The notes below the pieces were generated by a model. The model did no database searches and was not told the origin of the DNA. It was given only the letters and a program-made list of their open reading frames with translations. The position numbers were made by a program, and so were the translations under genes. Below, in pieces: positions 1 to 64,000 of a DNA stretch of 64,000 nt. The number at the start of each line of letters is the position of its first letter. The stretch's first letter is position 1. Origin of the DNA: Macrostomum lignano (lineage: Eukaryota); the NCBI GenBank assembly GCA_002269645.1, contig NIVC01000989.1, positions 1-64,000 on the forward strand. The letters are read 5' to 3'.

Positions 1-3000
1 CACGCTTGAGTGAACACGAACAATAGGCTCTGACCTCATAAATCTTGATGGCCTGTCAAAATGATGAGAAAAAAGCTACCGCCCGCATCCTCTCAGACCA
101 TCTGGCGCGCCTCAACACTGAGTGAGGCGCAGGTGGCTGTCAGACCAGCTTCGAAAGCGATGATTTATGACCCAAAAAGCTGCGCCTATGTTATTATGAC
201 TACTAGTATGACCAAACATTATATCTAGTATAGATTCTATGACAATTCGCAGAAAAATGATAAAAATGCCCATTGCCCACTGTTAGTAGGCTAGTAAGTT
301 TAGAGCCGTGTGCTAGCGCGGGTTTGGAAAAAGCGCGGCCTCATCAAAAGCTTGCTGACATCTGAGAGGTTTTCTATTGTACTGCCTTCTATCAATACTC
401 CTGTTCATATACTCAGTTGTACGCTCGCATATTGCTTTATCTACTGTTTTTTACTCGCATGTGCAAAGTTTTTTAGTTTATCATTATAGTGCCAGCTGCT
501 CCATGCAAAAGTTAAATACTACTCTCCACCAAGGGGGCGATGCACAAATGATAGCATCAAATGCAATTTGCGAATAATAATTTAGGGTATACTCGTAGCC
601 TGAAAACCTGGATCTCTCAATGAAAAAACTGAAGAATAGTACCCACGTTGTATAAGCCAAGAACAGCAAAGTTTTGAGCAATAAAACTGACTCTGATCTC
701 TCCGAAACAAACACCGAATGTTAAATAATGACGTCAGCAGACTTTAAAGCTGTTAGCAGGCAGTCGCCTTTGTAAAACTCGTTTGAGACACTTTCTATCT
801 ACTGAGAGAACTCGGCGAACTTTGCCTGTCTGGATGAAGCTGAAGCTGAAAAATGATGACGGAGATTAAAGGCACAAAAACTTGCACAGTTCGTAACTGA
901 ATTTCATAAATATATTATGATTACACTGTAGCGCTGGCTATCAAAAGATGAAGAAGACTGATTAAGTTGAGCGAAAAGTTAAATCTCGGCTGGGGGCGAT
1001 TGCGTCTATTTAATAAAAATAAAGTACAGTTAGTTTGGGGCTGCAACCGTAAGTTCGAGTTTGGGCCATAGACAACCTAGCTTGTGGGCAGTCAAAGAAA
1101 GTACTTTTTATGAGCTGCATGAGCTGTATATTCTGTGGAATGCAGTCATATTTGCGAAGGACGGCTGCACCTAAAACTTGCTGCGTAATTTGCAGTTTGT
1201 TCTGTGTAGCCTATAAGAGTTTACGTTCCCACGCGCCTGTTTGGCAGTGTTTTAAATAAAAAGGAGAGACAGTGGAGGCGCTCGCTTCACTTTTCTCTCG
1301 CCCGCATCTGCGGGCCTAAAGGCATGGCCATTGCCTCGGCTGGGCTGTAGGCCGCAGCAGCCTGGGCCCAGAAAAACCGTGCTTCGAGTTCACTTCTTTG
1401 TTATCCGACGTGAGCAGAAGGTGCAGGATGGACGCAAAATCGTACCTGTTACAATGGTTCCCTGACCGCGTGAGTCTGCTAGATGAAGTTCCTGTCGCAA
1501 AGGATAACGGAGGGTCGAATAGAAGCCGGTTGAGGACAGCACAACATCAGCAAATCGAGATCCGGCGACCAGAGGACATCTTGCGTCGTTGGCGTGCTTG
1601 ACGGCATTAAGTCGCAACCGGTGGTTCAGTTCAACTGCCACCACGGTGCAGCCGCCGCCCAAACTGACGCGTGTTCAACAGCCGTTCGGATGGATCGACA
1701 AGAAGAGTCAGCCCGACGTCACTGTCTCGGCGACCGGCATGCAGATCAATTTTCCTGCCCTGAGGAGACCGAATGAACGCAGACCGAATGAGACGAATGA
1801 ACGCAGGGACCGTGGGAAAAAAGTCGCTACAACACCAATAGATTAGAAAATCTTGCTTACAACTCGATTGTCTAAAAAAAGAAGGTAGAATTCTCGCAAT
1901 CGAAGACAGACGGAGGGCTTAACTTTAAAGGCCGATGTGATGGATCCTGGCAGTTATTTTTATAACATAAACTGAGAGTGGGTCTTTATAGAAAAATTCT
2001 TAAAAGAAAGCTCCATTTCTCAGGTTCGCTTTTATCTTTGAGAAAGTTAAAACTCGGACAGCCTGCTGCTTTTCTGATTAATTATTTGATTTGCAGCCAG
2101 ACATAAGTTGGTTGTACGTCAATCCAAGATAGTAATAAACACAAGTAAATTGTATCTTTTACGGATGTTTCTCTTATCTATTGACTTTTCATAGAGCAGC
2201 ACCAATAGTTTGGCGCCCTGGTGATGAACCCCGATGCAATTGTCTCCGACCAGGAGAAACCGGGCCTGGCGCGAAGCACACCTCCCTCAGAAACGTCTTG
2301 AATTCAGCTCGCGCGGTACCTCAATTAAGGACACTGGACGAGCTGAGTTCTTCCTTACCGCCGGCGAGGAGGACCGGCGAGACCGACAGATCCTCCTGAC
2401 AAGTTTTTGGTCACCAGAGACTGGCGGAATGGGGATTCTCCTCCGCCGCCACGCTGCATCCGCCAGTTGATGCGACCCCTGCAAGCTATAAGTTAAGTAA
2501 TTTAAGAGGCTCCCTGCGTCACTCTTTGTCCTTGCAAGACCCCTGCCACTTCCGTCAGGTGGAGGCCCCCTGCGCACTCACCGTTATAGTGAGGCCAGGT
2601 AAGGTACACCGTTTGAGGAAAGTCAGGAAAATGAAAGGAGGCTCACCATAGTGAGGCTATAATAGTAGTTATAGTGAGGCTCACCACGTCACTCTGCGTT
2701 TTTTGTGGCTCCCTGCCATACTATCCGTCGTGGTGAGGCTCCCTGCTTCACTTTCCGTTGTGCTGCGACTCTTAAAATCCTTATTATTTGTTAAGGTCTT
2801 AAAAGTATGTGCTCGTTTCTTCTGACCTACTTCAATATCCGTTTAAGTTTGACCTCGCATTCAATTTGTTTGTGTGCCACTTCATAGTCAGTCATTATGC
2901 AATTCTGACTAATCGCCTCTCTTTTATAAGCATATTCCGCGGTGCTTTATATTGCTTGTATTTTAACATCAGTGTCCATTCGGAATGATAGATTCCTGCA

Positions 3001-3130
3001 TGGAAAATCAGCCGACAATGCCATTTCGCTCAAATTCTGTCTAAATAAACTTAAAAACATCACATGATTTATGAACATCACAAAATCTGAAGCCTTTGAA
3101 TACAAGAAGCAAAGTTTAGGAACTTAAGTA

Positions 3131-4349
3131 CACCATTTTACCTCCTATTTTGAACAAAGTCTTGTTCATAAGAAACAAGCAGAACTTCAATTCAAACACT
3201 TTAAGAAATATCAGCGCTTGCGGAACTTCAATTCAAACAAAGTCCCTTTCTATTGAAACAGAAGAACTTCAATTCAGACTGTCTGTGGCCAAAATTGTCC
3301 CCGAGTGACGCGCATGTGCAGATTTGAAATTCAAAATAAACAAAGTCAAATTCACATTCGACAGAGATTTTTGCACATACATTTAGATACGAGAGTACAT
3401 TTTAGTACATTAATATAATTTTTTTTCCTGTACAGAATAACTGTACAATCGTTGCGCAACAAGAAACGATATGAACGCTGAAGATCAGATTGAAAAAGAC
3501 GATGAATTGCTGAAAGATGGAATCGATTAATTTGAAGCAGATTCGATGAAGATATCATGGAACAGCAGCCTCGGAAGTACGCAATTGTAAGCAACAGTGA
3601 CAGAGACTGTATCATCAGGGCTGCTGATCGTGAGGGTGACTTTGTGGAACTGGCGCGCCAACTTGAGTCAAGAGGTCAACAGCGTACACGATTGTGAGGT
3701 CAGGGAGAGCGGAAAAGCAGCCTACGAGATTCCGGACACCATTCAGGTCAAGCGGCTTCCACCCTACCACCATTTTGACTCCTGTGTGGAGAACTTAATC
3801 TCTGTTGGAAGGCCGCTATGAAGAGAGCAGACCAGCAAAATTTTATCGCTCCGACAGCTGAGTAGCACGGCAATCAGTCGATGGCGGCCTATCGGCGAGA
3901 CATTCTGTCATGCTGGACAGAACAATTGGCTGCATCTCTGTGGACAAGAGCACTGAGGGGTTCAACCATGTGTTTACATACGTCCCTCGCTGCCTTGGTG
4001 TTGGTGGACAGGCAATTGATGGTTAGATGTCTCAAGTTGGCCAACTGACACTGTCTTGTTCCTGTTTTTAATTTTACTCTTTATGTTCGTCGATATGCTG
4101 TGTTTTATCCCTTTGTCGAAATAAAATGTGACTTTGTTTCTTTTGAATTTCAAATCTGCGCATGCACGTCGAGTCATTCGGGGACAATTGGCCACAGACA
4201 GTCTGAATTGAAGTTCTTCTGTTTCAATAGAAAGGGACTTTGTTTGAATTGAAGTTCCGCAAGCGCTGATATTTCTTAAAGTGTTTGAATTGAAGTTCTG
4301 CTTGTTTCTTTTGAACAAGACTTTGTTCGAAATAGGAGGTAAAATAGTG
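3131..4349 (+). mobile_element. Non-autonomous, internally deleted Tc1/mariner (IS630-Tc1-mariner) DNA transposon with ~230-bp TIRs
   Basis: 3131-~3360 is the reverse complement of ~4116-4349 (ends CACCATTTT / AAAATAGTG). TA flanks both sides (3129-3130, 4350-4351). The interior has broken transposase remnants: N-terminal HTH-like RKYAIVSNSDRDCIIRAADREGDFVELARQL, a degenerate LPPY...VEN catalytic-E motif, WKAAMKR, and C-terminal FNHVFTYVPRCL. Confidence 0.8.
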
Positions 4350-5043
4350 TAGTAAGATTAACTAGCTCCGTCATCAAGCAGATTTTTTAGCATTAAACAG
4401 CATGGACCAGTCTCTTGTTTTGTGATAACTCTGTCAATTGAAAATCCAACCTCATAGTCCAAGCTTCCAAAAACCTACACTTCCCTACCTCTTATGCTCT
4501 TCCAGAGAAACTCCCTGAAAAGATTTCTGCTGATGAAAAGTCGTCCAGTTCGTGCACCAGACGCCCGATTGAACACTCAGCAGAATCGCATCTACAACTA
4601 CAGGCTGCTTCATTCTCCATCATCAGTGACGGTGCCAGCATCCGCGGTCCCCTACAGTACAGTGGCCAGCAAAGTCGCGTTAACAGTGGAACAAGAAGAA
4701 CTTTAAAAGCGGATACCATTAACGAACAGAAACAAAGTGCTTGCCACTAGATCAGTGAAGCGCAATATGTTATAGCTGTATTGTCATTTATCTACGCTCG
4801 TAGTTAGCGCATAAACGCTTTGTTGAAAGCCTTTGACAACAAGTCAAAGAGCTCCTTTTCTATGCCGCACCCACGGGCCAGAGTAAAAACGTTCCACTTG
4901 GTTTACTCGTACTAAAATAGTATAGTCTGGAAAAACTATTCGATTTGTCAAGCACGCCGATTCTAAAAAATAGCAATTCGTGATAAGGCAAAAAAATGAA
5001 GATTCACAGCTAAATCAAACAGCTAATTCACAACCATCAGCTG

Positions 5044-6577
5044 TCACACAGCAGAACCAGTTGAAACTCGGTAAAGACTGATGGAATCTCTATTCGGTTG
5101 GCACACGGCAAGCAGCTCGGAGTGGCCTTCAACGATGGCCAAGCCACACGGATTGTGCATTCTGTCCCCGCAACTGCCAGCCTCACCCTCGACTCCGACA
5201 GTCTGCAGCACAGTGCCGTCACTACGCATCATTCGTACCACATGCCTATCAAACTCGCTGACGAACAACAGACCTAAGCGATGAGCTGCGACTCCTGCAG
5301 GACTCTGAAGCTCATCAAGACGACTTCGCTTGGTCGGGTAGGTCGAGATCAGCTGACCGCTGGCGATGCACACTTTGTAGAGCTTTTGAGCTTCATAATC
5401 AGTGATCAGCACCGCATGGTCAATGACCGATGTGGATTCGTAGAAGTTATTAATAGAAGGCACGCAACCGACGAAAATGCAGGTCTGCAGCTGGCCGCTG
5501 TCTTTGTCGATGCACAGCAGCTGCATTTCCGAGCCGCTTTTGTCCAGAGCAATTATCTTGTCAGAGCTGCAGGTCAGCCCCATAAATCTGACAGACCGTA
5601 CGCCGAGGCTGCTCGAGTTGAACTCGAGTGAAACCTGACCGCTCAGGTCCGACACCTTGACCACGTTTTTCTGCGAGATGTACAGAGCTTGGCGCTTGCT
5701 GTCACAGCTGAGTCCTGTGATTAGCTTGGACCAGTCGAGGTCAACCCGAACTTTCAGCCTCACGGATCCGTCAATCGAACACGCGAGAAAATAATGTAGT
5801 TTTGATAGTGGATAAAAAGCTACAAACAGACACGGCTCGGGAAGCATCTGTGCACCATCGACCGCAGACTCCGCCTTCACCACTTTGCTGCCTGAAGCAT
5901 CAGGGGAGAAGCCCTTCGTGTTGCTGCAGCATGAAACCCAATCAGGCGAACCATCGAGTCCCTGGATCTCGCTGTGGAACTCACAAATGCTCTGCTTCTC
6001 GCTCAGCGGACCAACACTCTCGCACAGCTGCATCACATCGCTCAGCTGCCTGTCAATCAGCAGCTGCAAGTCTCTCACGCCTCCGCTCACGTCGCCAATG
6101 TCTCTGCCGACTTGCTCAAAGCTGTCTCTCTTTTCATCCAAGTCGCCGCACTCCGCACTCACTGCAGCTGAGAGTGAGAGCAATGTCTTCAGGTCAGCAT
6201 TGGCCTCAGCTTCAGTAAGGCCAATCTCATACTCCTGCAGCACTGACAGCTCATTCAGCTTTTGCAGGCTGCTCTCATGTCTCACAGTCAATCGGTTGAG
6301 CACAGATTCCTTGTAGGTGAGCAGCGACTCCACAGCCGACTCGAACAGCTGCTCGACGCTCTGCAGCTCGGCTGCAGCGCTCGCTGATGAACTCGAAGGC
6401 CGTCTGCAGACTCTTCAGCGGCTGCAGCTGCTCGAGCGCCTTCTGTGCGAGGTGGCGCACCGCGGCAGCGTCCTGAGCCAGGTGTCTTTCGCACAGGGGC
6501 TCTGGGAGGCGAACGCCGGTGCCGGTCGGGACAGCGCTGCAGCCTCTGATGAAGCAGCTCGGGCTCGAGTCAGACAT
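5044..6577 (-). CDS. NHL-type beta-propeller / coiled-coil protein with N-terminal CX4CX15CX2H finger, copy 1 (two 1-bp deletions as assembled)
   Basis: ORFs 6275..6577 and 5044..6333 join into ~511 aa if the two bases present in copy 2 are restored (near 6375 and 6405). NHL-like blades include [26 protein letters not shown] and [14 protein letters not shown]. Confidence 0.75.
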
Positions 6578-7344
6578 TGTGCTTGAAGAATGGCGCTGAA
6601 AATTTGCAAAATCGTTTTGATACTTTGAATGCGCCTGGCTAAAATGCTTTTATAGTTGTTTCGAGCACGACCAGCTTAGTGACTTTTACAACACAGGAAG
6701 GGGATGTCAGCTTAGTCGAAATACCAGAGCAGATTCTGCTCTGAATCCCATCTGATTGTGTAGAGTATCATTAATTAAAAAATGCTACTATTAGTACAAT
6801 AATGCAAACATGAGGAGCAAAACTTAATCTATGAGCTAAGTTACTATTTTTATCGAAAACTATGAAACATCTATTTATAACAAAAAGAGGAATTGTGTAC
6901 GATATACACGATATATACCGAAAGGATGGTTTAGGTTGCTATTTATATTTCGCAAAACTTGTCTATAAATACAAGCGAAAAATCCGAGCTGAAATCTCAG
7001 ACTCGGAGCAGCCTCGACTTGAGCACACCCAGGAACTACGAGGCTACATGTACATCTCTGAGAGAAGTAGATGCCGTTCGGTAAGCCTTTGTTCAAGTTT
7101 TCGTTATTTGATTATTGAGAGCGATTTTATTGACGGCCGTTACTGTTCAGTTGAATTTACTGAATTTTTTTGAATTTGAGGCCTCCCTATTCCTAAGGGA
7201 TTGGATAGGATCTGCGGACCGATTCCAATACCCTTAGAGGATTATCAATTGATGATTTTGGTACCCTAGAGTAACCGATAGGGGCAACGACTCCGATTCC
7301 GTTATTTAAAGAAGAAGACGCCCTTTCTTGAGAACCTCGAATCT

Positions 7345-8290
7345 GTGTTTAAAAAGAAATTTGTCAAACAGCAGCACAACAGTAACAGCTCTGAAAGCTT
7401 CTTTATTTCACGCAACATATTGGCAGCTGCGGTAAAAGTAAACGCAATTGTTATCTAAAGTACGTTACTACTAAAATATCAATAAAACCAACTGCAAGAC
7501 AGCAGAAACCGGTACATTAGCTTGGCTGGTACATATTTGGAAGTTTAAAATTCAATAAAAGCTATCACAGATATTATCAGGACTCATAAAGCCTCCAATA
7601 TTAGATGAGACAGATGAGTAGAAATGCATGCAATTGAGCACTGTCAAGCATCAGATTTGCAACAACTCACATGGTAAAGTCAAACACTTGAGAATGCTTT
7701 GAGTCTGAACAGAACAGATACAAATCATATTTTATTGGAGCACGGCTTAACAAATAAACTCTAACAGCAACTTTGAGTAGCCTCAAGCGGCAGAAGCTCT
7801 GATGAGACAAAAATCTGGGCCAGCATTCATGTTTAGAATGTCACCTGATTATTCGCTTATTCTTCACTTATTCACGAAGGTAGCCAGAATAACCTGGTAG
7901 TTTAGAAGTTAAACCCACAGATGAACCTCCTGATCAATCATAATCACAGATTAACTCTACTAGCAGATTGGTGTCACCTCAGTTTGTGAGAGGAAAACCA
8001 AATCAACGCGCCAATGTAAAGTCTGCTAACAGAATTCACGAAAATTGGCTGCGGTATGTCAAAGTGCCGCAGATGCTTCGAGTTTGTAACTGAAATTTTG
8101 AAATTTGGCAAAGCATAACAATTTCGTAAAGCAGATCCATTTAAAAATCAAAGACGAGCTCATTTTCTATTCTGTGCTCACAGCTGCGGTAAAAAAGCTC
8201 CAATTAATTGGTCCACATGCAGATTATAAAAATAAAAATTTGTTTCAGCAAAAACATGGCGATAACAGGTAAATTCACAATCATCCGCCG
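7345..8290. repeat. Intergenic segment duplicated at ~10255-11150 (part of the tandem duplication unit)
   Basis: Shared blocks such as aactgcaagacagcagaaaccggtacattagcttggctggta (~7490 and ~10390), ccagcattcatg and cagatccatttaaaa are colinear but visibly diverged. Confidence 0.85.
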
Positions 8291-9828
8291 TCAATCAGCA
8301 GAACCAGTTGAAACTCGGTAAAATCTGATGGAGAGGCTTTCTTCCTGGCACACGGCAAGCAGCTCGGAGTGCCCTTCAACGATGGCCAAGCCATACGGAT
8401 GGTTTATTTTGTCTTCGCTACTGTCAGCCTCGCCCTCGACTCCGACAGTCTGCAGCACAGTGCCGTCACTACGCATCACACGAACCACATGATTAAAACA
8501 CTCGCTGACGAACACCAGACCGAGCGATGAGCTGCGACTCCTGCAGGACTCTGAAGCTTATCAAAACGACTTCGCTTAGTCGGGTAGGTAGAGATCAGCT
8601 GACCGCTGTCAATGCACACTTTGTAGAGCTTACCAGCTTCCCAATCGGTAATCAGCACCGCATGGTCGATGATCGACATGGATTCGTCAAATATTTGTCC
8701 ATAAGGCACGCCACCGACAGAAACGCAGGTCTGCAGCTGGCCGTTGTCTTTGTCGATGCACAGCAGCTGCATTTCCGAGCCGCTTTTGTCCAGAGCAATT
8801 ATCTTGTCAGAGCTGCAGGTCAGCCCCATAAATGTGACTGGCCGTCCGAGGCTGCTCGAGTTGATCTCGAGTGACACCTGACCGCTCAGGTCCGACACCT
8901 TGACCACGTTTTTCTGCGAGATGTACAGAGCTTGGCGCTTGCTGTCACAGCTGAGTCCTGTGATTGGCGTGAACCAGTCGAGGTCGACTTGAACTTTCAG
9001 CCTCACGGATCCGTCAATCGAACACGCGAGAAGGTAATCCAGATCGGATCCAAAAGTAAAAGCTACGAACAGACACGGCTCGGGAAGCATCTGTGCACCA
9101 TCGACCGCAGACTCCGCCTTCACCACTTTGCTGCCTGAAGCATCAGCGGAGAAGCCCTTCGTGTTGCTGCAGCATGAAACCCAACAGGCGAACATCGAGT
9201 CTTGGATCTCGCTTGGAACTCACAAATGCTCTGCTTCTCCTCGCTCAGCGGACCAACACTCTCGCACAGCTGCATCACATCGCTCAGCTGCCTGTGAATC
9301 AGCAGCTGCAAGTCTCTCACGCCTCCCGCCTCCACTCACGTCGCCAATGTCTCTGCCGACTTGCTCAAAGCTGTCTCTCTTTTCATCCAAGTCGCCGCAC
9401 TCCGCACTCACTGCAGCTGAGAGTGAGAGCAATGTCTTCAGGTCAGCATTGGCCTCAGCTTCAGTAAGGCCAATCTCATACTCCTGCAGCACTGACAGCT
9501 CATTCAGCTTCTGCAGGCTGCTCTCATGTCTCACAGTCAATCGGTTGAGCACAGATTCCTTGTAGGTGAGCAGCGACTCCACAGCCGACTCGAACAGCTG
9601 CTCGACGCTCTGCAGCTCGGCTGCTAGCGCTCGCTGATGAACTCGAAGGCCGTCTCGCAGACTCTTCAGCGGCTGCAGCTGCTCGAGCGCCTTCTGTGCG
9701 AGGTAGCGCACCGCGGCAGCGTCCTGAGCCACGTGTCTCTCGCACAGGGGCTCTGGGAGGCGAACGCCGGTACCGGTCGGGGCAGCGCTGCAGCCTCTGA
9801 TGAAGCAGCTCGGGCTCGAGTCAGACAT
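8291..9828 (-). pseudogene. NHL propeller / coiled-coil gene, copy 2 (multiple frameshifts; chimeric)
   Basis: Homologous to copies 1 and 3 over its full length. It has a 7-bp tandem duplication near 9325, four 1-bp deletions at ~9185-9213 and one near 8521. No nonsense substitutions were seen in the reconstructed frame (~511 aa). Confidence 0.7.
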
Positions 9829-11322
9829 TGTGCTTGAAGAATGGCGTTGAAAATGTGCAAAAAGTTTTCAATATATCGAATGCGCCAGGCTAAAATGATT
9901 CATTATTGTTTTGATAGAAAATGGATCAGCTGCGGGAGACACTGCATCAGCATTGCGCAGGACCAGCTCAGGGACTTTTACAACACCGAAAAAAGATGTC
10001 AGCTTAGTCGAACTACCGGAGCGGATTCTGTGCCGAATCCCATCGGATTGGCCACGAGGGTGCAGAGTCATAGAAAATCCCAGGTCTCAGCCTCAGTAGG
10101 TTAATTGGGGAGAACATAAGAAATCTTAAGTATCTGAGAGCTTGAGTTTTTTTAATTTACCTCATCAAATGATGCCTTCAGCTTAGCTCAGTCTTGAGGG
10201 GTTTCGGATCTACTCAGCTGGCACTTGTTGCTCTGTCTGATGCTGATTGCATGATCGTGTTTAAAATGAAATTTGTCGAACAGAATCACAACAATAACAG
10301 CTCTGCAAACTGATGTATTTGAGGCAACATTGGCTGCTGCTGGTAAAAGTACACGCAGTTAGCTAAAACTACACAAAAAATCAATAAACCCAACTGCAAG
10401 ACAGCAGAAACCGGTACATTAGCTTGGCTGGTAAAGATTTGGAAGTTTTAAAATTCAATAAAAGTTATCACAGATGTCATCAGGACTCATAAAAACCTTC
10501 AAGATTCGTTTGCTCGTAGTACAGATGAGTAGCAATGCATGCAATTGAGCACTGATCAGGCATCAGATTAGCAACAACTCACATGGTGCAGTCAAACACA
10601 TGAGAATGCTTTGAGTCAAACTGTCTGAGCTGAATTAAAAAGACGTCAAACAAAGCCTTACGAAGCTGGCAGCCTTGGTTCTTCATCAGAGCAGCGCCTG
10701 AACTGCGCTGAGTTCGTCGGCAAATCAGATGATGTTTGAGCTCGGCCTAACAAATAAAATCACACAGCCAAAATCTAGAGCCAGCATTCATGTCCGGAAT
10801 GCCACCTGATTTACTCGCTAATTCAACACTCATTCACCCAGGTAGCCAGAAGAACTTAGCTGCCACCAAGTTAAACTCCCAAATGAAACGCCCATTCATA
10901 TTCAAGCAAAATCTAAATTTAATAATCAAATAATCAAAATTTGATTATTTATAATAATTAATAAATCTAAATCTAAATCAGCAACAGCGAACAACTTGTA
11001 ACAGCGAAACCATATCAACGCCTAAATGCAAAATCTGCAACCAGATTTCACCAAGTTTGGGACTGAAATTCTCAAAATTGGTGAAACAGATCCATTTAAA
11101 AGTCAAAGACGAACTCATTTTCTCTGCTGAAGTCATGGTTAAGGTAAAAATCCGCTTTGTTATACAAAATTACTACTGTTACCAGGCACAAATTCTAAAA
11201 CTATAATGGTCAAGCTTCAATTCATGTGTCAAAACACGCAGAGCATAAAAATAGTACATTTTGATAAAGCAAAAACATGCAGATGCAGAGCTGAATCGAA
11301 AGGTGATTTACAGTCATTTGTG

Positions 11323-12872
11323 TCATACGGCAGAACCATTTGAAACTCGGTAAAATCTGATGGACAGTCCTTCCTGCTGGCACACGGCAAGCAGCTCTGA
11401 GTCGCCTTCGACGGTGCCCAAGACACACGGACAGTGCATTTTGTCTCGGCCTCTGCCAGCCTCGCCCTCGACTCCGACAGTCTGCAGCACAGTGCCGTCA
11501 CTTTGCATCACACGAACCACATGCCTATTATACTCGCTGACGAACACCAGACCTGAACGATGAGCCACAACTCCTGCAGGACTCAGAAGCTCATCAAGAC
11601 GACTTCGGCTTGTCGGGTAGGTCGAGATCAGCTGACCGCTGACGATGCACACTTTGTAGATCTTTTTAGCTGCCCAATCAGTGATCAGCACCGCATGGTC
11701 GATGACCGACATAGATTCCGAGCGATCTGGGGAACTGGGCACGCCACCGGCAGAACCGGAGGTCTGCAGCTGGCCGCTGTCTTTGTCGATGCACAGCAGC
11801 TGCATTTCCGAGCCGCTTTTGTCCAGAGCAATTATCTTGTCAGAGCTGCAGGTCAGCCCCATAAATCTGACAGGCCGTCCGAGGCTGCTCGAGTTGATCT
11901 CGAGTGACACCTGACCGCTCAGGTCCGACACCTTGACCACGTTTTTCTGCGAGATGTACAGAGCTTGGCGCTTGCTGTCACAGCTGAGTCCTGTGATTGG
12001 CGTGGACCAGTCGAGGTCGACTTGAACTTTCAGCCTCACGGATCCGTCAATCGAACACGCGAGAAGGTAATCCAGATCGGATCGCAAATCAAAAGCTACG
12101 AACAGACACGGCTCGGAAGCATCTGTGCACCATCGACCGCAGACTCCGCCTTCACCACTTTGCTGCCTGAAGCATCAGCGGAGAAGCCCTTCGTGTTGCT
12201 GCAGCATGAAACCCAAGCAGGCGCACCATCGAGTTCTTGGATCTCGCTGTGGAACTCACAAATGCTCTGCTTCTCCTCTCTCAGCGGACTAACACTCTCG
12301 AACAGCTTCATCACGTCCTCGAACTGCCTGTCGATGCTCAGCTGCAAGTCTCTCAGAGCTCCGCAAACGTCACCCAGCTTCAGTCGTCCTTGTTCGTCTC
12401 CACCAGACACAGCGTTTTCGAGATCGCTGCACTCCAGCTCCATGCGAGAGCACTGCTCAAAGATGCCTCGAAGATTGTTGGCGCTTTCCGCCGCTGCCAT
12501 CGAGCTGTCGAACTCCTGCAGCACTGCGAAGTCGCTCAGCTTCTGCCTTGCTGCGTCAGTTGTGGCAGTGAGTCGATTCGTAACAGCTTCCTTGTGCTTC
12601 ATCAGCGACTCAATGGCGGCATTGAGCAGATCCTCAGTGACCTGTAGCTTCGCTTCTAGCGCCTGCGAGTCCATTCTTAGCAGGTCGCGAACGAGCCTCA
12701 GAGGCTGCAGCCTCGCTTCGACTCTGGCATGAATTTCGCGCACTCTGTCGGAGTCTCGGTCCAGGTGTCTCTGGCACAGAGGCTGCAGTGTCTGAGCTCC
12801 GGTGCCAGCAGCTGCTTCGCTGCAGGTGGCCAGGGAGCAGCGCCGACTGCCTGCTTGAGTGGCTTCGGTCAT
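11323..12872 (-). CDS. NHL propeller / coiled-coil gene, copy 3 (single G missing in a homopolymer)
   Basis: ORFs 12096..12872 and 11323..12087 join into ~516 aa if GG at 12115-12116 is GGG, as in copies 1 and 2. Confidence 0.8.
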
Positions 12873-14809
12873 GGCTCATCTGAGCTGAAGAGGAGAGTTT
12901 GGAGATGCTGAGGCATTGTGGAGCGTGTGCTCAGGGAACTGCAGAAGCTGCACTTTTAGTCCGATGGAGGGGCTCAGGAACTCATTTAGGACAAATGCTG
13001 ACGTATTTCAATAATGGAACCATTTTGATTCAAAGTTTGTTGCAACTAAAAATGATTAATTCTACCCCTCTTTTCACTTATCGTCCATCATTCATTTAAA
13101 TTTCTATGGTGTGTCACTTACACTTTTTGTGACACATCTGGCCGGCATTTATTGGAAAATGCTTGTTCTTGCTTGCCTGTTATAATGAATAACAGAAATG
13201 AGAATTCAAGTTGAGAATTTGAGTCAAAACTTATGGATGAAACTTTCGAGATAGTTGCAGCAGTAGTCATGAAGATTAGCGAGGCTTAGCTAAGTTACCA
13301 GCTTGAAATATATTACAGACAGTTTATAATACACAAACCAAATTGTATAAATTATTCAAAACAAAAAAAGTTAAACAATAAAAATGTTGGAACATTTAGA
13401 CTAAGTTACTACAGTGTGTCTGAAAATCGATATTGATAATATACTGATAATATTATAATTTTAACAATTATATTATTATTTTCATAATATTAACGTATAA
13501 TCTATTATATTAATAATAGTATAATTATCAGTAAAAAAAATTATATCTAGCTACAATGACTGCAAGTAATAAAACAGCATTTGTAAATAAAATAAGAAAC
13601 ATTATTTAATATTTCAGTCTAACGAATTTCTGCCTGTGCATTTTTTATTTTAAAAGATAAAGAAAATTAAATATTTGAAAACCTGACCATTTAAAAAATA
13701 TATTGTCTTCATTTATGCATACAGACAGGTAAATCTAAAATTATTAGTGACTTATTTAATCGACAGACTACAGATTACAGACTGTTTGTTTATCAATATT
13801 AATTAATATTGTAATGATAAGTCAATTAAAATCGCCAGCTTATGCGTTCTATTTTGACTAAGTTAGCTTTTTTGTTCAAAATTATATTACAAATCGATTC
13901 ACAACGCAGTCAAAGGTTAACATTAATTATTGCATACAAACAATGTCTTGGTTTGAAACTCAAAACAGATTAATAATAATAATATAAAATAATCATAAAT
14001 AATCATATAAAATGATAATAATAAAAATTAATAATTTGCATGTAAACGACTAGTATATTGTATTAGTTACTAGTCCGCAGCAGCCATACTGAGTGCTATC
14101 TTAAATAGTATACTCGTCCGACTTCGGGTAAAGATTCGAAAAACTTAACCCGAATAAGGTATCATGTTAAATGCGTGCGCTCTAATGAAGCAGTGTATAA
14201 GTAAAACAAAAAGTTGAATTCCTATAGATTTACACGTCAATTTTTCAAGATACAGTACAGGTATAGCAATATCTTTCACACGGTCAGAATTAGGAAACAG
14301 CTTTCCAAAATATGTTTTTTTTCTTTCGCACCAACGAGTCACAGGCTTTACCTGCATGTGTAAACAATCAATCAAACACTAAACTGGACATTTGTATGAG
14401 GAGCTGGTGGATGTACATGTACTCGTAACTTTGTTTAGACGTTTAATGGTCTTTGTCCGGCTATACGCAATCGAAGTCCATATATGCAACCAATGAAATT
14501 GTTTACTTGAACGATGTACATGTTGAGAATAAGGACCATGCAGATAGCAAAGACAGACAAACGGAGAGAATAAATGTGCAAGAATATTCATTTGATTGAG
14601 CTTGAAAGGGAAGATCAGGGAAGAAAGAGTTCCAATACCACTCGAGGAGCCAATCAGCTGTCAGCAGCCCTTATAATCCTCATCAGCCGACCAAGGCAAA
14701 ACGGATCAAATATACGAAGCCCCGATCAGACGAAAAAAAGAGCGAAAATACTCTAACGCCCTCGTGCGAAAGGTTTTACTTTTCTCAGCTCAACCTCCAC
14801 CGCTCAAGG

Positions 14810-15532
14810 ATGTCTCTCCACAGTCTGCCCTCAGCAACTCCAAACGCCACCGATCACCGCTCCTCATTCGTCTCCTGCTCCGTCAGCAGCCCCTACAAAC
14901 TCTCCCATCGCCTGCTGCTCGCCTCCCTCGGCTCTCTGCTTGCCGGCTACGTAACCTTCGTCAACGCGGCCATCTTTGCCGTCTTCCTTCGCGACCGCAG
15001 CGTCCACCGCGTCCCCGGTCACGTGTTCATCGTCGGCCTGATGGTGAGCAGCGACATTCTTGTTGGCATGCTGGCTCTGCCGGGCTACCTGGTGAGAACC
15101 CTGTGCGGTGGCTGGCCGCTGCCGAAATGGTCCTGCGACCTGTGGATCACGGTGGACTACATCAGCACTAACGTTGGCATGCTGAGCGTGACCACTGTTG
15201 CTTTCGACAGATTTTTAGCTACTAACTTTGTGTTCCTGCACAAGCGATGGATGCACCGCGCCAATCAGCTCCGTCTGTGCGCCGCGGTGTGGCTCGTCAC
15301 CTCCGCCAGGTGCATCGCCACCTTCCCCATGTGGGCCGTGCTGTCCGGCTTCCGGGCCAGGGAGGCTTTCGGTGCCTGCGGCCATCCGATTTACCAGGAC
15401 ACCGCGGCGGGCATTGCACACCGGACGGTGGCCTTGTACATCCCCATCGTGCTGCTGGTCTTTTTTTACGGCGCTGTGGTCTTCCGCATTCTCAAGTCCT
15501 CTCGCGCTTTTGGTGCCACTTCGACCAACGCG
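14810..15532 (+). CDS. Class A GPCR, aminergic/muscarinic-like, exon 1 (TM1-TM5)
   Basis: N-glycosylation NAT, TM1 N, TM2 SDILVG, ECL1 WPLPKWSCDLW, TM3 Asp in VDY, DRF motif. Phase-0 donor GTGAGT at 15533. Confidence 0.9.
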
Positions 15533-15547
15533 GTGAGTCTTGGATAT

Positions 15548-16007
<460 letters not shown>

Positions 16008-16518
16008 AAGTAAGTCCATTACTCGCAATCTGTGATATCATTCCAAAGCCTTTTGTTTAATCTCAATAGGGTGTTCTTGTCGTTCGTGCCGTCTCAATGA
16101 GCCGCCCAGTAATTGGATGAGGATTTTAATTAATTATTTGTTTTTAAGAGACCGAAGGAATAATCAAAGTTTGATAATAATGAACGGGATTGTCTAGTGA
16201 ACTCTGGAACAAAGGCCAAGAGTTAATAAAAGCTAAGAAATAAAATACTCATAAAAGCACGAGCTGTCTTGTCGAATATCTGTTCGGTAATATTCGGATT
16301 TCATCTCCCAAAAGATAAGAAAATATTTCAAGATATTCGAGGATTAAAAAATAGATTTAACAACTGTTCTAGCTTTTCTTTATCATAGAGTTTAATCTAC
16401 AGGTCTATCACGACAAACATATTAAATATGCGATATTTATTGATTATTATTCCAAGATTCATTGATAATAGAATTGTACCATAATTGTAGCATTACAGAA
16501 AGAAAAGCAGTCTGGTAA

Positions 16519-17414
16519 CCAAGAGACAGGGCCGCGCTCACAAAGAGACAGGGGCGACCACCAAGAGACAGGGGCGCCCAACCAAGAGACAGGGGCGCCC
16601 AACAAAGAGACAGGGGGCGCTCACTAAGAGACGGGCGCCCACCAAGAGACAGGGGCGCTCACTAAGAGACGGGCGCCCACCAAGAGACAGGGGCGCTCAC
16701 TAAGAGACGGGCGCCCACCAAGAGACAGGGGCGCTCACTAAGAGACGGGCGCCCACCAAGAGACAGGGGCGCCCAACAAAGAGACAGGGGGCGCTCACTA
16801 AGAGACGGGCGCCCACCAAGAGACAGGGGCGCTCACTAAGAGACGGGCGCCCACCAAGAGACAGGGGCGCCCAACAAAAAGACAGGGGGCGCTCACTAAG
16901 AGACGGGCGCCCACCAAGAGACAGGGGGCGCCCAACCAAGAGACAGGGGCGACCACCAAGAGACAGGGGCCAAGGACTTCTAGACTAACAGGACGTAAAA
17001 CTCAAAGATCGTGCAAGTTTTTGGAGGCCACGATTTCCTGGAAAAAATACACTGCGAAGATAGGAAAAAAAAATAAAGTGAAAACAATATGAAAATGAAA
17101 ACTTCACTACACAGCTATATGAAAATATAATAGAGTAACATATTGTGCATGTTAAATTAAAAGAATGGTAGTCTTCACTGCCCCAGATCAAATACAATCA
17201 CAGATTTTGTGACGAAAAACTGATTTTTTCCTATCTTCGCAGTGTATTTTTTCCAGGAAATCGTGGCCTCCAAAAAATTGTACGATCTTTCAGTTTTACG
17301 TCCTGTTAGTCTAAAAGTCCTTGACAGGGGCGCCCAACCAAGAGACAGGGGGCGCCGACTAAGAGACAGGGGCGCTCACTAAGAGACGGGCGCCCACCAA
17401 TAGACAGGGGGCGC
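16519..17414. repeat. GC-rich minisatellite (ccaagagacaggggcgc... units), interrupted by a MITE
   Basis: Variable ~19-22-bp units at 16519-16970 that resume at 17324-17414. Confidence 0.9.
16971..17323. mobile_element. MITE with ~100-bp TIRs and 8-bp TSD (hAT- or P-like)
   Basis: CAAGGACTT...AAGTCCTTG termini with ~100 bp of near-perfect inverted repeat. ACAGGGGC is duplicated at 16963-16970 and 17324-17331. No coding capacity. Confidence 0.88.
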
Positions 17415-17698
17415 TTCTCTAAACTCGCACGTTCTCGAAACAATTTATTTTATAACACAAAAACAAAACGTGGCTATCCTGTTTTATAACTGGTGCGAGC
17501 TGGTAGCAAATATCGAATTTCACATTATGCATCACATTTTATAGTTTGCGTCTTTGTTATACCGGGTCAAACCTCAGTTCAGTAACTATTCTTACATGTA
17601 ATAGTTAAATGACACATTAAAAAGAATCTTAACGGTAGAACTACCGAGAGGGAGGGAAAATTCCCCCCTGACAATTTTTTGCTGCGCCGGAACGGAGC

Positions 17699-18268
17699 AA
17701 CGCTGACACACGAAATTCAAGAGCACGGGTCAACTTTTTGTTGCGCACCTTCTCAAAAAGAATCAAGTCGCTAGCCCTCTAGACCGTCGAGATATTCGAC
17801 GATTCTGCCAGAAGGTCGGATTTTTCCCATAAGCGCCTGTGTATTCAGTACACCCCTGTGCGCCAATTAGCACTGCGCCTCAGTGCAGCCTTGCCAAGCC
17901 TCCAAATTTCATCAGCACGTCGACCGCATGTGTCTGCATCAGTTCTGACTTTGTTGGTCACTGGCCTTCACCCAGGCGGAGCTTCTGGACCTTCAGCAGG
18001 TGGCACCAGGTGACTATGGACACCCTGATGCGGATTTCTCTAGTTTCGTCGATCAAGTCTCGACAGTGGACAAGCCTCAACTGCTGGACATCCTCAGCTA
18101 GTCTCTCAAGCATTCCGTCATCACTCCGACGCCGTCCGCTCCTTCAAAAGGTGGCGCAAGGTGATCATGAGGTCTATCTACGCAAGGAGGGCTGGCGACT
18201 TGATTCTTGTTTGAGAAGGTGTGCAACAAAAAGTTGGTTCGTGTTCTTGAATTTCGAGTGCCTGCGTT
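17699..18268. mobile_element. Dispersed element bounded by ~80-bp imperfect inverted repeats (family unassigned)
   Basis: 17699-17777 is an inverted copy of 18189-18268. About 250 bp of it recurs in inverted orientation at 48632-48879. No TSD identified. Confidence 0.55.
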
Positions 18269-18334
18269 CTAGGAAGCGAAGCGTCTTAAAAGTCTTTCAA
18301 ATCAAGTCGTTCACCCACTAAAACCTGATTGCAG

Positions 18335-18973
18335 GCTCGTCAGTCAAGAAGCCCCAATCACCGCTTGGCTGCTGCAGCCTCCTCGCTGCAGGAGAGCTGC
18401 GTGGACACCGCTTCGCAGTCGCTAATAGCTACAGCTGGTGGCAGCGGAGTTAACAGCCGACTCTCCCGTCAGCATGCCGGCGTACATGGACGTCGAAGTT
18501 CAACCCTGGCCAACCGACTAGTGAAATCGTTCCGCATTGTCACCTGCGTACTGATCTCCTTCCTGCTCACCAATATGCCCTGGCAAGTGGTTGAGAACAT
18601 GATCGTCACAGGGACAACCAACCTGACCAGCACAGATTGGCTCTACGTCCTGTTCTGGATACTCAGCTACATGAACGCGTTTCTGAATCCTCTGTTCTAC
18701 TGTTTTATGAACAAAGGATACCGACTGGCCATTGCGCGCTTTCTGAGGTGTCAGTCTGGCCAGCAGCAACTGCAGCATCAGCAGCTTCAGCATTTACTGC
18801 AGCAGCATCACCAGCTGAACCATCAGAGCAGCGGAGGAGGTACTGCAGCAGCTGCTGCACATGGATCTCAACCACAGAAGCCACACCGCCTGGCCTCAGA
18901 TGGTTCAGCAGTGAAGACGCACCCGCGGTCTTACAATAGAGTTGTTCATCTGGCTAGAGGTTCGGCTCCGTGA
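18335..18973 (+). CDS. Class A GPCR exon 2 (ICL3 end, TM6, TM7, C-tail)
   Basis: Acceptor TTGCAG ends at 18334 in phase 0, matching exon 1. TM6 SFRIVTCVLISFLLTNMPWQV and TM7 SYMNAFLNPLFY (NPxxY) follow. The joined protein is 453 aa; AATAAA lies at 19023. Confidence 0.88.
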   Translation, partial: ARQSRSPNHRLAAAASSLQESCVDTASQSLIATAGGSGVNSRLSRQHAGVHGRRSSTLANRLVKSFRIVTCVLISFLLTNMPWQVVENMIVTGTTNLTSTDWLYVLFWILSYMNAFLNPLFYCFMNKGYRLAIARFLRCQSGQQQLQHQQLQHLLQQHHQLNHQSSGGGTAAAAAHGSQPQKPHRLASDGSAVKTHPRSYNRVVHLARGSAP

Positions 18974-19117
18974 TTACGAGTTGTCCGAGTGAAGTGCACA
19001 CGATCAATTTGACTTAATTTGAAATAAAGAAACTCAAAGCAATTGTTAAACTTAATTTTTTGCACTATAGAAAAAAACCCATACCAGTTCACTACTGAAA
19101 TCTACCAGTTAGTCTAT

Positions 19118-19793
19118 TAGTATACCCACTCTACATCCGGGTCAATCTACCAGTATACCCACTCTATAACCGGGTCAATCTACCAGTATACCCACTCTAT
19201 ATCCGGGTCAATCTACCAGTATACCCACTCTATATCCGGGTCAATCTACCAGTATACCCACTCTACATCCGGGTCAATCTACCAGTATACCCACTCTATA
19301 TCCGGGTCAATCTACCAGTATACCCACTCTACATCCGGGTCAATCTACCAGTATACCCACTCTACATCCGGGTCAATCTACCAGTATACCCACTCTATAT
19401 CCAGGTCAATCTACCAGTATACCCACTCTATAACCGGGTCAATCTATCAGTATACCCACTCTATAACCGGGTCAATCTACCAGTATACCCACTCTATAAC
19501 CGGGTCAATCTACCAGTATACCCACTCTATATCCGGGTCAATCTATCAGTATACCCACTCTACATCCGGGTCAATCTACCTGGTACCAGTATACCCACTC
19601 TATAACCGGGTCAATCTACCAGTATACCCACTCTATATCCGGGTCAATCTACCAGTATACCCACTCTATATCCGGGTCAATCTATCAGTATACCCACTCT
19701 ACATCCGGGTCAATCTACCTGGTACCAGTATACCCACTCTATAACCGGGTCAATCTACCAGTATACCCACTCCACATCCGGGTCAATCTACCA
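19118..19793. repeat. 33-bp minisatellite (ccagtatacccactctatatccgggtcaatcta)
   Basis: About 20 tandem units between the convergent GPCR and POLR3E 3' ends. Confidence 0.95.
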
Positions 19794-20204
19794 TTACCCT
19801 TGTACACCCGTGTCAATAAAAAATAACTCACTCTGATACATCTGTGTTCTGACAGCTGCACCCACTAGTACCCATTCTCACAATTGTTCAAAATGGATAA
19901 AGAAAGAATTGACACTCTTAATAAAGCAAGCTTATCTGTTTATCAAAAAGCACAACTATGTATTGAATCAACTGACCTGATACGCCTGTAAGAGCATTGC
20001 CTGTTTATGTCTCAAACACCGACAGAACAAATTTATTGTCACTTGTCAAAGACGTACAAATACCTTAAAATGATCGATTTTTTTAGTATCCTAGATTTTT
20101 TACTTTTAGTTATCTAAATGCCAGATCGGTCATAGTAGCAGATGAAACATAAAGTACATGAGCAGTACTCAAAATCACACACCTGATCAAAGTTCTCCGC
20201 GAAC

Positions 20205-20835
20205 CCCCACCCATCCTCCTCCTATAACAGCCACCCCTCCTCCTCCTGTAACACTCACCCCTCCTCCTCCGCTAACACCCACCCCTTCTCCTCCGCTAAC
20301 ACCCACCCCACCTCCTCCTGTAACACTCACCCCTTCTCCTCCGCTAACACCCACCCCTTCTCCTCCGCTAACACCCACCCCTTCTCCTCCGCTAACACCC
20401 ACCCCTTCTCCTCCGCTAACACCCACCCCTTCTCCTCCGCTAACACCCACCCCTTCTCCTCCGCTAACACCCACCCCTTCTCCTCCGCTAACACCCACCC
20501 CTTCTCCTCCGCTAACACCCACCCCTTCTCCTCCTAACACCCACCCCTCCTCCGCTAACACCCAACCCTCCTCCGCTAACACCCACCCCTCCTCCGCTAA
20601 CACCCACCCCTCCTCCGCTAACACCCACCCCTCCTCCGCTAACACCCAACCCTTCTCCGCTAACACCAACCCCTCCTCCGCTAACACCCACCCCTCCTCC
20701 GCTAACACCCACCCCTCCTCCGCTAACACCCACCCCTCCTTCGCTAACACCCACCCCTCCTCCGCTAACACCCACCCCTCCTCCGCTAACACCCACCCCT
20801 CCTCCGCTAACACCCAACACTTCTCCGCTAACACC
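20205..20835. repeat. 24-bp then 21-bp C-rich minisatellite (ctcctccgctaacacccaccc)
   Basis: Tandem units that begin about 65 nt downstream of the POLR3E stop. Confidence 0.95.
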
Positions 20836-20901
20836 AACACCTCTATCATAGTTAATTCAGATTGACAGGCGATAAATCCAGCAAAAAAGCTATACATCAA
20901 T

Positions 20902-21348
20902 CTAGTGCTGATATCCCTTAGCATAATAGGCTTTACCGCGAAACACGCAATAGTCTTTAACTAGCGATTTCAAAGTTGATTCGGGCAGCGGTTCCAGCTG
21001 GGCGGCGTCGAACCGCGCTCTGAGTTGGGCCAGCGTCACCTGAGCATTGCCGGCCTTCAATGCGGCTAATAATTCTTGACGATGACGCGCGTGAGGAGGC
21101 TGGGAGTCCAATTGGGATGAGCCGCTGCTCTGGGGACTGTAGGCGTACAGACGGCAGCCACTGCCGCCCTGAAAGATCACCAAACCGGCTGATTCAGCAG
21201 CCGAGTCGAACAGTCTGCGGCACGCTTCATCGGATGCTGGAAGGGAGGCGGCTGCTGCTGCGGCAGCGTCTCCGCTGCCACCGTCTGGCGAGGCAGTCTC
21301 GGCGCGATAGAAACGGACTAGCTCTTCGAGACCTGCCACCATGCGGTC
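20902..21348 (-). CDS. POLR3E: RNA polymerase III subunit RPC5, coding exon 8 (terminal)
   Basis: Phase-0 CAG acceptor at 21349. The C-terminus LKSLVKDYCVFRGKAYYAKG resembles the end of RPC5. Stop at 20902. Confidence 0.8.
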   Translation of the reverse strand, partial: DRMVAGLEELVRFYRAETASPDGGSGDAAAAAAASLPASDEACRRLFDSAAESAGLVIFQGGSGCRLYAYSPQSSGSSQLDSQPPHARHRQELLAALKAGNAQVTLAQLRARFDAAQLEPLPESTLKSLVKDYCVFRGKAYYAKGYQH

Positions 21349-21398
21349 CTGGGTTCGATTCAGGGAGGGAGGGGTGGAGTGACTTGTATTATGGTGAT

Positions 21399-22265
21399 TC
21401 CCACCCTGCATCTCCAATGGTTTCTCACACCCTGCATCTCCAATGGTTTCTCACACCTTGCATCTCCAATGGTTTCTCACACCTTGCATCTCCAATGGTT
21501 TCTCACACCCTGCATCTCCAATGGTGTCTCACACCCTGCATCTCCAATGGTTTCTCACACCCTGCATCTCCAATGGTGTCTCACACCCTGCATCTCCAAT
21601 GGTGTCTCACACCCTGCATCTCCAATGGTTTCTCACACCTTGCATCTCCAATGGTTTCTCACACCTTGCATCTCCAATGGTTTCTCACACCCTGCATCTC
21701 CAATGGTGTCTCACACCCTGCATCTCCAATGGTTTCTCACACCCTGCATCTCCAATGGTGTCTCACACCCTGCATCTCCAATGTTTTCTCACACCCTGCA
21801 TCTCCAATGGTTTCTCACACCCTGCATCTCCAATGGTGTCTCACACCCTGCATCTCCAATGGTTTCTCACACCCTGCATCTCCAATGGTTTCTCACACCC
21901 TGCATCTCCAATGGTTTCTCACACCCTGCATCTCCAATGGTTTCTCACACCCTGCATCTCCAATGGTTTCTCACACCCTGCATCTCCAATGGTGTCTCAC
22001 ACCCTGCATCTCCAATGGTTTCTCACACCCTGCATCTCCAATGGTTTCTCACACCCTGCATCTCCAATGGTTTCTCACACCCTGCATCTCCAATGGTTTC
22101 TCACACCCTGCATCTCCAATGGTGTCTCACACCCTGCATCTCCAATGGTGTCTCACCCTTCACCCAGCAGTCTCACCCTCCAACCCAGCAGTCTCACCCT
22201 TCACCCAGCAGTCTCACCCTCCAACCCAACACTTTCACCCTCCACCCAGCAGTCTCACCCTCCCA
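21399..22265. repeat. 26-bp minisatellite filling POLR3E intron 7
   Basis: Tandem ctcacaccctgcatctccaatggttt, with a shorter derived unit at ~22150-22265. Confidence 0.95.
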
Positions 22266-22302
22266 CCAGTCAAAATTCGCAGAACCCGGTCCCCAAACTG
22301 AC

Positions 22303-22791
22303 CTGCAATTTAGTCAATAAAAAAGCTCTTATTCGCTGTTCCAATTCGCTGCCACCGCCGGACGAAGATTCGAACTCGCGACCTTGTTGACCTTGCTGAC
22401 GCCGCCTCGGGCTGGGACTTCTACTCCGACTATTGTTGGATTGTTGATTATTATCCACCTCGTCTCCGCCGACGCTCTCGCACATGGACACGCACTGGCG
22501 TCGAGAGTACAGGCGTCTCTGCTGCCGCCCACCTCCTCGACTGCCGCCTCCACCACGACTTGGACTCTGTCGACTAGAAGTCGTCGAGGACGAATCGGAC
22601 GAGCTGGCATCACCGCCGCCTCCGCCGCAGTGCGAGTAGCGAGCCGACCGAGTTCGAGACCGACGGGACGACCCAGAGCCGGAGTGTTGAGCAGCGTCCG
22701 AGATCGAAGCGGTGCGAAAATGACGAGACGCTTTGTCTAGCTTCAACTGCTCAGACAGCAGCTTCCACTTGACGTCCCAGTAGTAGCGGGC
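22303..22791 (-). CDS. POLR3E: RPC5 coding exon 7 (Ser/Arg-rich linker)
   Basis: AG acceptor before ARYYWDVKWK, continuing NPDVVKK from the previous exon. GTCAGT donor at 22302, phase 0/0. Confidence 0.8.
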
Positions 22792-22894
22792 CTTCGGGTT
22801 TGGCATTTGGAATCAGTTTTTATACTTGTAGGATTGCGACTGCATTAATACGTTACTTGAAGTAGTGGGGACTTTCAGTTTATTATCTAAGGAT

Positions 22895-23985
22895 TCAAGG
22901 ATTAGGGGGGCGGATGGGTAACACACTCAAGGAGGATTAGGGGCGGATGGGTCACACACTCAAGGAGGATTAAGGAGCGGATGGGTCACACACTCATGGA
23001 GGATTAGGGGGCGGATTGGTAACACACTGGAAAAGGATTAGGGCGGATGGGTAACACACTCAAGGAGGATTAGGGGGCGGATGGGTAACACACTGGAAGA
23101 GGATAAGGGGGCGGATGGGTCACACACCCGTGGAGGATTAGGGGGCAGATGGGTCCCACACTGAAAGAGGATTAGGGGTCAGATGAGTAACACACCCGTG
23201 GAGGATTAGGGAGCGGACGGGTCACTCACTCGAGAATTAGGGGCGGATGGGTAACATTCAAGGAGGATTAGGGGGCGGGTGGGTCACACACTCAAGGAGG
23301 ATTAAGGAGCGGATGGGTCACACACTCAAGGAGGATTAGGGGGCGGATGGGTCACACACTCATGGAGGATTAGGGGGCGGATGGGTAACACACTGGAAAA
23401 GGATTAGGGGGCGGATGGGTAAAACACTCAAGGAGGATTAGGGGCGGATGGGTAACACACTGGAAGAGGATAAGGGGGCGGATGGGTCACACACCCGTGG
23501 AGGATTAGGGGGTAGATGGGTCCTACACTGAAAGAGGATTAGGGGTCGGATGAGTAACACACCCGTGGAGGATTAGGGCGGATGGGTAACACACTCATGG
23601 AGGATTAGGGGGCGGATGAGTAACACACTGGAAGAGGATAAGGGGGCGGATGGGTCACACACCCGTGGAGGATTAGGGGGCAGATGGGTCCCACACTGAA
23701 AGAGGATTAGGGGTCGGATGAGTAACACACCCGTGGAGGATTAGGGAGCGGACGGGTCACTCACTCGAGAATTAGGGGCGGATGGGTAACATTCAAGGAG
23801 GATTAGGGGGCGGATGGGTCACACACTCAAGGAGGATTAAGGAGCGGATGGGTCACACATTCAAGGAGGATTAGGGGGCGGATGGGTAACACACTGGAAA
23901 AAGATTAGGGGGCTGATGGGTCACACTCAAGGAGGATTAGGGGGCGGATGGATAACATCCAAGGAGGATTAGGGGGCGGATGGAC
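22895..23985. repeat. ~33-bp G-rich minisatellite filling POLR3E intron 6
   Basis: Tandem ggaggattagggggcggatgggtaacacactca variants. Confidence 0.95.
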
Positions 23986-24044
23986 AAAGCAGGGTGGATT
24001 AACATCAGGGAAGGAGATAAACACAAAAACCATTCAAAACTGAC

Positions 24045-24437
24045 CTTCTTAACAACATCCGGATTTCGTCGAATATACTCGGTGTCCTCGTCAAGCACAA
24101 AGGCTAGGCGCATTTTCGGGGCCCGATGAGGCTCTTGATGATGCTGATGCTGATGATGCTGCTGCCCAGAATCCCCTGTAGGCCTGACTATCCTAGAAAT
24201 TCTCGACAATATTTGCGAGATCTCTTCGCTAGGCATTTTCACCAGGGAAGCGACTTCTTTACGAGTGACGGTGCGGCCCTGGACAAACCGGCAGAGAATG
24301 TAGTCCCGACCGCGGCACAGCACCTCGGAGGGGACGCCGCTGTACATGCTGAGAGTGCCAGGCGGGTACAGGATCTCCGATTTCACCACCCATTGGCCGT
24401 GAACTAAGCAGGCGAGCTCATTTAGGTGACCGTGAAT
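24045..24437 (-). CDS. POLR3E: RPC5 coding exon 6
   Basis: LACLVHGQWVVKSEILYP and LCRGRDYIL match the RPC5 middle region. GTCAGT donor at 24044. The acceptor could instead give a start at 24416. Confidence 0.88.
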
Positions 24438-24464
24438 CTGCATTGAGGGTTTAGGGGAATTGAG

Positions 24465-25135
24465 ATCATGGGGATTCTGATTGATTTGATATGGGATTTT
24501 GATTGATTTGATATGGGATTTTGAATGATTTGAGATGGGATTTATATTGATTTGATGTGGGATTTTGATTGATTTGATATGGGATTTTGAATGATTTGAG
24601 ATGGGATTTATATTGATTTGATGTGGGATTTATATTGATTTGATGTGGGATTTTGAATTATTTGATATGGGATTTGAATGATTTGATATGGGATTTTGAA
24701 TGATTTGAGATGGGATTTTGAATGATTTGATATGGGATTTTGATTGATTTGATGTGGGATTTTGAATGATTTGATATGGGATTTGTATGATTTGATATGG
24801 GATTTGAATGATTTGATATGGGATTTTGAATGATTTGATATGGGATTTTGAATGATTTGAGATGGGATTTTGATTGATTTGATGTGGGATTTTGAATGAT
24901 TTGAAGTGGGATTTTGAATGATTTGATATGGGATTTGTATGATTTGATATGGGATTTGAATGATTTGATATGGGATTTTGAATGATTTGATATGGGATTT
25001 TGAATGATTTGAGATGGGATTTTGATTGATTTGATGTGGGATTTTGAATGATTTGAAGTGGGATTTTGAATGATTTGATATGGGATTTGTATGATTTGAT
25101 ATGGGATTTGAATGATTTGATATGGGATTTTGACC
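24465..25135. repeat. ~22-bp minisatellite filling POLR3E intron 5
   Basis: Tandem gatttgatatgggattttgaat variants. Confidence 0.95.
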
Positions 25136-25224
25136 TTAGATTTCAGATGGGATTTTTAATAATTTGTAATGGGACTTCGATTGACTTATTTTTGGCGGAT
25201 ATAAAAGTCAGCTGCTACACAAAC

Positions 25225-25493
25225 CTGCGTCAGCGACTCGGTCAGTTGCGCGTGCGACATGCCGCACTGCTTGAGCAAATCGACCAGTTGAGTCCATCGC
25301 AGCACGCATGCGCTTTTAAACAGGGCTCTCAGCCGTTCGTCGCAAGGCATCGCCTTCAGACGGGCCAGCGAGACTGACGGGCGTCCACAGTCGGCAACTG
25401 AGGCGGCGCATTCGTCGACGGACGAAACGGAGGACACCGGAGGGCACAGGCGGCTCAGGTACAGCTCGCTGCTGTTGCCACTGCTGCCCATTG
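25225..25493 (-). CDS. POLR3E: RPC5 coding exon 5
   Basis: SLARLKAMPCDERLRALFKSACVLRWTQLVDLL aligns with RPC5 SMAQLRTLPLADQIKILMK. TTTTCAG acceptor in phase 1; GTTTGT donor in phase 0. Confidence 0.88.
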
Positions 25494-25611
25494 CTGAAAA
25501 TTTGGTTGTAAAAAGATTTTTAGCATAATCTATGGCACACAAATTTACGGGTTTTGAATAGGCCTTATAAAGCAGTTAACTCGATGTACACCAGTGAACG
25601 CAAGACAGACG

Positions 25612-26215
25612 AAAATCAGCCTATGGGCAGGCCCAGTCTGGCTCAGCAAATGAGAGAGCAGTAAAGAGAGAAGTGAAAGTCAGAGGGACGAAACTCAGCC
25701 TAGGGCAGGCCCAGTCTAGCTCAGCCAATGAGAGAGCAGTAAAGAGAGAAGTGAAAGTCAGAGGGACGAAACTCAGCCTAGGGCAGGCCCAGTCTAGCTC
25801 AGCCAATGAGAGAGCAGTAAAGAGAGAAGTGAAAGTCAGAGGGACGAAACTCAGCCTAGGGCAGGCCCAGTCTAGCTCAGCCAATGAGAGAGCAGTAAAG
25901 AGAGAAGTGAAAGTCAGAGGGACGAAACTCAGCCTAGGGCAGGCCCAGTCTAGCTCAGCCAATGAGAGAGCAGTAAAGAGAGAAGTGAAAGTCAGAGGGA
26001 CGAAACTAAGCCTAGGGGGCAGGCCCAGTCTAGCTCAGCCAATAAGAGAGCAGTAAAGAGAGAAGTGAAAGTCAAAGGGAGGAAACTCAGCCTAGGGGCA
26101 GGCCCAGTCTAGCTCAGCCAATAAGAGAGCAGTAAAGAGAGAAGTGAAAGTCAAAGGGAGGAAACTCAGCCTAGGGGCAGGCCCAGTCTAGCTCAGACAA
26201 TGAGAGAACAATAAG
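25612..26215. repeat. 78-bp minisatellite in POLR3E intron 4
   Basis: About 7.5 nearly identical units with no unique spacers. Confidence 0.95.
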
Positions 26216-26413
26216 GAGAGAGACCAATTTTAGACGGGACAGAACATACGACGGATCCAGCCAGTGTAAATTGTGGCAGACCAAAGGTAAGACACAAAAG
26301 TCTGCAACTTTGATGCAAAAGCAACAGTGGATTAAATAAATCAAGACTCTGATTTCGTCAAACTCTTAGTCATCAAGTAAGAGTCTAAGCACATGAAAAA
26401 ATGAAAAACTTAC

Positions 26414-27005
26414 CACCAGCCTCCCTAGCTTCTCCACCAGTTTTAGGCACTGGTTCTCTCGTATCCATAGCAACCGGCTCGTTCTCGCTGTTGCTATTAA
26501 CAACGCCTAAAAGAAATTCGTCATTACTACGAAGAGGCTGATCCTCGTCAACTGACAGCCACTGGCATCCAGTCCAGGGTTCCTGTTCGAGCAGCCGCTG
26601 GCAGACTCGGTAGCTCTGCTCCCTACGCTGACGAGCTTCCGGAGTCTCCTGTCGAGCGAAGCGCAGAGTGACGGCTCTGGCAGCGTCTGCATCGTCGCCA
26701 GCTGCACCAGCATTCGACTGCTGCTCGGTCGAAGATTTTGCTGCCGCCGAGTCCAGATGCTCCAGCACAGGCTGCATTACTAGTCTAGCCGTAGACGAGA
26801 TCGGGCAAAGAGTCAATCTGTTGTCATGGAAACGGGCCACAACGAAACGATTTTGCTGTTGCTGACCAGCTTTGGGCATTGAGCGGAGCAGCTGACGGTC
26901 AAACTGACCGCGTGGAAACTGCTCTGGGGCCAGCTGGCCCAGCTCTTGGCCTCGGTGGCGCTCGTAGTTGGGCGACTTCGTGTCCACTGCGAGTGACAGC
27001 TCGGC
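26414..27005 (-). CDS. POLR3E: RPC5 coding exon 4 (Sin-like N-terminal domain)
   Basis: Contains AELSLAVDTKSPNY, RLTLCPISSTARLVMQPVLEHLD and AVTLRFARQETPEARQRREQSY...QEPW, typical RPC5 motifs. GTAAGT donor in phase 1. Confidence 0.92.
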
Positions 27006-27036
27006 CTTTTGGTTGATTGATTAATTGGCCGGTTGA

Positions 27037-28516
27037 TGACTGACTGACTGACTGACTGACTGACTGACTGACTGACTGACTGACTGACTGACTGACTGAC
27101 TGACTGACTGACTGACTGACTGACTGACTGACTGACTGACTGACTGACTGACTGACTGACTGACTGACTGACTGACTGACTGACTGACTGACTGACTGAC
27201 TGACTGACTGACTGACTGACTGACTGACTGACTGACTGACTGACTGACTGACTGACTGACTGACTGACTGACTGACTGACTGACTGACTGACTGACTGAC
27301 TGACTGACTGACTGACTGACTGACTGACTGACTGACTGACTGACTGACTGACTGACTGACTGACTGACTGACTGACTGACTGACTGACTGACTGACTGAC
27401 TGACTGACTGACTGACTGACTGACTGACTGACTGACTGACTGACTGACTGACTGACTGACTGACTGACTGACTGACTGACTGACTGACTGACTGACTGAC
27501 TGACTGACTGACTGACTGACTGACTGACTGACTGACTGACTGACTGACTGACTGACTGACTGACTGACTGACTGACTGACTGACTGACTGACTGACTGAC
27601 TGACTGACTGACTGACTGACTGACTGACTGACTGACTGACTGACTGACTGACTGACTGACTGACTGACTGACTGACTGACTGACTGACTGACTGACTGAC
27701 TGACTGACTGACTGACTGACTGACTGACTGACTGACTGACTGACTGACTGACTGACTGACTGACTGACTGACTGACTGACTGACTGACTGACTGACTGAC
27801 TGACTGACTGACTGACTGACTGACTGACTGACTGACTGACTGACTGACTGACTGACTGACTGACTGACTGACTGACTGACTGACTGACTGACTGACTGAC
27901 TGACTGACTGACTGACTGACTGACTGACTGACTGACTGACTGACTGACTGACTGACTGACTGACTGACTGACTGACTGACTGACTGACTGACTGACTGAC
28001 TGACTGACTGACTGACTGACTGACTGACTGACTGACTGACTGACTGACTGACTGACTGACTGACTGACTGACTGACTGACTGACTGACTGACTGACTGAC
28101 TGACTGACTGACTGACTGACTGACTGACTGACTGACTGACTGACTGACTGACTGACTGACTGACTGACTGACTGACTGACTGACTGACTGACTGACTGAC
28201 TGACTGACTGACTGACTGACTGACTGACTGACTGACTGACTGACTGACTGACTGACTGACTGACTGACTGACTGACTGACTGACTGACTGACTGACTGAC
28301 TGACTGACTGACTGACTGACTGACTGACTGACTGACTGACTGACTGACTGACTGACTGACTGACTGACTGACTGACTGACTGACTGACTGACTGACTGAC
28401 TGACTGACTGACTGACTGACTGACTGACTGACTGACTGACTGACTGACTGACTGACTGACTGACTGACTGACTGACTGACTGACTGACTGACTGACTGAC
28501 TGACTGACTGACTGAC
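27037..28516. repeat. Perfect (TGAC)n microsatellite, ~370 units
   Basis: Uninterrupted tetranucleotide array in POLR3E intron 3. Confidence 0.99.
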
Positions 28517-29198
28517 TGATTGAAATGAAAATGAATCGACGACTTTTAACAATTAAAATAGGGTGCTAATTTTTTAAACAAAATCATACATTGAATTTTG
28601 CATTCTAAAATTACATTGCCTGCAATGCCTCTATAGCCAAATGGCAGATTTTGTCAATATTTCTTTTGCTTTAAATTAAAGTCAAGAGATTTAAAAGGCA
28701 AAGCAATAATACAATAGCTTAGTAATGTAGGCCTAGCCTTACATATAAATAAAAAAACCTTTCTATTAAGAACAATATATGCATTTAAGATAAGCAGCTA
28801 CAACTAGAATGTCTTGATTTCCATGCTTTTTATTGCCTATACTTTGAGCACTGGAGATTGCTTTCTGGTGCCCTAGTTTATGATGCCTAAATAATAAAGT
28901 CATCTTAAAACAATAAAATAAATGTTTTACAAAACTTTTTATTTTCCTGATAAAAGTAGTGTCCTTTTAGTTAAACTAGCATACTTCTTTAATTTTTAAA
29001 AAGCTATTTAATTAAATTGCATTTGCTGAATATCCATATTTTTTATAATACTCCACTTAGACTATATGCTAAGAAGATTTAGCTAAGGCTTAGGCACCAA
29101 AAAGTGTGGATACTAATGTTTTCATAAAAGATTTATAAAGAATATATATTGTTATTGTTAGTAAAAAAAATACAATAGATTAATAGACAAAAACTTAC

Positions 29199-29276
29199 AC
29201 ATTGTGCTTTTGGTTTATATTTGCAATCAATTATAGATGATGGCTTCAATGGATTATCCTTTGGCCTGTTTGGAAA
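29199..29276 (-). CDS. POLR3E: RPC5 coding exon 3 (78 nt, absent from the ORF track)
   Basis: TTTTCAG|FPNRPKDNPLKPSSIIDCKYKPKAQC|GTAAGT matches RPC5 YPVRP...KIKPKQQK. Confidence 0.85.
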
Positions 29277-29372
29277 CTGAAAATCAGTATAAAGGAATGC
29301 ATTTCTGAAGGTAGGAAAGTTTAATTTATATTAAATTAAAAAAGCCTAAAGAAAATTAAAATTTTATCTTAC

Positions 29373-29423
29373 CTCGAATAGAAGTAAATCATGTATAGCT
29401 TGCTTTGACAAGTAGACAGGAAT
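29373..29423 (-). CDS. POLR3E: RPC5 coding exon 2 (51 nt)
   Basis: TTTCAG|IPVYLSKQAIHDLLLFE|GTAAGA matches RPC5 IDVYLAKSLAEKLYLFQ. Confidence 0.85.
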
Positions 29424-29447
29424 CTGAAATTAAAATATACAAATATG

Positions 29448-29479
<32 letters not shown>

Positions 29480-29726
29480 ATTCAGTTTCCATAATGGCAT
29501 ATCAATAAAATGCTTAGGGATACATACATAGCATGATAATAAAAATAGGAGTTTGAACTAGGCAACTTTGTTTCAAACTGCCCAAGTGATAATATATTTA
29601 TGCAACCTTTTGAACTAGGACTATCTGGCTTACCAGCCAACTTGCTATGGCTATTATTAAATAGTTTCTTGCATTATTTAATTGGTTTACAAAGTGATTA
29701 ATAGTTTAATTTTAAAATGTATTTAC

Positions 29727-29744
29727 CTCCTTCACTACCGACAT
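29727..29744 (-). CDS. POLR3E: RPC5 coding exon 1 (ATG, 18 nt)
   Basis: ATG at 29744, MSVVKE|GTAAAT, matches RPC5 PVVQE. The eight exons sum to 2337 nt, an open 778-aa frame. Confidence 0.75.
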
Positions 29745-31180
29745 CAAACCTCAATGAAAAGCTTAAGGAAAGCATAAACTGAAAATTAGGCTAGCAATAT
29801 CCTGAGGCACTGAAGAACAAATAACAGAAACGATAGAGTCATCAAATAATTAATAATCAGGTGAACTTGAGTGTTATAAAGTAATTTCGTGCACGACCAA
29901 CCAAAAGTTTCCTTGAAAATATCGTTAATTAGAAATTTTCAGATTTATTGTTAGTAAAACAAATATTTGTTTCTTGAACAATACAAAATATGATAAAAAC
30001 TCTTTTTATAGTAACACAAATAAAAAAGTTTAATTGTATTATCAGTTTCAAATAATATTACAGAAACGTTTAACTTTCAATTAAACATCGAACCTGCTTG
30101 CTTTGAACATAAATATAATTTTTTCGATCCGCTTTAATTAATTTTGTCTTCTTTCAAGAAAGGATTTGCTAAATTATATAGAAATGGAGGCTATTATTCT
30201 CTTTGTGATTAAAATACAGGTTGCTGGTCGTGTGGATGCGAAAAGACAACCACGGTTTTAGACAATATTCTCTATTTCTTTATTCCACTGGTTGAGATAT
30301 CAGAGTGATGCATTCTTTTCAATGGCTCCATTCCCCTCTATACTGATCGTTTTTGGTGACCTAGTAAGGGATCTAACATCCAAAGATCACACAGCTTCTT
30401 GCGCTTTCACTTTTGAACTACTGTTACAACAATTAATTCTCATAGTTGCATAGTATAAAAATGATTTGTAGGTGTACTCGATCTTCGAATGTCAAACTTA
30501 TTTGTATATGGGACTTATTTTAACCGCATTTTTTATTTGAGCAATAATAATAAAGCTGTTAATGAAACGCATGCATACGCACATGAATTGCTAAAAAGCA
30601 GCAGGCCAGCCAATCTTATTCATAAGGCAACAAAAAAACTGCGGACGGAGTAAAAAATTAATAACACATTTTTGCAATTTTGGATTTTGGAATTTAAAAA
30701 GAAAAAAGTGCAATCTTTACATCAGAAGACAGCTCACGAGTCTATAGGATTGCGTGCAACTAGTACAAAAAACAAAAAGGCAAATGCCTCAAGCATCACC
30801 GATATGGAGAATGCAAACATTCTTAAATTACTAGACGTCTTGGATCGATCCAAGTACATAAATTCAAATAAGCTTCAAGCGCGCTACGTTACTTTTGTAA
30901 TTTGATTTAAAACAATATGTGAACCGGTCAAAGCTGCAAGCATTATAACAATTTCAAGAATGGCCGTTTAAACTTACACGTACATTTGTCACCAAGGTAA
31001 ATTTGTAACAAGCATATTTCAACTAAATAATGATTCTGCAACGAATGTAAACAATTACCGTACTTCCTGATTCTAGTTCGTTATCTAGAATTTAAATTAC
31101 GACTTGATTCTAAGAAATCGATGACGGGGAATTTTTGCTTTATAAAGTCTAAAGATTCAATTAGTCATTAAAATTAAAAA

Positions 31181-31744
31181 TCAAGCGCCACTTTGACTGT
31201 CAAACACTCGCTTATGAGCGGTCACTTTAGGCAGAATCTGATCAATACGATCAACGCCGAGCACCGTCATGAGGCTCTTAACGAGCTCTTCAAACACCGG
31301 AAAAAATTGGTCGTATTCTTCTAGTCGATCGAACGCTAGTTGGACATCCTCGTGACTGAAAATCTCTTGGATTTTATCGTTGACAGCCAACCTTTCGAGT
31401 TGCATCAGCCGGTCAACAGCGCTGACCACAGCTTCCATGGGAGTTTGTTCAACAAATCCCAGGGACTCTTTAATACTGTTCATAGCGTTGCGACAGACGC
31501 CCAACTCTGTGTAGATTGAATTCATTTTCGTGCAAACTCCCGACAACTGAGCAACGTCGAATAGCCTACGGAAATGATCCACCATGCCGAGGAGCATCGA
31601 ATGAGGCGGCTGCTGCTGGGAACCGGAAGCTCCAGCTGAATCACTACTAGCGACACCATTCAAGTCTGTTGGAGCCAGCTCATAATTCTCGTCCGATGCC
31701 ATTCGATCGATTGCGGCGATCAAGCTGACCGTGTCTGGGGCGGC
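31181..31744 (-). CDS. CEP70: Centrosomal protein 70, terminal exon
   Basis: HFRRLFDVAQLSGVCTKMNSIYTELG...LEEYDQFFPVFEELV matches the CEP70 C-terminal region. CTTCTCCAG acceptor in phase 0. Confidence 0.88.
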   Translation of the reverse strand, partial: AAPDTVSLIAAIDRMASDENYELAPTDLNGVASSDSAGASGSQQQPPHSMLLGMVDHFRRLFDVAQLSGVCTKMNSIYTELGVCRNAMNSIKESLGFVEQTPMEAVVSAVDRLMQLERLAVNDKIQEIFSHEDVQLAFDRLEEYDQFFPVFEELVKSLMTVLGVDRIDQILPKVTAHKRVFDSQSGA

Positions 31745-31764
31745 CTGGAGAAGAGGTAGTTATA

Positions 31765-32712
31765 TAGGGGGTTTAGAAGCGAATATTCAGGTGGGTTTAG
31801 GGGCGGATATCGAGATGAGTTTAGGGGCGGATATCGAGATGAGTTTAGGGGCGGATATCGAGATGAGTTTAGGGGCGGATATCGAGATGAGTTTAGGGGC
31901 GGATATCGAGATGAGTTTAGGGGCGGATATCGAGATGAGTTTAGGGGCGGATATCGAGATGAGTTTAGGGGCGGATATCGAGATGAGTTTAGGGGCGGAT
32001 ATCGAGATGAGTTTAGGGGCGGATATCGAGATGAGTTTAGGGGCGGATATCGAGATGAGTTTAGGAGCGGCTATTCAGGTGGGTTTAGGGGCGGATATCC
32101 ATGTGGGTTTAGGGGCGGATATCCATGTGGGTTTAGGGGCGGATATCCATGTGGGTTTAGGGGCGGATATCCATGTGGGTTTAGGGGCGGATATCCATGT
32201 AGGTTTAGGGGCGGATATCCATGTGGGTTTAGGGGCGGATATCCATGTAGGTTTAGGGGCGGATATCCATGTAGGTTTAGGGGCGGATATCCATGTGGGT
32301 TTAGGGGCGGATATCCATGTGGGTTTAGGGGCGGATATTTAGGTAGGTTTAGGGGCGGATATCCATGTAGGTTTAGGGGCGGATATCCATGGGGTTTAGG
32401 GGCCGATATCGAGATGGGTTTAGAAGCGGATATAGCGAGGTTTAGGGGCGGATATACAGTTGGCTTTAAGGGTGGATATCCCGGTGGGTTTAGGGGTGGA
32501 TATCCAGGTGGGTTTAGGTGCGGATATCCAGGGGGGTTTAGGGGCGGATATCTAGGTAGGTTTAGGCGCGAACATCTAGGTAGGTTTAGGGGCGGATATC
32601 CAGTTGGCTTTAAGGGTGGATATCCAGGTGGGTTTAGGGTCAGGGGTTTTAGGGGTGGATATCTAGGTGGGTTTAGGTGTGGATATCCAAGGGGTTTAAG
32701 GGCGGATATCGA
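31765..32712. repeat. 24-bp minisatellite filling CEP70 intron 3
   Basis: Tandem gtttaggggcggatatc(gagatga/catgtgg) units, in two subarrays plus a degenerate end. Confidence 0.95.
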
Positions 32713-32807
32713 TAAGTCAGATGTCTTTATAGAATCTTTATAGTATTAAAACATGCAAAATATTTACAGTACAGTGTACTGTACAGGAGGGTCAATAAAA
32801 TTCCCAC

Positions 32808-33489
32808 CTGTAGTTTTTCCACAGCCGACCAAGGATACAGTTGCATAAACAGGCGCTCCAAGGACTGCTGCAACTCTGGGAGCCGGATCAGCTGATCCCT
32901 CCACTGCTCCAGTACCGGAACCAGAAGGTTAACGCGATCTTTACTCTTCTGCGACTGATTGACAGATTTTTGCTGTTGATGTTGCTGAAGAAGATGCTGG
33001 GACGCTTCATCATCGAGTACAATGGCCTGTATCTTGGCCACTATAGGATGCGCAATGCCGTATGCATCCGATATGCTGACCAAATCTGTCAGAGCCTCGC
33101 GCAGCTGTTTCAGATCTTCGATGCCCAGCAGTCTGGCTGCGTCCTTGAGGTGTTTCTGGCACACCGACAATGGCAGCAGGTCGATGTCTTCCACTCGGGT
33201 GCTGAAATCTCGACCAGCTGCCGCCGTTGATGCCTCTTTGCCGATGTCGATGTTGTGCCGGCGAAGAAGTCGCTCGCATCGTTGCAGTTTCGACATCAGC
33301 AGTACGTGGTCGCTGTTGGTTGGCCGGGACTCCAGCTCGGTGCACAGCAGGTCGCGCTCGCTCTCTATGGACTGCAGCTGGTCCGTGAGGCTGGCGATCT
33401 GCCGGTTCAGCTGCTCGATGGTGACGCGGTAGCCTCGGCCCGGGACTGCCTGCAGGAGGTCCTCGGAGCCTCCGTCTGCTGCTGCTGCT
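32808..33489 (-). CDS. CEP70: CEP70 coding exon 3, 3' part (downstream of the retroelement)
   Basis: (A)n-DGGSEDLL...ELESRPTNSDHVLLMSKLQ... coiled coil. GTGGGA donor at 32807. Confidence 0.8.
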
Positions 33490-35117
33490 GTTGTTGTTGT
33501 TGTTGTTTTGGTGGTACGCGCCCAGGCAGAGCTAAGGGCAGTGTCTGGCCAGCGCTATCAACCCGAGGGGGTCGGCGGAAATGCTGCTGATGTCTGTCGT
33601 GGGTCCTCCAAGAAGGCGGAGCCTGGTGCCGGCGAGAGCTGGGCAGTCAAGCCAGTGTTCCAGGTCATCGCAGGGATGGCCGCAGCGGTGACATGCTGGG
33701 TCGACGGCCGGGTCGACAATGCTGCGATACGCGTTGAAAAGAGTGCAGTGACCTGAGCGTAAGCGCGCAAGAAGCACCGCATCGGCACGGTTGGTGATGG
33801 AGTCCTCTTCCAATTGACGGTTGAGAAGCCGGTACGCGTGCCGGGTGCGCTCGTGGCGTATCGGGGGATCGAGGACGGATCTTCTGATGACGTTTTTGGC
33901 GCTGTGGATGCTGATCTGACTAGCGGGAGACACGAGCGTGGTGGCCTCTTTGGCTGCTTGGTCGGCCAGCTCGTTGCCAGGAATATTCTGGTGGCCCGGA
34001 ACCCACTGCCAGGTGATTTCGGCAGATGCAGTAGGTAGTGCAGATCTGATTCTGGGGTTGCCGCTGGCCAGAGCGCGGAGCATAGATTGGCTGTCTGAGC
34101 AGATGTTGGTAGCCGCGGTGAGAGCAGCTTGGTTGATCCAGCCGATGGCGAGAGAGGCGGCGCGAAGCTCCTCTTCGAACGAGGATGTGGAGGGCGCGCC
34201 GCGCTGTTGAAGAGTCGCCAGGATGATAGGGTGGGCTGGGTCACCGGTCGTGACGATGGCTGAGGCGCCGCCATTGGTCGTGCCGCCTGATGCCGAGCCG
34301 TCGCAGTAGATGGTGATCAGGCCTGGGAGGTGGCGGATAGTGTCGATGGCCGTGGCAGTGCGCGCGGGACCGGGTTCCGGCAACGCCATGTCGACACGCA
34401 CGTCGGTAGAGAAAGGGTCCCAAGGCGGCGGACGAGCAGTGCAGATCATGGCGCGCGGCGTGACCGAGCTAGCAATGAGTGGCAGCAGGTCGGTGACGTG
34501 GTTCCGCCAACTGTTCCTGCGTAGCCTGTGCGCTGTGTTTCCAGTGGCGGCAATGCGGCACGGGTGAGAATCCGGGAGGCGCTGAGCTCTTTCGAAGGCC
34601 GTCAGGCATATAACATTGCTACCAGTGCGGACGGAGCAGATGCCAGCTTCCAGCCTAAGGGCCTCAACCGGAGTCGTGCGGTGTTGTCCTGTGACAATAC
34701 GAAGGGCTGCGTTCTGCGCTCTCTCCAGCTGTTGAAACGCGGATTCAGAGAGCCAAGGGTGCCAGGCCGGCGCAGCGAAGTTAATGATGCTAAGTTGCAT
34801 GGCACGGTAAATGCGGAGCAGGAGTTTTTTGGACCATCCCCATTCCTTGGAGGCCAGGCAGGCGAGGAGACGGCATCGGGAAGTGGTCCGATTGCACACG
34901 TGCTCCAGATGACTGCGGAAACTCAGAGTGCGGTCCAGTGTGAGGCCCAGCAGCCGCCGATCAGCCCCATAGGGTTGGTGCACCTTCTGGTGCGGTCAAA
35001 GGAGCTGCCTCATCGCGGCGACCCGGTTTTAACACCAAAGCTCCTAAGTCGTGGTCTTCAACCCATCTGCCCTCGCGTGCCTTCGGCACGGCTGGCAGGG
35101 AGACCGGTTGTTTTTTT
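33490..35117 (-). mobile_element. Truncated or internally deleted non-LTR retrotransposon of the I group (Ingi/I-like) with RNase H and a (CAA)n tail
   Basis: The 483-aa ORF has the RT C-terminus (LLGLTLDRTLSF, WGW), RNase H (IYCDGS, E-LRA, SDSQS, WVPGH..GNELAD) and a C-terminal CxxC...H...C finger after RLRSGH. The 3' tail is AAAAC(AAC)5, and an (AGC)4 duplication flanks both ends. Confidence 0.92.
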
Positions 35118-35181
35118 GCTGCTGCTGCTGCTGCTGAGGTTGGCGCGGCCGACGATTCTGAGCCGGCTTCTTCAGGGATGC
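35118..35181 (-). CDS. CEP70: CEP70 coding exon 3, 5' part (upstream of the retroelement)
   Basis: AG acceptor at 35182-35183 in phase 1, matching the previous exon. Encodes GIPEEAGSESSAAPTSAAAAAA. Confidence 0.72.
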
Positions 35182-35182
35182 C

Positions 35183-35183
<1 letters not shown>

Positions 35184-35229
<46 letters not shown>

Positions 35230-35254
35230 CTTGATTGATTGATTGATTGGTTGC

Positions 35255-35328
<74 letters not shown>

Positions 35329-35353
35329 TGTTGCTTGATTGGGTGGTTGATTA

Positions 35354-35385
<32 letters not shown>

Positions 35386-35506
35386 CTTGATTGGGTGGTT
35401 GATTAATTGATTGATTGATTGATGGCTTGATTGGTTGATTAATTGATTGATTGATTGATGGCTTGATTGGTTGATTGATTGATTGGTTGATTGATTGATT
35501 GGTGGC

Positions 35507-35541
<35 letters not shown>

Positions 35542-36146
35542 ACTGATTGATTGATTGATTGATTGATCGATTGATTAATTTATTAATTGATTGACGGCTT
35601 GATTGGTTGATTGATTGATTGATTGATTGATTAGTTGCTTGATTGGGTGGTTGATTAATTTATTAATTGATTGATGGCTTGATTGGTTGATTGATTGATG
35701 GCTTGATTGATTGATTGATTGATTGATTGATGGATTGATTGACTGATTGATTGACTGATTGATTGATTAATTGATTGATTGGTTGCTTGATTGGGTGGTT
35801 GATTAATTTATTAATTGATTGATGGTTTGATTGGTTGATTGATTGATTGGTTGATTGATTGATTGATTGATTGATTGATGGATTGATTGACTGATTGATT
35901 GACTGATTGATTGATTAATTGATTGATTGGTTGCTTGATTGGGTGGTTGATTAATTTATTAATTGATTGATGGTTTGATTGGTTGATTGATTGATTGGTT
36001 GATTGATTGATTGATTGATTGATTGATGGATTGATTGACTGATTGATTGACTGATTGATTGATTAATTGATTGATTGGTTGTTTGATTGGGTGGTTGATT
36101 AATTTATTAATTGATTGATGGCTTGATTGGTTGATTGATTTATTGG

Positions 36147-36180
<34 letters not shown>

Positions 36181-36234
36181 AGTTGCTTGATTGGGTGGTT
36201 GATTAATTTATTAATTGATTGATGGCTTGATTGG

Positions 36235-36271
<37 letters not shown>

Positions 36272-36330
36272 GGATTGATTGATGGATTGATTGACTGATT
36301 GATTGACTGATTGATTGATTAATTGATTGA
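35184..36330. repeat. Degenerate (GATT)n array filling CEP70 intron 2
   Basis: Tetranucleotide array with higher-order variant blocks, directly abutting the acceptor. Confidence 0.95.
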
Positions 36331-36387
36331 CTATCACATTAACGCATTCTAATCAGACCAGCTGTCATATCACTAAAAGCAGCTCAC

Positions 36388-36766
36388 CGCAGGCCTGCAG
36401 TTCCAGCCGCATCCGATGCAGCTGAGTCTCGTAGCTGTCAATAATATCCAGCATCCGGTTGTCCATCGGGGAGTTTTTTGTCGGCTTGCGCTGCTTTAAA
36501 CTGCGAAAAATTTCCAACTGCCGTTTGTGCCGTTCGGCTTCAGTCCGCTCGGAGTCATGCAGCTTCCGGCGTAGGCGGCTGATCTCCGCCGCCTGCGACT
36601 CCACCCGCGACTCCAGAGCTTTGGCACGGCTATTGGCCACCGACTTGGAGTTGAGCAGTTCTGCTTCGCGATTCGATGATGAAGCATTCGAAACTGAGGC
36701 GGGTAGCAACAGCGAGTCCGGCACTGAGTCAAGGAAGTTCGAGGAGCGAGCCGAGTCCAACGAGGA
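36388..36766 (-). CDS. CEP70: CEP70 coding exon 2
   Basis: MDNRMLDIIDSYETQL matches CEP70 LDRQLLCLIDYYESKI. TTCTTCAG acceptor in phase 0; GTGAGC donor in phase 1. Confidence 0.85.
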
Positions 36767-36837
36767 CTGAAGATTAGGGGAAAAATATTTTTGAATGATT
36801 TTTTATACCCTTACAATCTCAATTACCGTCTAGCCCA

Positions 36838-38262
36838 GAAATCCACCCCTATTTCCACTTAGGAAGCTTCCATCAATCCATGGAAATCCGCCCCTATTTC
36901 CACCCAGGAAGCTTCCATCAATCCATGGAAATCCGCCCCTAGTTCCACTCAGGAAGCTTCCATCAATCCATGGAAATCCGCCCCTATTTCCACCCAGGAA
37001 GCTTCCATCAATCCATGGAAATCCGCCCCTAGTTCCACTCAGGAAGCTTCCATCAATCCATGGAAATCCGCCCCTATTTCCACTCAGGAAGCTTCCATCA
37101 ATCCATGGAAATCCGCCCCTATTTCCACCCAGGAAGCTTCCATCAATCCATGGAAATCCGTCCCTATTTCCACCCAGGAAGCTTCCATCAATCCATGGAA
37201 ATTCGCCCCTATTTCCACCCAGGAAGCTTCCATCAACCCATGGAAATCCGCCCCTATTTCCACTCAGGAAGCTTCCATCAACCCTTGGAAATCCGCCCCT
37301 ATTTCCACCCAGTAAGCTTCCATCAATCTATGGAAATCCGCCCCTATTTCCACCCAGGAAGCTTCCATCAATCAATGGAAATCCGCCCCTAGTTCCACTC
37401 AGGAAGCTTCCATCAATCTATGGAAATCCGCCCCTATTTCCACCCAGGAAGCTTCCATCAATCAATGGAAATCCGCCCCTAGTTCCACTCAGGAAGCTTC
37501 CATCAATCCATGGAAATCCGCCCCTATTTCCACTTAGGAAGCTTCCATCAATCTATGGAAATCCGCCCCTATTTCCACCCAGGAAGCTTCCATCAATCCA
37601 TGGAAATCCGCCCCTATTTCCACTTAGGAAGCTTCCATCAACCCATGGAAATCGGCCCCTATTTCCACTCAGGAAGCTTCCATCAACCCTTGGAAATTCG
37701 CCCCTATTTCCACCCAGGAAGCTTCCATCAATCCATGGAAATCCGCCCCTAGTTCCACTCAGGAAGCTTCCATCAATCCATGGAAAAATGCCCCTATTTC
37801 CACTCAGGAAGCTTCCATCAATCCATGGAAATCCGCCCCTATTTCCACCCAGGAAGCTTCCATCAATCCATGGAAATCCGCCCCTATTTCCACCCAGGAA
37901 GCTTCCATCAATCCATGGAAATCCGCCCCTAGTTCCACTCAGGAAGCTTCCATCAATCCATGGAAAAATGCCCCTATTTCCACTCAGGAAGCTTCCATCA
38001 ATCCATGGAAATCCGCCCCTATTTCCACCCAGGAAGCTTCCATCAATCCATGGAAATCCGCCCCTATTTCCACCCAGGAAGCTTCCATCAATCCATGGAA
38101 ATCCGCCCCTATTTCCACTTAGGAAGCTTCCATCAACCCATGGAAATCGGCCCCTATTTCCACTCAGGAAGCTTCCATCAACCCTTGGAAATTCGCCACT
38201 AGTTCCACTCAGGAAGCCTCCATCAACCCTTGGAAATCCGCCCCTATTTCCACCCAGGAAGC
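36838..38262. repeat. 45-bp minisatellite filling CEP70 intron 1
   Basis: Tandem atccgcccctatttccacccaggaagcttccatcaatccatggaa. Confidence 0.96.
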
Positions 38263-38346
38263 TAGGAAATCCTAGGAAATATCAAGCACCTCTAACACAG
38301 CTACTTTTTCTTAGAAATCAGCCCCTTGAAACTAATTCTCATTTAC

Positions 38347-38685
38347 CTGTTGCAATGAGGCCAGCTTCTCTCTATACAGCTGCATCTTTTCTTGGCTGTA
38401 TCTCAAGTCAGCCCGAGCATGCCGCTCGGCCTCTTCCAGTCGGTCAATGCTAGCTTGCCTCTGGTCTGATTCGTTGCACAGATCCAGCAGCCAAGTTCGA
38501 GCCAAGCGTGACAGGTTGATCGGCATGCAGACACCTTTGAGAGTCCAAGACAGTCGTTCATTCCTTGGCAGTTCGATGCCCTGACGATTGCTGAGCAGTC
38601 TCAGAGCTCGCTGCCACAGTTGGCACTCATCATCGAGTTGTTCGCCAAGATTGCCGGCTGTTGCTGGTGCTCCATTGGCGCTCAT
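38347..38685 (-). CDS. CEP70: CEP70 coding exon 1
   Basis: ATG at 38685 is preceded by an acceptor at 38692-38693. ECQLWQRALRLL...GIE resembles the CEP70 N-terminus. GTAAAT donor in phase 0. Confidence 0.72.
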
Positions 38686-38867
38686 GATTGCCTGTAAAGA
38701 CCGGTTGGATGCCAATTTAGAGTTCAATTGCTGATTCGCAATACTATTGCAATAAATTTTAGGCTATAAAACTTTAAGGCGTTAGTCAGATTTTTACATT
38801 TGGCCATAGACAGAATCTGTGAACCAATAAAAACTTCCATTTCTGGGTCAACAGACGACCAATTGGT

Positions 38868-40200
38868 CTAATTGACGCCTAATTTAGTAGATTTGGCGCT
38901 TTATTTAGTAGATTTGGCGCTTTATTTAGTAGATTTGGCGCTTAATTTAGTAGAATTGGCGCTTAATTTAGTAAAATTGGCGCTTAATTTAGTAGATTTG
39001 ACGCCTAATTTAGTAGAATTGGCGCTTAATTTAGTAGAATTGGCGCTTAATTTAGTAGAATTGGCGTTTAATTTAGTAGAATTGGCGCTTAATTTAGTAG
39101 AATTGGCGCTTAATTTAGTAGATTTGGCGCTTAATTTAGTAGAATTGGCGCTTAATTTAGTAGAATTGGCGCTTAATTTAGTAGAATTGGCGCTTAATTT
39201 AGTAGAATTGGCGCTTAATTTAGTAGATTTGGCGCTTAATTTAGTAGATTTGGCGCTTAATTTAGTAGATTTGGCGCTTAATTTAGTAGAATTGGCGCTT
39301 AATTTAGTAGATTTGGCGCTTAATTTAGTAGAATTGGCGCTTAATTTAGTAGATTTGGCGCTTAATTTAGTAGAATTGGCGCTTAATTTAGTAGATTTGG
39401 CGCTTAATTTAGTAGAATTGGCGCTTTATTTAGTAGAATTGGCGCTTAATTTAGTAGATTTGACGCTTAATTTAGTAGAATTGGCGCTTAATTTAGTAAA
39501 ATTGGCGCTTAATTTAGTAGAATAGGCACTTAATTTAGTAGAATTGGCGCTTTATTTAGTAGAATTGGCGCTTAATTTAGTAGAATTGGCGCTTAATTTA
39601 GTAGAATAGGCACTTAATTTAGTAGAATTGGCGCTTAATTTAGTAGAATTGGCGCTTAATTTAGTAGATTTCGCGCTTAATTTAGTAGAATTGGCGCTTT
39701 ATTTAGTAGATTTGGCGCTTTATTTAGTAGAATTGGCGCTTAATTTAGTAGATTTGGCGCTTAATTTAGTAAAATTGGCGCTTAATTTAGTAAAATTGGC
39801 GCTTAATTTAGTAGAATAGGCACTTAATTTAGTAGAATTGGCGCTTAATTTAGTAGAATTGGCGCTTAATTTAGTAGATTTGGCGCTTAATTTAGTAAAA
39901 TTGGCGCTTAATTTAGTAAAATTGGCGCTTAATTTAGTAGAATAGGCACTTAATTTAGTAGAATTGGCGTTTAATTTAGTAGATTTGGCGCTTAATTTAG
40001 TAGAATTGGCGCTTAATTTAGTAGATTTGGCGCTTTATTTAGTAGAATTGGCGCTTTATTTAGTAGAATTGGCGCTTTATTTAGTAGATTTGGCGCTTTA
40101 TTTAGTAGATTTGGCGCTTTATTTAGTAGATTTGGCGCTTAATTTAGTAGAATTGGCACTTAATTTAGTAGAATTGGCGCTTAATTAATTAGTAGAATTG
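38868..40200. repeat. 21-bp minisatellite (ttggcgcttaatttagtagaa)
   Basis: About 60 tandem units upstream of the first CEP70 coding exon. Confidence 0.96.
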
Positions 40201-40859
40201 ACTAGATGAGGTGCTAATAAGGAAAGACAGGTAGGTAGAGTATCAACTTACAGTTGTATGTGGCGCACCAAGTGTACAGTGAGACTGAGTAGCTTCTTGG
40301 TTGGCAATGGGGATTAACCAGCGTAGTTAAATTTAGAGGATTTTACTTTATTCACGCCTTGCATTCAGACAGCAGGAAGACTTATTAAAATGAGCTCACC
40401 TTGAATTTTTGAGCCTGAGTCACTGAAGAAATGAGTCTACAAGCTCATAAACGAGTCGGGGCAGTGGTGGGACAGGTCACATGGGTCTTACCTTTTCTCT
40501 GTTGGTCGCAGTCCTGTCTTTCTTTCCTTAACCAACCGCATGGGGCCTGGCTGGATGGATAGAAAGGAACGCATAAGGGCTAAGAGGGAGGGTAAGAGAG
40601 GTGTTGGACTGTGTGTACACTCCCGGGAATGTATGTACATTGCGTTTTTGTACACTCAACCCCCCCCCCTCGTTTTTCACCCATCTGCCCTCTCTGTCTC
40701 CATGTATTTTACATGATACTGGTTAGGTGTAGTGTGTTTTGTAGTGTGTAGTGTAAAAACTGTGTAATTAATTGCTTTGCTATGCTAATTAACTTTCTTA
40801 ACCGTTTTCTTTTAAGTCTCATTTTCTCACTTTTTTACTAAGTAAGTTGATGTTTGAGT

Positions 40860-41230
40860 GCATGAGTTCATGGGTCAGTTTATGGGTGAGTTAATGAGTG
40901 AGCTTATGAGTGAGTTAATGAGGAATTTTTTGAGTGAGTTCATGAATAAGCTTATGAGTGAGTTCATGAATAAGCTTATGAGTGATTGAGTGAGTGATTG
41001 AGTGAGTGATTGAGTGAGTGATTGAGTGAGTAAGTTTATGAGTGAGTTTCTGAGTAAGTTTACGAATTAGTTAATGGATAAGTTTATGACTGAGTTTCTG
41101 AGTAAGTTTATGAATGAGTTAATGAATCAGTTTATGAGTGAGTTTCTGAGTAAGTTTATGGATTAGTTAATGAATAATTTTATGAGTGCGTTCATGAGGA
41201 ATTTTATGAGTGGGAGTTAAGTGAGTTGGA
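40860..41230. repeat. Degenerate TGAGT-rich low-complexity repeat
   Basis: Repeated gagtgag/tttatga words. Confidence 0.7.
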
Positions 41231-41707
41231 GCTTGAGTGTGTGAGTTTATCGGTGTGTTAACGGGTGAGCGAGTCCCGTGGGTGAGTCAATTAGCAAACT
41301 TGTATAGAATGAGGGTTCATACATCTGTTGAAGTAAAATTACCTACAAACTACTGCGGACAAGTAGTATACTAAGTAAATAGCAATAAATCTACACTCCA
41401 GTTTATTATGGGACGCCAATTTAGACTAATCTCTCCTCACTGTCCAATTGGGTAGCTTGCGTTTGGCTGTCAATAAAAAATCATCCACAGATCGGGCTGC
41501 AATTGGGTGCCCAGTGTAAGCAGCCAATGCTGCGCATTCTTCATCAAGGCAAGATCAACTGTGTTGTCTGAAATCATTTAAGAAGCAACTAATACAGAAG
41601 GAAATACGAAACACGCATCTGTACCATATTGTCATGCTTTGAAGTTTGCTTAAGTTTTTACCCAAGGAACATTTTGATGCAGTGATTAATCGCACTTTCA
41701 CAATACA

Positions 41708-44566
41708 ATGACAAGGCAGTTTCTACTAACAGTCTTTGTTCTTGCAGTCGCTGTTTGTGCATCGTACTGCTTGCAATCTACTTTCGATGCGACAATTGAC
41801 GAAGACATACCGCAGGATTCTGAGCTGCCCGACTCGAGAATACTACTGCACAACAATGGCATCGATTCGAACTCTTATCAACTGCTGCCGCACCCCTACG
41901 TGACATTCGACAAGGAATCCGGTTTACTAAAAGCCAAGAAGACACTCGATCGAGATGTTATGTGTCAAAATGATAAACTTTGCTGCGAAAATGACAGATT
42001 AATCTGTCAGTTGGACCTGACATTTATTAGCCACCGGACAACCCCGCTGCAGAGAAAAGTTCTCCGCGTCGGGCTAAGAGATCGAAACGATCATACTCCG
42101 CGCTTCGAGACGGCTTCAAAGGCGTTCTTCATTCCGGAGGACACTCAGCCTGGACACTTGGAACGGTTGCCAGTGGCAACGGACTTGGACTCGGACGAGA
42201 ATGCGGTGCAGCGGTACATTCTCATGCCAGACAGCTCGCCGTTCGGTCTAAAACACGAGAGCTCGCGCAGTCGCGGCAGTCGAGCAAACGGTCAGCTCTG
42301 GTTGGAGCTGAAGACGCCGCTTGACCGAGAGACCACAGCCTCGTACGAATTCGTTTTGACAGCGATCGATTCCGGAGAGCAGAAAGGCAGCACGCGGATC
42401 ATTGTCAACGTGACAGATCGCAACGATATTTATCCGCATTTCGAGCGCAGCAGCTCCAGAGGCCAGACAATACGATTGCTTGAGAGTAGGAAACCCAACG
42501 CTATCGTTGCTCGAGTTGTTGCTAAGGACGAAGACGAAGGTGTCAATGCTGAGATTCTGTACGAGTTGGACCCGCATCAGGCCGATCTGAGCGCCATCCA
42601 GCGACACTTCCGGGTCGATTCTACTCGTAGCACCGGAAATGTTGTGCTAATACGCCAGCTGGACTATGAAGAGGCAACAGAGTACAAGCTGGCTATTATT
42701 GCTCGAAATAGAGTGCCATACAGTACTCGCAACCGACTCTCAACTGCTACCGTGACTATCATTGTGCTTGACGAGAATGACGAAACTCCTGTAGTCAGCG
42801 TGCACTACTTGACAGACGAAGGTCAGCACATGGTCAGCATAGTGGAGAACCAAGTGGAATCAATGACGGTAGCAATAATAACTCCAGCTGACCGAGACAA
42901 GGGACTCAACGGCCAGGTTACGTGTGAAATTCTTGACACCAAAGATCGGGAACACTTCACTTTGAAGAAAATTTTGCCAGGAGTCGAGTACTACTTGCGC
43001 ACTAAAACTGGACATGGACTGGATCGCGAAGAGTTTCTGAGAAACCCATCTATCAACCCATCGGTAACCGAGGTCCAAATCAAAGTGCGGATAATGTGCA
43101 GCGATCACGGTACGCCGCAGAGAAGTGCAAACACGAGTGTCAACATCCGCATTCTGGACCTCAACGATAACAGTCCAGTGCTCAAGGTGCACGCTGTGCT
43201 CGGGAAAAGCTCGCTAAGCGACGCTAAAACAGTCGAAATCGCTGAGAACCTGTCGCCAAATACAGTTTTCGCGACAGTAAGCGCGCTGGATCCGGACTAT
43301 CGGGAAAACGGCACAGTGGTGTTCTCAATGGACCAACAGAATTTGTATCCGTTTGAGGCTTTCGGTATCTATAATAATGGCCATATTTTCATCCGGCGGG
43401 CGCTGGATCGAGAAACGCTCAACCTACCTGGCGACCTTTTTCAAATAGTTGTAGTTGCTCGAGACAAAGGCACGCCGGCCAGGTCCAACTCGATTAACCT
43501 GGAGATTCGTCTCAAAGACGTGAACGACAACAAGCCCCAGATGGAGCAGCGCATGACTTTCACGGTGTTTGAGAACAACTCGCCTGGATATCCTATCGGC
43601 GAGATTAACGTCACCGATCCCGACAAGGTTGGCCAACTTTCCTTGACGTTGCAGCCTCTGAGATTGCTGGATCGACTGCCGTTTCAAGTACTTGAAGAGC
43701 ACGGCAGGTTCTATCTGCAGGCTACTGACAGCTTGGACAGCGAGAGGGTGAGTGAGTTCCAGTTCCTGCTGGTGGCCAGGGATGCCGGTCACGGTTCGGC
43801 TGGACACACGGTCACCAGCACGGTGACCGTAGTTGTTCAGGACGTCAATGACCACTCGCCGCAGATTGTGTACCCCTGCAATGGTAAAGCGCGTCGGTAT
43901 AACCACACAGTCTCTTGGAAAGAGGGCATCGGACACACGGTGGTGAAAGTTAATGCCAAGGACGATGATCATGACAAAATGACTAACGGGCGCCTTCAAT
44001 TCAGCATGCTACGAAATAGCCTGTTCAAGATTGACGAAGACACTGGCGAGGTGCAAGTGGCCGTGAAAATGGACTACAGAAGCATCGGGCCAAAGCTTGT
44101 CACCGTGGTGGCCAAGGATCATGGCAAGCCGAAGAGTCTGAGCTCCACCTGCGAATTCTTCATCCTCGTTGACGACTCGGTGCCGTACAGTCGAGTGGTA
44201 GACAGCGGAGGTGGGAGCAGAACGCGCAATCCGTTAAACGGTGTCAGACGCGACGGTGACGTCATCAATCGCGGCTCCCTGCTGACTGACTCGAGCGTTC
44301 TAGCCGCGATAGCGGTCTTTGTCTGCCTCCTTCTGCTGGCCACTCTGCTGTTGTTTCTGTACGCCAGGCACTGGCACAGGACGCCGGAGTTTCTGCCGGA
44401 CCTGCTCGAGCCGTGTCTGGGGCCGGTGCAGCCTGCGGCGACAATCAAGCACAGCGCCGAGGCTGGCGAGGAGATTCAACAGGCGTCCTCGACACTACAG
44501 CCAGGCTCGCGGAGGCTGCTGTCTACTGGAGGGACTTTCGGCAAGGCGGGAGGCGATCTGACTGAG
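41708..44566 (+). CDS. Protocadherin (delta-like, 7 cadherin repeats), large exon 1: signal peptide, ectodomain, TM
   Basis: Signal peptide, Cys-containing EC1 (LDRDVMC..CC..C), six DxND-type linkers plus a seventh EC, and TM VLAAIAVFVCLLLLATLLLFLY. GTAAGG donor at 44567, phase 0. Confidence 0.93.
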
Positions 44567-44919
44567 GTAAGGCGTTGCCGTGTTGCCGTGAAAGCGCGTT
44601 GATAAGTTGCTGGATGGTCTTTTAGGGTGAGCTAAAGGAAAGATCGTAGGCAGAATGGATGAATAGAAACTTATGTAAACCAGATGTTTCTGCCTAGCAG
44701 GTGTTTTAGACTTCGAACAGAAAGAGACACTCTGGAGACCCAAAATGAAAAGTTCCAATCCGATACGAACAACTGAGAAAGAGACTGCCACAGATGGCTA
44801 AATAGAACCTTAGTTTGTTTAATCAATGTCCTATTTTCGCGCAAATTTAAACTACAAGTAGCTGACGAGCTTGAGTGGCACCTGTCTAGCATTATCCGAG
44901 AGACTTTCTCATCTAACAG

Positions 44920-45193
44920 ACGTTACTGTCTAACAGATGTCAATTCCTGTCTAACAGATGTCGATTCCTGTCTAACAGATGGCGACTTCTGTCTAACAGA
45001 TGTCAAATCCTGTCTAACAGATGTCGATTTCTGTCTAAGAGATGTCAACTTCTGTCTAACAGATGTCAATACCTGTCTAACAGATGTCAATTCCTGTCTA
45101 ACAGATGTCTATTCCTGTCTAACAGATGTCAATCCCTGTCTAACAGATGTCAATTCCTGTCTAACAGATGTCAATTCCTGTCTAACAGATGTC
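44920..45193. repeat. 21-bp minisatellite (ctgtctaacagatgtcaattc)
   Basis: About 13 tandem units. Confidence 0.93.
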
Positions 45194-45879
45194 CATGTGT
45201 ATATTTTACGTGTATAATAGGCCGTTGTGCATATGATGTCATAGGGCCCATGCGCAGAGAGTGCAGGCTATCAAGTGTTTTGAGCCTAATTCTATACAAA
45301 TACTTATAAGCATACCTACCTATCAATGAGCCTTAAAAGCTTTTCATTGTTTCCTAACAAAGTCGGGGACCGACCCACGTGCTTCTCTCTTGATCAGTTT
45401 TTATCCCGAAGTTCTGCGACTTGGGGTGAAGAGGGGTAAAACACTCCAATCTTAATATTAATAGCCATTTCATATATGAAATAATCAACTTCAGTGTTTT
45501 AATCAACCGCATAAAGGCGGTGAATCTTCGGCATATGAAGCCCACTGTTAGTTATAATCGGGGAAAAACGAAAGAATTTCGCTAAAAGGAGAAGAGACCA
45601 GCTGTTGCTTTTTGCACAGTGTGTGTGTGTTGAAGATTCCAAATAAATTCAAATATGGGGGTGCAGGGGTTGGCGGGAACTGAAGATTGCTAACAACTTA
45701 TAGAGAGGAACAGGGAGAGAGAGAGAGGGGGAAAAGTGGAAAGAAAGTGACGGAGCGGATCTGTGAGAGTTGGTGAATCACAGGAAAGTTTTCTGGGCGG
45801 AACTGGCGGGATTTTCCCGTCATGGACGACTTAATGTAGATATCTGGCTGAGAAAATAAAAAAGGAAATCTAGCTGAAT

Positions 45880-46620
45880 TTAGGGAGAGAGAGGGAGAGA
45901 GGGAGAAAGGGAGAGAGGGAGAGAGGGAGAGAGGGAGAGGGAGAGAGGGATAGAGGGAGAGAGGGAGAGAGGGAGAGAGGGAGAGGGAGAGAGGGATAGA
46001 GGGAGAGAGGGAGAGAGGAAAAGAGGGAGATGGAGAGAGGGAGAGGGAGATAGAGAGGGAGAGAGGGAGAGAGGGAGAGAGGGAGAGGGAGAGAGGGAGA
46101 GGGAGATAGAGGGGGAGATAGAGAGGGAGAGGGAGAGGGAGAGAGGGAGAGGGAGATAGAGTGGGAGATAGAGAGGGAGAGAGGGAGAGGGAGAGGGAGA
46201 GGGAGAGAGGGAGAGGGAGATAGAGTGGGAGATAGAGAGGGAGATAGGGAGGGAGAGAGAGAGGGGGAGAGGGAGAGGGAGAGAGGGAGAGGGAGAGAGG
46301 GAGAGAGGGAGACAGAGAGACAGGGAGACAGGGAGAGAGGGAGAGAGAGAGAGAGAGGAAGAGAGGGAGATGGAGAGAGGGAGACAGAGAGACAGGGAGA
46401 CAGGGAGAGAGGGAGAGAGGGAGAGAGGGAGAGAGGGAGAGAGGGAGAGGGATAGAGGGATAGAGGGAGAGAGGGAGAGAGGGAGAGAGGGAGAGAGGGA
46501 GAGAGGAGAGGGAGAGAGGGATAGAGGGAGAGAGGGATAGAGGGAGAGAGGGATAGAGGGAGAGAGGGAGAGGGAGAGAGGGAGAGGGAGAGAGGGAGAG
46601 GGAGAGAGGGAGAGAAAGAG
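45880..46620. repeat. GA-rich polypurine repeat ((GGGAGA)n-like)
   Basis: About 740 bp of almost pure purine on the + strand. Confidence 0.95.
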
Positions 46621-47599
46621 AGAAGAAAAGGGGGCGGCGACCCCCTTTGTCCCCTCTTGTGTTCCTTACTTGCCTGGCAGCCTCTCAACAATTGACGTGG
46701 GAATCTAGTCTTAGGGACGGTTAAAGAGGTTACCTGCCCTCCCCCTGGGGTCAAATTTAGGGGCCACTGATCTCCCCTGACTGCTCAGTTTAGAATTTAA
46801 CTCTACATAGATAACCTATAAAATTAACAAAATCTATGGGCAGAGATAATGTTGATTATTCGTAGATGTTTCACTAATATCTTTCTTGAATTTCGATTAT
46901 GGAAACCTTTTGATGTAGAACAGAATCCGGTCCGTGAAGCCTCTCTATCCGGCTATCGAGTCCTTTGAAATTTTCGAGTCTTCCCGCTCAAGATTTGCAT
47001 CTATTCTCAGCTCCTTTCTCTTCTCTCTGCCCTTTTCTCTCCCCTCCCCTCTCTACCCTCCTTTCTCCTCTCTTCTCTCTCCCCTCTTCTCTCTCCTCTC
47101 TCCTCTCCCCCTCTTCTAAATCTCCTCACTCTTCCATTCCTTCTCCTTTTCTCTCATCTGGCCGGCAGCAATGATCTAAGAGCAAATTCTTTATCTGACC
47201 CTTGGAGTAAATTTTCTGTCAACCTCTGATGTAGCAACTACGATGATATAGGAGTCCTCAGCTCCAGAATCTCCCTTTAAGACTCCATGGTCACTTCACC
47301 TTCGCAGCAAGGTCCAGCTGATCCGAAATTCTCCAAAGCTTCTTTGCGAGAAAGAGCACTTTTATGACACCTTAAATCAAAACTGGGCTGCTGCATTGGT
47401 CCCGCTTTTAAAAGAGGAGTTTTTACAATGCAGAAAATGATATTTTGGATTCCGACTTTCCATCTGTTTTGTTCTAGGATGACTCTCGGTGCGAGAGTCT
47501 GTGGGAGACGGCTGATGGCTCGTATAAATACTTATGCTTCAGCGCTTTCTGGGCAATGATGTGAAGTTGTAAAAGTTACACCGCGTTACTGGGCGGAGA

Positions 47600-48150
<551 letters not shown>

Positions 48151-48631
48151 GACCTACATGTCCATGTGGTGCACTAAACGCCACTCACTATAAGCTCCAG
48201 TCATTATTATCGATAAAAATCGGATGAAACGAGCTGAACTCACCGCAGTAAGTTTATGACTGCAGGATTCGTGTTAATTATTCACGCACCTACGCTCAAA
48301 TTGATTGGGGTGGGGCAGGTGCAAGGAGCTGGGAGATGTGGGGTGGAAAAAAAGCCAACAAAGAGGGCTGGCACGAACCGTTTCTTTAGTTAAATATGCA
48401 TGTATAATAATATAGAGATGCTGGTAGTTTCTCTGTTACTTTTTTAGCCTCGTTTTTGTTGTTTTTGCAAGCCGAAACCTTATTGTAGCGGGTCTCTGAC
48501 ATAATATGAGTCTCTGAGCTGTTGCTAACTAAACAAATTAATGCAGCCGTTAATTCTGTATTGAGCATGCTTTGATGAGGGTAGCTTCTCAAGTGAATTT
48601 ATCGACACTTATTACAATTTGATTACAGTAG

Positions 48632-48879
48632 CTGGTGCCACCTGTTGAAGGTCCAGAAGCTCCGCGTGGTTGAAGGCCAGTGACCAATGAATTTAGAGCT
48701 GATGCAGACACATGTGGTTGACGTGCTGATGAAATTTGGAGGCTTGGCAAGGCTGTACTGAGGCACCGTGCTGATTGGCGCTTATGGGAAAAATCCGACC
48801 TTCTGGCAGAATCGTCGAATATCTCGACAGTCCGGTGGGCTGGCGACTTGATTCTTGTTTGAATGGCCAGATGTGCAAC
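48632..48879. repeat. Partial inverted copy of the 17.7-18.3 kb dispersed element
   Basis: Its reverse complement aligns with ~17740-18010 (e.g. gtcgagatattcgacgattctgccagaaggtcggatttttcccataagcgcc). Confidence 0.85.
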
Positions 48880-49131
48880 CGACAGCTCAGCCGCAGCTAT
48901 TGCGCAGCTTATCTGAAGGCGGCGTACGGCTGTCAGCCCAAGGACTGGGGGTCGCCACACACAGCCTCAATTACCCCAGCTAATGCTGGCATCCATTTTA
49001 CAGCTGGGTGAACTGAAGCAATGCAGAGTTAAGTATCTTGCTCAAGGACACAAAATTTTCCGAGTTGGTCAAAAATCGAACCCCCGACCTTTCAGTCGTG
49101 AGTCTGGCGCTCTAACCACTAGGCTGCAACC
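48880..49131 (-). mobile_element. tRNA-derived SINE with a CORE (MIR-like) domain
   Basis: Minus-strand head with A box TAGTGGTTAGAGCG and B box GGTTCGATT. It is followed by gtgtccttgagcaagatacttaac...cttcagttcacccagctgtaaaatgg, close to the MIR CORE consensus. The 3' boundary is uncertain. Confidence 0.8.
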
Positions 49132-49567
49132 CCTCCCCACTAAGTGAGCCCACTGAGCCAGTCAATGATTACAATGGATCATAATAGCCTATAACTTTGT
49201 ATTCAGAAGCGTACTGTAAAAGTTTTATCCAAAAGCTTTTATCCTAAAACTAATGCAAAGCTACTCATGCAAATCCAAAGTCAAAAGCAAACAGACTCGA
49301 AGTCACAAGCAATTTACCTTGCTGTTCACCCCCCATAAATGTGGAGGGAAGTCAATCCATCACACTCCTAGTTTGGGAATAGGACTCTGCCTCCTCTCTT
49401 CAAGTTTAGTGTTAATTAATTCATCAATGTGCTCAGCGAAACCTACTCATAAAGCCTGTTACTAAGGTTCCTAGGTGGATCCTTCTAGAGGCTCATAGAG
49501 GTCTATTCGCGCTTTTTAAGAGTCATGTTTCATGTTTCAGAGTAAGAGTCAATTAATCAACTTTCAG

Positions 49568-49670
49568 GTTCAGCAGCAGCAGCAGCAGCAGCAGCTGTCT
49601 ATTTACCAGTCGATGTCTCCACCCAGAAGACAGATTTATGGCGGCGTAGGAGCCAGCAGTGCCGCATCAG
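49568..49670 (+). CDS. Protocadherin exon 2 (cytoplasmic, poly-Q)
   Basis: CTTTCAG acceptor in phase 0, VQQQQQQQQLSIYQSM..., GTGAGC donor in phase 1. Phases fit both neighbouring exons. Confidence 0.65.
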
Positions 49671-49794
49671 GTGAGCCTCATTTTGAGCATCGGGAATTGC
49701 TTGTTTGATAATGCGATTGTTACAATTTTTAGTTGGCGTCTGCATTCTACTCTGTGGATGTCTATTCGATGATCAATGTGCTTAAGTTACACTG

Positions 49795-50190
49795 AATTGT
49801 CACTCGACTATTAACTACTGTCACTCCCCAATCGAATACTGTCCCTCCGTTATCGAGTACTGTCACTCCCTTATCGAGTACTGTCCCTCCCTTATCGAAT
49901 ACAGTCACTCCCTTATGGAATACTGTCACTCCCTTATGGAATACTGTCACTCCCTTATCGAGTACTGTCCCTCCCTTATCGAATACAGTCACTCCCTTAT
50001 CGAATACTGTCACTCCCTTATCGAATACTGTCACTCCCTTATTGAATACTGTCACTCCCTTATTGAATACTGTTACTCCCTTATTGAATACTGTCACTCC
50101 CTTTTCGAATACTGTCACTCCCTTTTCGAATACTGTCACTCCCTTTTCGAATACTGTCACTCCCTTTTCGAATACTGTCACTCCCTTATA
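49795..50190. repeat. 21-bp minisatellite (cgaatactgtcactcccttat)
   Basis: Tandem units. Confidence 0.93.
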
Positions 50191-50744
50191 TAATTCTGAC
50201 ACCCCACTATAGATTTTATCTGCCTGTCTCTCCGATCTTCATTTACTGATTTCACTCAAAAAAAGCCATCTTCTGTCACTCTTAAGTCTTCTTTTAGTAG
50301 CCCATAACTTTCTGTAACTCCAAAATCTCAATTTGTCACTCCAAGATTAAAATTTACCACTCCGAAATTTCTGCAGCCAAATTTTGGTGCAAGTTGGACA
50401 AAAATGCCATTATGATGACTGTTAAAATTTCGGCTGTATCAATTATACAGACCAGGCCGCTAAATTTAACTGCATTTTCATTGGTCGACTGGGTATTTCT
50501 ATGGCGCATGATTATGAAATGCTCTGGAAGTTAATAGAGGAGAGAATTTCGAACGAGAACGTTTAGTCTTCATCATCAGACACGGGTGTCCTCGATTCCT
50601 GCCAAACGATAAATAAGGAAATTTATTGTATGCATAATGCCCCCCAGGCAACCACTTTTAGTCCCAGCTGAAATTCCCGTAAACTTCACCCCGGAGTTAA
50701 AATAAACAATTCATTCCAGGACAAGTCAGCACCTCCCATTCATC

Positions 50745-51030
<286 letters not shown>

Positions 51031-51959
51031 TATCTGCCCCAATAATCCATCTTGAGCAACTTGAGTTCTTATTTCGGTAGTTATTTTATTTTCAGCAGGT
51101 CCCACAGTGGTTGGAGGATCAGAGATTGATGAAGAAGCTGTTTGCCTCCTCGCGGTCCCAGGTGGCTGGAGTGTGAGCAGCGCTGCCTATCAGAGAATAT
51201 GCCTTCAATCTTTATCAAGTGCGCTTCACCACAGGAGAGCTGTCTGGGGCAGGGCACACAATATATGAGCAGCTCAAGCCAGGTGGCAAATTCTTGTCCT
51301 TGGCACCTTCATCCGCTTCCTCGGGACATGCAGTTTTTCTTTCTTCAAGTTTTTTCTTTGCCTCCCCTCCCCAGTTGAGCTCAACCCCCCCCCCGCCCCC
51401 CCCCCCCACAGCAGTCGGGGGGCCATTTTCCAGGCTCCGACTGAATGAGAGGTTTGACATTTCAGCTGACAGCTGACGACATCAGAACAGCAGTCTGGGC
51501 TGCCCCCACCCCCTAAAACCTATTGTCAGTTCGCTTGACAATAGAAATAGAAAAAAAAAACACTTCAGAATCTGTGATGGTAGGGACAGTCAAAGCAAGT
51601 ACGTTTTTCACCGTGCGACAAAGGCATTTAATATTTCCCGCGCCACAAATTGTGTCCCAAACTGTGTTTATATTCAGTTTTTTTAATAAACAGAATTTTC
51701 CAATTCCATAGTTATCGAAAGAGAGGGGGAACCTGAGTAAAACAAAAAAACGATTAGAATTATTTTTAACAAAAAATACCGGTCTCCAGAGAGTTTCAAT
51801 AAATGCCGCCAGCTTTCAAACGGGAAGGTTTCTCTTTGTTTCTCATATTGGAAAGCTGACAATTATGTCAGGTCGTGACTCTGTTTTAATAATTATAAGC
51901 TCTAATTAAAATTAACACTGAACTCAGCGCCCAGTGCGTTAATTAAACGGCTTTTATAC

Positions 51960-52472
51960 TTGTGGCGCCGCTGGTTGTAGCGCGTTTTTTGTGGCGCCGT
52001 TTGTTTGTTTTGTTTCTTTCAGCGCCGATTATTTGTGGCGCCGATTCTTTGTGGCGCCGATTCTTTGTGAAGCCGATTCTTTGTGAAGCCGATTCTTTGT
52101 AGCGCCGATTCTTTGTGGCGCCGATTCTTTGTGGCGCCGATTCTTTGTGGCGCCGATTCTTTGTGGCGCCGATTCTTTGTGGCGCCGAATCTTTGTGGCG
52201 CCCATTCTTTGTGGCGCCGATTCTTTGTGGCGCCCATTCTTTGTGGCGCCGATTCTTTGTGGCGCCGATTCTTTGTGGCGGCGATTCTTTGTGGCGCCGA
52301 ATCTTTGTGGCGCCGATTCTTTGTGGCGCCGATTCTTTGTGGCGCCGATCCTTTGTGGCGCCGATTCTTTGTGGCGCCGATTCTTTGTGGCGCCGATTCT
52401 TTGTGGCGCCGATTCTTTGTGGCGCCTTTTCTTTGTAATGCCGATTCTTTGTGGCGCCGATTCTTTGTGGCG
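51960..52472. repeat. 16-bp minisatellite (gtggcgccgattcttt)
   Basis: About 30 tandem units. Confidence 0.95.
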
Positions 52473-53204
52473 CTATTTAAGGAATGCCTTCAAGCGTTCG
52501 AGACGTCTTCTCCCACACCGTCAAGCCAGTCCGAGTCCTTCGTCACCCCACTTATGTCGAAATTTCTTATTGACAGAAACCGACAAGCGAAAGAAAAATT
52601 TAGTTGACCAGAACAGCGAGAATGTTGTTCCCAGCTTGCGCCCGAATGGTTTCTAATAGCAGCGCGTTCATGGACTGCTACAAACTAAACAAGGTCTATG
52701 GATTGGAAAGCGCTTATCAGAGTGGATAGATCTCTCATTTAGTAGTCCTTGGTTCTTCAATTTTCATTCCAGTCGAACCGTCATCCAAGAATCTGGGATG
52801 CAGAGCCAGGGGGGAAGGGAAGGGGGCTTGGCAAGAACACGGGTTGTTTTCTTCTGGCGAATTTCTTAATTCCTCCTCCTCTTTTGCGACGAAAGAAAAT
52901 TGCAGGAAATCCAGCTGGCTGCACAGTTTCAGGGTGACAGGGACTGCCAAGAGGATTAGCTGGACTGAAAAAAGGCCGAATCGAAACTCTGCTGACAGAA
53001 AATTGAATTGAATCATAGAGCCGGAGAAATTTCCTACTAAAAGAGACTGAGGCTCCTTTTCGGTTCCAATAGCACCTTCGGTCGAGGGAATTAACGGATA
53101 GAGAATAGCGAAGTTGAGAAAGCTTTCAATGGTTTCAGTGGCTTGAGTTCCTCTTTTCAAGTTAGGCTCGCTCGATTCAAGCGGATCTACGTAATATATA
53201 GATT

Positions 53205-53790
53205 ACGTAGACTTCATAACTTCAACTTCATACAACTTCGCAAGCTGAAAACTTCACAAATTTTAAACTCCACAAACTTTAAACTTCACAACATTGAAAC
53301 TACAAAAGCTCGAAACTTCCCAAGCTCGAAACTTCCCAAGCTCGAAACTTCACAAAATCGAATCTTCACAAGCTCGAAACTTCACAAGCTCGAAACTTCA
53401 CAAGCTCGAATCTTCACAAGCTCGAAACTTCACAAGCTCGAATCTTCACAAGCTCAAAACTTCACAAGCTCGAAACTTCACAATCTCGAATCTTCACAAG
53501 CTCGAAATTTTACAAGCTCGAAACTTCACAAACCTGAAACTTCACAAGCTCGAATCTTCACAAGCTCGAATCTTCACAAGCTCGAATCTTCACAAGCTCG
53601 AAACTTCACAAGCTCGAAACTTCACAAGCTCGAAACTTCACAAGCTCGAATCTTCACAAGCTCGAATCTTCACAAGCTCGAATCTTCACAAGCTCGAAAT
53701 TTCACAAGCTCGAAACTTCAAAAGCTCGAATCTTCACAAGCTCGAAACTTCAAAAGCTCGAATCTTCACAAGCTCGAAACTTCAAAAGCT
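53205..53790. repeat. 16-bp minisatellite (aagctcgaaacttcac)
   Basis: Tandem units, degenerate at the left end. Confidence 0.94.
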
Positions 53791-54080
53791 TTAGCGAACT
53801 TTTACTTTGGCTAGTGCACAACATAAATAAATTTAACAGTGTTAAAGTTTCGAACCTTCAGTCGAACTAAAGATTTTTTAAAAGTTTTTAAACGGTGCTG
53901 CGTTACAATTCGAATGATGTGCATAGACTTCTAAAACTAGCGTCTGGACTCTCAGACTCTCAGAGAGCAGACTCTCCTGCCAGAGGTCCCGGGTTCGATT
54001 CGGCGCGCGGCTAAATTGACACCGAGAATCGCATTAAAATTGATATTTTTTCTCTATGCACCGCTGCCTCATCCCCGCAG

Positions 54081-54607
54081 ACTATTATCACTTCAAGGAT
54101 GATCAGCCCAGCGAGCAGCTGCTCAAAACATTCGAGCTCAAGCACTTCGGTCCCGACGTTGTCTACCGAGCATTGCAGCAGGAACCGCCTGCTTCTGCGA
54201 CAGCCGCCGCCGCCGCCGCGGTGACACGATCGCCGTGCAGTCGCTCCAGTCGTCATCAGCCCTACCAGACGCTGATGTACCATCGGCAGAATTCTCAGGC
54301 TAGGAGAGCTACGCTGCGCCACCAGCCGGTCAGCTGCTTTACTGACGCTACCGACGATGCCAATGCGGTGTTCTATCAGCCCGGTAGGAAGTCGCTGCAC
54401 CGGTCGGAGTCCGACCTGCCCGCTGCTAACTCTGGACGGACGTCGCAGAGACGTCAACAGCAGCAGCAGCAGCAACAACAGCAACAACAGCACCAGAAGA
54501 CGTCTTCTTCAGCGTTTCATCGACCAAGTAGAAGCCTTCGCACCATCGATGGCAGCTGGGGCACCCCGCTCAAGCCTTACCCGTCAGTGCAGGCCAGCTA
54601 TGTGTGA
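54081..54607 (+). CDS. Protocadherin terminal exon (cytoplasmic tail)
   Basis: CCCCGCAG acceptor in phase 1, then DYYHFKDDQPSEQ... to TGA at 54607. The three exons sum to an open 1162-aa frame. Confidence 0.7.
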
Positions 54608-54764
54608 GCCGAGCGTGCGTTTAGACAATGGTGCTTTCCGGATTGTAGCGAGCGTAAATCATATTAAAAACGTTTAATTTTTAGGCAGTAAATTTTTTTT
54701 GGTTAATAAGCTTTCCCTCTGAAAATAACTTTGACTGAACTTCTAAACCATATTAATTTTTTAC

Positions 54765-57716
54765 CCCAGTCCCCATGTAGCCACCAACCCCCTCAAACAC
54801 CCCAGTCCCCGCGTAGCCACCAACCCTCTCAAACACCCCAGTCCCCATGTAGCCACCAACCCCCTCAAACACCCCAGTCACCGCGTAGCCACCAACCCCC
54901 TCAAACACCCCAGTCCCCGCGTAGCCACCAACCCCCTCAAACACCCCAGTCCCCGCGTAGCCACCAACCCCCTCAAACACCCCAGTCCCCGCGTAGTCAC
55001 CAACCCACTCAAACACCCCAGTCCCTGCGTAGCCACCAACCCCCTCAAACACCCAAGCCACCGCGTAGCCACCAACCCCCTCAAACACCCCAGCCACCGC
55101 GTAGCCACAAACCCCCTCAAACACCCCAGCCACCGCGTAGCCACCACCCCCTCAAGCACCCCAGTCATCGCGTAGCCACCAACCCCCTCAAACACCCCAG
55201 TCCCCGCGTAGCCACCAACCCCCTCAAACACCCCAGTCCCCGCGTAGCCACCAACCCCCTCAAACACCCCAGTCCCCGCGTAGCCACCAACCCCTCAAAC
55301 ACCCCAGTCACCGCGTAGCCACCAACCCCCTCAAACACCCCAGCCACCGCGTAGCCACCAACCCCCTCAAACACCCCAGTCACCGCGTAGCCACCAACCC
55401 CTCAAACACACAAGTCCCCGCGTAGCCATCAACCCCCTCAAACACCCCAGTCACCGCGTAGCCACCAACCCCCTCAAACACACAAGTCCCCGCGTAGCCA
55501 TCAACCCCCTCAAACACCCCAGTCACCGCGTAGCCACCAACCCCCTCAAACACACAAGTCCCCGCGTAGCCATCAACCCCCTCAAACACCCCAGTCACCG
55601 CGTAGCCACAACCCCCTCAAACACACAGTCACCGCGTAGCCACCAACCCCCTCAAACACACAAGTCCCCAAGTCCCCGCGTAGCCATCAACCCCCTCAAA
55701 CACCCCAGTCACCGCGTAGCCACCAACCCCCTCAAACACCCCAGTCCTTGCGTAGCCACCAACCCGCTCAAACACCCCAGTCCCCGCGTAGCCACCAACC
55801 CCTCAAACACCCCAGTCACCGCGTAGCCACCAACCCCTCAAAACCCCAGTCACCGCGTAGCCACCAACCCCTCAAACACACAGTCCCGCGTAGCCATCAA
55901 CCCCTCAAACACCAGTCCCCGCGTAGCCACCAACCCCTCAAACACCCCAGTCCCCGCGTAGCCACCAACCCCCTCAAACACCCCAGTCACCGCGTAGCCA
56001 CCAACCTCAAACACCCCAGCCACCGCGTAGCCACCACCCCTCAAACACCCCAGTCACCGCGTAGCCACCAACCCCCTCAAACACCCCAGTCCCGCGTAGC
56101 CACCAACCCCCTCAAACACCCCAGTCACCGCGTAGCCACCAACCCTCTCAAACACCCCAGTCCCGCGTAGCCACCAACCCCTCAAACACCCCAGTCACCG
56201 CGTAGCCACCAACCCCCTCAAACACCCCAGTCACCGCGTAGCCACCAACCCCCTCAAACACCCCAGTCACCGCGTAGCCACCAACCCCCTCAAACACCCC
56301 AGTCCCGCGTAGCCACCAACCCCCTCAAACACCCCAGCCCCGCGTAGCCACCAACCCCCTCAAACACACAGTCCCCGCGTAGCCATCAACCCCCTCAAAC
56401 ACCCCAGTCACCGCGTAGCCACCAACCCCCTCAAACACACAGTCCCGCGTAGCCATCAACCCCCTCAAACACCCCAGTCACCGCGTAGCCACCAACCCCC
56501 TCAAACACCCCAGTCACCGCGTAGCCACCAACCCCCTCAAACACCCCAGTCCCGCGTAGCCACCAACCCCCTCAAACACCCCAGTCACCGCGTAGCCACC
56601 AACCCCCTCAAACACCCCAGCCACCGCGTAGCCACCAACCCCCTCAAACACACAAGTCCCCGCGTAGCCACCAACCCCCTCAAACACACCAGTCACCGCG
56701 TAGCCACCAACCCCCTCAAACACCCCAGTCACCGCGTAGCCACCAACCCCCTCAAACACCCCAGTCCCGCGTAGCCACCAACCCCTCAAACACCCCAGTC
56801 ACCGCGTAGCCACCAACCCCTCAAACACCCCAGCCACCGCGTAGCCACCAACCCCCTCAAACACCCCAGTCACCGCGTAGCCACCAACCCCTCAAACACA
56901 CAAGTCCCGCGTAGCCATCAACCCCCTCAAACACCCCAGTCACCGCGTAGCCACCAACCCCCTCAAACACACAGTCCCCGCGTAGCCATCAACCCCCTCA
57001 AACACCCCAGTCCCGCGTAGCCACCAACCCCCTCAAACACACAAGTCCCGCGTAGCCACCAACCCCCTCAAACACCCCAGTCACCGCGTAGCCACCAACC
57101 CCCTCAAACACACAAGTCCCGCGTAGCCATCAACCCCCTCAAACACCCCAGTCACCGCGTAGCCACCAACCCCCTCAAACACACAAGTCCCCGCGTAGCC
57201 ATCAACCCCCTCAAACACCCCAGTCACCGCGTAGCCACCAACCCCCTCAAACACACAAGTCCCCGCGTAGCCATCAACCCCCTCAAACACCCCAGTCACC
57301 GCGTAGCCACCAACCCCCTCAAACACCCCAGTCACCGCGTAGCCACCAACCCCCTCAAACACCCCAGCCACCGCGTAGCCACCAACCCCCTCAAACACCC
57401 CAGTCACCGCGTAGCCACCAACCCTCTCAAACACCCCAGTCCCCGCGTAGCCACCAACCCCTCAAACACCCCAGTCACCGCGTAGCCACCAACCCCCTCA
57501 AACACCCCAGTCACCGCGTAGCCACCAACCCCCTCAAACACCCCAGTCACCGCGTAGCCACCAACCCCCTCAAACACCCCAGTCACCGCGTAGCCACCAA
57601 CCCCTCAAACACCCCAGTCACCGCGTAGCCACCAACCCCCTCAAACACCCCAGTCCCCGCGTAGCCACCAACCCCTCAAACACCCCAGTCCCCGCGTAGC
57701 CACCAACCCCTCAAAC
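54765..57716. repeat. 36-bp C-rich minisatellite, ~2.95 kb
   Basis: Tandem ccccagtcaccgcgtagccaccaaccccctcaaaca, with many 1-bp-short units in the middle. Confidence 0.97.
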
Positions 57717-58790
57717 ACTAGAGTCCTCTGAACAACTTAGGCAGTCACATCGCCCGTCGGTTAAAGTTACGCAGGCATTCAAAGAAGAGCATTGAGCACT
57801 TCACACATGCGCCAATATTTCTTTCTACTGCACAATCAAAAATACGATCATGTTACTACCTGTACAGCTTGCAAAATTGTTTAACCTGCACATTCACTGG
57901 TTTAAAAAGTGTTGTTAAAATTATAATAATTAGTTAAGCTGCATCGAAAAAACTACTTTCTGTAACTATATTATTATACTATAATATAATTGGTTACTTA
58001 AATTCTCTGCTCCTTTCTGCACTTTTTTCTAAAAGTACACACTTCACTTTAACAACTTGTATTTCATTGTTTGTCACAAAGTTTTTTTCTTACATTTGAA
58101 ATTAAACCAAATTAGGTTGTCAGAACGTAAATTGAATCTGCTGACTGAAAAAGAAACTTTTTTATTTATGTAATACTTCTAATTCTTTAGTGCAAGTTAT
58201 GATACATCGGGAAATACCCGATTTGAGAGATTTGAAATCAAATGAAAATCTTCTAGTGTAAATTAAAAGATACAGAACTTTGCACTTTGCATCGTCCAAA
58301 ACATCCATAAACATCAATACAAACCTTTGGCAACATCGTCCCACAGTTCTGAGACAACACGCTCCTTGGTTGCAAGAATTTAACTTAATACAAAATACAA
58401 TGAAATATTCAAAGTTGAGAGTTGAAACGCAATGAGATGAAGTTCAATCATGAAGTCTCCATGCACCACACACCATGCAGTTTCTCATTCTGTTGAGAAA
58501 TAAAAAAATTTTATAATTCTTCTGCGCAGAATCTTGCGCAGCGCAGAAGGCTGAGTGAAATTTCCGAACTTATAAACCGCAGTCGTATAGCTGTTAGCCC
58601 TCCACTCGAAAGCTCTTTTAAACTGCTGACTTCCAAAAACTGTGTCTCTACTATGTGCGATCTTGCAGTTGGGAAAAATTCTTTTCAAAGTGTCAGTTCG
58701 AAATTTGATTTTTTTTTCAATGCATTCAGAAATAAATTTCTGAAGATTTTAGAAGCACTGATGCAAAATCTTTCTTTAGGCTCATCCATA

Positions 58791-60505
58791 TCTATAATGA
58801 GTCATGCCTGTCTATAATGAGTCATGTCTGTCTATAATGAGTCATGCTTGTCTATAATGAGTCATGCCTGTCTATAATGAGTCATGCCTGTCTATAATGA
58901 GTCATGCCTGTCTATAATGAGTCATGCCTGTCTATAATGAGTCATGCCTGTCTATATTGAGTCATGCTTGTCTATAATGAGTCATGCCTGTCTATAATGA
59001 GTCATGCTTGTCTATAATGAGTCATGCTTGTCTATAATGAGTCATGCTTGTCTATAAGGAGTCATGCTTGTCTATAATGAGTCATGCCTGTCTATAATGA
59101 GTCATGCCTGTCTATAAAATGAGTCATGCCTGTCTATAATGAGTCATGCCTGTCTATAATGATTCATGCCTGTCTATAATGATTCATGCCTGTCTATAAT
59201 GAGTCATGCTTGTCTATAATGAGTCATGCTTGTCTATAATGAGTCATGCTTGTCTATAATGAGTCATGCTTGTCTATAATGAGTCATGCTTGTCTATAAT
59301 GAGTCATGCTTGTCTATAATGAGTCATGCTTGTCTATAATGAGTCATGCTTGTCTATAATGAGTCATGCCTGTCTATAATGAGTCACGCTTGTCTATAAT
59401 GAGTCATGCTTGTCTATAATGAGTCATGCTTGTCTATAATGAGTCATGCTTGTCTATAATGAGTCATGCTTGTCTATAATGAGTCATGCCTGTCTATAAT
59501 GAGTCATGCCTGTCTATAATGAGTCATGCTTGTCTATAATGAGTCATGCCTGTCTATAATGAGTCATGCCTGTCTATAATGAGTCATGCCTGTCTATAAT
59601 GAGTCATGACAGTCTATAATGAGTCATGCCTGTCTATAATGAGTCATGCCTGTCTATAATGAGTCATGCTTGTCTATAATGAGTCATGCCTGTCTATAAT
59701 GAGTCATGCCTGTCTATAATGAGTCATGCTTGTCTATAATGAGTCATGCCTCATGCCTGTCTATAATGAGTCATGCCTGTCTATAATGAGTCATGCTTGT
59801 CTATAATTAGTCATGCTTGTTATGAGCCATGCTTGTCTATAATGACTCACGCATGTCTATAATGAGTCATGCTTATCTATAGTGAGTCATGACAGTCTAT
59901 AAGAAGTCATCACTGTCTATAACGAGTCATGACTGTCTATATTGAGTCATGCATGTCTATAATGAGTTATGCTAGTCTACGAGTATAATGAGTCATGCAG
60001 GTCATACTAATTGGTCATACAGGTAGACACCATACTAATGAGTCGTGGGTGCCACACTAATGAGTCATGGGAGCCATACTAATGAGTCAAGGGTGCTATA
60101 CTTATGAGTCATGGGTGCCATACTAATGAGTCATGGGAGCCATACTTATGAGTAATGGGTGCCATACTTATGAGTCATGGGTGCCACACTAATGAGTCAT
60201 GGGAGCCATACTAATGAGTCAAGGGTGCTATACTTATGAGTCATGGGAGCCATACTTATGAGTAATGGGTGCCATACCAATGAGTCATGGGTGCTATACT
60301 AAAGAGTCATGGGTGCTATACTAAAGAGTCATGGGTGCTATACTAAAGAGTCATGGGTGCTATACTAAAGAGTCATGGGTGCTATACTAATGAGTCATGG
60401 GTGCCATACTAATGAGTCATGGGTGCCATACTAATGAGTCATGGGTGCCATACTAATGAGTCATGGGTGCCATACTAATGAGTCATGGGTGCGCCTTACT
60501 AATGA
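58791..60505. repeat. Compound minisatellite: 20-bp tctataatgagtcatgcctg grading into a ~22-bp atactaatgagtcatgggtgcc
   Basis: Two related units that share the TAATGAGTCATG core. Confidence 0.96.
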
Positions 60506-61679
60506 GTTAGTGGTGGCAGTCACACAGTTACTAGGTCATAAAGAAAATAAGTAGCTTATGTCTAGAAATCCTCCTATAGATTAGTACTACACAGGCACAG
60601 ATGCAGTAATTGCAATCGAATTTTGATCAAAGCATACTTTATAATTATCATAAAGCAAACTAGATTAGAACGAAGAACGAAGATGACTCTCTCTCTAAGA
60701 AACATTCAAATATTTTCTGAATAATCCATTTCCTCGATTGTGTCTCATCTGCTTTCTCATCCCCTAACTAAGTTAGCCAGACTTGTTGCATAGTAAACAG
60801 TTGCATCACTTTTACATCTGTGTCTTCAATTCTAGACCTCAGTTTTTTGGTTTGAAAATTCTATATGCATGGAACAGTTTCACTTTTCTTTATGTGCAGC
60901 GATCTCAGTCTTAGCATTTCAAACATTTTCGTATTTCAGATTCCGTCAAAATACTTAGTGTACTAAAATATGTGACCTGCTTTGCTTCTAGAAGGGTTAA
61001 TTAACTGTAAAGAAATTCTACATTGATTTCAATTAGCTTTAGGTTATTAATGTAGAACACTGGGGGGGGGGCAAGAACAGGTGCTGCCGCTGCGCATTCA
61101 GTCTCTCGCGAGCTGTTCGCCATGTTGGTCACATTTTATTAGCCACTTTTAAACAAGCCGACCATAACGCAGAGCCGCACGGCATGTGTAAAAAGCTCCC
61201 TTTCTGCTTTTGCTATTCTGTCTGTAGTTGAATTATTTTATTCAATGTTTGGGCCCTTTTTTATTGTTCGTGATGGCGGAAATGCGACTTCTGATGAATT
61301 TGGCAGTCAGTTGGTGACTCAACTACTATATTTAAAGACAGGCCCGCTGCACACAGCTGGGAACGGTTAGCTTCAGCTTGAAAACAATTTAGTCGAATAT
61401 TTCATATAATAGGGTAGAGAATTTATAAAAACTTCAGCACTTTAAAATTGTTAATTTATTTAATGAGTTTCGTATTGTCATCTTAGTTCGCGATCTACAA
61501 GACAGTTACGCTCGTACACAGGTCAGTTTTTTTAAGCTTCTTTTCCTTATTTTGTTCGCAGTTTAAAAGGTTGCAACTTAGCAACATTCTACTTGTAGTA
61601 GAAATATGTGCAAAAATTAGTTCAAATTAAAATTAAATATTTAAATTGATTCATTGAAACAATTCCCAATCTCGAAAGT

Positions 61680-61835
61680 TCAACGCGACGATGGAGTCGA
61701 CGAGTGCGGATGCTGGTGCTGGTGCAGAGGCTCCGTGTCCTCGGCCACCGCGCCAGCCGGAATGTTCACCTTGTTAGAAACCAGAACGTCAGCTTGAACT
61801 GGCGTCATGTCAACGTAGAGAGCCTCAGCGTTAGA
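61680..61835 (-). CDS. ARMH1: Armadillo-like helical domain protein 1 (C1orf228), terminal exon
   Basis: TTTCAG|SNAEALYVDMTPVQADVLVSNKVN matches ARMH1 SNAEDLYMKIDSIQADIL. TGA at 61680-61682. Confidence 0.78.
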   Translation of the reverse strand, partial: SNAEALYVDMTPVQADVLVSNKVNIPAGAVAEDTEPLHQHQHPHSSTPSSR

Positions 61836-62039
61836 CTGAAAAAAATTTTTTGGTTTAATTCAAGATCACTGAATAGAGCGCATAGCAGAAATCAATACAC
61901 TTTTCTCTACCCTTCTCTGGTCCGTCCTGCGCAATCCCAGTTTTTTAGCCCTACTCGAGCCCACTACCCTACGACCAGCACAATGCCACAACCCTCAAAC
62001 CCCCGGTTTCTCAACCCTCCTGGGCCCACCTCCTTATAC

Positions 62040-62290
62040 CTTCCAACACCAACCCCCCACTTTTCTTACCCCCATTTGGGCCCACCACCTCACACCGCGT
62101 CCAACACCAACCCCCCACTTTTCTACCCCATTTGGGCCCACCACCTCACACCGCGTCCAACACCAACCCCCCCACTTTTCTACCCCATTTGGGCCCACCA
62201 CCTCACACCGCGTCCAACACACCCCAATTTTCTACCCCATTTGGGCCCACCACCTCACACCGCGTCCAACATCCACCCCCACTTTTCCTA
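62040..62290. repeat. ~55-60-bp tandem repeat in the last ARMH1 intron
   Basis: Four copies of ccccatttgggcccaccacctcacaccgcgtccaacacc. Confidence 0.9.
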
Positions 62291-62393
62291 GCACTCCTTG
62301 TGCCGACCACCTCATGGACGCCCAGCACAACTCACACTGTCAAATTCTTCAACAGTAGCTGAGCCTGCATAGCTTCGTACATGTAACACTCAC

Positions 62394-62738
62394 CATAAAC
62401 TGATCATAGAGCGCCTGTCCCATAGCCTCGCGCACGTGCTCATCAACGATAGGCAGTTTCCGACAGAGGAACTCCAGCGCAACAGATGCCTGCCTCTGGC
62501 TATCGGCATGGTCCAAGTTGCCCATAGCGAACATCAGATGATGGACAGCTCGCAGATAGACAAGTCGATCACAGATTCTATCCGACTGTCTAGCCAATTC
62601 GCCGATGCATTTCGCCGCGGCAGCCTGTTGAACGTAGATTGGCATCGGCGTGCTGCCGGCGTCGCCAGCGTCGCCGACTCCGCCAGACTGTTCCGCCCGG
62701 CTGGTGTCGCGATTTGGTCGGAGAAGTGTCACTACGGC
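62394..62738 (-). CDS. ARMH1: ARMH1 penultimate exon (gene continues beyond the window)
   Basis: QAAAAKCIG...YLRAVHHLMFAMGNLDHADSQRQAS...VDEHVREAMGQALYDQFM matches ARMH1. GTGAGT donor in phase 0. Confidence 0.82.
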
Positions 62739-62824
62739 CTTGGATTTGGATAAAATGCGGAAAATTGTATCAACTTACATCAGGGAATCAGTTAACGTGG
62801 CGCACCTCTGCTTTTCAACTGTTC

Positions 62825-63985
62825 AGAATCAACAACACCCCATTTCTCTACCCATGAGAATCAACAACACCCCATTTCTCTACAGATGAGAATCAACAAC
62901 ACCCCATTTCTCTACCCATGAGAATCAACAACACCCCATTTCTCTACAGATGAGAATCAACAACACCCCATTTCTCTACCCATGATAATCAACAACACCC
63001 CATTTCTCTACCCATGAGAATCAACAACACCCCATTTCTCTACAGATGAGAATCAACAACACCCCATTTCTCTACCCATGAGAATCAACAACACCCCATT
63101 TCTCTACCCATGAGAAGCAACAACACTCCATTTCTCTACCCACGAGAGTCAACAACACCCCATTTTTCTACACATGAGAATCAACAACACCCCATTTCTC
63201 TACCCATGAGAATCAACAACACCCCATTTCTCTACCCACGAGAATCAACAACACCCCATTTTTTCTACCCATGAGAATCAACAACAGCCCACTTTTCTAC
63301 CCATGAGAATCAACAACACCCCATTTCTCTACCCATGAGAATCAACAACAGCCCACTTTTCTACCCACGAGAATCAACAACAGCCCACTTTTCTACCCAT
63401 GAGAATCAACAACACCCCATTTCTCTACCCATGAGAATCAACAACACCCCATTTCTCTACCCACGAAAATCAACAACACCCCATTTCTCTACCCATGAGA
63501 ATCAACAACACCCCATTTCTCTACCCATGAGAATCAACAACACCCCATTTCTCTACCCATGAGAATCAACAACCGCCCACTTTTCTACCCACGAGAATCA
63601 ACAACAGCCCACTTTTCTACCCATGAGAATCAACAACACCCCATTTCTCTACCCATGAGAATCAACAACACCCCATTTCTCTACCCACGAGAATCAACAA
63701 CACCCCATTTCTCTACCCATGAGAATCAACAACACCCCATTTCTCTACCCACGAGAATCAACAACACCCCATTTCTCTACCCATGAGAATCAACAACACC
63801 CCATTTCTCTACCAACGAGAATCAACAACACCCCATTTCTCTACCAACGAGAATCAACAACACCCCATTTCTCTACCCATGAGAATCAACAACACCCCAT
63901 TTCTCTACCCATGAGAATCAACAACACCCCATTTCTCTACCCATGAGAATCAACAACAGCCCACTTTTCTACCCATGAGAGTCAA
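62825..63985. repeat. 32-bp minisatellite in an ARMH1 intron
   Basis: Tandem gagaatcaacaacaccccatttctctacccat. Confidence 0.96.
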
Positions 63986-64000
63986 CCCCCCTTTTTTACC

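What the first reader, a model, noticed from the sequence alone, without database searches (positions are those of the whole stretch)
5044..12872. Tandem intronless NHL-propeller family with identical frameworks and hypervariable loops: candidate diversifying recognition/immune receptor system
Seen: three paralogues share nucleotide-identical blocks of about 90 nt (e.g. 5499-5587 and 5633-5722 and their equivalents), while duplicated intergenic DNA has clearly diverged. Between these blocks, short patches differ radically: YPLSK/TFGSD/DLRSD; SKL/FTP/STP; [42 protein letters not shown]; DYEAQ/DWEAG/DWAAK; EFDR/ECFN/EYNR; [33 protein letters not shown]; QPNRDS/QEESLS/QQEGLS. Known: in NHL propellers, the loops after the TD/SE strand and before the P-G-A turn form the top face that binds ligand (RNA in Brat/LIN-41). 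Inferred: homogenised scaffold plus diversified binding face is the pattern of antibody-, LRR- or TRIM-like recognition families. I do not recognise this architecture (small Zn finger, coiled coil, propeller, no RING) as a described family.
Basis: partly seen in the sequence, partly recalled or inferred. Interest (0 to 1): 0.82.

Follow-up and report, generated by a model that had tools for sequence, protein, structure and literature searches.

The report
Flatworm NHL-propeller gene array with variable loops
Three tandem copies (one probably dead) of a Macrostomum lignano-specific gene family encode a coiled coil plus an NHL propeller; gene conversion has kept the propeller framework almost identical between copies, while the loops on its likely ligand-binding face differ sharply, which is suggestive of diversified recognition but is not proven to be selected or immune-related.

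Summary
Window 5044-12872 holds three tandem, single-exon paralogues on the minus strand. They share three-way identical blocks at exactly the stated coordinates (5633-5722 and 5499-5587), and substitutions between them are strongly clustered.

The organism is the flatworm Macrostomum lignano. The proteins have a short Cys/His motif, a long helical coiled coil and a six-bladed NHL propeller. They lack a RING and a detectable B-box. They belong to a large expansion found almost only in M. lignano and annotated only as "hypothetical protein".

- **Copies 1 and 3:** the breaks are private to the window and look like assembly indels.
- **Copy 2:** it is probably a true pseudogene.

The identical framework comes from gene conversion or recombination. 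For copies 1 and 3, dS is about 1.15 in the 5' third and about 0.15 in the rest. Short conversion tracts also differ between locus versions.

Amino-acid variation sits on the top-face loops (51% of those codons, against 10-13% elsewhere). Synonymous changes cluster there too, and loop dN/dS is about 1 (0.8-1.5, with confidence intervals spanning 1). Diversifying selection is therefore plausible but unproven, and an immune role has no evidence either way.

Verdict: a new variant of a known kind, of moderate interest.

The parts
5044..6577 (-). Copy 1 gene: single exon, 511 aa once two window-private 1-nt deletions (after 6406 and 6376) are restored. It equals NCBI protein PAA-type 'BOX15_Mlig005855g1'.
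   Evidence: P0001 is 100% identical to the repaired translation. The gene is an intact ORF on GenBank contig NIVC01001356.1.
8291..9828 (-). Copy 2: a probable pseudogene. Its 5' half is copy-1 type and its propeller is closer to copy 3.
   Evidence: The window has a 7-nt insertion at 9328-9334 and 1-nt deletions after 9214, 9203, 9194, 9185 and 8522. Two of the deletions are shared with L001. The L002 version has CAA>TAA at codon 156 plus another 1-nt deletion. No protein for it was returned by the protein searches.
11323..12872 (-). Copy 3 gene: single exon, 516 aa once one window-private 1-nt deletion (after 12117) is restored. It is 98.4% identical to 'BOX15_Mlig034286g1'.
   Evidence: It is intact on NIVC01004574.1.
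6482..6556 (-). Copy 1 N-terminal C-x4-C-x15-C-x2-H motif (CFIRGC...CERH), a putative single zinc site.
   Evidence: The four ligand residues are invariant in all aligned family members. There is no Pfam B-box or RING match. Coordinates checked.
6019..6490 (-). Copy 1 predicted helical coiled-coil region (P0001 residues 36-193, three helices).
   Evidence: AF2 DSSP gives H36-133, H136-150 and H153-193, at low pLDDT.
5062..5991 (-). Copy 1 NHL six-bladed beta-propeller (P0001 residues 203-512).
   Evidence: AF2 pLDDT is mostly 75-91 per 10-residue block. Foldseek matches TRIM3, Thin, TRIM2 and TRIM71 NHL domains. phmmer against PDB gives 3.9e-9.
5633..5722 (-). 90-nt block identical in all three copies (equivalents 8876-8965 and 11909-11998).
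5499..5587 (-). 89-nt block identical in all three copies (equivalents 8745-8833 and 11778-11866).
5788..5814 (-). Variable patch YPLSKLHYF / TFGSDLDYL / DLRSDLDYL, in the loop between strands 256-261 and 270-274.
5425..5481 (-). Largest variable patch, [19 protein letters not shown], in the d-a loop between blades. Its core is 14/18 nt different between copies 1 and 3.
5380..5397 (-). Variable patch YEAQKL / WEAGKL / WAAKKI (b-c loop).
5245..5253 (-). Variable patch FDR / CFN / YNR (b-c loop).
5134..5178 (-). Variable patch [15 protein letters not shown] / DSSEDKINHPYGLAI / GRGRDKMHCPCVLGT (d-a loop and start of strand a).
5074..5097 (-). Variable patch PNRDSISL / EESLSIRF / QEGLSIRF (b-c loop of the last blade).
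6070..6080 (-). Approximate recombination or conversion breakpoint in copy 1 (equivalents about 9326 in copy 2 and about 12355 in copy 3). Upstream, copies 1/2 and copy 3 differ at 46% of sites. Downstream, they differ at 10-11%.
   Evidence: Maximum chi-square 234-259. dS is 1.15 upstream and 0.15 downstream.
6596..6598 (-). CAG of a ttttcag acceptor-like site 18 nt upstream of the copy 1 ATG. The annotated transcript and protein start immediately after it. Copy 3 has tcttcag at 12885-12887. Copy 2 has CAA at 9847-9849.
   Evidence: That it is a trans-splice site is inference.

Best explanation
This is part of a tandem array of at least four copies, three of them in the window. The genes belong to an expanded family found almost only in Macrostomum lignano. 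The family descends from, or converges on, the TRIM-NHL architecture but lacks the RING and B-box.

Each protein has a short Cys/His motif, a long coiled coil of about 160 residues and a six-bladed NHL propeller. It has no signal peptide, so it is presumably cytoplasmic. Without a RING it cannot itself be an E3 ligase. It most likely acts as a dimeric adaptor whose propeller top face binds a ligand, either RNA or protein.

The array evolves by concerted evolution. Recombination or gene conversion has placed nearly the same propeller-coding 3' ~1.03 kb on two anciently diverged 5' 'chassis' (copy 1/2 type and copy 3 type). Short conversion tracts continue to move small segments between neighbouring copies.

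What stays different between copies is concentrated in the b-c and d-a loops of the top face, so paralogues should differ in binding specificity.

**Shown:**
- the fold and the family
- the gene conversion
- the clustering of variation on one face
- the likely pseudogene state of copy 2

**Inferred:**
- dimerisation and cytoplasmic location
- ligand binding by the top face
- functional consequences of the loop differences

Whether the loop divergence is driven by selection is unresolved. dN/dS is about 1 against local dS, and 1.8-3.3 against framework or whole-region dS.
For: **Organism and family**
- P0001 and P0002 are M. lignano hypothetical proteins, 100% and 98% identical to repaired copies 1 and 3.
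- An exhaustive profile search finds 23 clusters at 50% identity with E<1e-30. All those looked up were from M. lignano except two clusters from short metagenome contigs.
- Sister arrays of 6 and 5 copies sit on two other contigs.

**Fold**
-.

**Transcription**
- The GenBank gene models are RNA-seq derived (PMC5730564).

**Frameshifts as errors**
- The window and NIVC01001356.1 are 99.2% identical, and 83 of their 108 differences are indels.
- The breaks in copies 1 and 3 are absent from that contig.

**Gene conversion**
- Between copies 1 and 3, the part up to codon ~199 has dS 1.15 and 57% nt identity, while the rest has dS 0.15 and 89-91% identity.
- In the 5' part, copy 1 is closer to the sister subfamily (51% aa) than to copy 3 (41.5%). 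The propeller shows the reverse.
- The maximum chi-square breakpoint lies at about 6075 / 12355.
- The L002 version of copy 2 carries 6 sites over ~45 nt that are shared only with copy 0, and 5 sites that are copy-3 type.
- The sister subfamily also has near-identical nucleotide blocks at residues 78-137, 176-190 and 355-369.

**One-face variation**
-, with the face defined in PMC4015489.
- The same positions vary in both subfamilies (odds ratio 3.2, p=8e-4).
- Loop dN/dS is raised relative to the rest in both subfamilies: 0.77 against 0.24-0.37 in B, and 0.8-1.3 against 0.1-0.6 in A.
Against: - There is no functional or expression-pattern information. The gene ids were not found in the supplementary tables of four M. 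lignano papers, one of whose files was truncated when stored.
- The NHL Pfam profile is below threshold (13.8 against 20 bits).
- The coiled coil is a low-confidence prediction.
- Top-loop net charge is about neutral (+1, -8 and -1 for the three copies). RNA-binding TRIM-NHL domains have an electropositive top face, so RNA binding is not indicated (this is a crude count).
- Face assignment rests on strand order from DSSP, not on inspected 3D coordinates, and blade 1 could not be assigned cleanly.
- Only three to four copies of this subfamily were available, and one is a pseudogene.
Confidence: 0.6

Rival explanations
1. Neutral mosaic. The long top-face loops are simply weakly constrained, and gene conversion works only where purifying selection has kept enough identity, that is in strands and tight turns. 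Conserved blocks therefore become identical while loops drift apart. No diversifying selection or recognition function is implied.
For: - Loop dN/dS is about 1 against local dS, with confidence intervals spanning 1.
- Synonymous-only changes cluster next to amino-acid changes (26% against 3.9% of codons, p=1.6e-6).
- Top-loop dS is 0.20-0.33, against 0.06-0.12 in strands.
- In the sister subfamily the homogenised blocks lie in the coiled coil rather than the propeller, so patchy homogenisation is not tied to a 'framework versus binding face' logic.
Against: - dN in the top loops (0.27-0.30) exceeds framework dS (0.08-0.09), whole-region dS (0.11-0.15) and alignable intergenic divergence (0.17). 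The ratios are 1.8-3.3 with confidence intervals above 1.
- The core of the largest patch is 14/18 nt different. That is more than in the anciently diverged 5' part, which differs at 43% of sites.
- The same positions are hypervariable in two independent subfamilies.
Confidence: 0.3
2. This is an intracellular immune or pathogen-recognition receptor family, analogous to TRIM5 or finTRIM but NHL-based. Diversifying selection maintains different binding faces on a homogenised scaffold.
For: - The family is a tandem expansion found almost only in M. lignano.
- Variation lies on one face.
- Loop dN exceeds the neutral yardsticks if the 3' region has a single age.
- Short conversion tracts shuffle loop variants between copies.
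- TRIM expansions in other lophotrochozoans are commonly read as immune (PMC8460440).
Against: - There is no significant omega>1 by any non-circular test.
- The patches are stable, nearly all 100% identical (96-98% for one), between locus versions that differ by ~1-3%, so there is no sign of ongoing hypermutation.
- There are no induction data, no signalling or effector domain and no RING.
- One copy is decayed.
Confidence: 0.15
3. A decaying pseudogene array, or an assembly artefact. On this view the interrupted frames are real and the pattern has no functional meaning, or the identical blocks were created by collapse or polishing of paralogues.
For: - All three frames are interrupted in the window.
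- Copy 2 carries independent disabling lesions in two locus versions, and its acceptor-like CAG has become CAA.
- The published assembly is known to be redundant and hard to assemble (PMC5730564).
Against: - The breaks in copies 1 and 3 are absent from the GenBank contigs, where both genes are intact ORFs with RNA-seq-based models.
- After repair of the indels there is no in-frame stop in any window copy.
- dN/dS in strands and bottom loops is 0.1-0.6, which indicates purifying selection.
- Blocks and patches are reproduced in three independently assembled versions of the locus.
Confidence: 0.07

Closest known systems
TRIM-NHL proteins (Brat, Mei-P26, LIN-41/TRIM71, TRIM2, TRIM3, TRIM32/Thin, NHL-2)
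   Same: They share a coiled coil followed by a C-terminal six-bladed NHL propeller. These are the best sequence and structure matches. As in LIN-41, the first strand after the linker appears to complete the last blade (PMC5908797). In this class the top face is the known ligand (RNA) surface (PMC4015489).
   Different: - The window genes have no RING, no detectable B-box and no filamin domain.
- The Pfam NHL profile is sub-threshold.
- Top loops are not net positive.
- The genes are single-exon, tandemly arrayed and amplified almost only in M. lignano, whereas TRIM-NHL genes belong to the conserved 'group 1' TRIMs with few members per genome (PMC2533329; PMC4015489).
Rapidly evolving TRIM arrays with B30.2/PRY-SPRY domains (TRIM5/TRIM22 cluster, fish finTRIM/btr; 'group 2' TRIMs)
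   Same: Both are lineage-specific tandem paralogues with a coiled-coil chassis and a C-terminal recognition domain whose surface loops carry most of the variation. Gene conversion occurs among neighbours (this point is from general knowledge). Group 2 TRIMs are described as young and dynamic in PMC2533329.
   Different: - The recognition fold here is an NHL propeller, not SPRY.
- There is no RING effector.
- Positive selection and antiviral function are established for those families but not shown here.
Concerted evolution with preserved variable segments in multigene families (for example MHC, KIR, plant NLR LRRs)
   Same: The array shows a homogenised framework, divergent short segments that encode a binding surface, and short conversion tracts that shuffle variants between paralogues.
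   Different: This is a resemblance of evolutionary mode only. There is no homology, and selection for diversity is not demonstrated here.

Membership tests
TRIM (tripartite motif) family | N-terminal RING finger | tested here: not met
   Only 7 residues precede the first Cys. There is no RING match in Pfam for the full proteins or the N-terminal segments.
TRIM (tripartite motif) family | B-box zinc finger | tested here: not met
   No zf-B_box hit appears even at E<=10 for 8 diverse N-termini. An invariant C-x4-C-x15-C-x2-H motif could be a remnant. UniProt labels two distant relatives 'B box-type domain-containing'.
TRIM (tripartite motif) family | Coiled-coil region following the zinc fingers | tested here: inconclusive
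   AF2 predicts helices 36-133, 136-150 and 153-193, but with pLDDT about 35-60. Dimerisation cannot be tested.
NHL-repeat beta-propeller domain | Six-bladed propeller fold similar to solved NHL domains | tested here: met
   pLDDT is mostly 75-91 per 10-residue block across residues 205-512, with 26 strands. Foldseek matches TRIM3, Thin, TRIM2 and TRIM71 at E 1e-14 to 1e-12 and TM 0.72-0.75.
NHL-repeat beta-propeller domain | Sequence match to the NHL repeat | tested here: inconclusive
   Pfam PF01436 scores 13.8 bits against a gathering score of 20. phmmer against PDB NHL domains gives 3.9e-9 (Thin) and ~1e-6 (TRIM2, TRIM71).
RNA-binding TRIM-NHL subclass | Electropositive top surface that binds RNA | tested here: inconclusive
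   A crude count in the top loops gives K+R versus D+E of 13/12, 8/16 and 13/14. No surface electrostatics or binding assay was possible.
Diversifying recognition/immune receptor families | Lineage-specific tandem expansion | tested here: met
   There are at least 4 copies at this locus, 11 in sister arrays and 23 clusters family-wide. All clusters looked up were from M. lignano except two from short metagenome contigs.
Diversifying recognition/immune receptor families | Variable residues concentrated on the ligand-binding surface | tested here: met
   51% of top-loop codons vary, against 10% of bottom-loop and 13% of strand codons. All 9 patches lie in b-c or d-a loops by strand order. The 3D position was not inspected.
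Diversifying recognition/immune receptor families | dN/dS significantly above 1 at those residues | tested here: inconclusive
   - Structure-defined top loops give 0.82-1.33, with confidence intervals spanning 1.
- Subfamily B gives 0.77.
- Cross-defined sites give 1.45 [0.83-2.99] and 0.73 [0.52-1.08].
- Values of 1.4-1.9 appear only for patches chosen by their variability, which is circular.
- Against framework dS the ratio is 2.9-3.3 with confidence intervals above 1, but this assumes one age for the region.
Diversifying recognition/immune receptor families | Induction by, or action against, pathogens | not testable with these tools
   The gene ids are absent from the supplementary tables of four M. 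lignano expression papers, one of whose files was truncated when stored.
Concertedly evolving tandem array (gene conversion) | Discordant divergence or phylogeny along the same gene pair, and paralogue-derived tracts that differ between haplotypes | tested here: met
   dS is 1.15 against 0.15. Affinities to the sister subfamily are reversed between the two parts of the gene. A breakpoint test supports a junction. Tracts derived from copy 0 and copy 3 are present in the L002 version of copy 2.

The most novel reading that the evidence does not exclude
Flatworms of the genus Macrostomum have built a diversified intracellular recognition repertoire on an NHL propeller instead of a SPRY, LRR or Ig domain. 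RING-less coiled-coil/NHL paralogues keep a common scaffold through gene conversion. Selection, helped by short-tract conversion that shuffles loop cassettes between neighbours, maintains different top-face loops that recognise different foreign or selfish RNAs or proteins, such as viruses and retrotransposons.
Probability: 0.15. Interest if true: 0.75.

Novelty: new variant of a known kind. Interest (0 to 1): 0.42.

Why it matters
NHL-type TRIM proteins are textbook examples of conserved, low-copy post-transcriptional regulators. The fast-evolving, arrayed TRIMs known so far use SPRY domains.

A large, tandemly arrayed, RING-less NHL family whose variation sits on the propeller's binding face would show that the NHL fold can also serve as a diversifiable recognition module. 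It would also give the M. lignano model, which has transgenesis and RNAi, a tractable family for studying how gene conversion and loop divergence interact.

Practically, the case also shows that frames in this genome's assemblies cannot be taken at face value. Long-read indels mimic pseudogenes.

Tried and rejected
- **Pseudogene array.** I rejected this for copies 1 and 3 because their indels are private to the window, and kept it for copy 2.
- **Patches as assembly noise.** Rejected. The patches are copy-specific and recur, nearly all at 100% identity, on two other contigs. Only 'SGSAGG' in copy 3 is suspect.
- **Patches imported from the sister subfamily.** No donor for the large patches was found in the 5 fetched sister loci.
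- **B-box or RING remnant.** Pfam gave nothing.
- **Word-index protein searches.** They found only M. lignano proteins. The exhaustive search was needed to see the wider family.
- **Literature.** No paper combines Macrostomum lignano with NHL, and no paper's main text mentions the gene ids.
- **Supplementary tables.** The tables of four expression papers held no entry for these genes, though one file was truncated when stored.
- **dN/dS on variability-chosen patches.** These gave 1.4-1.9, but I discarded them as circular.
- **3D coordinates.** I could not obtain coordinates of the model, so blade 1 and the exact face geometry remain inferred from strand order.
- **Third array.** I did not analyse the P0010/P0011 group, because its paralogues are under 50% identical (dS saturated) and its proteins could not be looked up.

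Full report
**What is there**

Window 5044-12872 contains three head-to-tail paralogues on the minus strand. Their repeat periods are about 3.25 and 3.03 kb.
- Copy 1 runs from the ATG at 6577 to the stop at 5046-5044.
- Copy 2 runs from 9828 to 8291.
- Copy 3 runs from 12872 to 11323.

These limits are exactly the coordinates of the finding. No other copy lies elsewhere in the window. The same locus on a GenBank contig continues to a fourth copy beyond the window's left edge (L001 16260-17411).

**Organism and assembly quality**

The proteins identify the source as the flatworm Macrostomum lignano.
- The repaired translation of copy 1 is 100% identical to 'hypothetical protein BOX15_Mlig005855g1'.
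- Copy 3 is 98.4% identical to 'BOX15_Mlig034286g1'.

In the window itself all three reading frames are interrupted.
- Copy 1 lacks one base after 6406 and one after 6376.
- Copy 3 lacks one base after 12117.
- Copy 2 has a 7-nt insertion and five 1-nt deletions.

GenBank contig NIVC01001356.1 covers window 1-12440 at 99.2% identity. Of the 108 differences, 83 are scattered indels in both directions, and the breaks in copies 1 and 3 are absent from the contig. Copy 3 is also intact on a second version of the locus that is 97% identical (NIVC01004574.1). After repair no window copy has an in-frame stop. The published assembly is PacBio-based, redundant, and annotated from RNA-seq (PMC5730564).

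I conclude that the breaks in copies 1 and 3 are assembly indels and that both genes are transcribed.

Copy 2 is different.
- Two of its deletions are shared by the window and the GenBank contig.
- The other locus version has an independent CAA>TAA stop at codon 156 plus another deletion.
- In all three versions the acceptor-like ttttCAG upstream of the ATG reads CAA.
- No protein for it was returned by the protein searches.

It is probably a real pseudogene.

**What the protein is**

Pfam finds only a sub-threshold NHL repeat. phmmer against PDB sequences hits the NHL domains of Thin/TRIM32 (3.9e-9), TRIM2 and TRIM71 (about 1e-6).

An AlphaFold2 model built on eight family members gives three parts:
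- a disordered N-terminus;
- three long helices (36-133, 136-150, 153-193) at low confidence;
- a well-predicted beta-propeller from about 203 to 512, with pLDDT mostly 75-91 per 10-residue block.

Foldseek places the propeller with TRIM3, Thin, TRIM2, TRIM71 and Brat NHL domains (E 1e-14 to 1e-10, TM 0.72-0.75).

The N-terminus carries an invariant C-x4-C-x15-C-x2-H motif. Neither a RING nor a B-box can be detected. The architecture is therefore TRIM-NHL-like with the RING and B-box missing. It is not an unknown kind of protein.

The genes are single-exon, in a genome that averages about five introns per gene.

**Family size**

An exhaustive profile search found 23 clusters at 50% identity with E<1e-30 and the same full-length architecture. 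All 20 clusters looked up were from M. lignano except two from short metagenome contigs. Automated pipelines name a few of them TRIM2/3/71-like, 'RING-type' or 'B box-type'. A sister subfamily about 54% identical forms tandem arrays of six and five copies on two other contigs.

I found no paper on this family.

**The observation itself**

The identical blocks are exactly as stated: 5633-5722 (90 nt) and 5499-5587 (89 nt), plus blocks of 62 and 42 nt.

The clustering of the 138 variable sites in the 954-nt 3' region exceeds all 5000 permutations.
- The longest invariant run is 90 nt, against a permutation mean of 34.
- There are three runs of 60 nt or more, against 0.008 expected.
- The dispersion index is 2.65, against 0.84.

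Intergenic DNA aligns only in pieces, at 82-85% identity.

The variable patches recur, nearly all at 100% identity, in the matching copies on both GenBank contigs, so they are not noise. The exception is 'SGSAGG' in copy 3. It is private to the window and lies where the near-identical contig has indels.

**Why the framework is identical: gene conversion**

Divergence differs sharply between the two parts of the same gene pair.

| Comparison | 5' part (up to codon ~199) | Remainder |
|---|---|---|
| Copies 1 and 3, dS | 1.15 | 0.15 |
| Copies 1 and 3, nt identity | 57% | 89-91% |
| Copies 1 and 2, nt identity | 98.6% | about 90% |

In the 5' part, copy 1 is closer to the sister subfamily (51% aa) than to copy 3 (41.5%). 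In the propeller, copies 1 and 3 are 82-85% identical and both are about 55-60% identical to the sister subfamily. A maximum chi-square test puts the junction near 6075 (copy 1), 9326 (copy 2) and 12355 (copy 3).

Short tracts are still moving. The other locus version of copy 2 carries six sites over about 45 nt that are shared only with copy 0, and five sites in the first patch that are copy-3 type.

The sister subfamily is also a nucleotide mosaic, but there the near-identical blocks are mostly in the coiled coil.

**Where the variation lies**

Using the strand order of the model, all nine patches with three or more changed residues fall in b-c or d-a loops. By definition these loops form the top surface of an NHL propeller, which is the RNA-binding face of Brat (PMC4015489).

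| Structural class | Amino-acid variable codons |
|---|---|
| Top loops | 51% |
| Bottom loops | 10% |
| Strands | 13% |

The differences are significant (p=5e-6 and 2e-9). The same alignment positions are hypervariable in the sister subfamily (odds ratio 3.2, p=8e-4).

Top loops are the long loops of this fold and are expected to be the least constrained.

**Is it selection?**

Patches chosen by their variability give dN/dS of 1.4-1.9, but that test is circular. The non-circular tests give lower values.

| Test | dN/dS |
|---|---|
| Structure-defined top loops, this array | 0.82-1.33, confidence intervals spanning 1 |
| Strands and bottom loops, this array | 0.1-0.6 |
| Top loops, sister subfamily | 0.77, with uniform dS |
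| Rest of protein, sister subfamily | 0.24-0.37 |
| Sites defined in B, measured in A | 1.45 [0.83-2.99] |
| Sites defined in A, measured in B | 0.73 [0.52-1.08] |

In this array synonymous changes are also concentrated in the patches.
- Among codons that keep their amino acid, 26% of those adjacent to a changed residue differ, against 3.9% elsewhere (p=1.6e-6).
- Top-loop dS is two to three times that of the strands.

That is what a mosaic history predicts. The patches are older or separately acquired segments, not point-wise adaptive substitution on a uniform young background.

On the other hand, suppose the 3' region has one age. Then top-loop dN (0.27-0.30) exceeds framework dS, whole-region dS and alignable intergenic divergence by 1.8-3.3 fold, with confidence intervals above 1. 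The core of the largest patch is also more diverged (14/18 nt) than the ancient 5' part.

The data therefore do not decide between weakly constrained loops that escape conversion and loops kept different by selection.

**Function**

Nothing here bears on an immune role.

From sequence and from what is known of TRIM-NHL proteins, I infer a cytoplasmic coiled-coil dimer. It would have no E3 activity of its own, and its propeller top face would bind a ligand. Paralogues should differ in specificity. A crude count shows the top loops are not net positive, unlike RNA-binding NHL domains, so a protein ligand is as likely as RNA.

A notable consequence of the conversion event is that nearly the same propeller is mounted on two very different coiled-coil chassis.

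**Verdict**

This is a previously undescribed, tandemly arrayed, RING-less variant of the TRIM-NHL kind, found almost only in M. lignano, that evolves by concerted evolution with top-face loop divergence. It is unusual for NHL-type TRIMs, which are regarded as the conserved, low-copy group (PMC2533329). The evolutionary mode, however, is well known from other multigene families, and neither selection nor function is established.

Interest is moderate (0.42).

Noticed in passing
window 1-12440 compared with L001 (NIVC01001356.1): The window is a second version of a GenBank M. lignano contig, 99.2% identical. Of the 108 differences, 83 are scattered 1-nt indels in both directions. Open reading frames in this window therefore cannot be trusted at single-base level.
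   Followed up: yes
L001 16260-17411 (beyond the left edge of the window): A fourth paralogue (copy 0) with a copy-3-type 5' half, 82% aa identical to copy 3, cut by the end of the fetched locus. It is the apparent donor of, or partner in, a ~45-nt conversion tract in the L002 version of copy 2.
   Followed up: partly
window 9847-9849, compared with 6596-6598 and 12885-12887: Copies 1 and 3 have a pyrimidine-rich ...tcag acceptor-like site 18 and 12 nt upstream of the ATG, and the annotated copy 1 protein starts right after it. Copy 2 has CAA instead of CAG in all three locus versions. This suggests SL trans-splicing of copies 1 and 3 and its loss in copy 2.
   Followed up: partly
L005 10001-21182 and L007 10001-15302 (sister arrays on NIVC01000989.1): Two annotated gene models (P0004, P0007) span 11 kb and 5.3 kb across neighbouring paralogues and do not translate colinearly. 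P0007 carries an internal duplication. They look like read-through or chimeric transcripts joining adjacent array members.
   Followed up: no
window 14810-15559 and 18329-18973 (+): Two exons of a rhodopsin-family GPCR (Pfam 7tm_1, 9.7e-21 and 3.2e-5). They are separated by about 2.8 kb containing a (GATA)116 microsatellite (15543-16008) and a 20/38/98-nt tandem repeat (16518-16970).
   Followed up: partly
window 41708-44602 (+): A single 964-aa ORF encoding a protocadherin-like protein with at least six cadherin repeats (Pfam Cadherin, 1.7e-66), a signal-peptide-like start and a C-terminal transmembrane segment.
   Followed up: partly
window 33532-34983 (-): A 483-aa ORF with an RNase H domain (2.3e-13). 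It is probably the 3' part of a non-LTR retrotransposon ORF2.
   Followed up: partly
window 26385-26987 (-): An ORF matching RNA polymerase III subunit RPC5 (1.1e-22). It is immediately followed by a (TGAC)372 microsatellite at 27037-28523 that reads through as an artificial 579-aa ORF.
   Followed up: partly
window 16500-64000: The tandem-repeat load is very high, with 37 TRF rows of score 200 or more. Examples are a 36-nt unit x83 at 54763-57718, a 45-nt unit x32 at 36838-38263 and a 21-nt unit x63 at 38870-40200. These repeats account for the strong GC-skew swings in the composition profile and for many spurious long ORFs.
   Followed up: no
window 3129-3352 and 4125-4351: A 229-nt inverted repeat (94% identical) flanks about 770 nt just downstream of copy 1. 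It may be the ends of a small transposable element.
   Followed up: no

What the first reader, a model, noticed from the sequence alone, without database searches (positions are those of the whole stretch)
32808..35181. Retrotransposon inserted into a poly-alanine (GCA)n tract of a CEP70 coding exon
Seen: the exon reads ...PTSAAAAAA, then 1.63 kb of element in the same orientation, then AAAADGGSEDLL.... Removing the element and one (AGC)4 copy restores a 734-nt exon with the right phases and an open 671-aa CEP70. Read-through into the element hits TGA near 34964. The rest of the gene has no lesions, so the event is recent. Known: some non-LTR families target microsatellites. Inferred: a CAA-tailed family that may prime on CAG/GCA repeats would act as a mutagen of poly-Q/poly-A coding tracts. 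This copy of CEP70 is probably null unless another allele or duplicate compensates, or the insert is spliced out using the CAG run.
Basis: partly seen in the sequence, partly recalled or inferred. Interest (0 to 1): 0.7.

Follow-up and report, generated by a model that had tools for sequence, protein, structure and literature searches.

The report
LINE insertion splitting a flatworm CEP70 exon
A 1.6-kb jumping-gene fragment sits inside the alanine-repeat (CAG-run) stretch of one copy of the centrosome gene CEP70 in the flatworm Macrostomum, and relatives of this element in other animals also land repeatedly in CAG runs, so the lineage appears to home in on a repeat type that often lies in protein-coding sequence.

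Summary
On the minus strand, a four-exon gene (38685..31181) encodes an open 671-aa protein once 1626 nt (35116..33491) and 14 nt of duplicated CAG run are removed. That protein is 99% identical to the UniProt Macrostomum lignano CEP70. The UniProt protein reads ...APTSAAAAAADGG... without interruption, which is exactly the predicted empty site.

The insert is a 5'-truncated non-LTR retrotransposon. It carries the C-terminal part of the reverse transcriptase (RT), an RNase H domain, a CCHC motif, a 25-nt 3'UTR and a (CAA)5 tail, in the same orientation as the gene. Read-through stops at TGA 34963..34961.

Among related elements from metagenomes (31-50% aa identity), 7 of 17 CAA-tailed 3' junctions abut two or more CAG units. 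Four 5'-truncated copies carry CAG-run target-site duplications of 9-19 nt. Two different families occupy the same CAGCAGCAA site.

Full-length relatives have an Ingi-like single ORF: 2A motif, APE endonuclease, RT, RNase H. This CEP70 copy is probably null, but an intact near-identical copy exists in a genome known to be heavily duplicated.

Untested: other copies of this family in the host genome, read support for the junctions, and transcripts.

The parts
33491..35116 (-). 5'-truncated non-LTR retrotransposon fragment, 1626 nt, in the same orientation as the gene
   Evidence: Delimited by the CAG-run flanks. There is no second copy in the window. Homology to RT + RNase H proteins runs from about 34974 to 33544.
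33535..34995 (-). Open 487-codon frame of the element: RT C-terminal region, RNase H domain, C-terminal Cys-x2-Cys...His...Cys motif, TAG stop at 33534..33532
   Evidence: Pfam RNase_H PF00075, E 2.4e-13. 44 homologs, best 42% identity, with RVT_1 + RNase_H. Invariant C435, C438 and H447 in alignment A1.
34996..35116 (-). 5' end of the insert: six A's, then element sequence in a different frame from the main ORF. This frame is continuous with CEP70 and ends at TGA 34963..34961.
   Evidence: By eye, the frame-0 peptide RWVEDHDLGALVLKPGRRDE resembles the conserved W...LxLNxxKSE stretch of relatives (consensus). This implies a frameshift or small deletion near 34990.
33491..33531 (-). 3' UTR of 25 nt (CTCTGCCTGGGCGCGTACCACCAAA...) plus the (CAA)5 tail at 33505..33491
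   Evidence: Relatives have the same layout, and L004 shares the motif CTGCYTGGGCG.
35117..35137 (-). Upstream target copy: TCA(GCA)6, which equals (CAG)6CA. This is the host poly-Ala tract and the left copy of the target-site duplication.
   Evidence: The intact paralog or allele P0045 has exactly 6 Ala here.
33476..33490 (-). Downstream target copy: (CAG)5, read as 4 Ala codons plus the G of GAC. It is the right copy of a target-site duplication of up to 14 nt.
   Evidence: Removing 14 nt restores the 6-Ala sequence of P0045.
32808..35181 (-). CEP70 exon 3: 734 nt without the insert, entering in phase 1 and leaving in phase 0
38347..38685 (-). CEP70 exon 1 (ATG at 38685..38683, 113 codons)
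   Evidence: 99% identical to P0045 residues 11-123.
36388..36766 (-). CEP70 exon 2 (379 nt). It includes the LDIIDSYETQL stretch, which is conserved in other CEP70 proteins but absent from the P0045 gene model.
31181..31744 (-). CEP70 exon 4 (187 codons plus TGA), the most conserved part of the protein
   Evidence: Most of the 137 library hits align to residues ~440-663, many only to ~525-663.

Best explanation
One copy of the Macrostomum CEP70 gene was hit by a non-LTR (LINE-type) retrotransposon of an RNase H-bearing, APE-endonuclease lineage with an Ingi-like architecture.

Proposed mechanism (target-primed reverse transcription):
1. The element's endonuclease nicked the antisense strand inside the (GCA)6/(CAG)7 tract that encodes a poly-alanine linker.
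2. The freed ...CTG-3' end paired with the (CAA)n tail of the element RNA. Two of every three bases match, including the terminal ones. This end primed reverse transcription.
3. Copying stopped early, which left a 5' truncation within the RT region.
4. The second-strand cut lay about 14 nt away and produced a CAG-run target-site duplication.

Consequence for the gene: the allele encodes 261 native residues plus 51 element-derived residues and then a stop. It loses the conserved C-terminal 410 residues, so it is most likely null. It is tolerated because a near-identical intact CEP70 copy exists in this duplicated genome.

Shown: the insert, its domains, the flanks, the empty site, and the CAG-run preference of related elements.
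Inferred: the priming and cleavage steps, loss of function, and compensation by the other copy.
For: Anatomy and gene model.

CEP70 identity and intact 6-Ala empty site in P0045.

Element domains and relatives. Full-length relatives have one ORF of ~1460-1530 aa with APE, RT and RNase H domains. Nine of them also carry a GDVExNPGP 2A-like motif.

Lineage behaviour:
- Almost all relatives end in a short 3'UTR followed by a triplet tail, mostly (CAA)n.
- 7 of 17 independent CAA-tailed junctions continue directly into two or more CAG units. The chance expectation is 1/256 per junction, giving a binomial P of 2.6e-13.
- L047, L074, L038 and L004 are truncated at different internal points, yet each has a CAG run on both sides, 9-19 nt long.
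- L012 and L013 come from different families with different tails but sit at the identical site ...|AGCAGCAATAGCGCG.
- L002 has a (GAC)n tail, and its TSD begins with GACGAC.

TSD lengths of 13-19 nt in relatives fit the ≤14 nt seen here. CAG runs cover about 0.1% of the window. Genome redundancy is reported in PMC5730564.
Against: - No other copy of this particular family could be examined. The host genome is not in the searchable collections and the window holds only one copy.
- 6 of 17 CAA-tailed relatives are not next to CAG, and L001 has an ordinary unique-sequence TSD. This is therefore a preference, not strict specificity.
- The tail (CAA) and the target (CAG) are not the same repeat, unlike classic microsatellite-specific LINEs.
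- I cannot separate endonuclease specificity from RNA-DNA annealing.
- No reads or transcripts were available, so the junctions and the null status are unverified.
- The clade (Ingi) was inferred from architecture, not from an RT phylogeny.
Confidence: 0.8

Rival explanations
1. The element inserts at random. The CAG runs next to the tails belong to the element's own composite (CAA)n(CAG)m tail, and landing in the CEP70 poly-Ala tract was a coincidence.
For: Within one family (L038, L047, L074, L006) every copy seen has CAG after CAA, as a composite tail would give. 6 of 17 CAA-tailed copies lack CAG. L001 has a unique-sequence TSD.
Against: The upstream flanks also end in CAG runs at four different truncation points, and these cannot be element sequence. 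In the window, the upstream (GCA)6 is host sequence, as P0045 shows. A random hit inside a CAG run has a chance of about 1e-3. Two families with non-CAA tails share one CAGCAGCAA site.
Confidence: 0.12
2. This is an assembly mis-join: a retrotransposon fragment was placed wrongly between two triplet-repeat ends.
For: Both junctions lie in simple repeats. The genome is repeat-rich, duplicated and hard to assemble (PMC5730564).
Against: The structure carries the full signature of target-primed reverse transcription: a sense-oriented 3' end with UTR and tail, 5' truncation, and a ≤14-nt duplication that restores exactly the sequence of an independent intact copy. An artefact would need two chimeric joins that split one exon precisely.
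Confidence: 0.04
3. The insert is removed from the mRNA, or mostly removed, by cryptic splicing, so the copy still makes a functional CEP70, perhaps slightly longer.
For: The site lies in a non-conserved linker. One in-frame combination exists: a phase-1 donor AAG|GTGCAC at 34983 with CAG| acceptors at 33487..33475. It would leave about 44 extra residues.
Against: The donor is weak. The acceptors follow a CAA run and have no pyrimidine tract, unlike the gene's real acceptors. There is no transcript evidence.
Confidence: 0.08

Closest known systems
Metazoan Ingi-clade LINEs (e.g. Ingi-1_AC of Aplysia; Odon et al. 2013, PMC3708506) within the RNase H-bearing 'I group'
   Same: Full-length relatives have a single long ORF with an N-terminal 2A-like GDVExNPGP motif, APE endonuclease, RT, RNase H and a C-terminal Cys/His motif. 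The window copy keeps the RT C-terminal part, RNase H and CCHC.
   Different: No RT phylogeny against named reference elements was run. The papers I could read describe no triplet tails or CAG-run insertion for Ingi.
Microsatellite-specific non-LTR retrotransposons: Waldo (ACAY)n, Mino (AC)n, Kibi (TC)n, Koshi (TTC)n, Dong (TAA)n, Togen (TG)n (PMC3812793, PMC4640811)
   Same: Insertion inside a simple repeat, with the repeat on both sides of the element and a repeat-like 3' tail. Relatives also form tandem head-to-tail arrays.
   Different: The target here is a CAG trinucleotide run, which those reviews do not list. The tail unit (CAA) differs from the target unit. The preference is partial (about 40% of junctions). 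The listed families belong to the R1, Tx1, R4 and NeSL clades; this lineage has an Ingi-like architecture, but its clade was not determined.
Drosophila I factor, with its (TAA)n tail
   Same: An RNase H-bearing APE-type LINE that ends in a trinucleotide repeat instead of poly(A) (my knowledge of the family, not tested here).
   Different: The I factor has two ORFs and no 2A motif, and it is not known to target CAG runs.
Exonic LINE insertions that create null alleles (e.g. human L1 in coding exons)
   Same: A 5'-truncated sense insertion with a TSD, giving a premature stop inside the insert.
   Different: In this case the insertion site appears to be chosen by its repeat sequence, and a duplicate gene copy probably masks the effect.

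Membership tests
Non-LTR (LINE) retrotransposon, APE type, RNase H-bearing 'I group' | Reverse transcriptase domain | tested here: met
   The window copy keeps only the RT C-terminal region. It aligns to residues ~323-834 of RVT_1-containing proteins P0006 and P0008.
Non-LTR (LINE) retrotransposon, APE type, RNase H-bearing 'I group' | RNase H domain downstream of RT | tested here: met
   Pfam PF00075, E 2.4e-13, residues 227-351 of the insert ORF.
Non-LTR (LINE) retrotransposon, APE type, RNase H-bearing 'I group' | APE-type endonuclease at the N-terminus | tested here: inconclusive
   Absent from the window copy because of 5' truncation. Present in full-length relatives L006 and L011 (Exo_endo_phos, Exo_endo_phos_2).
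Non-LTR (LINE) retrotransposon, APE type, RNase H-bearing 'I group' | No terminal repeats; a 3' simple-repeat or A-rich tail; variable 5' truncation; a target-site duplication | tested here: met
   (CAA)5 tail, truncation within the RT region, and a CAG-run duplication of up to 14 nt. Relatives are truncated at other points.
Ingi clade | Single ORF with an N-terminal 2A-like motif and no ORF1 | tested here: inconclusive
   Seen in relatives: single ORFs of 1463 and 1527 aa, and GDVExNPGP in L013, L016, L018, L023, L024, L034, L036, L042 and L072. Not testable in the truncated window copy.
Ingi clade | Placement of the RT domain inside the clade in a phylogeny with reference elements | not tested
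   No reference set (Repbase/RTclass1) was available, and the homology search returned no hit named for a clade.
Microsatellite-specific LINEs | Most copies flanked on both sides by the same microsatellite | tested here: inconclusive
   7 of 17 CAA-tailed junctions abut two or more CAG units. All five copies with both junctions visible (the window, L004, L038, L047, L074) have CAG on both sides. Six junctions have no CAG. The host-genome family was not sampled.
Microsatellite-specific LINEs | The element's tail is the same repeat as the target | tested here: not met
   The tail is (CAA)n and the target is (CAG)n, so two of three positions are shared.
CEP70 (centrosomal protein of 70 kDa) | Full-length colinear similarity to named CEP70 proteins, including the conserved C-terminal region | tested here: met
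   99% to M. lignano A0A1I8GYG5. E 1e-59 to 1e-46 and 28-30% identity over ~600 residues to CEP70 of Tubulanus, Ptychodera and Rhinophrynus and a full-length Bulinus protein annotated only as 'hypothetical'. There is no Pfam model and no PDB hit.
CEP70 (centrosomal protein of 70 kDa) | Centrosomal localisation and function | not testable with these tools
   Requires experiment.

The most novel reading that the evidence does not exclude
A lineage of Ingi-like, triplet-tailed LINEs, found here in marine and host-associated metagenomes and in one flatworm, preferentially integrates into CAG (and CAA) trinucleotide runs. It would do so through endonuclease choice together with pairing of its tail to the nicked repeat. 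That would make it the first LINE group whose favoured target is the repeat class that encodes poly-Q, poly-A and poly-S tracts. It would then be a systematic source of exon-disrupting alleles, rather than a 'safe-haven' specialist.
Probability: 0.45. Interest if true: 0.7.

Novelty: new variant of a known kind. Interest (0 to 1): 0.55.

Why it matters
Target-specific LINEs are usually explained as parasites that avoid harm by landing in multicopy or non-coding repeats. A lineage that favours CAG runs goes against that logic, because such runs are common in coding exons. The lineage would also add a new triplet target to a short list (ACAY, AC, TC, TTC, TAA, TG). It offers a natural system for asking how far the tail sequence, rather than the endonuclease, chooses the integration site, a question relevant to engineering retrotransposons for targeted insertion. 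For Macrostomum genetics, the finding flags that one CEP70 copy is probably dead and that gene copies in this duplicated genome are not equivalent.

Tried and rejected
- The word-index protein search with exon 3 alone found nothing. Pfam and PDB gave no CEP70 hit. Only the exhaustive HMMER search identified the gene.
- No genomic DNA for P0045 is on record, so I could not make a nucleotide empty-site alignment or estimate dN/dS.
- I looked for other copies of the element in the window and found none.
- I tested whether the CAG targets of relatives lie in coding sequence. The open frames across the reconstructed empty sites are short, which does not support an exon bias.
- A full-length relative used as query returned no hit named for a clade, so the clade could not be named that way.
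- Literature searches for CAA-tailed or CAG-targeting LINEs returned nothing relevant. The Vingi paper (PMC3002237) is not held.
- An apparent 16-nt 'TSD' in L013 and L016 turned out to be an internal coding repeat at the same position in both loci, so I discarded it.

Full report
**1. What is in the sequence.** The feature lies on the minus strand. Reading that strand, an exon begins at 35181 (after AG at 35183/2) and encodes IPEEAGSESSAAPTSAAAAAA. The (GCA)6 tract ends at 35117. A block of 1626 nt follows (35116..33491). It begins AAAAAACAACCGG and ends CCACCAAAA(CAA)5. Immediately after it comes (CAG)5ACGG (33490..33476), which in the gene's frame reads AAAADGGSEDLL, and the exon continues to CAG|GT at 32808. 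Read-through from the poly-Ala tract into the insert stays open for 51 codons and stops at TGA 34963..34961. Removing the insert plus 14 nt of the CAG run leaves a 734-nt exon.

**2. The gene.** I found three further exons on the same strand with canonical splice sites and matching phases:
- 38685..38347, carrying the ATG
- 36766..36388
- 31744..31181, ending in TGA

With the repaired exon 3 they give a 2016-nt CDS of 671 codons without a stop. Pfam, PDB and the word-index search recognised nothing. The exhaustive HMMER search found 137 relatives.

The best hit, P0045, is 99% identical and is UniProt A0A1I8GYG5, 'Centrosomal protein of 70 kDa', Macrostomum lignano. The next hits are CEP70 of Tubulanus, Ptychodera and Rhinophrynus, and a Bulinus protein annotated only as 'hypothetical' (E 1e-59 to 1e-46). 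They are colinear over about 600 residues. The gene is therefore CEP70, and the window comes from Macrostomum lignano or a very close relative. This fits the metazoan neighbours (a 964-aa six-cadherin ORF and a rhodopsin-type GPCR) and the introns filled with tandem repeats (PMC5730564 reports 15% simple and tandem repeats).

**3. The empty site.** P0045 reads ...SESAAAPTSAAAAAADGGSEDLL... with exactly six alanines and no interruption. This is an independent copy. It differs from the window at 6 of 605 aligned residues and in the region upstream of the ATG, so it is more likely a duplicate than the same allele (inference).

P0045 shows that the (GCA)6 tract, which equals (CAG)7 at nucleotide level, existed before the insertion. 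The window carries a duplication of up to 14 nt of that tract. The tract lies in a linker that is not conserved among CEP70 proteins. The window's exon 2 includes the conserved LDIIDxYExQ stretch that the P0045 gene model skips, so the window's model is the better one in that region.

**4. The insert.**
- Positions 34995..33535 are one open 487-codon frame with an RNase H domain (PF00075, 2.4e-13) and a C-terminal Cys/His motif.
- Its 44 database relatives (at most 42% identity) carry RVT_1 plus RNase_H.
- Homology to full-length relatives starts in the last third of the RT region, so the copy is 5'-truncated.
- The first ~120 nt (35116..34996) are in another frame. Translated in that frame they resemble the conserved W...LxLNxxKSE stretch (by eye, against the consensus). 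The copy therefore carries at least one frameshift or small deletion near 34990.
- After the TAG stop come 25 nt of 3'UTR and the (CAA)5 tail.
- No second copy is present in the window.

**5. The lineage.** Full-length relatives (L006, L011) have a single ORF of 1463-1527 aa with APE endonuclease, RT and RNase H. Nine loci carry a canonical 2A-like GDVExNPGP motif followed by a Cys-rich or PHD-like region near the N-terminus (Pfam marks). This combination matches what Odon et al. describe for Ingi-clade elements of animals (PMC3708506). I did not run an RT phylogeny, so 'Ingi-like' is an architectural assignment only.

**6. Does the lineage target CAG runs?** I fetched 88 related loci and read their 3' ends. 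Nearly all have a short 3'UTR (about 5-35 nt) followed by a triplet tail. The tail is most often (CAA)n, and sometimes (CAC)n(CAA)n, (GAC)n, (CGA)n or (GCA)n.

Of 17 independent CAA-tailed junctions (including the window):
- seven continue directly into two or more CAG units: the window, L004, L006, L015, L038, L047, L074
- four continue into one CAG unit
- six continue into none

A further case, L085 ((CAA)6(CAG)3CAACAGCAACAG), was fetched after this tally and is not counted in it.

With a chance expectation of 1/256 per junction, seven of 17 gives P = 2.6e-13.

The CAG runs are target sequence, not tail. L047, L074, L038 and L004 are truncated at different internal positions, yet each has a matching CAG run directly upstream: (CAG)4CAA, CAA(CAG)4CAAC, (CAG)5 and (CAG)3 respectively. 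In the window the upstream run is host coding sequence (section 3).

Two families with different 3'UTRs and tails (L012 with (CGA)n, L013 with (CAC)n) sit at the identical position ...|AGCAGCAATAGCGCGTTTGATAG.

The pairing idea also fits a non-CAG case. L002 has a (GAC)6 tail, and its 15-nt TSD begins CGACGAC.

The preference is not absolute. L001 has a plain 13-nt unique TSD, and several CAA-tailed copies abut unrelated sequence.

Relatives also form head-to-tail arrays (L018, L023, L085-L087), as expected if new copies enter or abut the repeat tails of older ones.

**7. Mechanism.** The best-supported account is target-primed reverse transcription.
- The antisense strand is nicked within the CTG run.
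- The ...CTG-3' end pairs with the CAA tail of the RNA. C:G and A:T pair, including the primer's terminal bases, and the third position mismatches.
- cDNA synthesis stops early.
- A second cut about 14 nt away creates the duplication.

TSD lengths in relatives (13-19 nt) agree with this. Whether the endonuclease or the RNA-DNA pairing chooses the site cannot be decided here. The shared L012/L013 site with non-CAA tails hints that the endonuclease contributes.

**8. Consequence for the gene.** The interrupted copy would give 261 native residues plus 51 foreign residues. It lacks the C-terminal 410 residues, where most cross-species conservation lies. The stop lies far upstream of the last exon junction, so the transcript is also a candidate for nonsense-mediated decay (inference).

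The only in-frame cryptic splice I found uses a weak donor at 34983 and CAG acceptors with no pyrimidine tract. An intact copy exists (P0045). The Mlig_3_7 assembly is described as having 180 Mb of duplicated blocks at least 95% identical, owing to extra large chromosomes (PMC5730564). Compensation by the other copy is therefore likely but not shown.

**9. Comparison with what is known, and novelty.** Microsatellite-targeting LINEs are established: Waldo, Mino, Kibi, Koshi, Dong (PMC3812793), and Togen and some HERO families (PMC4640811). None of the listed targets is CAG or CAA. My searches for such a case found nothing, but Repbase and subscription papers were out of reach.

I therefore rate the exon insertion itself as an ordinary event. 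I rate the lineage-level CAG-run preference as a new variant of a known kind, of moderate interest. It runs against the 'safe target' rationale and gives a testable handle on tail-directed integration.

**10. Limits.**
- No host-genome census of this family was possible.
- No reads or RNA were available.
- There is no nucleotide-level empty site.
- The clade was not placed by phylogeny.
- The source organisms of the metagenomic relatives are unknown.
- The junction tally was made by hand from 17 loci.

Noticed in passing
window 35183..36330, 36838..38263, 31769..32639: Each of the three CEP70 introns consists mostly of a different tandem repeat. Intron 2 is almost entirely (TCAA)n on the gene strand, running right up to the AG acceptor of exon 3. 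Intron 1 holds a 45-mer array and intron 3 a 24-mer array. The exon 3 acceptor therefore has a TCAA repeat in place of a pyrimidine tract.
   Followed up: partly
window 41708..44602 (+): An uninterrupted 964-aa ORF with six cadherin domains (Pfam E 1.7e-66), resembling a single-exon protocadherin. It lies about 3 kb upstream of the CEP70 start, on the opposite strand.
   Followed up: partly
window 14810..15559 and 18329..18973 (+): Two ORFs that match the front and back halves of a rhodopsin-family GPCR (7tm_1). They are probably two exons of one gene separated by repeat-filled intron sequence.
   Followed up: no
window 36388..36766 versus P0045: The UniProt M. lignano CEP70 model lacks about 70 residues (window residues ~168-237) that are conserved in CEP70 of other phyla. 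This is either alternative splicing within exon 2 (GT at 'CGG|GTGGAG', AG at 'CTGCAG|G') or an annotation error.
   Followed up: partly
L012 4474..4561 and L013 4471..4670: Two different element families, from different marine metagenomes, are inserted at exactly the same nucleotide of the same flanking sequence (AGCAGCAATAGCGCGTTTGATAGAGCAG...). This implies a repeated or conserved target whose identity I did not determine.
   Followed up: partly
L018 1447..2170, L023 3279..3720, L085 6547..6900, L086 6475, L087 5164..5339: Related elements occur head-to-tail: the triplet tail of one copy is followed within 200-600 nt by the 5'UTR and 2A motif of another.
   Followed up: partly
L013, L016, L018, L023, L024, L034, L036, L042, L072 (N-terminal regions): Canonical ribosome-skipping 2A-like motifs (GDVE[ENSRV]NPGP, and GDIEANPGP in L023) sit near the start of the single long ORF. 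Each is followed by a Cys-rich segment that some database entries score as PHD.
   Followed up: partly
window 49571..49594 (+) and 54458..54472 (+): These are the only other CAG runs of 4 or more units in the window, (CAG)8 and (CAG)5. Neither carries an insertion.
   Followed up: no
L002, empty-site reconstruction around 5971/7746: On the strand opposite the element, a 325-codon open frame spans the reconstructed empty site. This relative may therefore also interrupt a coding exon.
   Followed up: no
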